A stretch of DNA of 62,715 bases, filler included. It is 6 parts of 6 records of this genome, joined end to end, with 100 filler letters (N's around TTAATTAATTAA, not from the genome) between each part and the next. Parts side by side here need not be neighbours in the genome. Positions count along the whole stretch, not along the records: positions 1 to 19,073 come from DRR378314_1455; 5 more parts are not named here. The stretch is one strand, 5' to 3'. Below are positions 1 through 62,715 of this stretch, piece after piece. Under the pieces are notes generated by a model that was not told the DNA's origin, did not search any database, and saw nothing but the letters and a program-made list of their open reading frames with translations. Each line of letters starts with the position of its first letter. Position 1 is the first letter of the stretch. Position numbers and translations under genes: made by a program.

Positions 1-909
1 GCCCGGCATATTGGCAACGCAATAATGCACCACCCCATCCACAAGGTAAGTCGGCGCATCGTGCGTCGTGGGTTTCGACGTTTCGGTGCAGCCGCCCTGG
101 TCAATGGCCACGTCTACGATTACGCTGCCTTCGGGCATACGGCTGACCATATCACGGGTTACCAGCTTGGGGGCGGACGCCCCGGGGATCAGCACGCCAC
201 CGATCACCAGGTCTGACTCGGTCACCGCTTCCTCCAGCGTCGCGGCGGTTGAGAACAGCGTGCTGATGCGGTTGCCGTAGAGATGATCAAGGTTCCTCAA
301 TACGTCCATATTACGATCAAGTACGGTCACGTGAGCCCCGAGGCCGATGGCCATGGCCACCGCGTTCTGCCCTACCACACCACCGCCAATCACGGTTACC
401 CTTGCCGGGCTCACACCCGGCACACCACCCAGCAGCACGCCCCGACCACCGAGGGATTTTTCCAGGCAGTGTGCACCGGCCTGAATCGACATCCGCCCCG
501 CCACTTCGGACATGGGTGCCAATAGCGGAAGCCGCCCGTGGCTGTCGGTGACGGTTTCATAGGCAATACAGGTCGCTCCGGAGGCCACCAGGTCATCCGT
601 CTGGGCCTGGTCCGGCGCCAGGTGCAGATAGGTAAAGAGGGTTTGGCCGGGCTTTAACAACGCCCGTTCTGCCGCCTGGGGCTCCTTGACCTTGACGATC
701 ATGTCGGCCGCCTCGAACACAGCGGCGCCACTCCCAAGGATGTCAGCGCCTGCCTTTACATAATCGTCGTCCGTGAAGCCTATGGCGGCGCCGGCATTCT
801 TCTCAACGACAACACTATGGCCGTGGCCACACAACTCGTGGACTGCGGCAGGTGTCATTCCCACCCGGTACTCATGATTCTTGATCTCTTTCGGTACGCC
901 GATCTTCAT
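1..909 (-). CDS. ald: Alanine dehydrogenase (3' end beyond window)
   Basis: Manual translation from ATG 909 gives [25 protein letters not shown], and the same frame reads [10 protein letters not shown] at position 1. Probably absent from the ORF track because there is no stop codon in the window. Confidence 0.95.
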
Positions 910-1069
910 ACCTGGCCCCTTGAATCCGTCGGGTAAACGATGTCTCATCCCGTAAAGTGTAGTAAAAAGGTCTGACACCGGCAGTAGCAATTGAATGCAT
1001 CGGTTTGATGGGCCTCGGCGTAAAAACCCGAAGCAATCCACGCAATCGACCCAAACGGAGCAGGAACCT

Positions 1070-1885
1070 ATGAACAGATACCGTCACGCCCTGGCGGCAG
1101 CGCCGATTTCACTCGCAGCAGCCCTTACTCTGGCAAGCGGACAGGTAACAGCCGACATGCAGACAGAAACCGTGGAGTACACCGTAAACGGCGAAACCTT
1201 CACCGGCTACATGGCCTACGACGACGAAGCCAAGGGCAAGCGCCCCGGCGTTCTCGTGGTTCACGAGTGGTGGGGACACAACGAGTTTGCCCGTGAACAG
1301 GCTGAAAAACTGGCAGCCGCCGGCTACACGGCGTTTGCACTGGATATGTATGGATCGGGCAAGCTGGCAGAACACCCCGACGACGCAAAGGCCTTCATGC
1401 AGGAAGCGACCAAGGACATCGATCAGGTCAAGGCCCGGTTTATGGCGGCCAAGGAGTTGCTGGCACAGCACGACAGCGTTGATGGCAGCAAAATTGCCGC
1501 CCAGGGCTATTGTTTTGGCGGTGCCGTGGTACTGAACATGGCACGCCTGGGTGTCGATCTGGACGCCGTGGTCAGCTACCACGGCGCTCTCGGCAGCCCC
1601 CTCAAGGCCGAAGCCGGTAAGGTTCAGCCCCGGATTCACGTCTACACCGGTGGTGCGGACAAGATGGTGCCATCGGATCAGGTATCCGGCCTGGTGAAAG
1701 AAATGCAGGATGCGGGAGCCGATCTGACCCTGGTCAGCTTCCCCGGTGTCATGCACTCGTTCACTAATCCGGGAGCGGACAAGGTCGCCGAAGAGTTCAA
1801 TATGCCCATCGCTTATGACGAGCAGGCTGCAAAACGTTCCTGGGAGGGCACTCTGAGGCTCTACGAGGATGTTTTCAGCAACTGA
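1070..1885 (+). CDS. Dienelactone hydrolase family protein, secreted
   Basis: HEWWG, GYCFGG (Cys nucleophile) and HSFTNP motifs. Signal-peptide-like N-terminus from ATG 1070, with GGAG upstream. Confidence 0.9.
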   Translation: MNRYRHALAAAPISLAAALTLASGQVTADMQTETVEYTVNGETFTGYMAYDDEAKGKRPGVLVVHEWWGHNEFAREQAEKLAAAGYTAFALDMYGSGKLAEHPDDAKAFMQEATKDIDQVKARFMAAKELLAQHDSVDGSKIAAQGYCFGGAVVLNMARLGVDLDAVVSYHGALGSPLKAEAGKVQPRIHVYTGGADKMVPSDQVSGLVKEMQDAGADLTLVSFPGVMHSFTNPGADKVAEEFNMPIAYDEQAAKRSWEGTLRLYEDVFSN

Positions 1886-2586
1886 TATTCCTTCAGGGCA
1901 CCTTCTATGGTGCCCTTCACTGCCTCCCGTACCTCCTCCACGTCACGCCCCGCGGTTGAAACCGGCGGGTGAATCACGATATCGATAGTGCCCGCAGAGA
2001 ATGCCGCCGTGCCCTTGGGCAGGCAATCATGGGAACCCCGGATGGTCACCGGCAGGATGGGCAACCCGCCATCACGGGCAATCACAAATCCACCCTTCTT
2101 GAAGGGCAACAGCTTGCCATCCCAGGAGCGTGTTCCCTCGGGAAAAATCAGGATACTGGTGCCATTCGGCAACTGGGCCACGCCCCGTTTTATACTCTCC
2201 AGCGCATCACTGCCTTTGGCACGGTCAATGAATAGGTTGCGCGACGTCTCCAGGGCCAGGCCAAACAGCGGCACCTTGCGAAGCTCTTTCTTGATCACCC
2301 AGCGGTATTGCACCCCGAGCGCAAGAACCAGCGCCGGAGGATCAAGATAGGACGCATGGTTGCTGAGAATAACGTAGCGTTGGGTCGGGTCGATGTGTTC
2401 CAGGCCGGAGACGTTGAGGCGGATACCGGTGAGTTTGAGCATGCACCAGGCATACACCTGGGTACCATGAAAGGCGGCGTTGCCGCTGCGGCCGGCAAGG
2501 GCGGCGATAACAATGGGCAAGAACAGGATGAGTGTAAGCAGTGCGGCCCAGAACAGGATCCAGACGGCTTTGAGCATTCGCAACAT
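1861..2586 (-). CDS. plsC: Lysophospholipid / 1-acyl-sn-glycerol-3-phosphate acyltransferase (PlsC family)
   Basis: NHASYLD (HX4D), FIDR and FPEGTRS motifs; N-terminal TM helix. Overlaps the convergent hydrolase gene by 25 nt. Confidence 0.88.
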   Translation of the reverse strand: MLRMLKAVWILFWAALLTLILFLPIVIAALAGRSGNAAFHGTQVYAWCMLKLTGIRLNVSGLEHIDPTQRYVILSNHASYLDPPALVLALGVQYRWVIKKELRKVPLFGLALETSRNLFIDRAKGSDALESIKRGVAQLPNGTSILIFPEGTRSWDGKLLPFKKGGFVIARDGGLPILPVTIRGSHDCLPKGTAAFSAGTIDIVIHPPVSTAGRDVEEVREAVKGTIEGALKEYQLLKTSS

Positions 2587-2717
2587 GGAAGGTTACCTGG
2601 CAATCGCTACCTGCGGTTGTTAACGGGCAAAACAGCGCTAATAATCGCACACAAGAGCTAATAGGCTCAAAAGGCCAGTGTCGTTGTTGCTCGGCATCGT
2701 CAGCACACCGGCAACGT

Positions 2718-4406
2718 TCAATAGCCCATCGGGAAGTAGGAGATGCGCAGGTGAGCCCTTGGTTTGCGCTGTCCGTCGTGGTCGTCCAACCCCCACGCGA
2801 GAGCAGCATTGGCCGTCAGATGATCCGCCAGTCTCAGTCGCAACCCGAAACCGACACCGGTGATCTGCTCGTCCAGGGTATCGCCGGTGGCCACCTCTTC
2901 GTTATAAACGCCACCATGGTCCACGAACAGAAACCCCTCCCAGTTCTGGCGCTCCGGCAAATGGGCAATATAGGGCATCGGCAGGTTACGGATAATCTCC
3001 AGGTTGGCGTAATAGCCCATATCACCGATCAGATAGCCTTCCGGATAGCCGCGAACACTGGCAACACCCCCAACCTGGAACTGTTCCGCCGACGCAATGC
3101 TGGTGTCGTCGGTGTACTGCCCGGCCATGTTGAAGTAGCCACTCCACTGTTCGCCCAACAACTGGGTTCGCGCCAGGGAAAGCCTATATTTGGAGTAATA
3201 ATCGCTTTCCCGGGCCCGGGCATGGGCCCGGACAAACTGGTGAGAGGTAAACCACAGCCCCAGATCATCCTGACGCTCGGCATTGATGCCCAACGCCGGG
3301 CTGGTAATGTCCGCTGAGAGAATACGATCGCCATCCACCAGGGTGTCGCTGTTCCGGTCCTGGAGTTGAGCGGTCAGGTCCACTTTCCATTGGCGGTCGA
3401 CATACACGGGCTGGGTGAAACTGGCCTGGTAAATGGTGGAGTCACCACCCACATTTATGTCTGCCAGCGGACCGCTATCGATCTTCGTATCACTATCGGC
3501 GTAGAACAGGCCCAGACGGCCACCCCAGCGGTTCACGGGCACGTCGTAGCGGAGGGTACGGTCAGTAGCGCCGGAGGATTTGCTGGCAGATACCTCAAAC
3601 CTGTCACGGTAGCCAAACAGGCTGCGGTGAACAAAACGAGCGCCAAGGCGCGCCGACCCGGTGGAAGAACTCCCCGCGTTATCGGAAAACACCTCCAGCA
3701 CGTGGGTACGGGGTTCCTGCACCATCAGGTTGATATCGGTCTGGCCTTCTTCTTGACCGGGTTGGAGCTGCGCCGATACCTGAATGTCGCTGGTGCGGTT
3801 GAGCCAGTAAAGGTCGTCCTCCAGCGGCTCCAGTTCGAACAGATCCCCGGCTTCGAGACTCAGCGAACGGAGTATGTAGCCTGGTTTGGTGGAATCGTTG
3901 CCGGACAGATTGTAACGTCCCACCTCCCCTTCAATCAGACGGATCCTGAGTTGGCCATCCTCTATTTTCTGGGGCGGAATGAAGGCCTGGGCCGAAATAA
4001 AGCCTTTTTCGGCATAGGCACGATTGATGTCCAGAACAAGCCGCTGCAAATCCGTAAAGGTGACCGTTTCCTGCTCGTAGGGCTCCGCCAGAGCCTTCAG
4101 TTCCTGATCAGACAGTATCCGGGAGCTATCAAATGCTATGGCCTCAATACGGAAACGTGGCCCTGTCTCAGGACGCAGTTCAATACTGGGGGTGACCGCC
4201 TCGGTATCAACAGCAGGTTCTTCAGGCGGGCGATCCCGTCTCAGGGATTCGAGCTGCCGCTGTCGGCGTTCGGTTTCAAGGCTGCGCTCCTGTATCAATG
4301 CAGGGGACTCGATCGCCTGAGCCGTCGCCTCCATCACCGGCAGCGTCATCGCCATTACAGTGGCTACCAGGCCGATGCGACCCGTTTTGAACGGGCGGGA
4401 GATCAC
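2718..4406 (-). CDS. ShlB/FhaC/HecB-family TpsB outer-membrane transporter (type Vb)
   Basis: POTRA segments (YAEKGFISAQAFIPPQKI, LIEGEVG), DNAGS, and VRGY in the barrel loop. GTG 4406 has GGAG upstream and gives a signal peptide ending MEATA-QA; ATG 4439 is an alternative start. Confidence 0.93.
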   Translation of the reverse strand: MISRPFKTGRIGLVATVMAMTLPVMEATAQAIESPALIQERSLETERRQRQLESLRRDRPPEEPAVDTEAVTPSIELRPETGPRFRIEAIAFDSSRILSDQELKALAEPYEQETVTFTDLQRLVLDINRAYAEKGFISAQAFIPPQKIEDGQLRIRLIEGEVGRYNLSGNDSTKPGYILRSLSLEAGDLFELEPLEDDLYWLNRTSDIQVSAQLQPGQEEGQTDINLMVQEPRTHVLEVFSDNAGSSSTGSARLGARFVHRSLFGYRDRFEVSASKSSGATDRTLRYDVPVNRWGGRLGLFYADSDTKIDSGPLADINVGGDSTIYQASFTQPVYVDRQWKVDLTAQLQDRNSDTLVDGDRILSADITSPALGINAERQDDLGLWFTSHQFVRAHARARESDYYSKYRLSLARTQLLGEQWSGYFNMAGQYTDDTSIASAEQFQVGGVASVRGYPEGYLIGDMGYYANLEIIRNLPMPYIAHLPERQNWEGFLFVDHGGVYNEEVATGDTLDEQITGVGFGLRLRLADHLTANAALAWGLDDHDGQRKPRAHLRISYFPMGY

Positions 4407-4641
4407 TGTGATCGCTCCGTGGCGTATCCTTTCGTTCATCCAGCACTTCCAATTGGTCCAGTTGACGTTGTTTTTCCCGCAGCCGCTGCTCGGTTTCAAG
4501 ACGGTCGATCAGCTGTCGATCGGGTAGATCCCTGTTCACAATCTCTTCAGCCAGCCCCGGCGGATGCCATAGCAGCGCCATGACCAGCGCTGCCCGGCAC
4601 CGATCAGCGAATAGGGAAATGGATGGTGTCTCGTGGTGCAT
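4276..4641 (-). CDS. Small putative exported protein or remnant resembling a TpsB N-terminus
   Basis: ATG 4641 overlaps the 3' end of tpsA. Hydrophobic leader, then LETEQRLREKQRQLDQL, similar to TpsB LETERRQRQLESL. Its 3' end overlaps tpsB. Confidence 0.35.
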   Translation of the reverse strand: MHHETPSISLFADRCRAALVMALLWHPPGLAEEIVNRDLPDRQLIDRLETEQRLREKQRQLDQLEVLDERKDTPRSDHSDLPPVQNGSHRPGSHCNGDDAAGDGGDGSGDRVPCIDTGAQP

Positions 4642-7600
4642 TGCATTCACGCGCATAGGGATGTTGCTCGCAATGATTCTCCAGCGGTCCGGCCGCGGTG
4701 GCACTCATGGTGACACCGTTAACAAAGGGCTGGTCAAAGTAGTAGGACAGCAGGCTTCCTGCCCCCGGCCCAACCAGGGAGTCGACAGCACCGCCGATTG
4801 GCGGATCAACGATGTCGCTGAGCCTGGCTGCCTCATCAGCCGCCTGGGTCAGCAGGCTTTCTCCCAGCCCGGCCCGGTTATCCACCCGCAGACCGGGGCG
4901 GAAATCCACTGCGTACTGATTGGTGGTGACTGAATCCGCGGTCATCGCCAGGTTGAAGTAACCCGTGCCCGAATACAGCTGGACGTCCGCCTCTTCAAGG
5001 CTCTGGTCTTTATTATCCATCACCAGCCGCAGTGCCGGGGTGTTAATCTGCATGCGTTCACGAATGTAGCCATCACTGATCGACAGATTGTTGCCACCGT
5101 GGCTTATCATCGAGTTGACCGCGTACAGCCTGCCAATGGCCAGGGGCAGGCTGCCTCCAACCACCAGTTCTGCGAAGGTGGCAACGCCTGCCGCGTATCC
5201 GGTGACATCCAGCTGCAATGGGTTCGAGCCGGTATGCTCCACCCTGGCCCGAACCTGGTCGCCAGCCAATGTTGCCCGTTCGCCGACAGCCAGGTTATCG
5301 ACGCGCAACTCCTTCCTGGTCGCCAGGCTGGCCTCACTGGCCGCCGCAAAGTCGCTCACATGCAGCGTTTCATCCGATGTTATCCAGGCGCTTTCGCCTG
5401 CTGCACCGTTCAGGGTGCCACCATTTCCAGCACGGGCTTCCACCTTCAGCCACTCACCCACATTGCCGATTGAGCCAATAGCATCCAGCGTGAGGTTGTT
5501 ACCGGTGACGGTGCCCGGCCCCGTCAGATCACCCAGGGAGCTCAGTGACACATCGCCGGTCTGGCTGTTCACGTCTTCAACGATCAGGTCGCCGGACTGC
5601 TGGCTGAGATGGATACTGTCCCTGGCAGCGGCGGTAACGGCGGTGCCGCTGGCAGATGCGAGTTCAAGGGCATCCGGCCCGGCAATACCGCCGTTGGTCG
5701 CCCGAAGCTCAACCTGTCCTGCAGTCAGATTTGTGCCATCGCCATTGCCATCAACCAGATTGACGGAGGCACTCAGGCCTATCTCATTGGCACTGATATC
5801 GCCCACCGCCAGGTCCCCGGCGGTTTGGTGAACATAAAAACCCTGCGCGGCGGTGCCATCCAGACTACCGTCCTCAGCCATGGCCACCTGCAGCCATTGC
5901 GCCGGGCTGCCCACATTGCCGGACAGGCTCTCAAGGAAGAGGTTGCGGGCCAGGATCACCACGCCCTGGTCATCGTCGCCGGCGTATCGCAGGTCTTCGG
6001 CGGCGCTCAGGTCCACATCACCCGCCTGGGAGCGGATGCCGCCTGACGCACTGTTCAGGGTCAGGTCGCCCCCCGCAAACATCCGCACGTTGCCGCCCGC
6101 TTCCACGCTCGCCACGTTCAGCCCACGGTCCGGGCTATCAAGGTAAACCGCGTTATCCGACCGGGCGGTCAGAGTGCCTTCCGGGTCCAGGGCGATTTCC
6201 AGGGCATCGGCGAACTCACCGATATCACCGGCCTGCAGATCCAGGTTTGCCGCGCGAATATTCAGGGCGGCGCTGTCCTGGGCGTCGTAAAGGGTGCCCC
6301 CGGCACTGAGCCGGACATCGTTGACCGCGTAGAGTGTGGACACTGGCAGGTCCCCCGCCGCATTGAGCCACAGGCTGTCACCGGCCCTGGCGGTCAGTTC
6401 AGAGGTGACAACATTGAGCGGCCCCAGCAAATCGCCGCCTGGCCCGCCGGCCACACCGACACCCTGGGTTGCGGCTTCCAGCAGCAGGCTGCCGCCCGCG
6501 ACGACGTGATCAAGGCCGTGATCGACTCCGGACAATCCCTGGCCACCCTTGATGCGCACCTGGTCTCCGGCTTCAATGCGGTCGATCAGCAGGTCACCCT
6601 CAGAACCCAGGTACACCGACCCGCCTGCCCGTGCCTGCACTTCGCCGTCGGCGGCCAGGTCCAGATCGTCATAACGGGTGACGCGGATTTCCTGATCAGA
6701 TACGAACTCGATGTCGCCGCGCTCGGCGGTGGCCAGTACCAGCTTTTCGTCATCGCTCAAGTCCTGCCAGTTGCGTCCCTCGATATTGATGGTGGTTGGG
6801 TTGCTGCGGGTATTGGTGCCGATGTTGCCCGCCATTGCTTCCAGGCGGATGTTCTGCCCGCTGACGTTGGCTTCCTCGATGGTCACTTCGGTATCCGACA
6901 CTTCGGCCAGGATACCGGTGCTCAGGCTGTTGAGCAGCTGTGATTCGTTCCAGGCATAGCCCTCGGTCAGCCGGTTCCATTCCTCGCTGCCTTCGGTAAT
7001 GTCAAAGTTGCGGCCTGGTTCGAAAGCCACCGTTTCGCCGCCGTAGAGATCATGCAGCGTGCGGTACTCGTCGGTCTGGGCCTGCTCATAGTCACTGATC
7101 TGCTGGGCACTGAGGCCGCGTTCGCTGGCCAGGTAGTCGCGGCTTTGTTCATCCAGGGTGAACTCGTAATCCGGATCAAACGCGTCGGCACCACCCGGCT
7201 GCTGGCTGCGGAACTGCCAGTAGCGCTCGTATTCCCGCTCCTTGCGACGTTCGATGGCAGCCACATGGTCCCGGGCCGCATCGAGAGCATCCTCGCCGGT
7301 CAGGTCCATGCTGTCCCAGAGCGCCAGCAGTTCGTCACGGGCGCGCTGGTCCTGCTGTTCCACGGGGTTGTCGTCTATCAGGTCACCGTTCAGGGCGCCC
7401 AGCGACACCAGACCGGACTGTGACGCCACATCACGGATCAGCATATCGCCGTCGGTTTCAACCACATAGATCTCGCCAGCCGCCGAGGCCACCAGGCCTG
7501 TGCCATTCACGCCGGAGGTGTCCATGCGGACGAACCGGTCCGCGCTGCCGATACGCCCGTTCTCGGATCGCAGATCCACGCCTCTCGCGGTCACCAGACT

Positions 7601-10600
7601 ACCGGCATCGCTGGCAAGCAGGTTGCCATCGGCCGTCAGGGACACCTGCCCACCGTCGCTGGTGACCTGGTCAATCACCAGGTCACCGCTGTTTTCCCGC
7701 AGGTAGACGCCGCCTGTGCCGCCATCGGCATTGAGTACACCACCACCCAGGTTGGTCACCAGTGCCTGGTCGACACTGCCAATTCCGTTACCCGCCGTCA
7801 GCCGGATATCGCGCCCGCCAACCTGGCCGCCGGTGCCCTGGTTGCGGATGACATCGTTACTGGCAAGATCGGTCAGCCCGGCCTCATTGTTCAGGTTGCC
7901 CTCGACGCTGACAGCGCCCACGGAATTGACGTCAATCAGGCCCTGATCGAAGCCAGTGAAATTGATATCAATCCGGTTATCAGCGGCGATATTGTGGTTA
8001 TGCACCTGGCGCTCCACCACGTTGCGGGCGAAGTCCTTGTAGTCCTTGATGTAGAGGAGGTAATTGTCGATGTCCTGCCAGCCATCGGTGGTTTCGAACC
8101 AGTTCCCGGTGGTGCGGCTGGTGGTGTTGTCATACCAGTAGCGCGCGCCGCCCTTGTCGGCCAGAAGCACTACGTCGGCACCTACGGGCTCGCGGGCCTG
8201 CTGGTTAACCCTGGTAACGCCACTGTAGCTGCTCTCTTCGCCGGCATTGATGCCAAACCAGCGCTCACGGGTCAGCCGCCGGTTATCGGTCCAGCTGGCG
8301 CCATCACGCACGGTGAACGAGTAATACTGGTTCTGCTGGGGGTCGTAATAGGCCGTCCGGTCCGGGTGGTCACTGCCGCGGATCAGGCTGACCCGGGCAT
8401 CGGCTTCCAGGCGGCCACGAGGGTCGGACTGGTCAATATAATAATCGGTAATCCGCACCTGGCCGTCCACATCACGACCGGTGTCCAGTGACCGCAGGCG
8501 GATGTTGAAGTCGGTGGTGTTGTCCACCTCAATGCGGCCATAGCCATCCATCACGTTAATCTCACCATGGGAGGTATTCATGATGTGGCCGAACAGTTCC
8601 ACCTTGCCGCCCATGATGCGGGTGTTGTCCACCACCAGCTCGTTGGTCTGGGCATCGTAGAGTACCGGTATCTGGCTCCGGTCGTTTTCCACCGCCAGCT
8701 CGTTGATCTGGATGAAACGGTCTGCGTTACCTGCTTCCCAGGCGTTGCGATAATCCGCCAGGCTAGTGAAGTCCGTGTTGCCGTCGCCGTCATTATCCAG
8801 CGCAACGTTCTGCACCATGGCGTCATTGATGGTTACGCCGCGATCAGCGATGCCGCTCTGCACAATGCCATTCAGGTTCAGGTATTCCGCCGCCAGGAAG
8901 ACATTGTTGGCCGCCAACTGGGCCGGCGCTCCCGGGGCGCTGGGGTAAATGCTGTTGGTGGAGTAATCGCTACCGATGGACTCCCTGGATTCGATCAGCT
9001 CACGCCAGCGCGAAGCCGGTTCACCCTCGATATGCCGGAAGCCGTCGCGATAGCCGAGGGAAATATCCCGTCCAGCCTCGATGCGCAGGGTTTCGGCGGA
9101 AATATCGGCGCCGTCGTCATTGCCGGAGGCGCCCTTGACCAGAACACTGCCGTAGATGCTGTTGATCTCCACAAGACCATTGATGTTGGAGATGTCGTTG
9201 TCGACGAAAATATCCGGGGCCCGCTCATTACCCTGTGGTGAATAGGCGTTGGTCACCGAGATGGTGGGCGTGGTGTTGCCCGCGTTGATGAACTGGCTGA
9301 AACCAGCCTCACCACCCACCGGAACACCCAGTATCTTGCGGTTGCGGCTGTTCACTTCGGCCACCGAATTCACTCTCGCGCCGTTGAGGACAATAAAGCC
9401 ACCGGCCTCATCGGGGATGGTCATTTCGTTGGTGCGCAGGAAATTGTTGCTGCGGTTGCGGATTTCGATGCGGGTATCACCGGGTGCATCCAGCACGCCA
9501 TCACCGGCCAGGGTATCGGCATCCACATAGATGGAGCTGGAACGGGCGGTCAGGGCCTGCTCAACGGTCATCACGCGGGGGTCACCCGCGCCTTCCAGAG
9601 ATTCCAGTTTCACCTGAACGCTCAGCAATTCACCACGGTAGCGACGCAGCGCGTTGCCCAGATCCGAGGTGTCTGTGTCCGGCGCGATGATCTGGCCTTC
9701 CAGCGTGGCAATCCGATCATCGATGTACACAATTCGGGCTTCAGTTTCGGCAAGGGTGGTATCCAGATCGGCCCGCACCGAATCCAGATCCGATTCCGTC
9801 AGCGGGGTGCCTCCGTCCGGCAGGTTGCCGTTGATGTCGGCCAGGTCGCTGTCGATGGACTGTTGCAGGGAATTGATCTGGCCCTGGAGTTCTGCAATCT
9901 GGGTGGCATCGTCGTCCGGGTCCAGCCCATCGATCTGGGTCTGGAGCTGGGCCACCCGGTTACGGTCACCGATCAGCCCGTCCATCTCGGCAATGTCACC
10001 CGCCAACGCCGTTTCCCGGGCCCGGCGGCTGCTCAGTTCCTGCTCAAGATTCGACAGCTCCTCAATCAATTCCGGCGTGCCGCTTGAGGGTGTTCCGTTC
10101 TCGGTTTCTTCCAGCTCCGCAATCAGCGCTTCCAGCTCGGCCTTGCGCGCTTCCAGCTCGTTCACCAGCGGTTCATCGCTCACGCTCAGCAGGGTATCGT
10201 CAAAGCCTTCGCTGCTCTGCTCCTGGTTGACCGTGCCGTCCTCATTGATCACCAGTATCCGATGCCGCTCGGTGCCAACATGGATTTCACCGTTCACAAT
10301 CGCCGTGGCCTGGGAGGTATCGCTGCTGGAGCCACCCTTGATTTCCAGTGACACATCGTCGCCACCCACCAGGTTGCTGAAGAAGCTGCCCACCGCAGCC
10401 AGCGCTTCCCGGTACAGATCCTTGCCGACGCCGGAACCGCTGACATTGCGGGTACCCCGGTCGGCACTCAGGCTGACGTCGCCCACGGTTTCGATGCTGG
10501 CGCCGTCGTCAATAACCAGGGTCGTGTTCTGGCGCAGCGCAGCGTCGGCATCGGGTTTGGTCTCGATGGGCAGGACTGTCTTGTTCCAGAGATCGGTGCG

Positions 10601-13600
10601 TGCCACCAGATTAAAGCTGGACCGGTTTCCGGTGGTATCCCGGCCGGTCATCATGCGGACATCTTCACCGGAAACCACGCGGGCACCGCTGGCCAGGGCG
10701 ATCACATTGCTGACTGTCGATTCGGACCGGGACTGGCCCTGGGCGGCACCGGCGCCGCCGTAAGTCTTGGCGTTGGCACTGGTGCGGATGTCGGTCAGGT
10801 TGCGGATGGCCAGGTCGATATCCCCTTCCGAGGTGACCTCGGCATTGCTACCAATCTGAATCCGGCCTTCGTTGGTGTCGTTTTCCACCGACGACTCAGC
10901 GCGGGCCACGGAAATGGCGCCTCCGGAGTCCAGCTTGACCCGGTCACGGGCGAAGATGTCGTTGAGGATTCCGAAGCTCAGATGTCCCGCCCCATCGACC
11001 ACCGTCAGGCTGGCACCCTCTCCGATATCAATCAGTGTGCGGTTGTTGATGTAACTGTTGCTGCGGGCTGCGGCCGCATCCAGAACCCCGCCGGAGCCGG
11101 ATTCGACATTGAAACCGGCGCGTTCAGGCTTGACCACCCGGTTGATACCACTGAACGCCATGGCGTCCGCCAGCAGGCTGGCACCGTCATCCACCAGGAC
11201 CTCGACATGACTGTTTACGCGGTTCTCCGCCCAGGCACCGCTGGCTCCCAGAAGTGACGCGTTGGTGCTGTTGGTGGTGGCGTTGAAGCGAGCGGTATGG
11301 TCCGCCGTAACATTCAGGGTATCCACATCCACGTTGTCCAGCACACCGGCGGCGCCGATCTGAACCCGGGTGGTGCTGTTGTTGATGGTAGTGGACTTGG
11401 AGGCCACACCGGAGACCACACCACCGCTGCCGGCCAGGGCGTCCGCATAGGTGGTGTCCTCGCCTTCCGCATCCAGATTGAGGGTGCCGCCGGTTAACAG
11501 AAGGTTGTCACCCAGCACCGTCTCATAAAGGGTATCGGCCCGGGTTTCCGCGAAATTGGCACCCACCGCGATCAGGCCGGCGTTGATGCCGATGGCCTCG
11601 GAGGTCTGGTTCGAACGGCCCCAGGCAAGAATATTGGCGGTGTCGAGTACATCAATCACCGCACCGTCACCAATGCCGGAACGCACGGTGACGTTATTCG
11701 CTGACTCACCCTCGGTAGCGCTGAGGCCCAGCAGCAGGCCACCACCGGCCCCGAAGGCGCGGCTGGTGACGGACGTGCCGTCACTGGCAAGGTTATGGCG
11801 GGCAATCAGGTCGAGGTCGTAGGTGTCGACGCGGTCCGCGGACAGATCCGTCTCCGCCGAGGCGTTGACGTTGGCGTAGGCCAGGGAAACCCCGGCACGG
11901 TAGGTCGCAGCCAGGCTGGCGCCTTCGGCAACCGCATCGGTGTCCGGGGTGACGTCGGCGGTCATGGATATCCGGCCACCCACGCGATCATCGTTACTGT
12001 CTCTCTCATCTGCAATCAATACCGCGCCGTCTGCCACCTGGGTGAGCACCCGACTGTCATCGTCCGCTTCGGCCAGCGAGCCATTGCCGGAAATAATGCC
12101 CCCGGCGGCTGATCGCGCCCGTGACTCGACCCGGCCCGAGGATGCCGAGGCCAGCTCAATGCCGGCAAAGTCGCTGATTTGCGCATCGCCGCCCACGCGA
12201 GTCCGTACCAGGGTGTTGCCGGCCGGATCCGATTCGCCCTTCTCTGCTTTGGCGTAGACCAGGCCCACGGCAAACGCGCCGATGGCGGCGCCGTCACCGT
12301 CCACCTCCACGCTGGTTTCATCGGTGGCGGACAGGGTCACGGTGTTACTGCCATTACCCAGAAGTTGGCCGTCCACGGTGGTGGTGACCCGATTATCCAC
12401 ATCGGCAATGCCCACCGCCGCGCCCAGTCCCACCAGTCCACCGCCCCCGGCAAACAGGCGGATGTCGGCGGCTTTGCGGTCCGGGCTGATCTGACTGGCG
12501 AGGGCCTCCACTGAGACATCACCTTCAGCGCGGATCACGGTATCGCGACCAATTTCGGTCTCGACCTGCGTCTTGATAAACGACAGACCCACCGCGCCGC
12601 CCAGGCCGACGGTTCCGCCAATACCCGCTGCGTCCGCTTCGGTCGAAACCGAGGTGCGATCGGTAGCGGTAACGTTCACGTCGCTCGCGTTGACCTCGCT
12701 GGTGCCGGTGACGCTGGCGGCCGTGCTGAACAGGTTGTCGGAATAGGCGGAGTCGGCCACCGAGGTACTGGCGCGGTTCTCAACCTGGGCCAGCTCATCT
12801 TCATCCTCCAGCCCCTCTTCCACTGCGGTGCCTTCCAGCTTGTTGCCGCCGGCCATGCTGTCCAGACTGCTCAGGGTGCCACTGCCACCGTTGTCGACCT
12901 CACTGGCGGCATCGTCGTTCAGGGAATCCCCCAGCAGGGTGATCACCGCCAGGGCACTGATACCGGCATTGCCACCGGCGGAGAACGCAGCGGCCCGGTT
13001 ATCGATTTCGCGAATAGAGTCCGCCGCAACGGTCACATTGCCGCTGCTGTGAACCGTACTGTCGCTGAGGGTGGCCTGCGCACCCCCTTTGATAATGTTG
13101 ACGATAGCGCCGGCACCGATCCCTTCGGTACCGCCAATGGTAAGCGCGCCGGCCTTGTTGTCGACGGCGAACCCGTCCCGGGCGGTGATGTCCAGATTGC
13201 CGGTGGGCGATGTGTCGGCACCCAGATTGGTCTGGGACACCCGTGCGGAAGTCTGGTTCGACATCAGGTTGACCGAGGCCATACCGGCAATGGCCTGGGC
13301 TCCAGCGGCGGCGCCACCCACCACAATGCTGTTGGCGGTTGTCTGGCTGTCGGCGGAAACCTGCGTATTGCCAGACACCTGGGTCAGATCGGCCTTTTCG
13401 TCATCGCTGCCTTCAATGTAGGCACGGGTGACGTTCTCGCTCATGCCCAGGCTGAAGGTGGCGGCAACACCAACGCCACCCCCGGCCACTGCGCCACTGG
13501 TCAGCGCCAGGGCATTCAGAGCCTGTGCGGTAACCGACAGATCATTGGCCGCCACAGAGGAACGGGCAATATAGGCGTCGGTTTCGGCGTCAAACCGCAA

Positions 13601-16600
13601 CACCGTGCCGGTGCCGGCAACCCCGACCAGCCCCGCCGCACCACCCACGGCCAGCGACGAGGCGCCCTGGGTGGCATAGGCATCCACACCCACATTGCCG
13701 GCCGCCGACACATCCGCATCTGCCACGTAGGCACGGGTGGCCCGAGTGATCAGGTGGTTATCGGATGCCGCACCCACACCGCCCTTGCCGGCGGCGAAGA
13801 CACCTGCGAAGCCATTGCCGTAGGCGTGATTGGAGGCACTGATGTCGACATCCTGGGCGACACCGCCGGCGCCGATGCCATTGATCACTGAATCCTGAAT
13901 ACTCGCCTGGGTTTCGCCATCGATCACGTTGACTGTGGCCAGTACGCCCACACCCACTTTGCCGCCAGCCACGTTGGCCACCAGGGTCTCGACGTGCTGG
14001 CTGGAAGACGCGTTCACCGCCAGACCGGTGACGGCCTTGTCCTGTTTCATGGACGGGATATCCAGCGCCTGGTAGCTGGCGATGTCGACATTGGCGTCCT
14101 GATTGACGGCGCCGAGGGTGTTGCCGTCTTCATCTTCCAGGCGGCCTGAGCGTACCGCGAAGCTGTCATTGCCGTCCTCGGCGCGAGCGGTTACCTCGGT
14201 ATCCGCCCCGGTAATATTGGCAGCCGTGGTGCCGTAGATCTCGTTCACCACCGCCGAAGCCCCCACGCCGGCCGAGGCTCCAATCGCCACACCGCCGGCC
14301 AGCACGCTGATCCGGTCGTCGCTTTCCGCAAGCACGCCGACATTCCTGGCGGCATCGACACGCGCACCGTCGCGGATTTCCGCCAGCACGTCGTTGTCCA
14401 GCCGGTTAACCGCCACCGAGCCACTGATACCGACCTGCCCACCAAACGCAGCGCCCACGGCGGCTGTCTCGATCACCGCCAGCGACGCCGCGTCGATCAC
14501 CACACTGCTGCCCTGCCAGTCGGTGTTCTCGCCACTGATCGCTGCCTCGACGGTATTGCCGGAAATCCGGTTAATCGCCACCGAGCCGCCAATGGCCGCC
14601 TTACCACCACCGGCCACAGAACCCGCCAGCGACTGTATAGTGCCGTCGTTGGAGGCAGTAACCTCGGTATCATCCGTGATGATGACACTGTCCCCGTTAA
14701 TCACCGCCCGGGTGTTCCGGTCGCTGACGCTGTTATTGGTAACCGAAGCCGCCAGCCCGAAGCCCTTGCTGCTGATGGCGGCCCCCACCGCAGCCGACAG
14801 CGCCTGGATGGTGCCACCGCCGCGCGCATCGACGACCAGTTGGCCGGCATCGATGCGGGCCGCATTCAGGGCCGCCCGGGTGTCGCCCTGGATCTGGTTC
14901 TGGGAATAGCCGCCGGCAATACCAGCCGCACCCTGCTGGCCTCCGGCTGCGGCGACAGCGCCAGACAGCGCTGCGATGTCCAGGCCACTGCTGTCTGCAC
15001 CGAGCTGGAGTTCACCAGCGCGGACCCTGGCCCCGTTTATTTCCGCCAGGGTATCGCCGTCTATGCGGTTCACCGATGCTTGCCCGGCAACGCCGATGCC
15101 CATCTTCTTGCCGCCGGTGGTGCCACCGCCGGAACCAGAACCGCCTCCGCTGCCGGACCCGCCACCGGTACCGCTGCCCGTGGCGACAACACCGGCGAAG
15201 GAATAACTTTCAATTTCGCCGTCAGAGGTTGCCTTCACTTCCAGCAGGTCATTAATCACTAGTTCCGGACGATCCGGATCAACCGGGGCGTTAACATCCG
15301 CATTTCCCAGATAGGCGTGTGCATTGCTATCAATGGTATTCAACGCCACCGACGCACCGATACCGCCCTGCTTACTGAGCACAAAGGCGCCGCCGGTGTT
15401 CAACACGTCAAAACGATTGTCTGCAGTGACTTTGGCGGAACCGGAAACCAGATCCGCCAGATCGCCAACATAGGCGCTGGAAGTCAGACTGGCGTCAAAG
15501 ATCGATACCGCCCCTTCCACGCCCACTTGCTCCGCCCGGCCACCGGCAAAGGTGATTTCGAGTGCGTCGAGCTCGGCATCTGCGTCCACCGAGAGGGCTT
15601 CCGTGGCCCGAATGCGCGCCCCGTCCGCCACATAGGCATTGGCACCGCCGTTGATAGTGACCATGTTGACGTTGCCGCCGAGCGCATTCTTAGAAGCGCT
15701 GATCTTGGGCAGCACACCACCGGCATTGATGATATCCGCCGCCGAACGGGCGACCACATCCACATTGCGGCCTTCAGCGGTACCTTCCACCCCGGCAACC
15801 GCCTGGTTGTTGGCATGGAACAGGTTGGCACCGGCAGCCAGCCCCAGAGTGCTTCCTTTGCTGCTGTTGAACACGCCGGAATTCATCAACAGGTCAGACA
15901 GGTCAGTAGTCAGGGTATCCAGCGTGTCCGCCGGGCGATTCAAGTCCAGAACAATGGCGTCCCTCGGGTCCGGAATCAGGCTTTCGGCGCTGATCGCCAC
16001 ATCGTCGGTGGCCAGCACAGAGCCTCCCGCCTCAACCAGGGAACCGGCCCGGTTGTCATAGTCGCTCCAGGCTACTGCCCCGCCAATTGCGACGCCGGTG
16101 GAAGTGGAATTGGTGTCGGCGCCGATGAACGTATCGTTCTCGATCAGGGTCGCCAGCTCTGCGTTAGCGGCACTGTCGATGCGACCCTGATCCTGCACCC
16201 GGATATCCGCCCGGTTGGTTTCCTGGGCGATGGACACCGCCCCGGACAGATTGAATTTGCCCTCCTGGTACACCGGGAAGAACAGGCTGGCAATGGTCTG
16301 GCCACTGCCTGTGACCGGTGTTAGCAGGGAGGCCAGCATATTCTGCTGAACCTGGCTGGCGTAGTTGTTGAACTTGGCAAACCCGCGAAGGCTACCCCCC
16401 AGGGAGCTGGCGGAACTGGACGTGGAATGGGTGCTGTCGATGCTGGCATCGACCTTGACGTCGCCGGTGGTGCTGGTGACCGTCCCGGCAATGTCTACGC
16501 CGGCGTTGGTTTCTACATCGCTGTACCCAAGCGCCGCCCCAACCGAGCTGCCGCTCCGCTTCTCCGAGGTTGCGGACGAGGAAACCTCACTTTTAGCCTC

Positions 16601-18766
16601 CGCTGCAATGCGATTGCTGGCGCCAGTCAGCTCTGTTCCCTGACCAATGTCCACATGGGCGTTGGTTTCGGATTGGGCGACGGAAAAGGTGATATTGAAT
16701 GGTATCGAGTTGCTGGAAATGACGTTGTTGACGTCCGCTGTTGTGTCATTGATCGCTCTCGCCATAAGCTCGAGGTCGCCGGTGGCAACCAGGTCCGCGT
16801 TATCGGCGATGGTCACTGTGGCATTGGAGGTGGAATCGGACCATTCGCCACCCACCGGAACCACGCCGCTGCCAAGGGCAATGGGATTGGCGCGGGAGTT
16901 GGATTCCGCAAGAAGGTTGAGTGTGTCATTGGCCTGCAACACCGAGTTGCCGCTGATGGTGATATCGGATCCAGCCTCGGTTTTGGAGTAAAAGGCGCTG
17001 CCATCGAACCCCCACTGCAATTCGGCAAAGGTCTCCGGCTGGAGCTGGTCGTCGGAATCGTCGTTCAGCTCCGGTAGCAAGGAAGTATCGGCCCGGGCAT
17101 CAAGGGAAAGGTTATTGCCTTCGATGCGGGTGTTATTGATCCGGATGGAAGCACTGGCGTTCTTGTCAAAGCCAAGACGGTCAGACGCATAGGCCTCCAG
17201 GGTTACGTCACCTCCTTTGAGGGTGGCGCCATCGAGATCAAAGCTGACATCGCTATCCAGATTCGTGACCCGCGCAAGAAATTTCACTTCCTCGGAAACA
17301 TCCACACCGTAGACATCCAGCAAACCTGCGATGGCGTCGGAGACCGAGTTGCGGGTCAGATCATCGTTCAGGTTGGTCAGCAGGATATCGCCACTGTCAT
17401 ACCCTTCATTGGCCCAGGCCAGCAGTTGGGAGCCGGCGCCCAGGTTGATGGTGGCGGCTCGCAGGGTAATGTTGCTGGAATCACCCACGGAGTCGTCGTT
17501 CTCATGGGCCGCAATCCTTGTGCCCTCATCGGCCGAGTCATCCACCGCCACATCACGGGTGGAAATCACCACCCCGTCCGCCACATTGATGGTGTCTGCC
17601 TCGATCTCATAGTCCACGCCGCCACCGCCAAGCACATTGGCGTTCACGGTTTCCGGATCGATATAGACGCGACCAGCTTCGCCGTTTGTAGCCCGGCCCA
17701 GGAATTGGCCACCGTCGAGGTTGACGATACGGTCAGCACTGAACTCGATGAAGCCGCCATCGCCACTGTCACCGGCGCTGACATCCATGACCGCACCATT
17801 GCGGAAATGGCCGTCGCGCTCGGCTATGGCAATGATTTCACCGCCATCGGAGTTTTCCCCATTGCCTCGGGCACTGACGCGGGCGCCGTCACTCACCGTG
17901 ATGTCGCGGCCTGCACGCAGGTCGATTCGTCCGGCGGCTTTGCCTTCGCGGGCGTCGCTGGCAATGGTACCCGCAACATCAAGGTCGTTGCTGGCAAGAA
18001 TCTCAACGGTATTGCCCACCACCCGAACACCGGCACCCTGTTCGGCACCTCCGGTATTCACCACATCGGCGATATCAACCGCGCCCGACTCCATCAGGGT
18101 GCCGCTGCGAATCAACCCCGCCGCCGACACATCAAATCCCCGTATAGTCACGCCTTCCAGCGCATTGATCTCTCCCTGAACCGAAATGAGCCCGTCCCGG
18201 GAAACGGGCACCTGGCCCTCCATCAGTTGGCTGACGGCCTGGTTGCGGATTTCTCCGCCTTCAAACATACGGTCCATGAAATCGCGGTTTGGGGTGGACA
18301 AGTGCAGGCTGCCGACATTCACCTGGCCACTCTGGCCAATAACAACACCGAAAGGGTTGGCGAAATAGACGTTGCCGCCGATGTCACCGTTCTTGTAACT
18401 GTTCAGAATGCCATGGATGTCAGAGCGTTTGCCGTGCACCAGGTTCAGCAGGTGATCAGTATTACCGGGAAGGTGAAGATTGACGGTGTTGCCCCGGTGA
18501 ACGTCGAAGCGGTCAAAACTGTTGAAAGCCTTGTCGCCGCGGATGGTGTTGGTCCTGACATCGGTGCGGTTGCCATTGATCTCAAGCCGGGTGTCTGTTC
18601 GGCCGTCAGTGACAATCTGGGGTGCTGCTGCAAGGAGGAGTGGGTTGAAAGTAAGCGCGGCTGACAGTGTGTATACAAGTGGGGCTTTAAGAGGCTGAAA
18701 TCTTGAACGCGTGGAATGAGGTCGGTACCCGCTGAGACGGGCCCGGTATGAGGTGCTTGCGTTCAT
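4604..18766 (-). CDS. Giant TpsA, filamentous haemagglutinin / leukotoxin LktA-like adhesin (~4720 aa)
   Basis: Uninterrupted 14-kb ORF. ATG 18766 follows GGAAGGA. Signal peptide, TPS domain (AFNSFDRFDV...ANPFGVVIG), G/A/S/V/N/D-rich beta-helix-type repeats, C-terminal TAAG-x5-C-x8-C. Directly upstream of tpsB. Confidence 0.92.
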   Translation of the reverse strand: MNASTSYRARLSGYRPHSTRSRFQPLKAPLVYTLSAALTFNPLLLAAAPQIVTDGRTDTRLEINGNRTDVRTNTIRGDKAFNSFDRFDVHRGNTVNLHLPGNTDHLLNLVHGKRSDIHGILNSYKNGDIGGNVYFANPFGVVIGQSGQVNVGSLHLSTPNRDFMDRMFEGGEIRNQAVSQLMEGQVPVSRDGLISVQGEINALEGVTIRGFDVSAAGLIRSGTLMESGAVDIADVVNTGGAEQGAGVRVVGNTVEILASNDLDVAGTIASDAREGKAAGRIDLRAGRDITVSDGARVSARGNGENSDGGEIIAIAERDGHFRNGAVMDVSAGDSGDGGFIEFSADRIVNLDGGQFLGRATNGEAGRVYIDPETVNANVLGGGGVDYEIEADTINVADGVVISTRDVAVDDSADEGTRIAAHENDDSVGDSSNITLRAATINLGAGSQLLAWANEGYDSGDILLTNLNDDLTRNSVSDAIAGLLDVYGVDVSEEVKFLARVTNLDSDVSFDLDGATLKGGDVTLEAYASDRLGFDKNASASIRINNTRIEGNNLSLDARADTSLLPELNDDSDDQLQPETFAELQWGFDGSAFYSKTEAGSDITISGNSVLQANDTLNLLAESNSRANPIALGSGVVPVGGEWSDSTSNATVTIADNADLVATGDLELMARAINDTTADVNNVISSNSIPFNITFSVAQSETNAHVDIGQGTELTGASNRIAAEAKSEVSSSATSEKRSGSSVGAALGYSDVETNAGVDIAGTVTSTTGDVKVDASIDSTHSTSSSASSLGGSLRGFAKFNNYASQVQQNMLASLLTPVTGSGQTIASLFFPVYQEGKFNLSGAVSIAQETNRADIRVQDQGRIDSAANAELATLIENDTFIGADTNSTSTGVAIGGAVAWSDYDNRAGSLVEAGGSVLATDDVAISAESLIPDPRDAIVLDLNRPADTLDTLTTDLSDLLMNSGVFNSSKGSTLGLAAGANLFHANNQAVAGVEGTAEGRNVDVVARSAADIINAGGVLPKISASKNALGGNVNMVTINGGANAYVADGARIRATEALSVDADAELDALEITFAGGRAEQVGVEGAVSIFDASLTSSAYVGDLADLVSGSAKVTADNRFDVLNTGGAFVLSKQGGIGASVALNTIDSNAHAYLGNADVNAPVDPDRPELVINDLLEVKATSDGEIESYSFAGVVATGSGTGGGSGSGGGSGSGGGTTGGKKMGIGVAGQASVNRIDGDTLAEINGARVRAGELQLGADSSGLDIAALSGAVAAAGGQQGAAGIAGGYSQNQIQGDTRAALNAARIDAGQLVVDARGGGTIQALSAAVGAAISSKGFGLAASVTNNSVSDRNTRAVINGDSVIITDDTEVTASNDGTIQSLAGSVAGGGKAAIGGSVAINRISGNTVEAAISGENTDWQGSSVVIDAASLAVIETAAVGAAFGGQVGISGSVAVNRLDNDVLAEIRDGARVDAARNVGVLAESDDRISVLAGGVAIGASAGVGASAVVNEIYGTTAANITGADTEVTARAEDGNDSFAVRSGRLEDEDGNTLGAVNQDANVDIASYQALDIPSMKQDKAVTGLAVNASSSQHVETLVANVAGGKVGVGVLATVNVIDGETQASIQDSVINGIGAGGVAQDVDISASNHAYGNGFAGVFAAGKGGVGAASDNHLITRATRAYVADADVSAAGNVGVDAYATQGASSLAVGGAAGLVGVAGTGTVLRFDAETDAYIARSSVAANDLSVTAQALNALALTSGAVAGGGVGVAATFSLGMSENVTRAYIEGSDDEKADLTQVSGNTQVSADSQTTANSIVVGGAAAGAQAIAGMASVNLMSNQTSARVSQTNLGADTSPTGNLDITARDGFAVDNKAGALTIGGTEGIGAGAIVNIIKGGAQATLSDSTVHSSGNVTVAADSIREIDNRAAAFSAGGNAGISALAVITLLGDSLNDDAASEVDNGGSGTLSSLDSMAGGNKLEGTAVEEGLEDEDELAQVENRASTSVADSAYSDNLFSTAASVTGTSEVNASDVNVTATDRTSVSTEADAAGIGGTVGLGGAVGLSFIKTQVETEIGRDTVIRAEGDVSVEALASQISPDRKAADIRLFAGGGGLVGLGAAVGIADVDNRVTTTVDGQLLGNGSNTVTLSATDETSVEVDGDGAAIGAFAVGLVYAKAEKGESDPAGNTLVRTRVGGDAQISDFAGIELASASSGRVESRARSAAGGIISGNGSLAEADDDSRVLTQVADGAVLIADERDSNDDRVGGRISMTADVTPDTDAVAEGASLAATYRAGVSLAYANVNASAETDLSADRVDTYDLDLIARHNLASDGTSVTSRAFGAGGGLLLGLSATEGESANNVTVRSGIGDGAVIDVLDTANILAWGRSNQTSEAIGINAGLIAVGANFAETRADTLYETVLGDNLLLTGGTLNLDAEGEDTTYADALAGSGGVVSGVASKSTTINNSTTRVQIGAAGVLDNVDVDTLNVTADHTARFNATTNSTNASLLGASGAWAENRVNSHVEVLVDDGASLLADAMAFSGINRVVKPERAGFNVESGSGGVLDAAAARSNSYINNRTLIDIGEGASLTVVDGAGHLSFGILNDIFARDRVKLDSGGAISVARAESSVENDTNEGRIQIGSNAEVTSEGDIDLAIRNLTDIRTSANAKTYGGAGAAQGQSRSESTVSNVIALASGARVVSGEDVRMMTGRDTTGNRSSFNLVARTDLWNKTVLPIETKPDADAALRQNTTLVIDDGASIETVGDVSLSADRGTRNVSGSGVGKDLYREALAAVGSFFSNLVGGDDVSLEIKGGSSSDTSQATAIVNGEIHVGTERHRILVINEDGTVNQEQSSEGFDDTLLSVSDEPLVNELEARKAELEALIAELEETENGTPSSGTPELIEELSNLEQELSSRRARETALAGDIAEMDGLIGDRNRVAQLQTQIDGLDPDDDATQIAELQGQINSLQQSIDSDLADINGNLPDGGTPLTESDLDSVRADLDTTLAETEARIVYIDDRIATLEGQIIAPDTDTSDLGNALRRYRGELLSVQVKLESLEGAGDPRVMTVEQALTARSSSIYVDADTLAGDGVLDAPGDTRIEIRNRSNNFLRTNEMTIPDEAGGFIVLNGARVNSVAEVNSRNRKILGVPVGGEAGFSQFINAGNTTPTISVTNAYSPQGNERAPDIFVDNDISNINGLVEINSIYGSVLVKGASGNDDGADISAETLRIEAGRDISLGYRDGFRHIEGEPASRWRELIESRESIGSDYSTNSIYPSAPGAPAQLAANNVFLAAEYLNLNGIVQSGIADRGVTINDAMVQNVALDNDGDGNTDFTSLADYRNAWEAGNADRFIQINELAVENDRSQIPVLYDAQTNELVVDNTRIMGGKVELFGHIMNTSHGEINVMDGYGRIEVDNTTDFNIRLRSLDTGRDVDGQVRITDYYIDQSDPRGRLEADARVSLIRGSDHPDRTAYYDPQQNQYYSFTVRDGASWTDNRRLTRERWFGINAGEESSYSGVTRVNQQAREPVGADVVLLADKGGARYWYDNTTSRTTGNWFETTDGWQDIDNYLLYIKDYKDFARNVVERQVHNHNIAADNRIDINFTGFDQGLIDVNSVGAVSVEGNLNNEAGLTDLASNDVIRNQGTGGQVGGRDIRLTAGNGIGSVDQALVTNLGGGVLNADGGTGGVYLRENSGDLVIDQVTSDGGQVSLTADGNLLASDAGSLVTARGVDLRSENGRIGSADRFVRMDTSGVNGTGLVASAAGEIYVVETDGDMLIRDVASQSGLVSLGALNGDLIDDNPVEQQDQRARDELLALWDSMDLTGEDALDAARDHVAAIERRKEREYERYWQFRSQQPGGADAFDPDYEFTLDEQSRDYLASERGLSAQQISDYEQAQTDEYRTLHDLYGGETVAFEPGRNFDITEGSEEWNRLTEGYAWNESQLLNSLSTGILAEVSDTEVTIEEANVSGQNIRLEAMAGNIGTNTRSNPTTINIEGRNWQDLSDDEKLVLATAERGDIEFVSDQEIRVTRYDDLDLAADGEVQARAGGSVYLGSEGDLLIDRIEAGDQVRIKGGQGLSGVDHGLDHVVAGGSLLLEAATQGVGVAGGPGGDLLGPLNVVTSELTARAGDSLWLNAAGDLPVSTLYAVNDVRLSAGGTLYDAQDSAALNIRAANLDLQAGDIGEFADALEIALDPEGTLTARSDNAVYLDSPDRGLNVASVEAGGNVRMFAGGDLTLNSASGGIRSQAGDVDLSAAEDLRYAGDDDQGVVILARNLFLESLSGNVGSPAQWLQVAMAEDGSLDGTAAQGFYVHQTAGDLAVGDISANEIGLSASVNLVDGNGDGTNLTAGQVELRATNGGIAGPDALELASASGTAVTAAARDSIHLSQQSGDLIVEDVNSQTGDVSLSSLGDLTGPGTVTGNNLTLDAIGSIGNVGEWLKVEARAGNGGTLNGAAGESAWITSDETLHVSDFAAASEASLATRKELRVDNLAVGERATLAGDQVRARVEHTGSNPLQLDVTGYAAGVATFAELVVGGSLPLAIGRLYAVNSMISHGGNNLSISDGYIRERMQINTPALRLVMDNKDQSLEEADVQLYSGTGYFNLAMTADSVTTNQYAVDFRPGLRVDNRAGLGESLLTQAADEAARLSDIVDPPIGGAVDSLVGPGAGSLLSYYFDQPFVNGVTMSATAAGPLENHCEQHPYARECNAPRDTIHFPIR

Positions 18767-18815
18767 GATGCGGTCCTTCCCTGGCACTAGCCATCCGGAA
18801 AACAGACCTTGATTG

Positions 18816-18828
18816 TTACATTATGTAA
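18816..18828. promoter_or_regulatory. Palindrome TTACAT-N-ATGTAA upstream of tpsA, candidate operator
   Basis: Perfect 6-bp inverted repeat in an AT-rich stretch about 50 nt upstream of the tpsA start. Confidence 0.35.
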
Positions 18829-18947
18829 ATGTTAATTGAAGAAAAATGTTCATGATTTGATCATTTAGCTTTATCAACTAATGGTGCGCAACCGAAAAGT
18901 CCTTTAGCGGCGGGCTACCGGGAGGACAAAACAAAACGGGCGCCCAC

Positions 18948-18973
18948 AAAAAAAGGCAGCCGAAGCTGCCTTT
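18948..18973 (-). terminator. Rho-independent terminator after the cold-shock gene
   Basis: Minus strand reads AAAGGCAGC-TTCG-GCTGCC followed by a T run, about 20 nt after the csp stop. Confidence 0.9.
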
Positions 18974-18994
18974 CTGGCGGTGCCCTACTATCCG

Positions 18995-19073
18995 TTAGAT
19001 AGCAGTAACGTTTTCCGCCTGAGGACCTTTCTGGCCCTGGGTAACGGTGAACTCAACCTGCTGGCCTTCTGCC
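18995..19073 (-). CDS. Cold-shock protein, C-terminal fragment
   Basis: AEGQQVEFTVTQGQKGPQAENVTAI*, a CspA-family C-terminus; cut by the contig end. Confidence 0.92.
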
Positions 19074-19173
19074 NNNNNNNNNNNNNNNNNNNNNNNNNNN
19101 NNNNNNNNNNNNNNNNNTTAATTAATTAANNNNNNNNNNNNNNNNNNNNNNNNNNNNNNNNNNNNNNNNNNNN
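19074..19173. other. Artificial contig spacer
   Basis: 44 N + TTAATTAATTAA (stop codons in all six frames) + 44 N. Confidence 0.98.
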
Positions 19174-19313
19174 ATCGGAGGAGAGAGCGTGCGAATGCGA
19201 GATCGAACGACGACAACGCTCGAGCATCATGCTGGCGAGCGCAGCGGCGAGCAAGAGGCCACAACGCACACGCGCACACCCACGCATGCGCGTTTTCTCC
19301 CGTACATACGCAC

Positions 19314-21688
19314 CTGGAGTGACACAAAAGACGCCGTATCCGCACTCATGTCGGGCAATTTCCCGGAGACGGGAAGAAAGCCTCCGCCTTCCGCGTGTAC
19401 AAACTCGCGCAGCGCTCGAGCCACGACCCACACATCCGCCGTTCCGCTCTGCAGCGCTTCGCATTGCGGATGTGCGAAGATACTTGCGATTCCCGACGGA
19501 ATCGGAACCGCTGCGTAGGCGCGAAACGCGTTTTTCGCCGCCTCGATGAAATTCTCTTCTTCCGGTGACCGCGCAGCGTCGCGCACGTACGCACGAAAGC
19601 CGTCTTTCTCGTCTCGTGTCGCTGGAACGCGCCCTTGATGCGCGTCTTTCCACGCCTGCAGCAATTTGACGAGAACGAGCAGCCACGGAACGTGCGCGTG
19701 CGCGTAATCGTCCATGGCGTCGAGGTCGATCGCGGCGGCGAGGTCAACGACACCGGGAATGGGCGATGCAATGCGAAGGTCTTCGGTGTCGTTCTCCGGT
19801 TTCGCCTCGAGCACCCAGTGGTTCCCCAACGAGCACCGGAGCGACCCAATGAGCCCCAGAGTGCGCGTGTAAAAGAGCGGAATCCCGCGCGATTGGCACA
19901 TATCGTCCAGAGCGAGCAGCACCGACTCCGGGAGCTGCAGCGCGACATCGCACGAGCAAAAAAAAAAGAGAGAGAGAAAAGGTATGTACGATCGGAGCAC
20001 TACAGGTAGCGAACGAGGCGCTTGAGCATAGCGTTTGGCGCGAAGAGCATCGCCACGCGCTCACATATGCGCAGTGGCAGCATTATCGCCTTGAACGGCG
20101 AATGGGGAATGGTGGCGAAGCGGAGTGGAGAGTGAATGGCGCTGAAACGCCCATTGAGTGACCTCGCGACCGCAAATCGCTGGTTTACCCATTTGCCGCA
20201 CATCAAGACGCATTAGTAAGCGAACGTTACGCTTTCACTCGATGACGACTTTCGAATGCAAAAGCGCTAGTTTGTGTGCACGTAGTCTCACTTTCTCTAC
20301 CTCCCTGAACCAAGAGGAGAGACAAAAACTCAGTCACACGCGAAACGACTCGGCCAACATGAATCGCAGCACGGAGCTATCTCCCCGTTATTTCATGATG
20401 AAACTACAGGGAGTACAATGATAGACTGACGCCGCACCAGCACGCCAGTAGAAAGGGCGCGCACGATGCAGCGGTGGGGGAAATCACGACCCTGAAAGAG
20501 ACGGTGTAGAACAGGCACTCTGGCGCACGTGATCGGTGTCCAAGAGAACATGGTACGTCCGAAACTCGACAGAGCCACGCCGCTGCTCCTGTGTTGCATT
20601 CCGCGAGCGGACACCAAAAACCAACGGCCCAAGTGCTGTGCAACACATACCTGGGACACCAACACAACATCAAAGGGGGCTAGGAAATCACTGCCGGAAG
20701 CGACAAGCACAGCAGGATCTTCTTCAATGTACGCGCCGCTCACGGTCTCGTTGAGCTCGGACAGGTGCTCGACGACTGCGCGGCACAGCGGCTGACCAAC
20801 CCACTCCTCCGAAACGAAAAAATTCCCCCCAACATCCGCAGGAGAAACCTGAAGGAACAACCAGGCCATGCACTCGTTCGTAAGTACCTCGTCGGCGAAC
20901 TCGAAAGCGCTGTGGAGCGAGAACCGTGCAGGAAGCGTGCGAAACACCGTTTGCTGTGACGCAGTGCTCGGGAAAGCTCACTCGCGCCGCGCGTGTCAGC
21001 GACGAAGCACAAGTCCCGTGCATCCGCATTCACGCTGCATACGTATACAATTATGCGCACCTTCCTATGATCCACGACGGTGAACGAGCCGATACCGGGG
21101 AGCACCAGATTCTTGAGCGTCTCGCATATCGTCACTGTGGCGCCAAGCGCGCACACGTGCGCGTGCTCGAGCGCGCTCTGCCCACGCTCGCCCCACAACC
21201 TGCGCAAAGCGCATTCCGCAGCGCAAAACGCACGATGCGCAAATAAGCCCAATACATTCGTCAATCATAATGAAAATGCAGAAGCACAAGCTCAGCGGCA
21301 GTGAGGGAAAGGGAAACTCAGACATTAGCGCGAGAAAGGTGAGCCTTGGCGCGTGCTCGTGGACAGAAAAAAAAAGACATGAGCAGCTCGGACGAGCACC
21401 GCAATACGAAAAAAAAGCGGGTACGCCCAAGCACAATAAAAACGTCTCGTTCATTGGAGTGTTGCAGTTTTCCTGCGTTTCAAGATGGCGATAGCTGACG
21501 TGGAACGCGAATCAGCCGGTGGGCACGCGAAGTGGTCGAACGAGCGCCGTCGCGCTCCACGCACGGCTGCGCGGGAAGGAGCGCAAGCGCGCCGCCGCAC
21601 CGCGCGTTTCACTGCCGCGGACAACGCAGCACTACGAAACGAACCGGAGCTGTCGATCGTACTTCTCCCTCGACGACGATTCAGACAT
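19314..21688 (-). CDS. NAE1: NEDD8-activating enzyme E1 regulatory subunit (APP-BP1/ULA1/AXR1), spliced, 3' part missing
   Basis: GT-AG exons 21688-21645, 21199-21061, 20848-20651 and 19934-19314 join in frame: KYDRQLRLWG...[18 protein letters not shown]...GNFFV...HAHVPW...EENFIEA...[14 protein letters not shown]. Confidence 0.93.
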
Positions 21689-21994
21689 CGTGCTTGCGTT
21701 CTTCGTTGCTACCCCTCTGTACGCAGGTACTTGGGCGGCGGCCGATCTCCCGGGGCACCAGCGAGCGAGCAACGAAAACCGTCCCGAGCGGCGAAAGCTC
21801 TTCCCCGATCAGCCAGCGCATATATACTCCACGATCCTTGCATTGCCGCCATCCTTTGAAGACCCTATACGAATGATACATATGAACAAGGTGTTTGACT
21901 ATAGAAGTTCGCTACTCTCTCCCGCAGCCCTTGTGTGCTTGCGACCGCCACAGAGAGGGCGCGCTGTGCGCACCGCTCCAAGCCATCGTATTTC

Positions 21995-25296
<3,302 letters not shown>

Positions 25297-25358
25297 GTGC
25301 GAGAATCGAGAGCGAAGTGAGATCGTCGCGCGTTTCAACGTACTAATGGCACCTCTTC

Positions 25359-25458
25359 NNNNNNNNNNNNNNNNNNNNNNNNNNNNNNNNNNNNNNNNNN
25401 NNTTAATTAATTAANNNNNNNNNNNNNNNNNNNNNNNNNNNNNNNNNNNNNNNNNNNN
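25359..25458. other. Artificial contig spacer
   Basis: Same N44-TTAATTAATTAA-N44 linker. Confidence 0.98.
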
Positions 25459-27612
25459 ACCTTGCTGCCGCTCTTCACGCGGCGCCAGTGGCACCGAGCC
25501 CAAGTCGGCTTGGTGGTGCTGCAGTTCTTGGCAGCGCCGTTCCAGGCCCACTTGCCGGCCTTGTTTTGGCACCACATGCGCAGGCAGTGCTTGCTGCCGC
25601 TCTTTGTCCAGCGCCACTCGCACTTTTTCCACTTGCCACCGCCGGACTTGCCTCCGCGGCACAACTGCGACTTGCTCACCAAAGACCAGATCTTCTTGAC
25701 GCGCGCCAACTCGCGCGAAACCAGCTTCAGCTGCTCCTTGGCACACGCGGATCCGCCAGCAGCATTCTTGCACGACGACCGGACCTGCTCAAGCTCGCGA
25801 ATCTGTGCCGTAACAGATTTCTGCTCCGCTTGCAGCTCCTTGATCAGACGATCAATCAGCGTCTGCAGACGCGAATGGTGGTTCTTGCTCAGGCGGTCAG
25901 CGGCTTCGCCAAGTACACCATGCTCTTCCAGAGTGTTTTCGAGCAAGCTCTGCTCCTCGTCACTGAGCACAGCCTTGCTTCGCACAAAGCTGCTGATTTG
26001 TTTGAGAACCTTGAGCTGCTCATCCGCACTTGCGAGCTGTGAGCGCAATCCGGCCAAACGCGCCGTCATGACACCAGGGCGGCTGCACAGCACACGCGCT
26101 CTCTCGGCGTTCTTCACCATCGCGCCCTTGGCCTTGTGCTCCCGCACCACCGAGTTGTAAACAGTGCGAACATACGAGCACGCCTGGGACTTGCCCGCAA
26201 GCTCGCCCAGAAAGGCTACATCGCCATTGGTGAATTCGGTCCCAATATCGTTCTTGATGATCGAGTCCAGGTGAGCAGCGAGGCGGGCCTCTGGAGGAAG
26301 AGCGGGCAGCGGCAACCCAACAACGCGCATCATACGGTTGAGCAAACAACCGAGCGGCGTGCGAGCTACATTGACAGCGAGAAACCCTTGCATACGCTGA
26401 GCCCCACCATAAGCAAGCACAGGCCGCGGGCTTTGTGCAAGAGCGCCAAGAGCAACATCGATGCGCCTTGGCATTCACACGCCGCGCGTTAGTACATGAA
26501 AAATCGCGAAGCAACCCCGGTGGCTTCCCTTCTAAGCGAGTGCGCGGGCCGGAAAAAAGAAAAAGAATACGTGCGCGCACGGTAAGCGCAGGGACGCACT
26601 GGGGCGTACGTGCTCACCTACGGCACCAACACGCACAACACACACAAAACTGGAGCTGCCTACGTCATCTTGTCACCATATATACAGTGAATGATCTTGC
26701 CTACTTGGTCAAGAAGCAATTCTGAGCTTTCCGCAAGCCCTAGATTCCCATTGTTGCGTTGACGATGCGCTATTTGGCCTTCAAGGGAGATTTTTCTAGC
26801 GCACTCTTACAGGGATAGCAAGCACAAAAGATGAAACACTCAGCTTTGCAGTAAAGAAACTCGTTAATAGAAAACGATCCCACGCCACACGCAGAACTCA
26901 CTGCCACAGGTATGGAATAACCGCGGTTCATCCGCGCAGGGCGCGAAAAGGCAGTGCCACAGAAGATGGAGCAGCTCAACCTAAGTGCCCCTGGAGAGGG
27001 TCTATGGTTCTCAAAAACCTTGCAAAGCCAACGCAAATCTTCGCCAAGCCGGGACGGAAAGCGACAGCGAGCGTGCAACCATCAACCCCGAAAACGCCAG
27101 CGTCAAACACCCGCATCACGCAGTGCAGCGCCGCAGTGGTTGCACTGCGTCGCGGCGGCTCGTAGGCTCCACCTCCTCCACGGACACTCTTCTTTCGCCA
27201 CCATGCCAAACCAAAACCTTCCCAAATTCATCTATTGCGTTTCGGCAACGCGCGCGAGCTTGCTTGAAAAATGCAATCGTCGAGGAAATAGGAGCGGCTG
27301 CGGCAGCTTGCTACAGGTACCGGGGACCACGGAGAAGAACGTCCTGCGTGGACGAGCCCGCTGCCAACGCCGCCGGATAACGTCAACCACGAGGAGCCGC
27401 CTGCGTGTAGCGTGGCTCCAAGGGGCCCCCGTCCGTGTCACGTCGCCCTTCGCACAGACGCAACCGTCCGCAAAAATGCTTCTCATGTGCGATCTTCCAG
27501 CTCAACAGAACTATCCGCACTCAACACAAGTGTTTGCATTCATGAGCGTACCGTTGCCGACAGCGAAAGTCGCAATTGATGCTGCAACAAGAGCAAAGAT
27601 AACAAGACGCAT
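25459..27612 (-). CDS. Unrecognised secreted protein: coiled coil plus Trp/Cys/Lys-rich repeat (partial)
   Basis: Exon 27612-27552 encodes MRLVIFALVAASIATFAVGN (signal peptide, GTACGC donor). It is phase-compatible with the acceptor CTTCCTCCAG at 26291, and the frame stays open from 26290 to the contig end. The exon link is inferred. Confidence 0.6.
25461..25604 (-). repeat. Intragenic repeat with a 129-nt (43-aa) period
   Basis: CTTGCTGCCGCTCTT occurs at 25461-25475 and 25590-25604. The protein reads WKKCEWRWTKSGSK and WARCHWRRVKSGSK. Confidence 0.7.
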
Positions 27613-30048
27613 CTTGAATCCCTCGCAGTAGTTGCGAAACTTTACAAATTTACGAGATGCCTTACGCAGCACCGAGGGCGCCCCAGCACACCAGCGTCGT
27701 GGCTTTCAAGAAGCGGAATTGCGGTAGCACCACGGCAGAAAGCAGGGACCCGGTCTCTCGGTTCCCTGGGTATTCTTTGACTGGCACGGAGCCCCTGCGA
27801 CACGTCACCGCGTGCTACAAAAAATCGCAATCCGACGCGCACAGAGAGAGGCAGCGTCCCAGCCCTTGTGACGAATGCGAACCCGAGCGTTGGCACAGTG
27901 CAAACTACAGCCGCTGGAGAGAAATGCAAGTCGGAAACACCCCAGCACATTAAGGGAAAAGGGTAATGTAATTGAAGACTATCTGAAATTAGCAAGCAAA
28001 CCAGTCAAACGCGAAGACTCAGCGGAGAGCAAGAGCAAAAGGATGCCGGAATCCTGGCGTTTCCTTCACGTTCTGCCGCAGGACCGCGCGGCCGGCGTCG
28101 GGCGCGCTACCAGCACTGTGGTGTGGGAGCTGCCTGCGCTCGATGTGCAAGCTAGTGCTGCCGCGCACCCGCCCCAGCACGTTCGGACGATACAGGTGCC
28201 ACACCGAATTCCCGCCCGTTTGCAAAGGACGTCGCTCAGCAAAACCAATAAAGCTATATTGTGGCATGGTGCATCCATTCGGCAGGGATAAGACGCGTCG
28301 CTCACGTGCGCAATAGCCTTCGTCCGAACCCGTGCTCGAACGCATGCCGAGGCAGCCTGTGGCGCGCCGGTTGCGGAAGCCCGCATCGCCGTAAAGTCTC
28401 CGCGGCCAAACCTGCCAAGCGTGAGAGGCCGCCACCTCAATCTCGCGCGCTGCGATCTCGGGAGAAAAAGAAAATGCATAGCTCTGTTTGCTCTCCTACC
28501 GATGCAGTAGTATCTCAGAAATGAGAAGTATCTATCATAGTATACTCTCAGCGTGCACCTTGGTCTCTCTTGGGAGGACGTGTCCATACAACTTGCACAA
28601 CGTGACGCGGCACCCGCGGACGGAGAGCCGCGCGTCGCCGGCGCCGCTTTCGGCCCTCGCGCGTGGGGAGCGCGGGCGCCGAGCTGCGCGCTTGGAGCGA
28701 ATGCAGAGCCGCCGGTCCGCGGCTGCCGCGCACGCTCTGAATAGCGCCTGCTCCCTCTTAGAAACAGCTTCATCTGCTCTTCTCTAGCGCCTCACAGACC
28801 CTCGAACAACCATTTAAAAGACAAGCCGGTCTTGACCAGCGAGAAAAATTACAAGGACGAGCGACAGCACGTGCGACAACGCGTGGGCGCCGCGGAGAGG
28901 CTTGCTTTCCCTGGAGGAACCAGGAGCGTTGGCGATGGTGCGCAAAGTTTGCGCGACAGCGCCCGGGACTATCCAGCGCGCACCGCAACGCTGACGCACA
29001 CCGCCCTAGCGCTGCCTCGCTCCGGACAGGCCCACGCCGTCCAAAATATCCTGGTCTATCACACGTGCAGAGAAAACAGCGCTGTAGTGGGTTTTGTGGA
29101 CGCGACTGGATGGCATGGTGGGCGGGGAAGGGGGAGCCTGCGCAACGACAGCGCGACACGCGGCACTGGCCGCTCTACAGCGAAAGGAGCTCGGGCCAGT
29201 CGTGGCTGGACGCGCTGCTCGCTGCAGCGGCCCGTCCGCACGCGCGCCGCAGGAAAGGAGCGCCAAGGCTCTCGCGACCTGGCGTGAAGAGTACCGCGGC
29301 GCCGCAATGCTTCCTTCCGTGCAGCGCGCCATACGCTGGCTCAACTTGCCACCGTCACCAGAGCAACGCATCGCGGCTGGGCGACCTTGCTTTAGCAGCG
29401 CGTTTCCAACCAATTCAGAAGGAAATGGCGTCGCCGGGCGGCTGCGTCCACTACCAGGCAGGAAGAAACCTCACGCGATAGAGGCCGCCGCTTCAAGCAT
29501 GTGTGCGCAGAGGCGAGAATACGACCACTTTGCTGACCGCAGAACAAAAAAAATTATCCTGCCGCACTTCCCGACTCCATTCAGAGTGAAACTGCTCATT
29601 TACTTCACTCAAAAAACAGCAGAGGGTCCCCAAGATCCTACATCGGGCCGCAGCAAGATCGGGTGGACGATCGGCAGGGCAGAGCTGCACGAGAACAGAT
29701 TCTCCCGACACGCGCGGAGAGCACCCAAGGAGCTTCCTGCCCACGCAGGAGATTCTGGCCAAACGCAATAACGAACAAACCGTCACCACAACGAAATCCC
29801 GTATGATGCACATCCTTGTCTTACGAGGCGAACTGGCGAAGCGCTTCGACGCCAACACTGCGCGTCCAACCTGCAGCAGATCTCCGCGCCGGCAACCGCG
29901 ATTCCAGCATAGACAACAGGTCTGCCGCTACAAACCAGCGCGGAAGAGATGAAACGCCGTTGCACCTGCATGCCACCCATATAATGCGACGCACTGCGCT
30001 GCGAAGGTGCAGAGCGATACACGCATGCACACAGCTACATCACCACCA

Positions 30049-34037
<3,989 letters not shown>

Positions 34038-34238
34038 CTGCAGAGCACAAATCGGGGACGGGCGCAAAGGGCACAAGTGAGCTGTAGAAACAGCCGACGC
34101 CCGCAGCGCCCTCCCAACCCACGTGCCGAGACGGAGGACTTGTGCGAGAGATGCAAATACACACTTACCCAAACGCGCCAATCAAGCGCAGAACCACAGA
34201 GCGGGAGCATCGGAAAAACAAGTCGCGATCGAAAGCAG

Positions 34239-34338
34239 NNNNNNNNNNNNNNNNNNNNNNNNNNNNNNNNNNNNNNNNNNNNTTAATTAATTAANNNNNN
34301 NNNNNNNNNNNNNNNNNNNNNNNNNNNNNNNNNNNNNN
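34239..34338. other. Artificial contig spacer
   Basis: Same linker. Confidence 0.98.
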
Positions 34339-34831
34339 AGCCAGCGCGCTGCTCGATAAGCTGCCTGCGCCACGCGGCTTGGTGCTGATTGGCACAGGTG
34401 GGCAATTTTGTAGCGATGACGGCGTGAGCAAAGCCGAGCTTGCCAGCTTTCAGCGCGCCTTTAGCCGCGACCCCGACGCCACCTGGCGGCATTTTTTACG
34501 CTGGCAAACCCAAGGCGAACCTAACGCTCGCCACGCCCACCAACAGCTACGTGCCATGTTGGGCGACACCCCCAGTGCTACTAACAGCACCCTATCCCAA
34601 GGGCTTCACTGGCTTGCCACCCTGGATAACACCCAGCGTTTGCAAGAGGCGCCCTGTCCGGTCATTCAGCTAGTGGGCGAGTACGATCCGTTAGTATCTT
34701 CCAGCACCCGCGCTCAGGCGATTAACCTTGCCCACGCAGGACACTGCCCGATGCTTTCCCAACCTGCTCAACTAGTCGCGACCATCGCTTCCCAGGCCGC
34801 ACTGGTCGCCAAGGAGCACGTATGTACCTAA
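34339..34831 (+). CDS. bioH: Pimeloyl-ACP methyl ester esterase, 5' truncated
   Basis: Alpha/beta-hydrolase C-terminal half (GEYDPLV, AGHCPMLS) directly upstream of bioC. Confidence 0.75.
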
Positions 34832-35595
34832 CGGCAACGCCAAACTGGCAGGCAAAAGTCGCCCACGCTTTTTCTCGCGCGGCACCCCGCTACGATGCGC
34901 TGGCCAGCGCTCAGCGCCAGATAGGGGAAACGCTATGGTCATCGCTTCCGCCTAATGCCGAAAACATACTCGACCTTGGCTGTGGTACTGGCGTCTGGAC
35001 ACAACGACTAGCCACTCAATTTCCCCATGCCAACGTCACTGGGCTGGATATTGCCCCTGGCATGCTCGCTCACGCCCAGGCACGTTATGGCCATCATATT
35101 CGTTGGCAGCAAGGCGATGCCGCCGCGCTGCCTTTTGAGCGCGCCACCTTTGATCTGATATTTTCCAACCTCGCTATCCAGTGGTGCCGCGATATCGATG
35201 CGGTGATGCGCGAGCTTCAACGAGTGCTGTCCCCTGGCGGCCAAGTGCATCTCACGACGCTCTTACCCGGCACGTTGGCTGAAGTCGCCACGGCTTGGCA
35301 GCGCCCGGAGGCATTACTGCAAACGCCTAATGCCCAAGCGCTTGAACGCGCCGTTGCCTCAAGCGGCTTAACGCTGGTTGATCGCATTACCGAGTGGCGG
35401 CGGTTTTACTACCCCGATCTCACTGCCGTCATGGCTTCAATCAAGGGGGTAGGCGCCCAGGTAGCGCGGCCCAAGGCACGCCTTACCCGCCGAGACCTGG
35501 TCGCCGCCCGCCAGCGTTTTGAAACGCTACGTGAACCCCAAGGGCTCCCCGTTAGCTACCACTGCATCACCCTGCGCTTGGAAAAATCACCATGA
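34822..35595 (+). CDS. bioC: Malonyl-ACP O-methyltransferase
   Basis: VAHAFSRAAPRYD, LDLGCGTG, SNLAIQW and SIKGVGA motifs; bio operon context. Confidence 0.92.
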   Translation: MYLTATPNWQAKVAHAFSRAAPRYDALASAQRQIGETLWSSLPPNAENILDLGCGTGVWTQRLATQFPHANVTGLDIAPGMLAHAQARYGHHIRWQQGDAAALPFERATFDLIFSNLAIQWCRDIDAVMRELQRVLSPGGQVHLTTLLPGTLAEVATAWQRPEALLQTPNAQALERAVASSGLTLVDRITEWRRFYYPDLTAVMASIKGVGAQVARPKARLTRRDLVAARQRFETLREPQGLPVSYHCITLRLEKSP

Positions 35596-36317
35596 CCGCC
35601 TATTTCGTAACCGGCACCGATACCGATGCAGGTAAGACCCTGGCCACCAGCGCACTGCTGTGCGCTGCCAAACAGCAGCAACTCAGCACGCTGGGGCTTA
35701 AGCCGATTGCCTCTGGCAGCCACATCACGGCGGATGGGCTGCGCAATAGCGACGCGTTGGCGCTACAACAACAGAGCGCTCCCCCCGTCGATTACACCAC
35801 CGTTAACCCGTGGGCGTTTGCGCCCGCTATTGCGCCACATCTGGCCGCCAGCGAGGCGGGGCGCGCTCTTAACGTCAACAACGTAGTGGCCTCGCTTACC
35901 GCCACCCTAAACGACATGCCGCGCGATTTAACGCTCATTGAAGGCGCTGGCGGCTGGCGTGTGCCACTCAATGAGCACAACGACTTTTCCGATATACCGC
36001 GGATGATGCAGCTGCCAGTCATTCTGGTCGTGGGACTAAAACTTGGCTGTCTTAATCATGCGCGGCTTACCGCGGAGGTGATCACTGCCGATGGCCTAAC
36101 CCTTGCGGGCTGGATCGGCAGTGTAGTGGACCCTGAGTTCGCCTCTGATACAGCGCGCTTTGAGGCCAACATCGCGCTGCTTAAAAACGCCCTTAACGCG
36201 CCATGTCTAGGCATTATTCCTCATTTAGCCACCGCCGATGCCACCCATGCGCGCCACGCGCTTTCACTATCTGCACTGCTCAACACTTCAGTTTTGAATC
36301 AGGAAGCCGCTTTATGA
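35592..36317 (+). CDS. bioD: Dethiobiotin synthase
   Basis: FVTGTDTDAGKT, KPIASG, IEGAGG and LGCLNHA motifs. Confidence 0.96.
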   Translation: MTAYFVTGTDTDAGKTLATSALLCAAKQQQLSTLGLKPIASGSHITADGLRNSDALALQQQSAPPVDYTTVNPWAFAPAIAPHLAASEAGRALNVNNVVASLTATLNDMPRDLTLIEGAGGWRVPLNEHNDFSDIPRMMQLPVILVVGLKLGCLNHARLTAEVITADGLTLAGWIGSVVDPEFASDTARFEANIALLKNALNAPCLGIIPHLATADATHARHALSLSALLNTSVLNQEAAL

Positions 36318-37585
36318 GTTCTCCCGTTTGGCACCCTTACGCCCACCTCAAAACACAAGCACCCGCCCCTAAAGTGGTCGGCGGCAGCGGTAGCCATTTC
36401 ACCCTGGAAAGCGGCGAGCAACTGCTCGACGCTACCTGCTCCTGGTGGTGCATGATTCATGGCTATGACCATCCACGTTTAGTCGCCGCCATTCGTGAAC
36501 AGGCAGGCGAGCTATGCCATGTCATGCTCGGTGGCCTCACCCATGATCCCGCCGACCAGCTTGCTCGGGAGCTCGTGCGCATCACCCCTGACGGCCTTAA
36601 TCACGTGTTTTACTCCGACAGCGGTTCAGTCGGGATGGAAGTGGCGATGAAAATGGCCCTGCAGTACCAGGTGCTCATCGGCCACCCCGAGAAGTGCAAG
36701 ATGCTTTCGTTAATGAAGGCCTACCATGGCGACACCACCGGCTGTATGGCGGTATGCGACCCTGAAGAAGGCATGCACAGCCTGTTCGCCAGCCTGCTTC
36801 CCCAACACCACTTCGCTCCCGCGCCCACCGCACCGTTTAACGCCACACCGGAACAGGTAGCCGACGATTTAGCGGCGCTGCGCGACGTACTGGCGAGCCA
36901 TCACCATGAGATTGCTGCCCTGCTGATGGAGCCGTTGTTACAGGCAGCAGGCGGGCTGAATATGACCTCGCCTGACTACCTGCGCGGCGCACGGGCGCTA
37001 TGCGATGAGTTTGGCGTGCTGCTGATTTTTGATGAAGTGGCCACCGGTTTTGGCCGCACGGGTAAGCTGTTTGCTGCCAATCACGCTGACGTGACACCAG
37101 ATATTATGGTGCTCTCTAAAGGACTAACCGGCGGCTATCTAGGCCATGCAGCAACCCTAGCCAACGACCGCGTTCACGATGCATTTGTTGGCGACAGCGC
37201 CCACCATGCCTTTATGCACGGCCCGACATTTATGGGCAATCCGCTGGCCTGCCGCGTCGCGCTGGAAAGCCTGCGCGTGTTTGAAGAGGAGCACTACCTG
37301 GATAAAATTGCGGCACTCAGCCAACAGCTTAGCCGAGCATTAATTGACGACTCCGCGCTGAACGCCCACCCAGCCGTGGCCGATGTGCGAGTGCTGGGTG
37401 CCACTGCGGTGATTGAAGCGCACTCCGCCGAGGCACTGAAAGGTGTCGGGCAGTTCGCCCGCGAGCGTGGTGTGTGGCTGCGCCCAATCGGCCGATGGCT
37501 GTACACCATGCCCGCTTATGTCGCCACCGACGCCGAAATAACTCAGATTACCGACGTAATGAAAGCCTGGTTTTTGAAGCGATAG
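36314..37585 (+). CDS. bioA: Adenosylmethionine-8-amino-7-oxononanoate aminotransferase
   Basis: ATG 36314 overlaps the bioD stop (ATGA). VWHPY, SWW, YHGDT, DEVATGFGRTG, SKGLTGG and HGPTFMGNPLAC motifs. Confidence 0.96.
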   Translation: MSSPVWHPYAHLKTQAPAPKVVGGSGSHFTLESGEQLLDATCSWWCMIHGYDHPRLVAAIREQAGELCHVMLGGLTHDPADQLARELVRITPDGLNHVFYSDSGSVGMEVAMKMALQYQVLIGHPEKCKMLSLMKAYHGDTTGCMAVCDPEEGMHSLFASLLPQHHFAPAPTAPFNATPEQVADDLAALRDVLASHHHEIAALLMEPLLQAAGGLNMTSPDYLRGARALCDEFGVLLIFDEVATGFGRTGKLFAANHADVTPDIMVLSKGLTGGYLGHAATLANDRVHDAFVGDSAHHAFMHGPTFMGNPLACRVALESLRVFEEEHYLDKIAALSQQLSRALIDDSALNAHPAVADVRVLGATAVIEAHSAEALKGVGQFARERGVWLRPIGRWLYTMPAYVATDAEITQITDVMKAWFLKR

Positions 37586-37614
37586 CTCTTAAAGCAATAG
37601 CTATTAGAGAACAC

Positions 37615-38328
37615 TCAAGGCAGCATCAAATTGCCCTGTCTGCGCCACTGATTGACCAAGGCAGGAACACCTTCACCTGCAGTGGTGTTAATCGCTAGAA
37701 CGCCCGGCGGTGTTAAGGCATCCGCGTCGGGGTCGACCAGCGCACACGGGGTATCCAGGTCAATATACGATAGCAGCGATGCTGCGGGCATAACCGCCAA
37801 AGACGTGCCCACCACCAGCAAAAAATCCGCCTGGCTAACAAGTTCGCAGGCATCTTCAAACAGCGGTACCGATTCACCGAACCATACGACATCCGGGCGC
37901 AGCTGGCTGCCTTTGTCGCACACATCGCCCAGCGCAATACCGCCTTTCGGCAGTGGATAGTGCAGCCGCGCATCCACTGAAGAGCGCGCCTTCAAAATCT
38001 CACCATGCAGATGCAACACATCTCGCGACCCTGCACGCTCATGCAGATCATCAATATTCTGCGTAACCACGCTGACTCTAAAGCCATCTTTTTCAAGCGC
38101 CGCCAGGGCTTTATGGGCAGCGTTGGGCTTGGCCTTACGAATTTGCTCCCGGCGCAGGTTATAAAACTCCAGCACCCGCTGAGGATCTCGCTGCCAGCCC
38201 GCAGGCGTGGCTACCTCTTCGACTGGGTGGTCTTCCCACAGGCCATCGCTGGCACGGAACGTTTTAATTCCACTCTCGGCGCTAATCCCTGAACCGGTAA
38301 AAACCACTAGGTGCGGTGTTGCTGTCAT
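37615..38328 (-). CDS. cobB: NAD-dependent protein deacylase (class III sirtuin)
   Basis: GSGISAESG, FYNLRR (YxxR), TQNIDDLHERAGS, HG, RPDVVWFGE and GTSL motifs. Confidence 0.92.
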   Translation of the reverse strand: MTATPHLVVFTGSGISAESGIKTFRASDGLWEDHPVEEVATPAGWQRDPQRVLEFYNLRREQIRKAKPNAAHKALAALEKDGFRVSVVTQNIDDLHERAGSRDVLHLHGEILKARSSVDARLHYPLPKGGIALGDVCDKGSQLRPDVVWFGESVPLFEDACELVSQADFLLVVGTSLAVMPAASLLSYIDLDTPCALVDPDADALTPPGVLAINTTAGEGVPALVNQWRRQGNLMLP

Positions 38329-38361
38329 GTTTTCCTCGACTAAATCACTGCTTACTGTTTC

Positions 38362-40128
38362 CTAATATACCAGCTGCCCTATAGTCCCCGCGAAGCGCTG
38401 CTTATTACGATATGGGTAAACATCAATCACCCGACCATCGACAATGGCCTGCTGTAGCTCCAACCAGTAATCGGGATCAAATAACTCCGGATGCTGTTGC
38501 ATGAAAATCGCGCGCAGCTCCGGGTTGGCAAACATAAAGGGGCCGAACTCCTCGGGGAAGATATCGTTGGGGCCAACGTAAAAACTCTCCCCACCACCTC
38601 CTTGAAAGTCATTGCCATACGATTTAGGCATGTGCCGAAAGCGACACTCCGTGAGATAGCACACCTCGTCGTAATCGTAAAAAATCACTCGGCCATGGCG
38701 GGTAACACCAAAGTTTTTTAACAGCATATCGCCCGGGAAGATGTTCGCTGCTGCCATCTGTTTAATGGCGTTACCATAGTCTTTGAGCACCATTACACGC
38801 TCGTCCGCACTGCACTGCTCCAGATAAATATTCAGCGGTGTCATCATGCGCTCGGTATAACAGTGCTTGATGATCACCTTGTCATCTTTCAATGACACAG
38901 TAGACGGCGCTACTTCTAGCAAGTGCTCTAAACACTCTGGCGCAAAGTGATCCTGACGCACGATAAAATTCGAGAACTCCTGGGTATCAGCCATACGCCC
39001 AACACGGTCATGGCGTTTCACCAGGCGGTATTTCTCGCGCACTATCGCGTGGGTGACCTCTTTGGCCGGATCGAATTTATCTTTAATGATCTTAAACACG
39101 GTGCGAAAACTGGGTAGCACAAACACCGCCATCACCATGCCACGCACCCCAGGCGCAATGACGAACTGATCCTCACGCTTGGCCACTTGCAGGTTTAGGG
39201 CACGGAAAAATTCGGTTTTGCCATGCTTAAAAAAGCCAATCGCGGCATACAGTTCGCCTTCAGGCTTATGGGGCATGAGCTGTTTTAAGTAGTGGACAAA
39301 CTCCCCAGGTACCGGTACATCGACTTGGAAGTAGGCACGGGTAAACGAGAAAATAATCGAGACTTCGTCGGTCTCGGTTAGCACGGTATCCAGGTGCAGG
39401 CAGGGGTCGCCGCCCTGCTGCTCGCCAAACCCCTCACCATGTAGAATCGGTAACACCAGTGGCACCTGCTCACCGCCCCCCAAAATGCGGCCGACTAAGT
39501 AGGCCCCTTTATTGCGGTAAAAGACACTTTTCAACAGCTCTAATTGAGCGTCTTCTGACTGCAAAATAGCGGCGGGAAGCAGGGTTTCTAATAGGCCTGC
39601 AGCTAGTTCAATATCGCGCTCCAGATCAGCAAAGGCGTTATCAAATGGTGCCTCTTCAAGCGCCCAAGCAAGCGCCTGAGACCAATCACCGTTGACGGAA
39701 TACTGTCGACAAAGCTCAATTCCAGAATGGTGCGCAGCATCTTCTCGGGAGCTGTACACAAACATCCAGTCATTGCGAATATGACGGTGGTGGAAAATCG
39801 AGCAGAATAACGAGTTAAAAAATGTCTCGGCCAACTCGTAATCCAACCGCTGACTAATCAGCTGCGCATAGTGCTCACGTGCCTCCCGCCATGTCTCGCA
39901 GTACGTAAGCACCTCATGATCAAAGGTACGCTGCAAACGTGTCAGCGTATCGCCCACTTTCTCTCCATAAAGGTTAATCCGCGCCGCTGAGGCTTGCTGG
40001 GCATCACGCCACGCCGCATCACGAAAACGCCGACTGGCGTCAAAAGTAATTTGCTTGAAGCGTGCTCGGTAGCCATCAAATCCATGCAGAATAGTGGCCG
40101 CTAAACGATACGCGGGAGAGTGCTTCAT
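38362..40128 (-). CDS. aceK: Isocitrate dehydrogenase kinase/phosphatase
   Basis: ELAETFFNS, APGVRGMVMAVF, HDRVGRMADTQ and NIFPGDMLLKNFGVTRHGRVIFYDYDE. ATG 40128 has GGAG upstream. Confidence 0.97.
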   Translation of the reverse strand: MKHSPAYRLAATILHGFDGYRARFKQITFDASRRFRDAAWRDAQQASAARINLYGEKVGDTLTRLQRTFDHEVLTYCETWREAREHYAQLISQRLDYELAETFFNSLFCSIFHHRHIRNDWMFVYSSREDAAHHSGIELCRQYSVNGDWSQALAWALEEAPFDNAFADLERDIELAAGLLETLLPAAILQSEDAQLELLKSVFYRNKGAYLVGRILGGGEQVPLVLPILHGEGFGEQQGGDPCLHLDTVLTETDEVSIIFSFTRAYFQVDVPVPGEFVHYLKQLMPHKPEGELYAAIGFFKHGKTEFFRALNLQVAKREDQFVIAPGVRGMVMAVFVLPSFRTVFKIIKDKFDPAKEVTHAIVREKYRLVKRHDRVGRMADTQEFSNFIVRQDHFAPECLEHLLEVAPSTVSLKDDKVIIKHCYTERMMTPLNIYLEQCSADERVMVLKDYGNAIKQMAAANIFPGDMLLKNFGVTRHGRVIFYDYDEVCYLTECRFRHMPKSYGNDFQGGGGESFYVGPNDIFPEEFGPFMFANPELRAIFMQQHPELFDPDYWLELQQAIVDGRVIDVYPYRNKQRFAGTIGQLVY

Positions 40129-40244
40129 GGCGGTGCTCCTGACTATTTTCCCCAGCTTCGCGTAACGGAGCACTACATGCGAGAAGACCTTGGTGGGTAA
40201 TCCGCATGTTTAAGAAGGCAGCTAGCTGTTTTAGCACTCATCAT

Positions 40245-40277
40245 AAAAAGCCTCTGGGCCATTGGGCTCAGAGGCTT
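40245..40277 (-). terminator. Rho-independent terminator after the permease gene
   Basis: Minus strand hairpin AAGCCTCTG...CAGAGGCTT followed by a T run. Confidence 0.75.
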
Positions 40278-40314
40278 AAACTGCCTAGTTAGCCTAGGCG
40301 ATTAGGATCAAACA

Positions 40315-40765
40315 TTACAGCTTGGCAGCAGTCGGCACCGGCTCGTCAATGTCTAGCTCTTCCGGGGCAGCAGTCACCAGCGCAAACTCCTCTTCAGCGG
40401 TTTTCGCCACCAGCTTATTCTTGCTGTAAAGGAAGTAGTACGCTGCACCAGCAATGAATAGAACGATGGTGTAATTAAACGCGCGGGGGTCGAAAGCATA
40501 GACACCGGTCAGCGCGACGAGGGAAAGCACTAACGCAACGCCAGAGGTCACCACACCACCGGGTGTTTTATAAGGGCGCGGCAAGTCAGGCTGTTTAACT
40601 CGTAATAGAATATGGCTGAGCGCCATCAATGCATAAGAGAGCGTCGCGCCGACAACGGCCATCCCTAGAATTAGATCACCCTCGCCGCTAAGTGAGACTA
40701 AAAAGCCAAATACACCAGGCACAATCAGCGCCAGATAAGGCACTTTACGCTCGCTGGTCAGTGAC
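40315..40765 (-). CDS. eat: APC-family permease, ethanolamine permease-like, C-terminal part
   Basis: GATLSYALMALSHILLR..PDLPRPYKTPGG and LVAKTAEEEF; multiple TM helices; cut by the contig end. Confidence 0.7.
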
Positions 40766-40865
40766 NNNNNNNNNNNNNNNNNNNNNNNNNNNNNNNNNNN
40801 NNNNNNNNNTTAATTAATTAANNNNNNNNNNNNNNNNNNNNNNNNNNNNNNNNNNNNNNNNNNNN
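40766..40865. other. Artificial contig spacer
   Basis: Same linker. Confidence 0.98.
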
Positions 40866-40925
40866 CGCAAGTTCCCCAACAAGTTCGATCGTATAAGCTT
40901 CTCCCTCAGGGATCAATCGAGTCAC
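40866..40925 (-). pseudogene. Possible fragment of a large serine recombinase C-terminus
   Basis: VTRLIPEGEAYTIELVGELA resembles the 'L.PE....IEL.GELA' tail I recall from alphaproteobacterial island recombinases. No credible upstream coding region. Confidence 0.25.
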
Positions 40926-41076
40926 TTGCAATGCGATGATGCACAAGCATTGGAGGCATATTTAGGGTCGCTTTCGTCGCTGAAGTCAGAGACCGGGCAA
41001 CTCAACCTTTGCGTGCAGCGACTTCCTATGGGATGACAGCCGCCGTAGAAGGAGTGGTGTAACAGCTCCATAAAGC

Positions 41077-41116
41077 GTCAAAAAAATATCACTAACTAGG
41101 CAAAAAAGATCATAAC
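41077..41116 (+). promoter_or_regulatory. Candidate AraC/GlxA-type operator upstream of dctP
   Basis: AAAAAGATCATA at 41103-41114, with a related half-site (AAAAAATATCA) 21 bp upstream. The 12-mer recurs at 45836. Confidence 0.5.
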
Positions 41117-41229
41117 ATTTTCTCTGTTTCTACTCCTCCTGATAGTGGGGAGCGCCGTGATGGGGTCCGTGCATCGTTGCGCCATTCAACCCAATATAGC
41201 TGGGCCAACCAAAACAGGGATACAACACC

Positions 41230-42207
41230 ATGAAAACTGTGAGACAATTTGCTGCCACCATCGGTTTCTCGCTTGTGTCGACGGCAGGGTTTGCACAAAC
41301 GAACATCTCTATAGCAACGGCGTATCAAGACACGAACTTCCACACCCAGAACATCGCGCAGTTCGCAGCTGAGGTGGAAGAAATGACAGATGGAGAAGTC
41401 ACGTTCACGCTTCACACCGGCGCGTCGCTTCTGAAAATGCCCGAAATCATGCGCGGAGTCCAAACTGGCCAAGTGCAGGCAGGGGAAATTCTGCTTTCTG
41501 CTTATGGTCAGGAAAGCCCGTTTTTTGAGGTCGATGGCATTCCGTTCCTGTCGCAAGGCCAAAAGACCGCCTGGCAGGTTTATGAACTAACGCTGCCATA
41601 CATCGAGGCGCGTTTGGAAGAAAAAGGGCTTATGCCTCTGTTTGCCGTACCGTGGCCTGGTCAGGGGCTGTACGCGCAAAAGGAAATCACCGCCGCCTCG
41701 GATTATGAAGGCGTGAAATTCCGTGCCTATAACGCACTCACCGCGCGCTTCGCCGAGTTGATGGGCGCTGTGCCGACTACCGTGCAATCTGCCGAAGTGC
41801 CGCAAGCCTTTGCCACCGGTGTTGTAAGCGCGATGATCACCTCTGCGGCGACGGGCAACTACACCAAGGCTTGGGATTTCACCTCGCACTATTACGATGT
41901 GAACGCCATGAACAACAAGAACATGGTGATCATGAATGCCGATGCCTTCAACGGCTTGTCCGAAGAACATCAAGATGCTGTGCTGGCGGCGGCGGCCAAG
42001 GCCGAAGCGCGCGGCTGGATCATGTCCAATGCGGTTCAGTCTGAACTAACAGCGAACCTGTCCGCCAATGGCATGACCGTGGCCCAGCCCAATGACGAAC
42101 TTATGGTCGAGCTCGAAGCCATCGGCGGGACCATGGTCGAAGAATGGTTGGTCAAGGCCGGTGATGAAGGCGCTGCGTTCTACGAAGCTTATCAGGCGCT
42201 GGACTAA
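41230..42207 (+). CDS. dctP: TRAP substrate-binding protein (DctP6/7-like subfamily)
   Basis: Signal peptide; NFHTQN, HTGASLLKMPEI, VQTGQVQAGEILLS, PWPGQGLY and KFRAYN motifs. Confidence 0.92.
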   Translation: MKTVRQFAATIGFSLVSTAGFAQTNISIATAYQDTNFHTQNIAQFAAEVEEMTDGEVTFTLHTGASLLKMPEIMRGVQTGQVQAGEILLSAYGQESPFFEVDGIPFLSQGQKTAWQVYELTLPYIEARLEEKGLMPLFAVPWPGQGLYAQKEITAASDYEGVKFRAYNALTARFAELMGAVPTTVQSAEVPQAFATGVVSAMITSAATGNYTKAWDFTSHYYDVNAMNNKNMVIMNADAFNGLSEEHQDAVLAAAAKAEARGWIMSNAVQSELTANLSANGMTVAQPNDELMVELEAIGGTMVEEWLVKAGDEGAAFYEAYQALD

Positions 42208-42266
42208 GCCCCGTTATTCGTAGTGAGTGATCTTGATCTTCCTGTAGAAGCGGTGTTCTTCCTCTT

Positions 42267-42791
42267 ATGCGCAAAATTCTGAATTCACTATATTTTGGCG
42301 CAGCTTTGCTAGGAGCGTTTTTCATCGTCGCTATCGGACTTCTGATTGTCGTTCAGGTCGTGGGGCGACAGTTAGGCGTGCAGGTCAAAGGTGCTGACGA
42401 CCTGACCGCCTGGAGCGTCGTGGCCGCAGGATTTCTGCCACTGGCCTACACGTTCCGCAACGGGCGCCATATCCGAGTGACGCTGCTGATCGATAAGGCA
42501 GGCCGATTCAAGACGGTGATGGAATTTGCTGTCTTGGCGATCGGCCTGTTCTTTACCGGCTACCTTACCTACTCCTCGATAGACATGGTGTGGGACTCGA
42601 TCCGCTTTAATGATTTGACCCAAGGGTTGATCAATATCCCGCTTTGGATCCCTCAAGCCTCTATCCCAATTGGGGCCATGGTGCTGGCAATTGCCATACT
42701 GGACGACCTGCTTTGCCTGTTTTTTGGGCGAACTCCAAGCTATGTTCAGGCAGCAGAGCATAACGATCCAGCCGACCAACATTTAGACTGA
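42267..42791 (+). CDS. dctQ: TRAP small permease
   Basis: Four TM helices; GRHIRVTLL and IPLWIPQ motifs. Confidence 0.92.
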   Translation: MRKILNSLYFGAALLGAFFIVAIGLLIVVQVVGRQLGVQVKGADDLTAWSVVAAGFLPLAYTFRNGRHIRVTLLIDKAGRFKTVMEFAVLAIGLFFTGYLTYSSIDMVWDSIRFNDLTQGLINIPLWIPQASIPIGAMVLAIAILDDLLCLFFGRTPSYVQAAEHNDPADQHLD

Positions 42792-42802
42792 GGTCACATC
42801 CA

Positions 42803-44110
42803 TTGTCATTTGAAACAGCCCAGGTTGCGCTAACCATCGTCTTTTTCCTGTTCCTGTTTCTGGGGTCGGGAATGTGGATCGCCCTGTCCCTTCTTGGGGT
42901 CGGTTGGGTCGGTATGACGTTGTTTACCTCTGTGCCGGTTGAAAAATCACTGGCGACCTCAATTTGGCAAACCAATGCTAGCTGGTCACTTGCCGCGTTA
43001 CCGCTGTTCATCTGGATGGGGGAAATCTTGTTCCGTGCCAAATTGTCGGAAACCTTGTTTCGAGGGCTGACACCTTGGCTCGGCTGGCTGCCGGGCCGAC
43101 TATTGCATGTGAATGTGGTGGGCAGTGGGTTCTTTGCCGCAGTCTGCGGATCGTCTGCGGCAACCTGCGCCACGGTGGGCCGGATGTCGTTGCCAGAGTT
43201 ACAGAGGCTGGGTTATGACCGGACCTTGGCGGTTGGCTCTTTGGCCGGTTCGGCCACACTTGGATTGTTGATCCCGCCGTCAATCATCATGATCGTCTAC
43301 GGCGTCGCGGCGGATGTCTCCATCGTGCGCCTGTTCCTTGCCGGTGTCTTCCCAGGCCTGATGATCATGGCACTGTTTTCAGGCTATATCGTGGTGCGCG
43401 CCTTGCTTTCATCCGAGGTCGCGCCCGATTTTGGCGAGCGGTTACATTTTGCTGAGAAACTCCGCCGCTCCAAGGGGCTTTTCCCGATCATGTTGTTAAT
43501 TCTCGGCGTAATCGCGTCGATCTATGGCGGAGTTGCCACGGCAACCGAGGCCGCGGCGGGCGGTGTTCTGGGTGCTCTCGCTCTGGCTGCATGGTCGCGC
43601 ACTCTCACTCTCCGAATGCTGAGCGACAGCCTGATGAATGCCACGCAGCTTTCGTGCATGATTTTTCTGATCCTCTCAGGTGCCGCTTTTTTGACCACCT
43701 CATTCGCCTATCTCGGAATTCCCGCGGCGGTGGCCAGCTGGGTTGGCGGCATGGAACTGCATCCCTACACACTAATGATTGCGCTCTGCGTGCTATACGT
43801 GATCCTCGGCTGCTTCATCGAAGGGATTTCGATGATTGTTCTGACCACGTCGGTTGTGCTTCCCTTGGTTTCTCAGGCCGGGTTTGATCTGCTATGGTTC
43901 GGCATTTTTGTTATTGTCGTGGTCGAAGCTGCGCAGATCACGCCACCGCTTGGCTTTAATCTATTCGTCATTCAAGGCCTTACAGGTCACAGCATTTTCC
44001 GCGTGGCCCGCGCTGCGCTGCCGTTCTTCTTCTTGTTGATTGCAGGGGCTGCGTTGATCACGCTGTTCCCGCAGATTGCTCTGTGGCTTCCTTCAACTAT
44101 GAAGGGCTGA
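42803..44110 (+). CDS. dctM: TRAP large permease
   Basis: ALPLFIWMGEIL, GSSAAT, LGLLIPPSI, TATEAAA and ITPPLGFNLFV motifs; TTG start. Confidence 0.95.
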   Translation: MSFETAQVALTIVFFLFLFLGSGMWIALSLLGVGWVGMTLFTSVPVEKSLATSIWQTNASWSLAALPLFIWMGEILFRAKLSETLFRGLTPWLGWLPGRLLHVNVVGSGFFAAVCGSSAATCATVGRMSLPELQRLGYDRTLAVGSLAGSATLGLLIPPSIIMIVYGVAADVSIVRLFLAGVFPGLMIMALFSGYIVVRALLSSEVAPDFGERLHFAEKLRRSKGLFPIMLLILGVIASIYGGVATATEAAAGGVLGALALAAWSRTLTLRMLSDSLMNATQLSCMIFLILSGAAFLTTSFAYLGIPAAVASWVGGMELHPYTLMIALCVLYVILGCFIEGISMIVLTTSVVLPLVSQAGFDLLWFGIFVIVVVEAAQITPPLGFNLFVIQGLTGHSIFRVARAALPFFFLLIAGAALITLFPQIALWLPSTMKG

Positions 44111-44117
44111 CAGCACC

Positions 44118-45122
44118 ATGGCGCGGGTCTTTCAGCACAGATCCGGTGACGAGCCAATCTGCGTCGATTTCTTCATCGGCCATCGCTTCACGATTGTTCC
44201 TTTCATCAACGCAATCGACCCGCTGCGCATCGCCAATCTTGTCAGCGGCAAAACCCTTTTCGAAACCCGCTTGATTTCTGATGATGGCCAGCCGGTTACA
44301 GCCATCAACGGGATGGAGTTTCAGGTGGATGCCGCCATGGGCGACATTCATCGCGCAGACAACGTGTTCATGTTCATTGGCTTTGATCCGCTGATGGAGG
44401 TGCCGCCCGCACTTGCCAATTGGCTGCGCAAACTGGTTGTGCAGGGCGCGCATTTGGGCGCAGCCGGAGCAGGTGCGCTGTTTCTGGCGCAAGCGGGACT
44501 GCTCGACGGTTATTCAGCGACGATCCATTGGAATTACCGCGACAGCTTTCTGGAAAGCTTCCCCAAGATCCGACTGTCCCGAAACGCATTCGAAATCGAC
44601 CGCAACCGCTTTACCTGTGCGGGGGGCACTGCGACGATGAACCTGATGCTGCATGCCATCGCAGCACATTTCGGACCTGATCTGGCCTCGGAAGTGGCGG
44701 ATCTGTTCATCGCAGGTGAAGTTTATCAGCCCGAAACTGAGTTCCCCCGAATGGAGCGGGCAAGGGTCGGTATTGCCCAATCTTCTTTGCGCTTTGCGGT
44801 GGATGAAATGGAAAGCCATATCGAAACCCCGCTGGGTATCACCGAACTGGCCGCGCGCGCCAATATCTCGCAACGCTCGCTGACGCGGCTGTTCAAGGAC
44901 CATTTCCAGGTCACACCGGTGCAATATTATCATCGGCTGCGCCTGCAACACGGGCAAAGGCTGATGCAGCAAACAAACATGTCCGCAACCGAGGTCGCGC
45001 TGGCAAGTGGGTTCCGATCGCCCGAGCATTTCTTTCGCAGTTACAGAAAACAGTTTGGCTGCTCACCCATCGAAGACCGCCGGAACAGTCGGTTGTTGGG
45101 GCCAGACGAAGGGGAGGATTGA
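44118..45122 (+). CDS. GlxA-family transcriptional regulator (GATase1-like + AraC HTH)
   Basis: LRIAN, LLDGYSATIHW, FTCAGG and a C-terminal AraC HTH (VALASGF...FFRSYRKQFG). Confidence 0.92.
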   Translation: MARVFQHRSGDEPICVDFFIGHRFTIVPFINAIDPLRIANLVSGKTLFETRLISDDGQPVTAINGMEFQVDAAMGDIHRADNVFMFIGFDPLMEVPPALANWLRKLVVQGAHLGAAGAGALFLAQAGLLDGYSATIHWNYRDSFLESFPKIRLSRNAFEIDRNRFTCAGGTATMNLMLHAIAAHFGPDLASEVADLFIAGEVYQPETEFPRMERARVGIAQSSLRFAVDEMESHIETPLGITELAARANISQRSLTRLFKDHFQVTPVQYYHRLRLQHGQRLMQQTNMSATEVALASGFRSPEHFFRSYRKQFGCSPIEDRRNSRLLGPDEGED

Positions 45123-45811
45123 TGCTTCTTGTGGATTTTGGTGGCCGGGGTCGGTACCGTTTCAGCCCCTATGCCTGGCGCAGCAAGCTCGCGCTCGCCC
45201 ATCTAGGGTTAATGTACGAGACGCGAGAGATCACATTTCTGGACAAATCCGCACTTGCCGGGATCACAGATTATTCCCGGGCCCCAGCCCTGATCACGGA
45301 CACGGATGTGATCACCGATAGCTGGAACATCGCGCTCTATCTGCACCAGACCTATCCGCACCCGACCCCTCTGTTCGCCGATGCTGGGCAGATGGGGTAT
45401 GCCGCCTTTCTCAATGAATGGGTGCCACGTGTCCTTTACCCGATCATTCTGCCGATGATCGCCAAGGATGTTGTCACCAAAGTGTTGCCGGAGGAACAGC
45501 GCCATTATCGCACCACGCGCGAGGCCGTGCTGGGCTGTAGTTTAGAACAGGCCGCTGAAAATCGCGAGGCCCTGGTACAGGATCTATATGCTGCGATGGA
45601 GCCGCTCCGTGCGACCCTTGCTCGGACGCCATTTTTGAACGGAGATGCATCAGGCTATTGCGACTATATTGTCGGAGCGCTGTTTCTTTGGGTTTGCGGA
45701 ACCTCTCCGTTCCAACTGCTAGGCACGGATGATCCCATGCATCTTTGGCGCGCGCGGCTTTTCGAAAGATACCGTGACATCATCACGGCGACAGACGGCT
45801 ACGATTGGTAG
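45122..45811 (+). CDS. Glutathione S-transferase, beta-etherase (LigE)-like fold
   Basis: FSPYAWRSKLALAHLGL, DSWNIALYL, YRTTRE...G.SLE and PLRATLARTPFL..D..GYCDY. TGATG-coupled to the regulator. Confidence 0.85.
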   Translation: MLLVDFGGRGRYRFSPYAWRSKLALAHLGLMYETREITFLDKSALAGITDYSRAPALITDTDVITDSWNIALYLHQTYPHPTPLFADAGQMGYAAFLNEWVPRVLYPIILPMIAKDVVTKVLPEEQRHYRTTREAVLGCSLEQAAENREALVQDLYAAMEPLRATLARTPFLNGDASGYCDYIVGALFLWVCGTSPFQLLGTDDPMHLWRARLFERYRDIITATDGYDW

Positions 45812-45831
45812 CAGATTTGGTCAGTACACCC

Positions 45832-45849
45832 TGCGAAAAAGATCATACC
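45832..45849 (+). promoter_or_regulatory. Second copy of the candidate operator, upstream of the hydantoinase A gene
   Basis: AAAAAGATCATA at 45836-45847, identical to 41103-41114. Confidence 0.5.
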
Positions 45850-45901
45850 CAGAAAGAGCTGGGCAATAGTCTGGTTAGCAGCGGTTCAAAGGGCGAGACG
45901 T

Positions 45902-48013
45902 ATGCAAATTGCTGAAACTCAAGTGCGTGTTGGAATTGATATAGGTGGCACGTTCACCGATGTGGCTTTGGAATCCAAGGGCACGCGATATACTGCCAAG
46001 CTTTTGACGACGCCTGACAATCCGGTGGATGCCTGCATGGAAGGTCTGGGCCGTGTGGTATCCGAAGCAAAGGTTTCACCGGGGGATATCGACGTCATCG
46101 TGCATGGCACCACACTGGCTACCAACGCAGTGATCGAACGCAAGGGCGCGGTCACCTCCATGGTAACGACCGAAGGTTTCCGCGACGTGATCGAGATTGG
46201 GACAGAAGGCCGCCCCGAGCAATATGACGTCAACATTCTGAAACCCGAACCGCTTGTCCCGCGGCGACGCCGGTTTACCGTGTCCGAGCGCCTCAACAGC
46301 GCTGGGGAGGTGTTGAAACCACTCGATGAAGCAGCGCTTGAGGCGTTACTACCGTCGCTGGACGAAGCCGGGACAGAGGCATTGGCCATCTGTTTTTTGC
46401 ATGCTTACGTGGACTCGGTCCACGAGGCCGCCGCGCGCGATTTCTTTGCCACCAGAAGACCTGATTGGCTGATCTCATGCTCTTTCGACATCTCGCCTGA
46501 GTTCCGCGAATTTGAACGGTTCTCGACAACCTGCACAAACGCATATGTGCAGCCGCAGGTTTCGAAATACCTCGCCGAGTTTCAGGAGCGGCTGAAGGCG
46601 GCAGGATATGGTTGCGAGATGCTGATGATGCTCTCTAGTGGCGGATTGACTACGGTACAGACCGCGAGGGTATTCCCGGTGCGGCTAATCGAATCCGGTC
46701 CGGCGGGCGGCGCGATTTTCGCGTGCGATGTGGCGCGGCGTCTTGGCATCGGGCAAGCGATTTCCTTTGATATGGGCGGCACCACCGCCAAGATCTGCCT
46801 CATTGACGACTACAAAGCGCAGTCGAGCCGTCGGTTCGAGGTCGCTCGTGTATACCGTTTTCGCAAGGACAGCGGACTGCCGTTGCGCATCCCGGTTATC
46901 GACATGGTCGAAATTGGTGCAGGCGGGGGGTCCATCGCGGGCGTCGATGCCTTGGGTCGTCTAACGGTTGGTCCGGAAAGCGCGGGTTCCGCGCCAGGCC
47001 CTGCCTGCTATGGCTTGGGTGGGTCGCAGCCAACCGTGACCGATGCAAACCTTGCCTTAGGACGCATTGACTCTGTGGGATTTGCCGGTGGCTCGATGCA
47101 CCTAGACACCGGTGCGACTGATGCGGCCCTGGCAAAATCCGTTGCTGAGCCGATGGGCATGAGCCCGCTGGCAGCTGCCTATGGCGTAACGGAAATGGTC
47201 TGTGAAAACATGGCCAGCGCAGCGCGGGTTCATGCGATTGAAAGCGGTAAGAACGTGGATGATCGCACCCTGATCGCGTTTGGTGGGGCAGCCCCGCTGC
47301 ATGTCTGCCAGATGGCGGACAAACTGGGCATCGACCGGATCATCATTCCCTCAAATGCCGGTGTCGGATCTGCGGTGGGGTTTCTACGGGCGCCTGTCTC
47401 CTATGAGGTGGTCCAGACCCACTACCAGCAGCTTGATCATTTCGATGTCGGTGCCGCCAATGCCGCACTGGATCAGATGGAACGCCAAGCCGAAGCTCAT
47501 GTCAAATTGGGGGCTGAGGATGGGGCCAAGCTGACGCTGCGCCGCGTGGCCTACATGCGTTATCATGGTCAGGGGCACGAGATTTCCGTCGTCCTACCCG
47601 AAGGGCCGCTGGGGAATGACGCGGCCTCTGAGCTGCAAAAACTGTTCGATGCGGAATACAATATCGTCTTTGGTCGAAATATAGGCAACATCGCTTCTGG
47701 CGAGATTGTCAGTCTTGCAGTCACTGTAACGACCGAGCCCTACGACGATGTGATGGCCAGCTCCTCGGGTGGCGTGGACAGCATTGCACGTGGCACACGC
47801 CGCGCATTTGACAGCGCCAGCGAGACCGAGATGGATTTCACCATTGTCCCCCGCGACACGCTACCAAGTGTCGGCCCCGTCGCAGGACCTGCCGTGATCA
47901 CGGAAAAGGAAACGTCCATCGTCGTTTCATCGGTCTTTGAAGCACGAGTCCTGGAGGGCGGCGATATCGACCTCAGGCGCACGGCCAAACGTGCCCTGGC
48001 AAAGGAGGCGTAA
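45902..48013 (+). CDS. Hydantoinase A / 5-oxoprolinase ATP-binding subunit
   Basis: DIGGTFTD, HGTTLATNA, ESGPAGG, DMGGTT, GAGGGS, GPESAGSAPGPACYG and PTVTDA motifs. Confidence 0.95.
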   Translation: MQIAETQVRVGIDIGGTFTDVALESKGTRYTAKLLTTPDNPVDACMEGLGRVVSEAKVSPGDIDVIVHGTTLATNAVIERKGAVTSMVTTEGFRDVIEIGTEGRPEQYDVNILKPEPLVPRRRRFTVSERLNSAGEVLKPLDEAALEALLPSLDEAGTEALAICFLHAYVDSVHEAAARDFFATRRPDWLISCSFDISPEFREFERFSTTCTNAYVQPQVSKYLAEFQERLKAAGYGCEMLMMLSSGGLTTVQTARVFPVRLIESGPAGGAIFACDVARRLGIGQAISFDMGGTTAKICLIDDYKAQSSRRFEVARVYRFRKDSGLPLRIPVIDMVEIGAGGGSIAGVDALGRLTVGPESAGSAPGPACYGLGGSQPTVTDANLALGRIDSVGFAGGSMHLDTGATDAALAKSVAEPMGMSPLAAAYGVTEMVCENMASAARVHAIESGKNVDDRTLIAFGGAAPLHVCQMADKLGIDRIIIPSNAGVGSAVGFLRAPVSYEVVQTHYQQLDHFDVGAANAALDQMERQAEAHVKLGAEDGAKLTLRRVAYMRYHGQGHEISVVLPEGPLGNDAASELQKLFDAEYNIVFGRNIGNIASGEIVSLAVTVTTEPYDDVMASSSGGVDSIARGTRRAFDSASETEMDFTIVPRDTLPSVGPVAGPAVITEKETSIVVSSVFEARVLEGGDIDLRRTAKRALAKEA

Positions 48014-48016
48014 GAC

Positions 48017-49759
48017 ATGCAAGAGCTTCAACTTCTGCGGAAGCAACTGATCTGGAGCCGTCTGATCTCGGCAATCGAAGAACAGGCGCAAACCGTGATC
48101 CGAACCGCTTTCAGTCAATCGGTGCGTGAATGTGGCGATCTGTCGGCCGGCGTCTTTAACAGGCGCGGCGATATGGTGGCGCAGGCGGTAACCGGCACGC
48201 CCGGCCATGTGAACGCCATGGCGATCTGCATCAAGCATTTCATCGAGAAATTCCCAGTAGATGAGATGATGCCCGGTGATGTCTATTGCACCAACGATCC
48301 TTGGCTCTCGGTCGGGCATTATCACGACGTAACTGTTGTGACTCCTGCCTTTCACAAGGGGCGCATGGTGGGGCTATTGGCCAACACCTGCCACATCGTC
48401 GATATGGGCGGCCGTGGATTTGGCCCCGACAGTCGACAAGTGTATGAAGAAGGCATCAACATCCCCATCATGCATCTCGCCCGCGAAGGCGTGGTGAATG
48501 AAGACCTGATGGGTCTTTTGCGCACAAATGTCCGCAATGCGCGGGACATGGAGGGCGATTTCTACGCCATGATGACCTGCAACGACGAAGGTGCGCGGCG
48601 GCTTGTCTCGATCCTCGAAGAATTTGGTCTGGACGATATCGAGGAGGTGGGCGACTACATCATCGAGCAATCCCGCGATTCAATCCGCAATGCGATCCGC
48701 GATTTGCCCGATGGGGTCTATGAAAATGAGACGGAGCTTGATGGTTTTTCCGATCCGATCCGATTGAAGGCAAAGATGACAATTGTCGGCGACGCCTTGA
48801 CCATCGACTATGACGGTACGTCTGAGGCGAGCCTTTTTGGCATCAATGTCGTGATGAATTTCTGCATTGCCTACACTGTCTTTGGCGTCAATTGCATCGT
48901 CGGTCCGGAAGTGCCCTGTAACGCGGGGTCGATCAATGTGGCGAATGTGAAAGCGCCCCTGGGCTCAATACTGAATGTCGAGCGGCCCATGCCGGTTTCT
49001 GCCCGTCATGTGATTGGGCAGATGCTGCCGGATCTTGTGTTCGGCTGTCTGGCGCAGGCCGCGCCAGACCGGGTACCAGCCGAAGGTGCAGGTGCAATGT
49101 GGAACCCGATGTTCCGAGGCGGCAAGACCGCTGTTGACCCGGAAGTTGCAGAAAATTCCCCGACCCTTACCCGTGACTTCGACGTCATTACCTTCAACAC
49201 GGGCGGCACAGGCGGGCGGCCAACCCTGGACGGTATGTCCACCACCGCCTTCCCCTCAGGCGTGCGCACGCCCCCCGTCGAGGCGATTGAGGCGGATTAT
49301 CCGCTGATTATCTGGCGCAAAGAGTTCCGTGAAGGTTCAGGCGGCGCTGGAGAGTATCGCGGCGGGCTGGGGCAGGTGCTGGAATTCGGCTGCGAGGATG
49401 GCGCGCCTTTCAGCATCGCGGCGATGTTTGACCGGACTTGGCAAGCACCCAAGGGCCGACACGGGGGGCTGGATGGGGCTGTTGGCGTCGTGAAAACCGA
49501 TGCCGGAACAGCGCTGAAAAGCAAGGGGCGACAAACGGTACCCTATGGTCAAAAGCTGGTGCTGGAAATGCCCGGTGGGGGTGGTTATGGCAGCCCCACG
49601 GCTCGCGACCCTGAACTGGTGCGGCAGGATGTGCTCGATCAGCTGATCACGGTGGATGCCGCTGCCGCGGAATATGGCGTGGTGCTGACCTCAGATATGC
49701 GCGTCGATATCGGCGCCACACAGGCGCAACGCTCAACGATGAAAAGTGCGGCTGAATGA
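48017..49759 (+). CDS. Hydantoinase B / 5-oxoprolinase subunit
   Basis: RTAFS..VRE.GD, NDPW..GH..D, H..DMGG, EEG, GSGGAGEYRGGLG and PGGGGYG motifs. Confidence 0.95.
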   Translation: MQELQLLRKQLIWSRLISAIEEQAQTVIRTAFSQSVRECGDLSAGVFNRRGDMVAQAVTGTPGHVNAMAICIKHFIEKFPVDEMMPGDVYCTNDPWLSVGHYHDVTVVTPAFHKGRMVGLLANTCHIVDMGGRGFGPDSRQVYEEGINIPIMHLAREGVVNEDLMGLLRTNVRNARDMEGDFYAMMTCNDEGARRLVSILEEFGLDDIEEVGDYIIEQSRDSIRNAIRDLPDGVYENETELDGFSDPIRLKAKMTIVGDALTIDYDGTSEASLFGINVVMNFCIAYTVFGVNCIVGPEVPCNAGSINVANVKAPLGSILNVERPMPVSARHVIGQMLPDLVFGCLAQAAPDRVPAEGAGAMWNPMFRGGKTAVDPEVAENSPTLTRDFDVITFNTGGTGGRPTLDGMSTTAFPSGVRTPPVEAIEADYPLIIWRKEFREGSGGAGEYRGGLGQVLEFGCEDGAPFSIAAMFDRTWQAPKGRHGGLDGAVGVVKTDAGTALKSKGRQTVPYGQKLVLEMPGGGGYGSPTARDPELVRQDVLDQLITVDAAAAEYGVVLTSDMRVDIGATQAQRSTMKSAAE

Positions 49760-50457
49760 CTTTACCATTCCTCTACCTCGACAATTGGCACGAATCGCAG
49801 CCCAAGACACGCTTTGACCGCGCGCTGGAGGAAAGCGGGTTGACCGTTGAGACCTATGAGACAAACAAAGGCGAATTCCCGGAAGGTCGCGCGTATTCCG
49901 GCGTCTATGTCAGCCCCAGTTTTGACGGCGCCTATGATGATCTGCCGTGGATCCATCGTCTGCATGAACTGCTGCCAGAGCTCGCCGCGCGGAAAATTCC
50001 GATGATCGGTCTCTGCTTTGGCACACAGGTGCTGGCCTCCGCGCTTTTGGGTCGGGATGCTGTATTCAAACGCGCGACCCATGAGGGTGGCTGCGGCGCA
50101 ATCAGCCTGACCGATGCAGCAAAAGACGACCCGCTTTGCATGGATCTGCCTGAAAGCTTTGAAGTTTATCACTGGCATGGCGATGAAGTCGTGGCCGAAT
50201 GCGACGGTATCATTACGCTGGCCACCGGGCCGGGATGCGCCAACCACCTTTGGCGTTGGGCGCATGGTCCCGTCTGGGGGGTGCAGCCGCATCCCGAAAT
50301 GAATGCCGAGGACCTCAGCGCCTGGATCGAACAGAACCGTACAAGGTTCACCGCCAAAGGGCACGATGTAGACGGTTATCTATCGCAGTGCTTCACCTCT
50401 GATCCGGGCTTTTCCATTCTGACCCGTTTTTTAACCCTCGTCGCCACGCGGTCCTGA
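49756..50457 (+). CDS. Stand-alone class I glutamine amidotransferase-like hydrolase
   Basis: GLCFGTQ (Cys), WHGDEV and QPHPE (His-Pro-Glu) give an intact triad. ATGA overlap with the upstream gene. Confidence 0.9.
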   Translation: MTLPFLYLDNWHESQPKTRFDRALEESGLTVETYETNKGEFPEGRAYSGVYVSPSFDGAYDDLPWIHRLHELLPELAARKIPMIGLCFGTQVLASALLGRDAVFKRATHEGGCGAISLTDAAKDDPLCMDLPESFEVYHWHGDEVVAECDGIITLATGPGCANHLWRWAHGPVWGVQPHPEMNAEDLSAWIEQNRTRFTAKGHDVDGYLSQCFTSDPGFSILTRFLTLVATRS

Positions 50458-50467
50458 CAAGAGAGCT

Positions 50468-51727
50468 ATGATGATCCAAGACAGCCCTGACCTGATCGCT
50501 GCCATTCGCGACCGGTTCGCCCATGTCGACAAGTGCCCCTTCCAGGGAGAGCGCATTTTTTTCGAGAATGCCGGTGGTGCGCTGACGCTGAAATCGGTGG
50601 TGGAAACCTCGGGATTTTTTGCTGGGATCCCCGACAATCCCGGGCGCATCAATCCTGCGGGACAGGGCACTCAGGATGTGATCACCAAGGCCAAAGCTGA
50701 TCTTGCCATCTTCATGAACGCGTCCTCTGGTCAATTCTTCGCGGGCGAAAGCGGAACCGAGCTGTTGTTCCGCATGATCCGCACCGCCTGCGTGAACGCA
50801 CCGAAGGGCGCGAAGGTCATTGGGACATCAATCGAACACCCGGCCTCACGCAGCGCTGCGCGCCGGTGGGCCCAGATCGCTGGACTTGAATATGTGAACG
50901 TACCCCATGACGCCGTATTGGGGCTTGTGACGGCAGAGGATTACACCGCGCTAATGACGCCGGATGTGGCCGTGGCGACGATCCTACACGCCTCACCGGT
51001 GACCGGGATGGGAATGGATGTGGCGGCCATTTCAGCGGCAATCCGGGCAGTGTCGCCGGATTGCATAATCATTGTCGATGGCATCCAGCACGCTGCGCAT
51101 GGGCAGCTTGATTTGGACGCCTACAATGTTGATGGCTACGCGATCTCACCCTACAAGGTCTTCTCGCGCCACGGATACGGCATCGCATGGATATCTGACA
51201 AGCTAAGCGCAGTGCCTCATGACATGTTGATTGATGCGCCTGTAACAGGGTGGGAATTCGGTACGCGCGATGCTGGGTCATACGCGACGGTGTCTGATGT
51301 TGTGGCCTATTTCGACTGGCTTGGCGGCGAAGTCTCCAATGAAACTGACCGGCGCAAGCGGATCAAGGCAGCGGGCCGCGCGATCCACGCCTATGAAACG
51401 TATCTGACCGAAGCGATGATCAACGGCGTCGGCAATTTGAAGGGGCTACGCGATCTGGACGGCGTGACTATCCTGGGCGGCCCGGACAATCCGGCGCGCG
51501 AGGGGCTGGTCTCGATCGCCATTGATAGGAAACCGTCCGAAGAGGTGGTTGCAGACTTGAATGCCCAAGGTATCCGAACACATACAAGGAAAGCCGATCA
51601 CTATAGCGGCAATGTACTTGTCCCACTTGGTCTGTCGGACTGTATCCGCATCTCGCTTTGTCACTACAACTCCGAGCGGGAAGTAGCTGACCTGCTGACG
51701 GCTCTTGCTGAAGTCAAGATGGATTGA
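50468..51727 (+). CDS. Class V PLP-dependent enzyme (cysteine desulfurase-like, lacking the catalytic Cys)
   Basis: FFENAGG, EHPA, VDGIQH, SPYK (PLP Lys) and RISLCHYN. HTRKADHYS stands where SufS has RxGHHCA. Confidence 0.88.
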   Translation: MMIQDSPDLIAAIRDRFAHVDKCPFQGERIFFENAGGALTLKSVVETSGFFAGIPDNPGRINPAGQGTQDVITKAKADLAIFMNASSGQFFAGESGTELLFRMIRTACVNAPKGAKVIGTSIEHPASRSAARRWAQIAGLEYVNVPHDAVLGLVTAEDYTALMTPDVAVATILHASPVTGMGMDVAAISAAIRAVSPDCIIIVDGIQHAAHGQLDLDAYNVDGYAISPYKVFSRHGYGIAWISDKLSAVPHDMLIDAPVTGWEFGTRDAGSYATVSDVVAYFDWLGGEVSNETDRRKRIKAAGRAIHAYETYLTEAMINGVGNLKGLRDLDGVTILGGPDNPAREGLVSIAIDRKPSEEVVADLNAQGIRTHTRKADHYSGNVLVPLGLSDCIRISLCHYNSEREVADLLTALAEVKMD

Positions 51728-52035
51728 TCATCGGTTGCGTGTCCAAAAATCTGCAAATGAGCTAAAGAATTTTCAGGAATTTCAAAAGCGTGGCGGACGC
51801 AGCCATATACCTGAGAACAACCAGCCGAGATCCAAGAGACCTGTTGCCCCGCCCACGACTTTTCTATTCAGCGGGAATAGCGCGCCGCACATAGTGTGCA
51901 TGGCTGCGCTTGGTCCCGCCCAACAGTAATCACCTATGAGCATTGTCCACAATTATCGCGCTATACCCTCGCACGGCGGGAAACTCACGGACAATGTTGA
52001 TTGATGCCGAAACTTGAGCGAACGTCGACTTAAAT

Positions 52036-53052
52036 TCAATTCAACAAACCCGCTTCGGCGCGTGTTTCAGAAGGCAACTGGCCGAAATGTGATTGGTACA
52101 GTTTCGTAAACTGGCTCCAACCCCAGAACCCGTGACGTGCAGCAATATCCCCAATCGAAGCTCTGAATTGCGATGGATCCCCCAGCGCACGCCTTGCCAT
52201 ATGCAGACGCAACAGTCGGTGATAGCTCAACGGGCCTAGTGCGACGTGTGAGGCGAACGAATTCTGAAGTGCCCGGCGCCCGCCCCCGGTTTCCGCAAGC
52301 AGATCGTCCACTCCGTGAATTGTATCCCAGTTTTTATGAATCGCGTTTCGACCCTTTAGGAATTTTTCATAGGACACCGAACCGATCGTGCCCGAAAGAG
52401 TGGTTCCGTGCCCCGAAATCTCAAGTGACAGTTTGGAAACAAGCCCTGCAAGCAGAGCGTCCCCGATATAAGCGGCGGATGCATGCCCCGTTTCTACAAA
52501 GCTCGCGCCTTGAATGGCCTGAACCACATCTTCCCGAATGCGACGTGCAAGTTGCGGGGCGTTCAGAAGCTGTGCGCCAAATTCAGGTGCAAATAGCCAG
52601 TCGTTCGCCAGTGCAGACAACCCCGAATGGCCTTGCAGATGATCCTTTTGAACAATGATCGCAATGACTGCACCTTCGATGGGACTATGCAAATGAAAGG
52701 TGGAACCTGGCATCGCGATCATGACATTGCCGGAAGTGAACGAACCACCATTCAGGCAAAAGGGTTCGTCCGCATTTGCCAAAACGCCAACGGTCACAGC
52801 GTCCGAAGGCCCTGTCACGGATTGTTCGAGCGCCTGCGTACAATGCTCCAAATGAATAGAGACCTTGTCGCTCAGAAAACAGGACAGAAAGCGCCCGACA
52901 AAAGGTCCGGGTGTCAATTGCAGATAGCTCTGATCAAAGCCGACCAGCCGTTCGGCCTGTTCGTCAAAATCATGGTACTGCGCGTCAAGTATGACGCCCG
53001 GATTTGCACTTAACAAGTAATTTGGGATGCAAGCGTTTGATAGTATGCGCAC
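52036..53052 (-). CDS. AraC-family regulator, EutR-like
   Basis: DFDEQA...QSYLQLTPGPF N-terminus; HTH with RALQNSF, IGDIAARHGFW and FGQLPSET. Confidence 0.88.
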   Translation of the reverse strand: MRILSNACIPNYLLSANPGVILDAQYHDFDEQAERLVGFDQSYLQLTPGPFVGRFLSCFLSDKVSIHLEHCTQALEQSVTGPSDAVTVGVLANADEPFCLNGGSFTSGNVMIAMPGSTFHLHSPIEGAVIAIIVQKDHLQGHSGLSALANDWLFAPEFGAQLLNAPQLARRIREDVVQAIQGASFVETGHASAAYIGDALLAGLVSKLSLEISGHGTTLSGTIGSVSYEKFLKGRNAIHKNWDTIHGVDDLLAETGGGRRALQNSFASHVALGPLSYHRLLRLHMARRALGDPSQFRASIGDIAARHGFWGWSQFTKLYQSHFGQLPSETRAEAGLLN

Positions 53053-53174
53053 TTTTACAATCCTCCGGGATCCGAAGCCTGCGCAGGCGTGATAACGGTT
53101 CCTGTCGCGTCCTTGTAAACTAACAGAGCATGCAGCGGCTTAGAAGCTGCCGGGACAATAACAGGGAGAGACAG

Positions 53175-54020
53175 ATGTTCAAAATCTTGACGACGATCGC
53201 CACGATAGGCTTTGCATCCAGCGCTTTTGCCGAAGACGCGTGGATGTCCATTCCGGTGCCACCCGCCATGCCAGACGCGGCAGAGGCAGGACAGGCCGAT
53301 GTGAATGGCATCTCAATGTACTATGCGACTTACGGAAACGCAGATGGTACACCGATCCTGTTGATCCATGGGGGCTTGGCGCACGCCGATATCTGGGCCG
53401 GCCAGGTTGCCGATCTGTCGACGGATTACCGCGTCATCGTGGCAGACACGCGAGGGCATGGGCGATCTACAAACGATGGCAGCGCCTATAGCATCGAGCT
53501 CTTGGCGACCGACTATCTTTCGTTGCTGGACTCCCTCAACGTAGAAGAAATTCACCTGGTGGGTTGGTCGGATGGTGCCAATATCGGGTATGAGATATCG
53601 AAGACCGCGCCTGATCGGTTGGCCAGCCATTTTGGACATGCCGGGAACGTGACCCTCGCGGGTGTCGACCCGGCGGTTGAGACAAATGAGGTTTTCGGCG
53701 GATATGTAGGAATGATGGCGGGGGATTACGCCAAGATGTCTCCGACACCGGACGGGTTCGAAGCCTTCGTCGGCGGCATTTCAGAGATGTGGTTTTCGGA
53801 CAAGGCGGACGGATTGAAGCTGATCGAAACGATCACTGTGCCGACACTCGTTGTGCAAAGCGAGTATGACGAGGCGATTTTGGCAGAGCATTCTGCAGCG
53901 ATAGCCGAGGCTATTCCCGGAGCAACACTCCTAACTTTGGAAGATGTGAGCCATTTCGCCATGTTCCAAAATCCAGCAACCTACACGGCCGCCATTCGAG
54001 ACTGGCTGAACGCACAATAG
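53175..54020 (+). CDS. Secreted alpha/beta hydrolase
   Basis: Signal peptide (ASSAFA), HGG, DTRGHGRS, GWSDGA, YDEAI and SHFA. RBS GGGAG precedes ATG 53175. Confidence 0.9.
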   Translation: MFKILTTIATIGFASSAFAEDAWMSIPVPPAMPDAAEAGQADVNGISMYYATYGNADGTPILLIHGGLAHADIWAGQVADLSTDYRVIVADTRGHGRSTNDGSAYSIELLATDYLSLLDSLNVEEIHLVGWSDGANIGYEISKTAPDRLASHFGHAGNVTLAGVDPAVETNEVFGGYVGMMAGDYAKMSPTPDGFEAFVGGISEMWFSDKADGLKLIETITVPTLVVQSEYDEAILAEHSAAIAEAIPGATLLTLEDVSHFAMFQNPATYTAAIRDWLNAQ

Positions 54021-54032
54021 GCTTGGACCGTG

Positions 54033-54053
54033 CGGGCACCACATAGGTGCCCG
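54033..54053 (+). terminator. GC-rich hairpin after the hydrolase (no U-tract)
   Basis: CGGGCACC-ACATA-GGTGCCCG, a perfect 8-bp stem 12 nt after the stop. Confidence 0.4.
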
Positions 54054-54337
54054 GCTCAACCCCCCCGCAAGCCGGGTTTGGTGCAGATGCAGCGAATGAG
54101 AAACAAGCTACGTTCTTCGATGGCTGGTCCCGGCAATAGCGAAAGAGCGGTTTGGAGTTCACGCCTGAGGCTGCAACGCAGCTTTGAGCGTGCCGCACTG
54201 CAAGCGGATGCTGCGCCAGCAAACGCCAGGAACGGCAACGCTGTCCCGCAGATTGTGAGTTCGATGGTCTCCAGATTTTGCCCTCGCAGCGAATGGCAGC
54301 AAATTGTCTGGTGGGTCCACGACTGGAAGATACGCAA

Positions 54338-54391
54338 GTTATCGTCAGCTACGACAAGCGCCGCTACAAACACCGCAACCGCGTCGAGGTT
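54338..54391 (+). mobile_element. IS5-family transposase remnant
   Basis: YDKRRYKHRNRVEV matches the IS5-family Y(2)R(3)E signature (YDKRRYKRRNRIE); the flanks are degenerate. Confidence 0.6.
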
Positions 54392-54578
54392 ATATCCTGG
54401 TTGTCGAATGGGAGCGAGTCCCGGCCCCCGGGTCAAAGGCCCGGTTTGACAACATTCGGCAAGCGTGTTTAAGACACTTTTGTGACAGTGCAATCCTGTC
54501 TGATAGGCCGCTACGAATTAACCCTATTCCTCACAAATGAATTTCTAGCGGTTGCGATAGATAACCAAGGAGTTTCAG

Positions 54579-55277
54579 GTGTTTGCTTTGCAGAAAGTGT
54601 CCGCGCGGCACATCATTATTACTGTCGCGGTCCTGAATCTGTTGATGGTTGTTATTGGCTATATTGGCCATGACAACCCGACCAAGCACTACCGGGAAGG
54701 GACGGTCGGCACCCATATTTCCATTTTACTTCTCGCTTTGATCGCGCTGGTGAATTTTCAGATTTTCCTGCGGCAGAGGCACGTCATCTGGTTGCTGATC
54801 TCGCTGGGATTTACCTTTCTCGCCTTTGATGAAGGGTACGAGATCCACGAAGGGCTGGACAAGGCGTTTCATCGCTTTTTCGGAATATCGCAAACCAGCT
54901 TGACCGACAGGATCGACGATATTCTGATCGGTATTTATGGGCTTATCGGTGCAGGCATTCTCTATCGTTGCCGTGCTGAGATTCTTCGCCATCAAGTATT
55001 GCTGCAATACCTGTTCATCGGGTTTGGGTTTTTGGCCGCTTCGGTGGTGTTCGACGCGGTCACGAATGATAACGCGCTGTTTCTTTGGATCGGTATACCA
55101 GAGGCTCAGGTTCTGGATTTCAAGTTACCGCTGCGCGCTTTGGAAGAGGTTTGCAAGCTTATGGCCGAGGCGTTCTTCCTGGCGGGATTTGTTTTGGTTT
55201 TGAGGCAGGTCAAAGAGAACAGAGAATTTGCGGCTGGAGACGCGTCGAAAACTGGTACCACACGTCCAACAGAGTAG
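54579..55277 (+). CDS. Uncharacterised multi-pass membrane protein
   Basis: About six hydrophobic helices with DEGYEIHE, SVVFD and LEEVCKL. Start uncertain (GTG 54579 or TTG 54588). Confidence 0.7.
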   Translation: MFALQKVSARHIIITVAVLNLLMVVIGYIGHDNPTKHYREGTVGTHISILLLALIALVNFQIFLRQRHVIWLLISLGFTFLAFDEGYEIHEGLDKAFHRFFGISQTSLTDRIDDILIGIYGLIGAGILYRCRAEILRHQVLLQYLFIGFGFLAASVVFDAVTNDNALFLWIGIPEAQVLDFKLPLRALEEVCKLMAEAFFLAGFVLVLRQVKENREFAAGDASKTGTTRPTE

Positions 55278-55418
55278 GTCTGCAGTCTACGGGCTAGCTG
55301 TTCCAAATCTGGATTTCATGCGGCATTGAATTTCAGAGCCACTGCAATTGTAATCTGGAATGACGCACCGTGATCTGCTGTTCTAATGTTGCATAGATAC
55401 TGACCGCAGGAAGCACAC

Positions 55419-56294
55419 ATGAAAATCGCAACCGCCGCCTATAATCTTGATTGGCTCGACAGCTGGGCGCAGTACGAAGATAAGCTTGAGGCATGGGTGT
55501 CCCGCGCGGCGGATCAAGGGGCTGATCTTCTGGTTTTTCCTGAATACGGCGCGATGGAGTTGTCGACGCTTGACGGCCCAGACGCGGCCGGTGATCTCGA
55601 GCGCTCAATCCATGCCGTTTCCGACCGAATGGAGGATGTGCAAGCCGTGCATTCGCGTCTTGCCAAAGCTCACAGCACCTACATTCTGGGGGCGTCAGCG
55701 CCGGTAATCGACGGGCAGGGCCGTCCGGTGAACCGGGCCGCCTTCTATGCCCCAGATGGGGGTCACGATCATCAGGACAAACAGATCATGACGCGGTTCG
55801 AACGCGATGTATGGGATGTTGTTTCTGGTGGTCCGTTGAAGCTGTTTGAGACGGCGTTGGGAAAAATTGGTGTTCTCATTTGTTATGATAGCGAATTCCC
55901 ACTGCTGGGTCGTGCCTTGCAGGATGCGGATCTGATCCTTGTGCCGTCCTGTACTGAAGCCCTATCAGGGTATTGGCGGGTACGGATCGGTGCAATGTCG
56001 CGCGCCCTTGAAAATCAATGTGTTACGGTGATGTCGTCGCTCGTTGGAAGCAATGATTGGTCAGAAGCAGTTGACATGAACACGGGCATGGGTGGTGTGT
56101 TCGGTCCGCCAGATATCGGCTTTCCGCCAACAGGGGTTCTTGCAGAGGGCACATTGAATGCCCCCGGCTGGACCTATTCCGAGTTTGATCTGTCAGCAAT
56201 CGCGAATGTCCGTGCGGATGGGCGTGTGCTGAACCGCACCCATTGGGCCGAGCAGGAGACACGAGTCAATTCAGTCACAATATCTGCCCTTTAG
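55419..56294 (+). CDS. Carbon-nitrogen hydrolase (nitrilase family)
   Basis: FPEY, QDKQIMTRFE and ICYDSEFP (Glu-Lys-Cys triad); RALENQ. Confidence 0.93.
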   Translation: MKIATAAYNLDWLDSWAQYEDKLEAWVSRAADQGADLLVFPEYGAMELSTLDGPDAAGDLERSIHAVSDRMEDVQAVHSRLAKAHSTYILGASAPVIDGQGRPVNRAAFYAPDGGHDHQDKQIMTRFERDVWDVVSGGPLKLFETALGKIGVLICYDSEFPLLGRALQDADLILVPSCTEALSGYWRVRIGAMSRALENQCVTVMSSLVGSNDWSEAVDMNTGMGGVFGPPDIGFPPTGVLAEGTLNAPGWTYSEFDLSAIANVRADGRVLNRTHWAEQETRVNSVTISAL

Positions 56295-56305
56295 GCGATT
56301 CCGCC

Positions 56306-56334
56306 CTTGAAATAAGGCCGGAATAGGCTCATTT
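56306..56334 (+). promoter_or_regulatory. Candidate RpoH/RpoD-type promoter for infA
   Basis: CTTGAA-N16-CTCATTT about 50 nt upstream of the infA ATG. Confidence 0.3.
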
Positions 56335-56384
56335 AAGCGCACGAACTGCAGATTCTGCAGGTGCAACCTAATGATGGAGACAAC

Positions 56385-56403
56385 ATGGCCAAGGAAGATA
56401 CGC
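56385..56403 (+). CDS. infA: Translation initiation factor IF-1, first codons
   Basis: GGAG RBS, then MAKEDT; cut by the contig end. Confidence 0.7.
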
Positions 56404-56503
56404 NNNNNNNNNNNNNNNNNNNNNNNNNNNNNNNNNNNNNNNNNNNNTTAATTAATTAANNNNNNNNNNNNNNNNNNNNNNNNNNNNNNNNNNNNNNNNN
56501 NNN
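56404..56503. other. Artificial contig spacer
   Basis: Same linker. Confidence 0.98.
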
Positions 56504-56785
56504 ATTAAAGCGCGTGAAGGCCACGCGCTTTTGGGGTTTTACATAGTCTTTGAGCACAACAACCGAAGGTATTCGGATCTCGGTACTCGGACTGCGCACG
56601 ACCTCGTCATACTCGGCCACGATGGCGACCCGATCCAGCCAGGCGGCTTTCACGGCATCCTGCCACGGCCAGAGTGACAGAGGATAGTATGACAAAGGAC
56701 GATAATCCGCATTGAGCACCAACGCCGGATGCTGCTTCAGAGCGCCTGGCTCCCTTACGAATTCTGTCCTGAAGTCTCCGTCCAT
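56504..56785 (-). CDS. HNH endonuclease (alphaproteobacterial type), N-terminal part
   Basis: [26 protein letters not shown]...[12 protein letters not shown]...FTRFN. The HNH motif itself lies beyond the contig end. Confidence 0.85.
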
Positions 56786-57043
56786 CAACGTCTTCCTCGC
56801 CCTGCTTGCCTCGATACGGCACCAGAGCGGGGAACCCGCCCCAGCATATGTTTGACTATATATCGTGGCGGGGACCTGACAAGCCCCAACGATACACCAG
56901 ATATCGCGTGGAATAAGATGATTCCGTTACAGGTGCGTGACAGTTATCCACAACCCGAAAATCAGTCATTCCGCAAAACGGCAACTACCGGGCGCGGCAC
57001 CGCGTGCTTGCGCGGCTCTGCTGTGCGGCGTAGGACCAAGCCC

Positions 57044-57727
57044 ATGACCCGATTGATCCGCTTCAACAAGCCCTTTGATGTTCTGCCGCAATTCACCGAT
57101 CGCGGCACTGAAGGCGCCGCCCGCCCGACGCTAAGCACCTATATAGAGTGTCCCGGTGTCTATCCCGCGGGACGACTGGATCGCGACAGCGAGGGGTTGA
57201 TGTTGCTGACCGACACAGGTCGGCTGCAGGCTTGGATCAGCGATCCCAAGCACAAAATGGAGAAGACCTATTGGGTTCAGGTCGAAGGGCAACCGTCGGA
57301 CGACGACATCAAGTGCCTCCGCCAAGGTGTTGAACTAAAGGATGGAATGACCCTCCCTGCCAAAGCGCGTCTGATGAGCGAACCGCCGGGGCTCTGGGCC
57401 CGTACCCCGCCGATCCGGGAACGCAAATCCGTGCCCACCTCCTGGCTGGAGTTGAAGATCACCGAGGGCAAGAACCGACAAGTCCGCCGCATGACCGCAG
57501 CTGTCGGATACCCGACCTTGCGGCTGATCCGCTATGCGATAGGCGCCTGGACCCTGGACGGGCTGGCGCAGGGCACATGGGATGACCTGGATCCGCCTCG
57601 CGTTCCGGGCCCGCCAAAGCCCTCGCAAAAACCACCGCGCCGTAAGCCAGAGCCGCGAGATACAGAAAACGGCGCTTCAAGGCCTCCCTCAAAGCGCCGC
57701 AAACCACGTTCAAAATCAACGCGCTAG
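57044..57727 (+). CDS. rluE: rRNA pseudouridine synthase, RsuA family (RluE-like)
   Basis: [28 protein letters not shown] and [15 protein letters not shown] motifs; ATG 57044. Confidence 0.9.
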
Positions 57728-57729
57728 GG

Positions 57730-58395
57730 TCAGAGGCTCAACTTGTCGCGCATGAAGGCCAAGGCCACGCTCAGCCCATCGGGCGCGATCCCGTGGCCGG
57801 TGCCCTTCATCACATGGGCAAACACGTCCTGAAAGCCTGCTTCCTGCAGCGCTTCGGCCGCCTGTGGGAGTGATTGCGGCGGCACCACGTCATCCTCATC
57901 GCCATGCACCAGAAGCACGGGCATCCGGCTGACGACCTCATCGCTGAAAGTGTCCGGTGACAGCAGGCGACCGGAGAACGCCACGAGACCCGCCACCGGA
58001 TCTTCGCGGCGCGGTGCCACATGCAGCGCCATCATGGTGCCTTGCGAGAAGCCCAGCAGCACAACCTGTTCCGGCAACAGATCCTCGTCCACCATGAAGG
58101 CGTCGAGAAAGGCGTTGAGGTCATCCACTGCTGCCGACATGCCGCGCATGGATTCTTCTTCCGAGGAGCCGTCGATCCACGGGATCGGGAACCACTGGAA
58201 CCCCATCGGTGCCCCGGCGCAGGCCTCGGGCGCATCGGGGGCGACAAACAATGTGTCCGGCAAATGTTCGGCCAGCGGGTCGGCGAGCCCGAGGAGATCC
58301 GCCCCATTGGCGCCATAGCCATGCAGAAATACCACCGCAGAACGTGTGTCACCAGAGAGCGGCTCTTTGCGGCCGGCAGTCAAAACGCGTGTCAT
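57730..58395 (-). CDS. Phospholipase/carboxylesterase
   Basis: LHGYGANG, GFSQG, HGDEDDVV and GHGI motifs. ATGA overlap with alkA. Confidence 0.92.
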   Translation of the reverse strand: MTRVLTAGRKEPLSGDTRSAVVFLHGYGANGADLLGLADPLAEHLPDTLFVAPDAPEACAGAPMGFQWFPIPWIDGSSEEESMRGMSAAVDDLNAFLDAFMVDEDLLPEQVVLLGFSQGTMMALHVAPRREDPVAGLVAFSGRLLSPDTFSDEVVSRMPVLLVHGDEDDVVPPQSLPQAAEALQEAGFQDVFAHVMKGTGHGIAPDGLSVALAFMRDKLSL

Positions 58396-59024
58396 CGGAT
58401 CCCTTCCCTGTCCTTTGCCACATGGTAATAGGCCCAGAGCAAGCGCGCCGCAACCGATCGCCACGGCGACCACGCGTCGGCCATGTCTCGCAGGGCACGT
58501 TCTTTGGGGCGTTCGGGCAGATCAAACAACAGCCGCGCGCTTTCCTGCAGGGCCAGATCACCCGGCGCAAAGACATCCGCACGCCCCAAGGAGAACATCG
58601 CGTAAATCTCTGCTGTCCAGACACCAATGCCCGACACTTGCGTCAGCTCTGCGATCACATCCGCTGTAGGGATGCCGCGTAACGCATTGAAATCAATGCG
58701 CGCCTCCGCCAGTGCGCGGGCATATCGGATCTTCTGGCGGCTCAGGCCGACGGCACGCAGATCGTCATCTTTCGCCCAGAGGATCTTGCGCGGCCCCGTG
58801 AGCTTTGCATCCCGCAGGCGGTTCCAGATCGCATTGGCCGACGCCACTGAGACCTGCTGGCTGACAATGGCGCTCAGAAGCTGCGCAAACCCATCGGGCT
58901 TACGTCTGAGCGGCAATGGCCCGGTCACCGAAAGCGCCTGCGCAAAGCGCGGATCCCGCGCTGCCAGCCATGCGGCCCCCTCAGCCACACAAGCGGGTGT
59001 TTCGATAATGCGACCAACCGTCAT
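58392..59024 (-). CDS. alkA: DNA-3-methyladenine glycosylase II family (HhH-GPD)
   Basis: IVSQQVS, GLSRQK, GIGVWTAE, D.FAPGDLAL and WSPWRS motifs. Confidence 0.9.
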   Translation of the reverse strand: MTVGRIIETPACVAEGAAWLAARDPRFAQALSVTGPLPLRRKPDGFAQLLSAIVSQQVSVASANAIWNRLRDAKLTGPRKILWAKDDDLRAVGLSRQKIRYARALAEARIDFNALRGIPTADVIAELTQVSGIGVWTAEIYAMFSLGRADVFAPGDLALQESARLLFDLPERPKERALRDMADAWSPWRSVAARLLWAYYHVAKDREGIR

Positions 59025-59102
59025 ATGGAGGGTCTCGCCAAAATTGTATTGGTGCATATCACGCTGCTTGTTCCTTCACCTGTTCAGGGCTACGCAATTG
59101 CC

Positions 59103-60326
59103 ATGACTATGACCGCTCCTGCCCCCGACGACCATATTGCAAAACGCAACGTCCTGATTCTTGTGCTCGCACAGGCCTTTCTGGGCGCGCAGATGCCGAT
59201 GATTTTCATCGTCGGCGGTCTGGCTGGTCAATCGCTTGCGACCAACCCCTGTCTGGCGACGCTGCCGATTTCGCTGATCGTGGCAGGCTCGATGCTCTCG
59301 GCCACGCCAATCTCGGCGATCATGCAGCGCTTCGGGCGCCGCGCCGGATTTGCCATTGGTGCCACGGGCGGCGCGCTGGGTGGCTTGATTGGCGGCTACG
59401 GTCTCTACCTCGGGTCCTTCCCGGTATTCCTCGTGGGCAGCGCCCTCACCGGTATCTATATGAGTGCGCAGGGATTTTACCGCTTTGCCGCCGCCGACAC
59501 TGCGTCAGACAGCTTCCGTCCCAAGGCGATCTCCTACGTCATGGCCGGCGGTCTGTTGTCCGCCATCGTCGGCCCGCAACTGGTGAAAGCCACCAGCGAT
59601 GCCTTCGTCATTCCGTTCCTCGGAACTTATATGGCGGTGATCGCGGTGAATGTGCTGGGCGTTGGGCTCTTTGCTTTCCTCCGCATTCCTCGCCCCGAAG
59701 CCCCCAAGGAAGACGCCCCTGCCGGGCGCAGCCGGTTGGAACTGCTGAAAACGCCGACGATCGCCGTGGCAGTGATCTGTGCCATGGTCTCTTACGCGTT
59801 GATGAACCTGGTGATGACCTCAACACCGCTCGCAGTGGTCGGTTGCGGTTTCAGCCAGAACACGGCGGCGGACGTCGTGACCTGGCATGTTCTGGCGATG
59901 TATGTGCCGTCCTTCTTTACCGGCCACCTGATCGCACGGTTCGGCGTTGAGAAGATCGTGGGCGCCGGTTTGGTGATCCTTGCGGGCGCCGGTGCGGTTG
60001 CCTTGCAGGGGGTCGAGCTGGGCAATTTCTTCATCGCGCTGATCCTGCTGGGTGTGGGCTGGAACTTCGGCTTCATCGGCGCGACCACTATGCTGGCGGG
60101 CGCACATGACGCACATGAACGCGGTCGCATGCAGGGTCTCAACGACCTGATGGTGTTTGGTGGCGTGACCGTCGCCTCTGTGGCCTCTGGCGGGTTGATG
60201 AACTGCTCTGGCGGCAACCCGGTCGAGGGCTGGGCCGCCGTCAACATGGCGATGGCGCCCTTCTTGGTGCTGGCGGGGGGCGCGTTGATCTGGCTGGTGC
60301 TGAAGCCCAAATCCGCCACCGCCTGA
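59103..60326 (+). CDS. MFS transporter
   Basis: About 12 TM helices; MQRFGRRAG, YRFAAAD and HVLAMYVPSFFTG motifs. Confidence 0.92.
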   Translation: MTMTAPAPDDHIAKRNVLILVLAQAFLGAQMPMIFIVGGLAGQSLATNPCLATLPISLIVAGSMLSATPISAIMQRFGRRAGFAIGATGGALGGLIGGYGLYLGSFPVFLVGSALTGIYMSAQGFYRFAAADTASDSFRPKAISYVMAGGLLSAIVGPQLVKATSDAFVIPFLGTYMAVIAVNVLGVGLFAFLRIPRPEAPKEDAPAGRSRLELLKTPTIAVAVICAMVSYALMNLVMTSTPLAVVGCGFSQNTAADVVTWHVLAMYVPSFFTGHLIARFGVEKIVGAGLVILAGAGAVALQGVELGNFFIALILLGVGWNFGFIGATTMLAGAHDAHERGRMQGLNDLMVFGGVTVASVASGGLMNCSGGNPVEGWAAVNMAMAPFLVLAGGALIWLVLKPKSATA

Positions 60327-60349
60327 TCGCAGTTTGCACCGGGGGCGTG

Positions 60350-61126
60350 TTACCAGCGCCCGGTGCCGGCCTGCCACATCAAGGACACCCGTCTGCAAAA
60401 CTCACTGACACCAAGCGCGCCTGCGCCCACCCGCTCCGGCTCCGCTCGAACCTGCTTCAGTAGGACTTCCGCTTGCCAACCGGGCAGCAAGGCAGCGCTT
60501 GCCGCAGCAGAGATTGTCCGCCGATCCTGTCTGGCGGCGGCAAGCCGGTCCAATCCACGCTCGGCCAGACGGACAATCCCGGCAGTCGTGCCATCCAGCA
60601 AGGGCACGCGTTTCTGCGCCTCCAGCTCAGGAATGGCGCGCAGATAGGCCGCAAGCCCCGCCGCATAGGCGTAGTCGCGCACCACGCGCTCTTCGGCCTC
60701 CCCAAGCGAGGCCGCCACCATCCACATCAGGCCGCCCGCGGTGGCGTCGATATAAGCGTCAAACGCCGCCTCATCCTCGAACGGATCTCGGTAGATATCC
60801 CAGCGCCGCGCCTCCGCCATCGCATCAATGACCTGCGCCGCCTCGTGGTTGACCAGCCGCGCCAGCGGTGTCGAAACATAATGCCGGCGCACCTGCCCAC
60901 CGGATGCAATCTCCGCCCCGACATCGCGCCACCATTGCACACGCATCTCGGCAATCATGCTCTCCTGACTGGCCCAAGGCGCGCGCGACATCTCGATGTT
61001 AAAGGCATAGAGCGCAAACAGCAGCGGCCGCGCCTCAACCGGTGCGGCCATAGCGGCCATAAAGCGATCCGGATCGCCTTTCTGAACCGCTTCGGCGCAG
61101 GCGATCAGATCATCGTCAAACTGCAT
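60350..61126 (-). CDS. Squalene/phytoene synthase family protein (NDUFAF6-like)
   Basis: DPDRF, LYAFNIE..RA and MRVQWWRD motifs; overlaps the cimA stop. Confidence 0.85.
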   Translation of the reverse strand: MQFDDDLIACAEAVQKGDPDRFMAAMAAPVEARPLLFALYAFNIEMSRAPWASQESMIAEMRVQWWRDVGAEIASGGQVRRHYVSTPLARLVNHEAAQVIDAMAEARRWDIYRDPFEDEAAFDAYIDATAGGLMWMVAASLGEAEERVVRDYAYAAGLAAYLRAIPELEAQKRVPLLDGTTAGIVRLAERGLDRLAAARQDRRTISAAASAALLPGWQAEVLLKQVRAEPERVGAGALGVSEFCRRVSLMWQAGTGRW

Positions 61127-62715
61127 CCACCACCTCGGCCGCATCGCGCAGAAGCTTCCAGTTCATCGCATCGAGCAGCGCATCGAAAGACGCATCCAAT
61201 ATGTTCGGGCTGACGCCAACCGTCGACCAGCGCCGCCCCTTGCCGTCCTCGCTGTCGATGATCACGCGGGTCACAGCCTCGGTGCCGCCCTGGGTGATCC
61301 GCACCTTGAAGTCGACCAGCCGCATGTCGTCCAACACCTTGGAATAGCGCCCCAGATCCTTGCGCAGCGCCTTGGCCAGAGCGTTCACCGGGCCACGGTC
61401 GCTGCCGGTCTCATCGAGGGATTCGCTGACGGACAGCAGCTTTTCTCCGTCGACCTTGACCACCACGACGGCCTCCGACAGGCTGACCATGCGGTCATAT
61501 TTGTTTTTGCGCCGCTCCACCGTGACCTTGTAGCGCTTGACCTCAAAGAACTGCGGCATCTGGCCCAGCTCATCCCGCGCCAACAGCTCGAACGAGGCCT
61601 GCGCGGTGTCGTAGGAATAGCCTTCGGTTTCACGCTCCTTCACGCGCTCCAGAATGCACCCCAGCGCGGGGTCGCCCTTTTCGACCTCGATCCCGGCCTC
61701 AGCCAGACGGCGGCGCAGGTTCGATTGTCCGGCCTGGTTGGACATCGGGATGATGCGGCTGTTGCCGACCACCGCAGGCTCGATATGTTCATAGGTCGAG
61801 GGATCCTTGAGGATCGCACTCGCATGCAGTCCCGCCTTATGGGCAAAGGCCGAGGCCCCCACATAGGCCGCCTGTTTCTGCGGCACCCGGTTGAGGATCT
61901 CGTCCAGCATCCGGCTTACCGTCGTCAGCCGCGCCAGCGCCCCCTGCGGCACGCCGGTCTCATACGCGCTGGCATAGGGTTCCTTCAACAGAAGCGTCGG
62001 GATCAAGGTGGTGAGATTGGCATTGCCGCAGCGCTCACCCAGACCGTTGAGCGTGCCTTGGATCTGGCGCACGCCCGCATCCACCGCCGCCAGCGAACAG
62101 CCAACCGCGTTTTCTGTGTCGTTATGGGTGTGAATGCCCAAATGGTCGCCCGGCAGCCCCGCAGCGATCACCTCGGATACGATGCGGTGGACCTCATGCG
62201 GCAGGGTGCCGCCATTGGTGTCGCACAGAACAACCCAACGCGCGCCCGCATCGAGCGCCGCCCGACAGGCCGCCAGCGCATAATCTGGATGGGCCTTATA
62301 GCCGTCAAAGAAATGCTCCGCATCAAACAGCGCCTCGCGCCCCTGCGACACGATATGAGTCACCGACTGGGCGATATTGTCGAGGTTCTCCTCCAACGAA
62401 ATACCAAGCGCCGTGGTCACGTGGTAGTCATGCGACTTGCCCACCAGACAGACGCTCTTGGTGCCCGCGTTCATTACTGCTGCCAGCACATCGTCATTTG
62501 CAGCCGAGCGCCCTGCCCGCTTGGTCATGCCAAAGGCCGTCAGCGTCGCCCGCGTGTCCGGCGCCTCATCGAAGAAGGCGCTGTCGGTGGGGTTGGCTCC
62601 GGGCCAGCCGCCTTCGATATAGTCCACACCTAGGTCGTCAAGCGCCTGGGCAATCTGCTTTTTTTCCGAGGTGGAGAATTGCACACCCTGCGTCTGCTGC
62701 CCGTCGCGCAGGGTG
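61116..62715 (-). CDS. cimA: Citramalate synthase (5' end beyond window)
   Basis: The frame continues to the window edge (TLRDGQQTQGVQFS). IEGGWPGANP, FDAEHFFDGY, CDTNGG, HTHND, GERCGNAN and AFAHKAGLH motifs. Confidence 0.95.
   Translation of the reverse strand, partial: TLRDGQQTQGVQFSTSEKKQIAQALDDLGVDYIEGGWPGANPTDSAFFDEAPDTRATLTAFGMTKRAGRSAANDDVLAAVMNAGTKSVCLVGKSHDYHVTTALGISLEENLDNIAQSVTHIVSQGREALFDAEHFFDGYKAHPDYALAACRAALDAGARWVVLCDTNGGTLPHEVHRIVSEVIAAGLPGDHLGIHTHNDTENAVGCSLAAVDAGVRQIQGTLNGLGERCGNANLTTLIPTLLLKEPYASAYETGVPQGALARLTTVSRMLDEILNRVPQKQAAYVGASAFAHKAGLHASAILKDPSTYEHIEPAVVGNSRIIPMSNQAGQSNLRRRLAEAGIEVEKGDPALGCILERVKERETEGYSYDTAQASFELLARDELGQMPQFFEVKRYKVTVERRKNKYDRMVSLSEAVVVVKVDGEKLLSVSESLDETGSDRGPVNALAKALRKDLGRYSKVLDDMRLVDFKVRITQGGTEAVTRVIIDSEDGKGRRWSTVGVSPNILDASFDALLDAMNWKLLRDAAEVVDAV

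Follow-up and report, generated by a model that had tools for sequence, protein, structure and literature searches.

A two-partner secretion gene pair in a Marinobacter-like contig

We analyzed a 62,715-nucleotide stretch of DNA (hereafter, the window) made up of six contigs joined by N/stop linkers. The first of the five artificial joints (N44-TTAATTAATTAA-N44) occupies positions 19074..19173, and the true genomic context of the genes described here is confined to positions 1-19073. On the minus strand, this contig carries tpsA (4604..18766), encoding a giant two-partner-secretion exoprotein of the LktA family, and, ~100-165 bp downstream in the same orientation, tpsB (2718..4499), encoding an Omp85-family transporter (Pfam ShlB, 105.1 bits; POTRA_2, 66.9 bits; Omp85, 42.2 bits). 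The tpsB ORF opens at TTG 4499, and its translation probably starts at ATG 4439, ahead of a signal-peptide-like stretch. Position 2718, from which the initial annotation had counted the exoprotein gene, is the end of the tpsB ORF. With a TPS domain in TpsA and an adjacent ShlB/FhaC-type TpsB, the two genes form a two-partner (type Vb) secretion pair. Directly downstream of tpsB, again on the minus strand, lies a gene for a 241-residue PlsC-type acyltransferase (1861..2586; PF01553, 100.7 bits).

The alanine dehydrogenase encoded on the same contig shares 76-91% identity with named Marinobacter proteins, and the closest genomes by this protein are G424 (90%) and G378 (89%). Judged by this similarity and by its synteny with G424, the tpsAB contig is Marinobacter-like, in agreement with the marine gammaproteobacterium that the initial annotation had proposed as its source. 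Comparison with G424, the closest Marinobacter-like genome in the comparison, delimits an insertion of ~17 kb (1951..18944) comprising the acyltransferase gene, tpsB, tpsA and the region upstream of tpsA. Window positions 1-1950 match G424 L161:11320-13285 at 80%, positions 18945-19073 match L161:13348-13475 at 95%, and in G424, whose matching site has no PlsC-type acyltransferase gene, just 62 bp separate the two flanks. Searches at the insertion for flanking repeats, a tRNA and a sigma-70 promoter found none. The segment from 18945 to the contig end (18945..19073, minus strand) reads as the 3′ end of an upstream gene with a hairpin and a T-run, a terminator-like site; its reading frame presumably encodes a cold-shock-like protein.

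TpsA is a giant adhesin of the LktA family

The open reading frame of tpsA spans 4727 residues (window 4604-18787, minus strand), extending from the stop codon at 4604-4606 back to GTG 18787. Residue numbers below refer to this frame, in which ATG 18766 is residue 8. This ATG is the probable translation start: a 95% identical homologue, P0003, begins at the same Met, and the product therefore comprises ~4720 residues, the size and the start position given in the initial annotation. Near its N-terminus, TpsA carries a TPS secretion domain (residues 57-275; 17963..18619, minus strand; PF05860, 49.5 bits, cut-off 33.5), which was detected in a 600-residue piece, the full-length protein giving no Pfam match. 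Within this region, residues 75-221 match the LktA-family FxxPxG adhesin N-domain (NCBIfam NF012204, 169.4 bits, cut-off 60), and TIGR01901 also matches. Further along, LktA-type 53-residue tandem repeats (approximately residues 1035-2097; 12497..15685, minus strand) match NF012206 (LktA_tand_53) at 168.8 and 133.1 bits (cut-off 50) in two overlapping 600-residue pieces, with eight stretches in each and weaker matches at the edges. Having both NF012204 and NF012206 matches, TpsA is an LktA-family filamentous adhesin, as had been suggested from its initial reading. The protein is rich in Ala (12.6%), Gly (12.0%), Thr and Ser. A search of ten overlapping pieces against Pfam and NCBIfam returned no RTX or retention-module match; TpsA is not a LapA-type RTX adhesin, and the neighboring gene encodes a TpsB.

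The C-terminal tail combines a unique TAAG with a terminal Cys pair

The last 31 residues of TpsA read TAAGPLENHCEQHPYARECNAPRDTIHFPIR. Translation places TAAG at residues 4697-4700 (4688..4699, minus strand) and, five residues further on, a Cys4706-x8-Cys4715 loop (4643..4672, minus strand), which may form a disulfide plug, or "cysteine hook". Among the 4727 residues there are no Cys other than these two (codons 4670-4672 and 4643-4645), which stand 21 and 12 residues away from the C-terminus and both fall in the last 22; the TAAG is likewise the sole one in TpsA, so that the codon positions and the uniqueness of both elements noted in the initial annotation hold. The loop is followed by a twelve-residue extension (NAPRDTIHFPIR; 4607..4642, minus strand), and an extension of equal length is present in the distant homologue P0005. 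TAAG fits the canonical LapG motif [T/A/P]AA[G/V] (bioRxiv 10.1101/198937), and cleavage at the predicted site, between A4698 and A4699, would leave behind a stub of 29 residues.

An AlphaFold2 (AF2) model suggests how these elements are arranged. Residues 4670-4699 (4691..4780, minus strand) appear as a low-confidence linker with pLDDT <50 (model residues 243-272); this linker includes the strand-like motif LLSYYFDQPFVNGVTMS and has TAAG at its end. The Cys tail is modelled better, with pLDDT 68-83 and a short helix spanning model residues 274-281. The predicted geometry is thus a disordered 30-residue linker followed by a compact tail, with TAAG at the end of the linker, directly before the Cys loop. 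In alignment A1, LLSYYFDQPFVNGVTMS aligns with the xLVSFxGxPVS and GPAVNLG motifs of relatives. We infer that the linker would be the segment threading the TpsB pore.

How far such an arrangement might arise by chance can be estimated from composition, and the figures are indicative only because the placement was spotted after the fact: TAAG is expected 0.61 times in the whole of TpsA, any given stretch of 40 positions would contain it with a chance of 0.5% (2.7% for the looser [T/A/P]AA[G/V]), and two randomly placed Cys would both land in the last 31 residues with a probability of 4.3e-5. The looser motif is not rare overall, occurring four times in TpsA against 3.2 expected. LapG binding to LapA is reported to depend critically on further elements ahead of TAAG (Helix 1, DPxxxLxx), and LapG reportedly leaves the degenerate motif AAAIG uncut (bioRxiv 10.1101/198937). 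On reading the translation, we saw no DPxxxL in the 40 residues before the TAAG of TpsA. When the complex formed by the last 68 residues of TpsA with Ca and V. venusta LapG (residues 43-237) was predicted, the outcome was "no answer" (score 0.01), which is neither support nor counter-evidence.

The Cys loop is conserved more widely than the TAAG

Ahead of the linker lies a conserved C-terminal beta-helix domain (residues 4467-4657; 4817..5389, minus strand), delimited by HMMER, alignment A1 and AF2, with pLDDT >90 at model residues 40-230. This domain is common to many large beta-strand-repeat proteins, with 87 HMMER matches (E<=0.001) among 1.84 billion representatives. Structural comparison with VIA-align gave generic beta-helix matches only (Z up to 10). 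In the PDB, neither Foldseek (E<=0.001) nor a sequence search with profile A1 found a match, and the ESM Atlas gave no usable match for the last 70 residues.

We examined the tails of these relatives. The tail, TAAG included, is retained exactly in P0003 (95%) and in P0004 (81%), which lie on contigs of 65.9 kb and 80.8 kb, respectively. The only distant protein aligning to the very end, P0005, keeps the C-x8-C loop and conserves S-A-T-A-x-G-P and HCxQHPxAxEC, with Ser at the second Ala of TAAG; the resulting TASG lies outside [T/A/P]AA[G/V]. All three proteins have the Cys pair at the same spacing and equally far (21 and 12 residues) from the C-terminus. In the conservation check suggested in the initial annotation, the Cys pair is kept in these three homologues and TAAG in P0003 and P0004, with TASG in its place in P0005. 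Over the last 47 residues, TpsA and P0005 share 26 identical positions (26/47), against 37.6% identity over the 250-residue alignment, and the tail is therefore better conserved than the body.

Among the 87 representatives with the C-terminal domain, 17 end in a Cys pair within the last 30 residues, with loops of 5 to 15 residues and differing flanking residues. In 14 of the 17, the 40 residues preceding the first Cys contain no [T/A/P]AA[G/V]; the other three are the window's own cluster, P0004, together with P0043 (TAAG) and P0087 (AAAG). Further searches yielded no relative for the last 300 residues among genome contigs, none by tblastn against plasmids, and no homologue of the last 130 residues among proteins of 229-2000 residues. 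A metagenome scan with the N-terminus of TpsA found 19 loci (best, 48% identity), none of which reaches a C-terminus (no match in a local hmmsearch with A1). At the order level (401 genomes), A1 produced seven solid matches, and a Cys tail is missing from all of them.

Six Marinobacter-like genomes have both a LapG-type protease and giant proteins whose tails lack Cys

Giant TpsA-like ORFs of 5249-5981 residues, grouped here by their C-terminal domain, occur in the Marinobacter-like genomes G812, G714, G785, G751, G807 and G732. They resemble the window TpsA in the C-terminal beta-helix domain (profile E 4.5e-51 to 1.9e-22), and the homology ends ~92 residues before the end of TpsA. Unlike TpsA, they have tails in which SAVNLDD, or a similar sequence, leads into acidic residues and which lack both Cys and TAAG. 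These giants indicate that the C-terminal domain itself needs no Cys loop. Since all six genomes have PF06035, the LapG-type protease family, the presence of LapG does not predict a Cys/TAAG tail.

For the host of tpsAB, we used the genus of G424 as a proxy. PF06035 is found in 116 of its 151 genomes, G424 and G378 included, and PF16448, the LapD N-domain, was present in all four Marinobacter-like genomes tested (G424, G378, G812 and G785), with V. venusta as the positive control. The initial annotation had named a host genome lacking lapG as grounds for refuting its reading; judged by this proxy, the reading is not refuted. The initial annotation had remarked that lapD and lapG are not in the window, an absence that carries no information because the window chains six unrelated-looking contigs, the others coming from other organisms. 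LapA-like substrates occur in related genomes: V. venusta has a canonical Lap system whose substrate carries TAAG (...DATAAGAGAGGGGG), and G812 encodes one with PAAG (...EAPAAGLEGG). With the query used here, a LapA-like retention module was not detected in five of six Marinobacter-like genomes.

A candidate surface anchor with a possible release site

These features recall CdrA/CdrB of Pseudomonas aeruginosa, in which CdrA is retained by a disulfide "cysteine hook" (bioRxiv 10.1101/198937) and cut by LapG at a C-terminal TAAG (PMC13405001, PMC7484184). The two systems share the order of tpsA followed by tpsB and a C-terminal TAAG followed by a Cys pair near the end; the CdrA-type order read from the window at the outset, a canonical LapG motif and then Cys at the extreme C-terminus, is thus borne out. 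The proposed logic would also be the same, with a hook in the pore, a LapG cut at the di-alanine and gating by LapD and c-di-GMP. TpsA differs in its size (4720 residues versus 2154), in having an LktA-family N-domain and 53-residue repeats where CdrA has its repeat stalk, and in the stub left by the cut, predicted at 29 residues as opposed to the 49 reported for CdrA, which is cut between 2105 and 2106 of 2154 (PMC13405001). The likeness to the CdrA tail comes from published descriptions rather than aligned sequences, and convergence is possible. In HMW1 and HxuA of Haemophilus influenzae, two Cys likewise lie in the last ~20-30 residues of a TpsA, and the disulfide anchor works without LapG (PMC5422565); these proteins are much smaller, belong to other TpsA families and are not reported to have a LapG motif. 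The HMW1 operon includes the glycosyltransferase gene hmw1C (PMC5422565), whereas here tpsB is followed by the gene for a PlsC-type acyltransferase. LapA-type RTX adhesins share the protease motif and the notion of a plug at the periplasmic side of an outer-membrane pore, but their plug and motif are N-terminal and they are secreted by a type I system, whereas the motif of TpsA is C-terminal and its partner is a TpsB.

From the tail, we infer a course of events in which disulfide formation, retention, the presence of LapG in the host and cleavage would each play a part. TpsA would be exported N-terminus first through TpsB and fold outside as a long beta-helical filament, while the last ~60 residues would stay behind, with the flexible linker threaded in the TpsB barrel. 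In the periplasm, Cys4706 and Cys4715 would be oxidized to a disulfide; the resulting loop would be too bulky to pass TpsB, so that the filament would stay tethered to the cell surface. TAAG would then sit at the periplasmic mouth of TpsB, where it would offer periplasmic LapG its canonical motif. Upon a fall in c-di-GMP, LapD would free LapG, which would cut between the two alanines and shed the filament. We consider it likely that the Cys loop is a disulfide-plug anchor of the HMW1/HxuA/CdrA kind that tethers TpsA in TpsB. The entire chain, with LapG-gated release at TAAG added to this anchor, is plausible from the sequence, though somewhat short of probable.

The two parts separate if the loop tethers TpsA as in HMW1 and HxuA and LapG plays no role, with TAAG a by-product of a small-residue linker (SAT-A-A/S-G-P) and any release due to another protease or to shearing. 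P0005, with its Ser at the second Ala of an otherwise retained S-A-T-A-x-G-P and Cys loop, fits this account, as do the absence of the motif from most related Cys-pair tails, the Ala and Gly content of TpsA and the HMW1 and HxuA anchors, which need no LapG (PMC5422565). An exact TAAG is nevertheless rarely expected within 40 positions, it falls precisely at the predicted junction of disordered linker and loop, and genomes of the proxy genus commonly have lapG and lapD; weighing these points, we regard an anchor free of LapG as a real possibility, but not as the probable state of affairs.

The anchor itself would be dispensed with if the tail were a secretion, quality-control or folding element, such as a beta-helix cap or a metal site formed by His and Cys (H4705, C4706, H4709 and C4715), and TpsA were fully released like many TpsA toxins. 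The His residues flanking the Cys are conserved in P0005, the NCBIfam family is named after a leukotoxin, and Cys is entirely absent from related giants that share the C-terminal domain. The periplasm is, however, an oxidizing compartment, the variable loop lengths and flanks of the relatives are more easily reconciled with a bulky disulfide loop than with a fixed metal site, and a terminal Cys pair defines the anchors of HMW1, HxuA and CdrA that are described as experimentally shown; full release on these grounds appears rather improbable. That the Cys pair and TAAG are both functionless products of chance is very improbable indeed. The feature was singled out after reading, and the loose motif is not rare given the composition of TpsA, but the tail is the best-conserved part between proteins that are 37.6% identical, and the only two Cys of so long a protein keep identical terminal positions in three further clusters.

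If LapG does cut the tail, c-di-GMP-gated shedding by type Vb secretion would not be peculiar to Pseudomonas aeruginosa CdrA. LapG-controlled TpsAs beyond Pseudomonas aeruginosa have already been suggested in print (Cooley et al. 2016, as cited in PMC6584795), and Cooley et al. 2016 named predicted substrates in Burkholderiales JOSHI_001 and Rhizobium tropici CIAT 899; TpsA would extend the idea to another TpsA family and the largest size class, in marine bacteria that degrade oil and form biofilms. More broadly, and with considerable doubt, giant TpsAs might combine a shared beta-helix cap with interchangeable tail cassettes of ~90 residues (a Cys-loop plug, a plug with a LapG site, or a Cys-free AVNLG/acidic tail) that set a tethered, c-di-GMP-shed or other fate; the window TpsA would then have come under LapDG convergently, independently of CdrA, and a TpsA of this kind could be a main LapG substrate in Marinobacter-like strains where lapG and lapD are present and a LapA-like module goes undetected. 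This wider scheme we rate as unlikely. The last ~90 residues vary as a module after a conserved domain, offering a sequence handle for telling tethered from released giant TpsAs.

Other contigs of the window

The remaining four artificial joints lie at 25359-25458, 34239-34338, 40766-40865 and 56404-56503, and the contigs other than that of tpsAB look like Halomonas and Rhodobacteraceae in sequence. A Halomonas/Vreelandella host for tpsAB, considered from BioA on contig 4, was rejected, as contig joints separate BioA from tpsAB. In that genus, the C-terminus of TpsA was found in none of 101 genomes and a LapG homologue in 66 of 101, counts that have no bearing on the tpsAB host. Genome G001 shares only window positions 40866-56403 (98%) and contains no relative of TpsA; its orphan PF06035 gene is irrelevant to the tpsAB host, since G001 matches another contig only. 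AceK was found in none of 201 genomes of the family of G001, an uninformative search. Among sequencing runs, only four marine-metagenome runs from two studies contain some of the sampled words, at fractions of 0.06-0.15.

A giant LktA-like TpsA carries a TAAG motif and a cysteine pair at its C-terminus

The tpsA gene forms a single open frame of 4727 codons (4604–18787, minus strand), within which the ATG at 18766 is the probable start because P0003, a database protein 95% identical to the product, begins at the same methionine. A Pfam search with full-length TpsA returned no match; overlapping 600-residue pieces identified a TPS domain at residues 57–275. NCBIfam detected the N-domain of LktA-family adhesins (169 bits; cut-off, 60) and the 53-residue LktA tandem repeats (168.8 and 133.1 bits; cut-off, 50) at approximately residues 1035–2097. 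The next ORF downstream, tpsB (2718–4499, minus strand), encodes a ShlB/FhaC-type TpsB with a POTRA_2 domain. These domain matches in both ORFs identify a giant LktA-like TpsA and its adjoining TpsB, in agreement with the initial annotation. Amid the beta-helical giant lies an E/L/Q-rich segment (residues ~2876–3065; 9593–10162, minus strand), which gave weak SMC, coiled-coil, and PspA-like matches (E 3e-5 to 0.05) far below the family cut-offs and may be a coiled-coil insert breaking the filament.

Scanning of the whole translation located cysteines at residues 4706 and 4715 only, and TAAG at residues 4697–4700 only, in a tail reading TAAG-PLENH-C-EQHPYARE-C-NAPRDTIHFPIR. This confirmed the earlier reading, codon coordinates included, from which a CdrA-type cysteine hook released by LapG under LapD/c-di-GMP control had been proposed. 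Based on the protein's own composition, TAAG is expected 0.61 times over the full length and has a 0.5% chance per given 40 positions (2.7% for the looser LapG motif), and two randomly placed cysteines would both fall within the last 31 residues with a probability of 4.3e-5, figures that serve as a guide only because the motif was picked out after reading.

LapG is reported to cut CdrA (2154 residues) between residues 2105 and 2106, at a TAAG near the C-terminus (PMC13405001, PMC7484184, PMC4694147), and CdrA is retained in CdrB through an intramolecular-disulfide "cysteine hook"; the latter source gives the LapG motif as [T/A/P]AA[G/V], with the degenerate AAAIG left uncut and further LapA regions also critical for LapG binding (bioRxiv 10.1101/198937). 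A review describes periplasmic disulfide anchors for HMW1 and HxuA (PMC5422565). Unlike these similarities in the tail, the TpsA family and size class differ from those of CdrA.

We derived the C-terminal anatomy from an alignment of 37 sequences (A1, built on the C-terminal beta-helix domain) and an AlphaFold2 model (mean pLDDT 80), which agreed. The beta-helix domain (model residues 40–230, protein residues 4467–4657; pLDDT >90) and a helix (model residues 218–233) are followed by a low-confidence 30-residue stretch (model residues 243–272; pLDDT <50) with TAAG at its end, and by a short, better modelled Cys-loop segment (pLDDT 68–83). The predicted arrangement, a flexible linker ending in a protease-site motif beside a compact plug, is the geometry that the LapG-release model needs. 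Structural matches to the modelled beta-helix were generic, the best being the CAP C-terminal domain (Z 10.0), with the secretion domains of HMW1, FHA, and HxuA at Z 7.8–9.0; Foldseek and a PDB sequence search with the C-terminal domain returned no match.

The cysteine pair is more widely conserved than TAAG

A word-indexed search limited to long proteins retrieved only P0003 (95% identity) and P0004 (81%), the former with an identical tail and the latter differing by one R/K change. HMMER with the last 300 TpsA residues against 1.84 billion representatives (E ≤ 0.001) yielded 87 matches, the majority covering only query residues ~50–210. Alignment to the extreme C-terminus was confined to P0004 and P0005, a 466-residue fragment with 37.6% identity over 250 residues. 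The tail of P0005, SATASGPHHAHCAQHPDAVECNALKEEIFVEAR, retains the spacing of the cysteines and their distance from the end, and is identical at 26 of the last 47 positions; it reads TASG in place of TAAG. By this comparison, the whole tail is more strongly constrained than the body, but the single distant homologue available lacks the di-alanine. The cysteine pair is kept in P0003, P0004, and P0005, and TAAG in P0003 and P0004.

Among the 87 matches, 17 ended in a cysteine pair lying no more than 30 residues from the terminus (loop length, 5–15 residues), and in three of these [T/A/P]AA[G/V] occurred up to 40 residues before the first cysteine: P0004 (the window protein's own cluster), P0043 (TAAG), and P0087 (AAAG). 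The remaining 70 lacked the pair, and in 21 of them the final 45 residues included a GPAVNLG-like motif. P0043 is an N-terminally cut fragment of 2138 aa on a 9.65-kb contig that has the C-terminal domain; its end, ...PPTAAGGESSG...LITFTGVPVSFETECNPELDPACAK, places TAAG 30 residues ahead of a terminal C-x7-C loop, making it a candidate for a second, independent LapG-cleavable Cys-hook tail.

Among 151 genomes from the genus of G424, a Marinobacter-like proxy for the host, profile A1 matched solidly in six, in ORFs of 5249–5981 residues, and weakly in one more. The tails of these six giants contained neither cysteine nor TAAG, their homology to the window protein ending ~92 residues short of its C-terminus, and the tails of seven solid matches in an order-level sample of 401 genomes were likewise free of both. 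Given this conserved domain with divergent tails, the last ~90 residues behave as a variable module, and the Cys-loop plus TAAG tail is rare among the genomes compared.

LapG and LapD in the proxy genus

PF06035 (LapG family) scored above the cut-off in 116 of the 151 sampled genomes, including all six with A1 giants and the two closest to the host contig, G424 and G378. A LapG-type gene was found in all five of G424, G378, G785, G714, and G732, and LapD in the three of these tested (G424, G378, and G785); its periplasmic domain, PF16448, was also present in G812, with V. venusta as the positive control. A lack of lapG in the host, which would refute release by LapG, was thus not seen, as judged by the proxy genus only. 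In G424, lapG adjoins type II secretion genes rather than lapD. With a V. venusta query, a LapA-like N-terminal retention module was detected in one of six Marinobacter-like genomes, G812 (site PAAG), and not in the other five (G424, G378, G785, G714, and G732). In Halomonas sulfidaeris ATCC BAA-803 (G202, L096 ~9850–11744), lapG and lapD are seemingly broken, lapG being in pieces with an in-frame TAG and lapD split into two ORFs; they are intact in V. venusta and most of that genus.

Summed over the readings that include it, a disulfide plug that anchors the giant TpsA and keeps it tethered to the cell surface is quite probable. Cleavage by LapG at the TAAG, a candidate site, is possible, with our judgement leaning slightly against it: the hypothesis is reasonable because the motif is exact, its position is right, and the machinery occurs in most of the proxy genus, but it is weakened by the lack of the di-alanine in P0005, the absence of the motif from most related Cys tails, and the knowledge of lapG by proxy only. 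If true, it would place a CdrA-kind system, possibly convergent, in another TpsA family and size class. The concept of LapG-controlled two-partner systems beyond P. aeruginosa is already published, as the review PMC6584795 names putative examples in Burkholderiales bacterium JOSHI_001 and Rhizobium tropici CIAT 899 (citing Cooley et al. 2016). Titles and abstract openings of the papers retrieved mentioned no LapG-controlled or CdrA-like TpsA in Marinobacter, which is weak evidence of absence.

tpsAB lies within a ~17-kb insertion

Among the genomes compared, G424 was the closest by alanine dehydrogenase (90%). Positions 1–1950 align to it at 80% and 18945–19073 at 95%, and the G424 counterparts are separated by just 62 bp; therefore, the intervening ~17 kb is extra DNA in the tpsAB strain. 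This insertion comprises the tpsAB pair, a PlsC-type acyltransferase gene, and, upstream of tpsA, an A+T-rich region with 41% G+C; searches for repeats at its flanks, a tRNA, and a consensus promoter were negative. The acyltransferase (PF01553; 1861–2586, minus strand), directly 3′ of tpsB, had best matches of only 28–35% identity in five other genomes and may be an accessory gene of the TPS system.

The window joins contigs of differing affinity

Five N44-TTAATTAATTAA-N44 joints (19074–19173, 25359–25458, 34239–34338, 40766–40865, and 56404–56503) show that six contigs were laid end to end. Gene-neighborhood readings across joints are therefore invalid and the tpsAB context is 1–19073 only, so that the failure to find lapG or lapD elsewhere in the window is uninformative. 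Contig 1 (1–19073) is Marinobacter-like, with alanine dehydrogenase 76–91% identical to named Marinobacter proteins; contig 4 (34339–40765) is Halomonas/Vreelandella-like (BioA, 85–89%); and contig 6 (56504 to the window end) is syntenic with the comparison genome G001 at 70–75%, with best plasmid matches in Paracoccus, Ruegeria, and Leisingera. The six do not look like one organism, and these Marinobacter-, Halomonas/Vreelandella-, and Rhodobacteraceae-like affinities suggest a metagenome or a mixed bin as the source.

Contig 5 (40866–56403; 15.5 kb) encodes a TRAP transporter, AraC regulator, GST, hydantoinase A/B, amidotransferase, and aminotransferase. It matches the start of G001 contig C14 at 98%, against 70–75% for neighboring contig 6, a contrast that suggests either recent sharing of DNA or that the bin contains a second strain. 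Contigs 2 and 3 (19174–34238, ~15 kb) had almost no Pfam matches, the exceptions being a WD40 beta-propeller protein (30049–30825) and an AAA fragment (24990–25346), and their AT skew is strongly positive, reaching 0.2.
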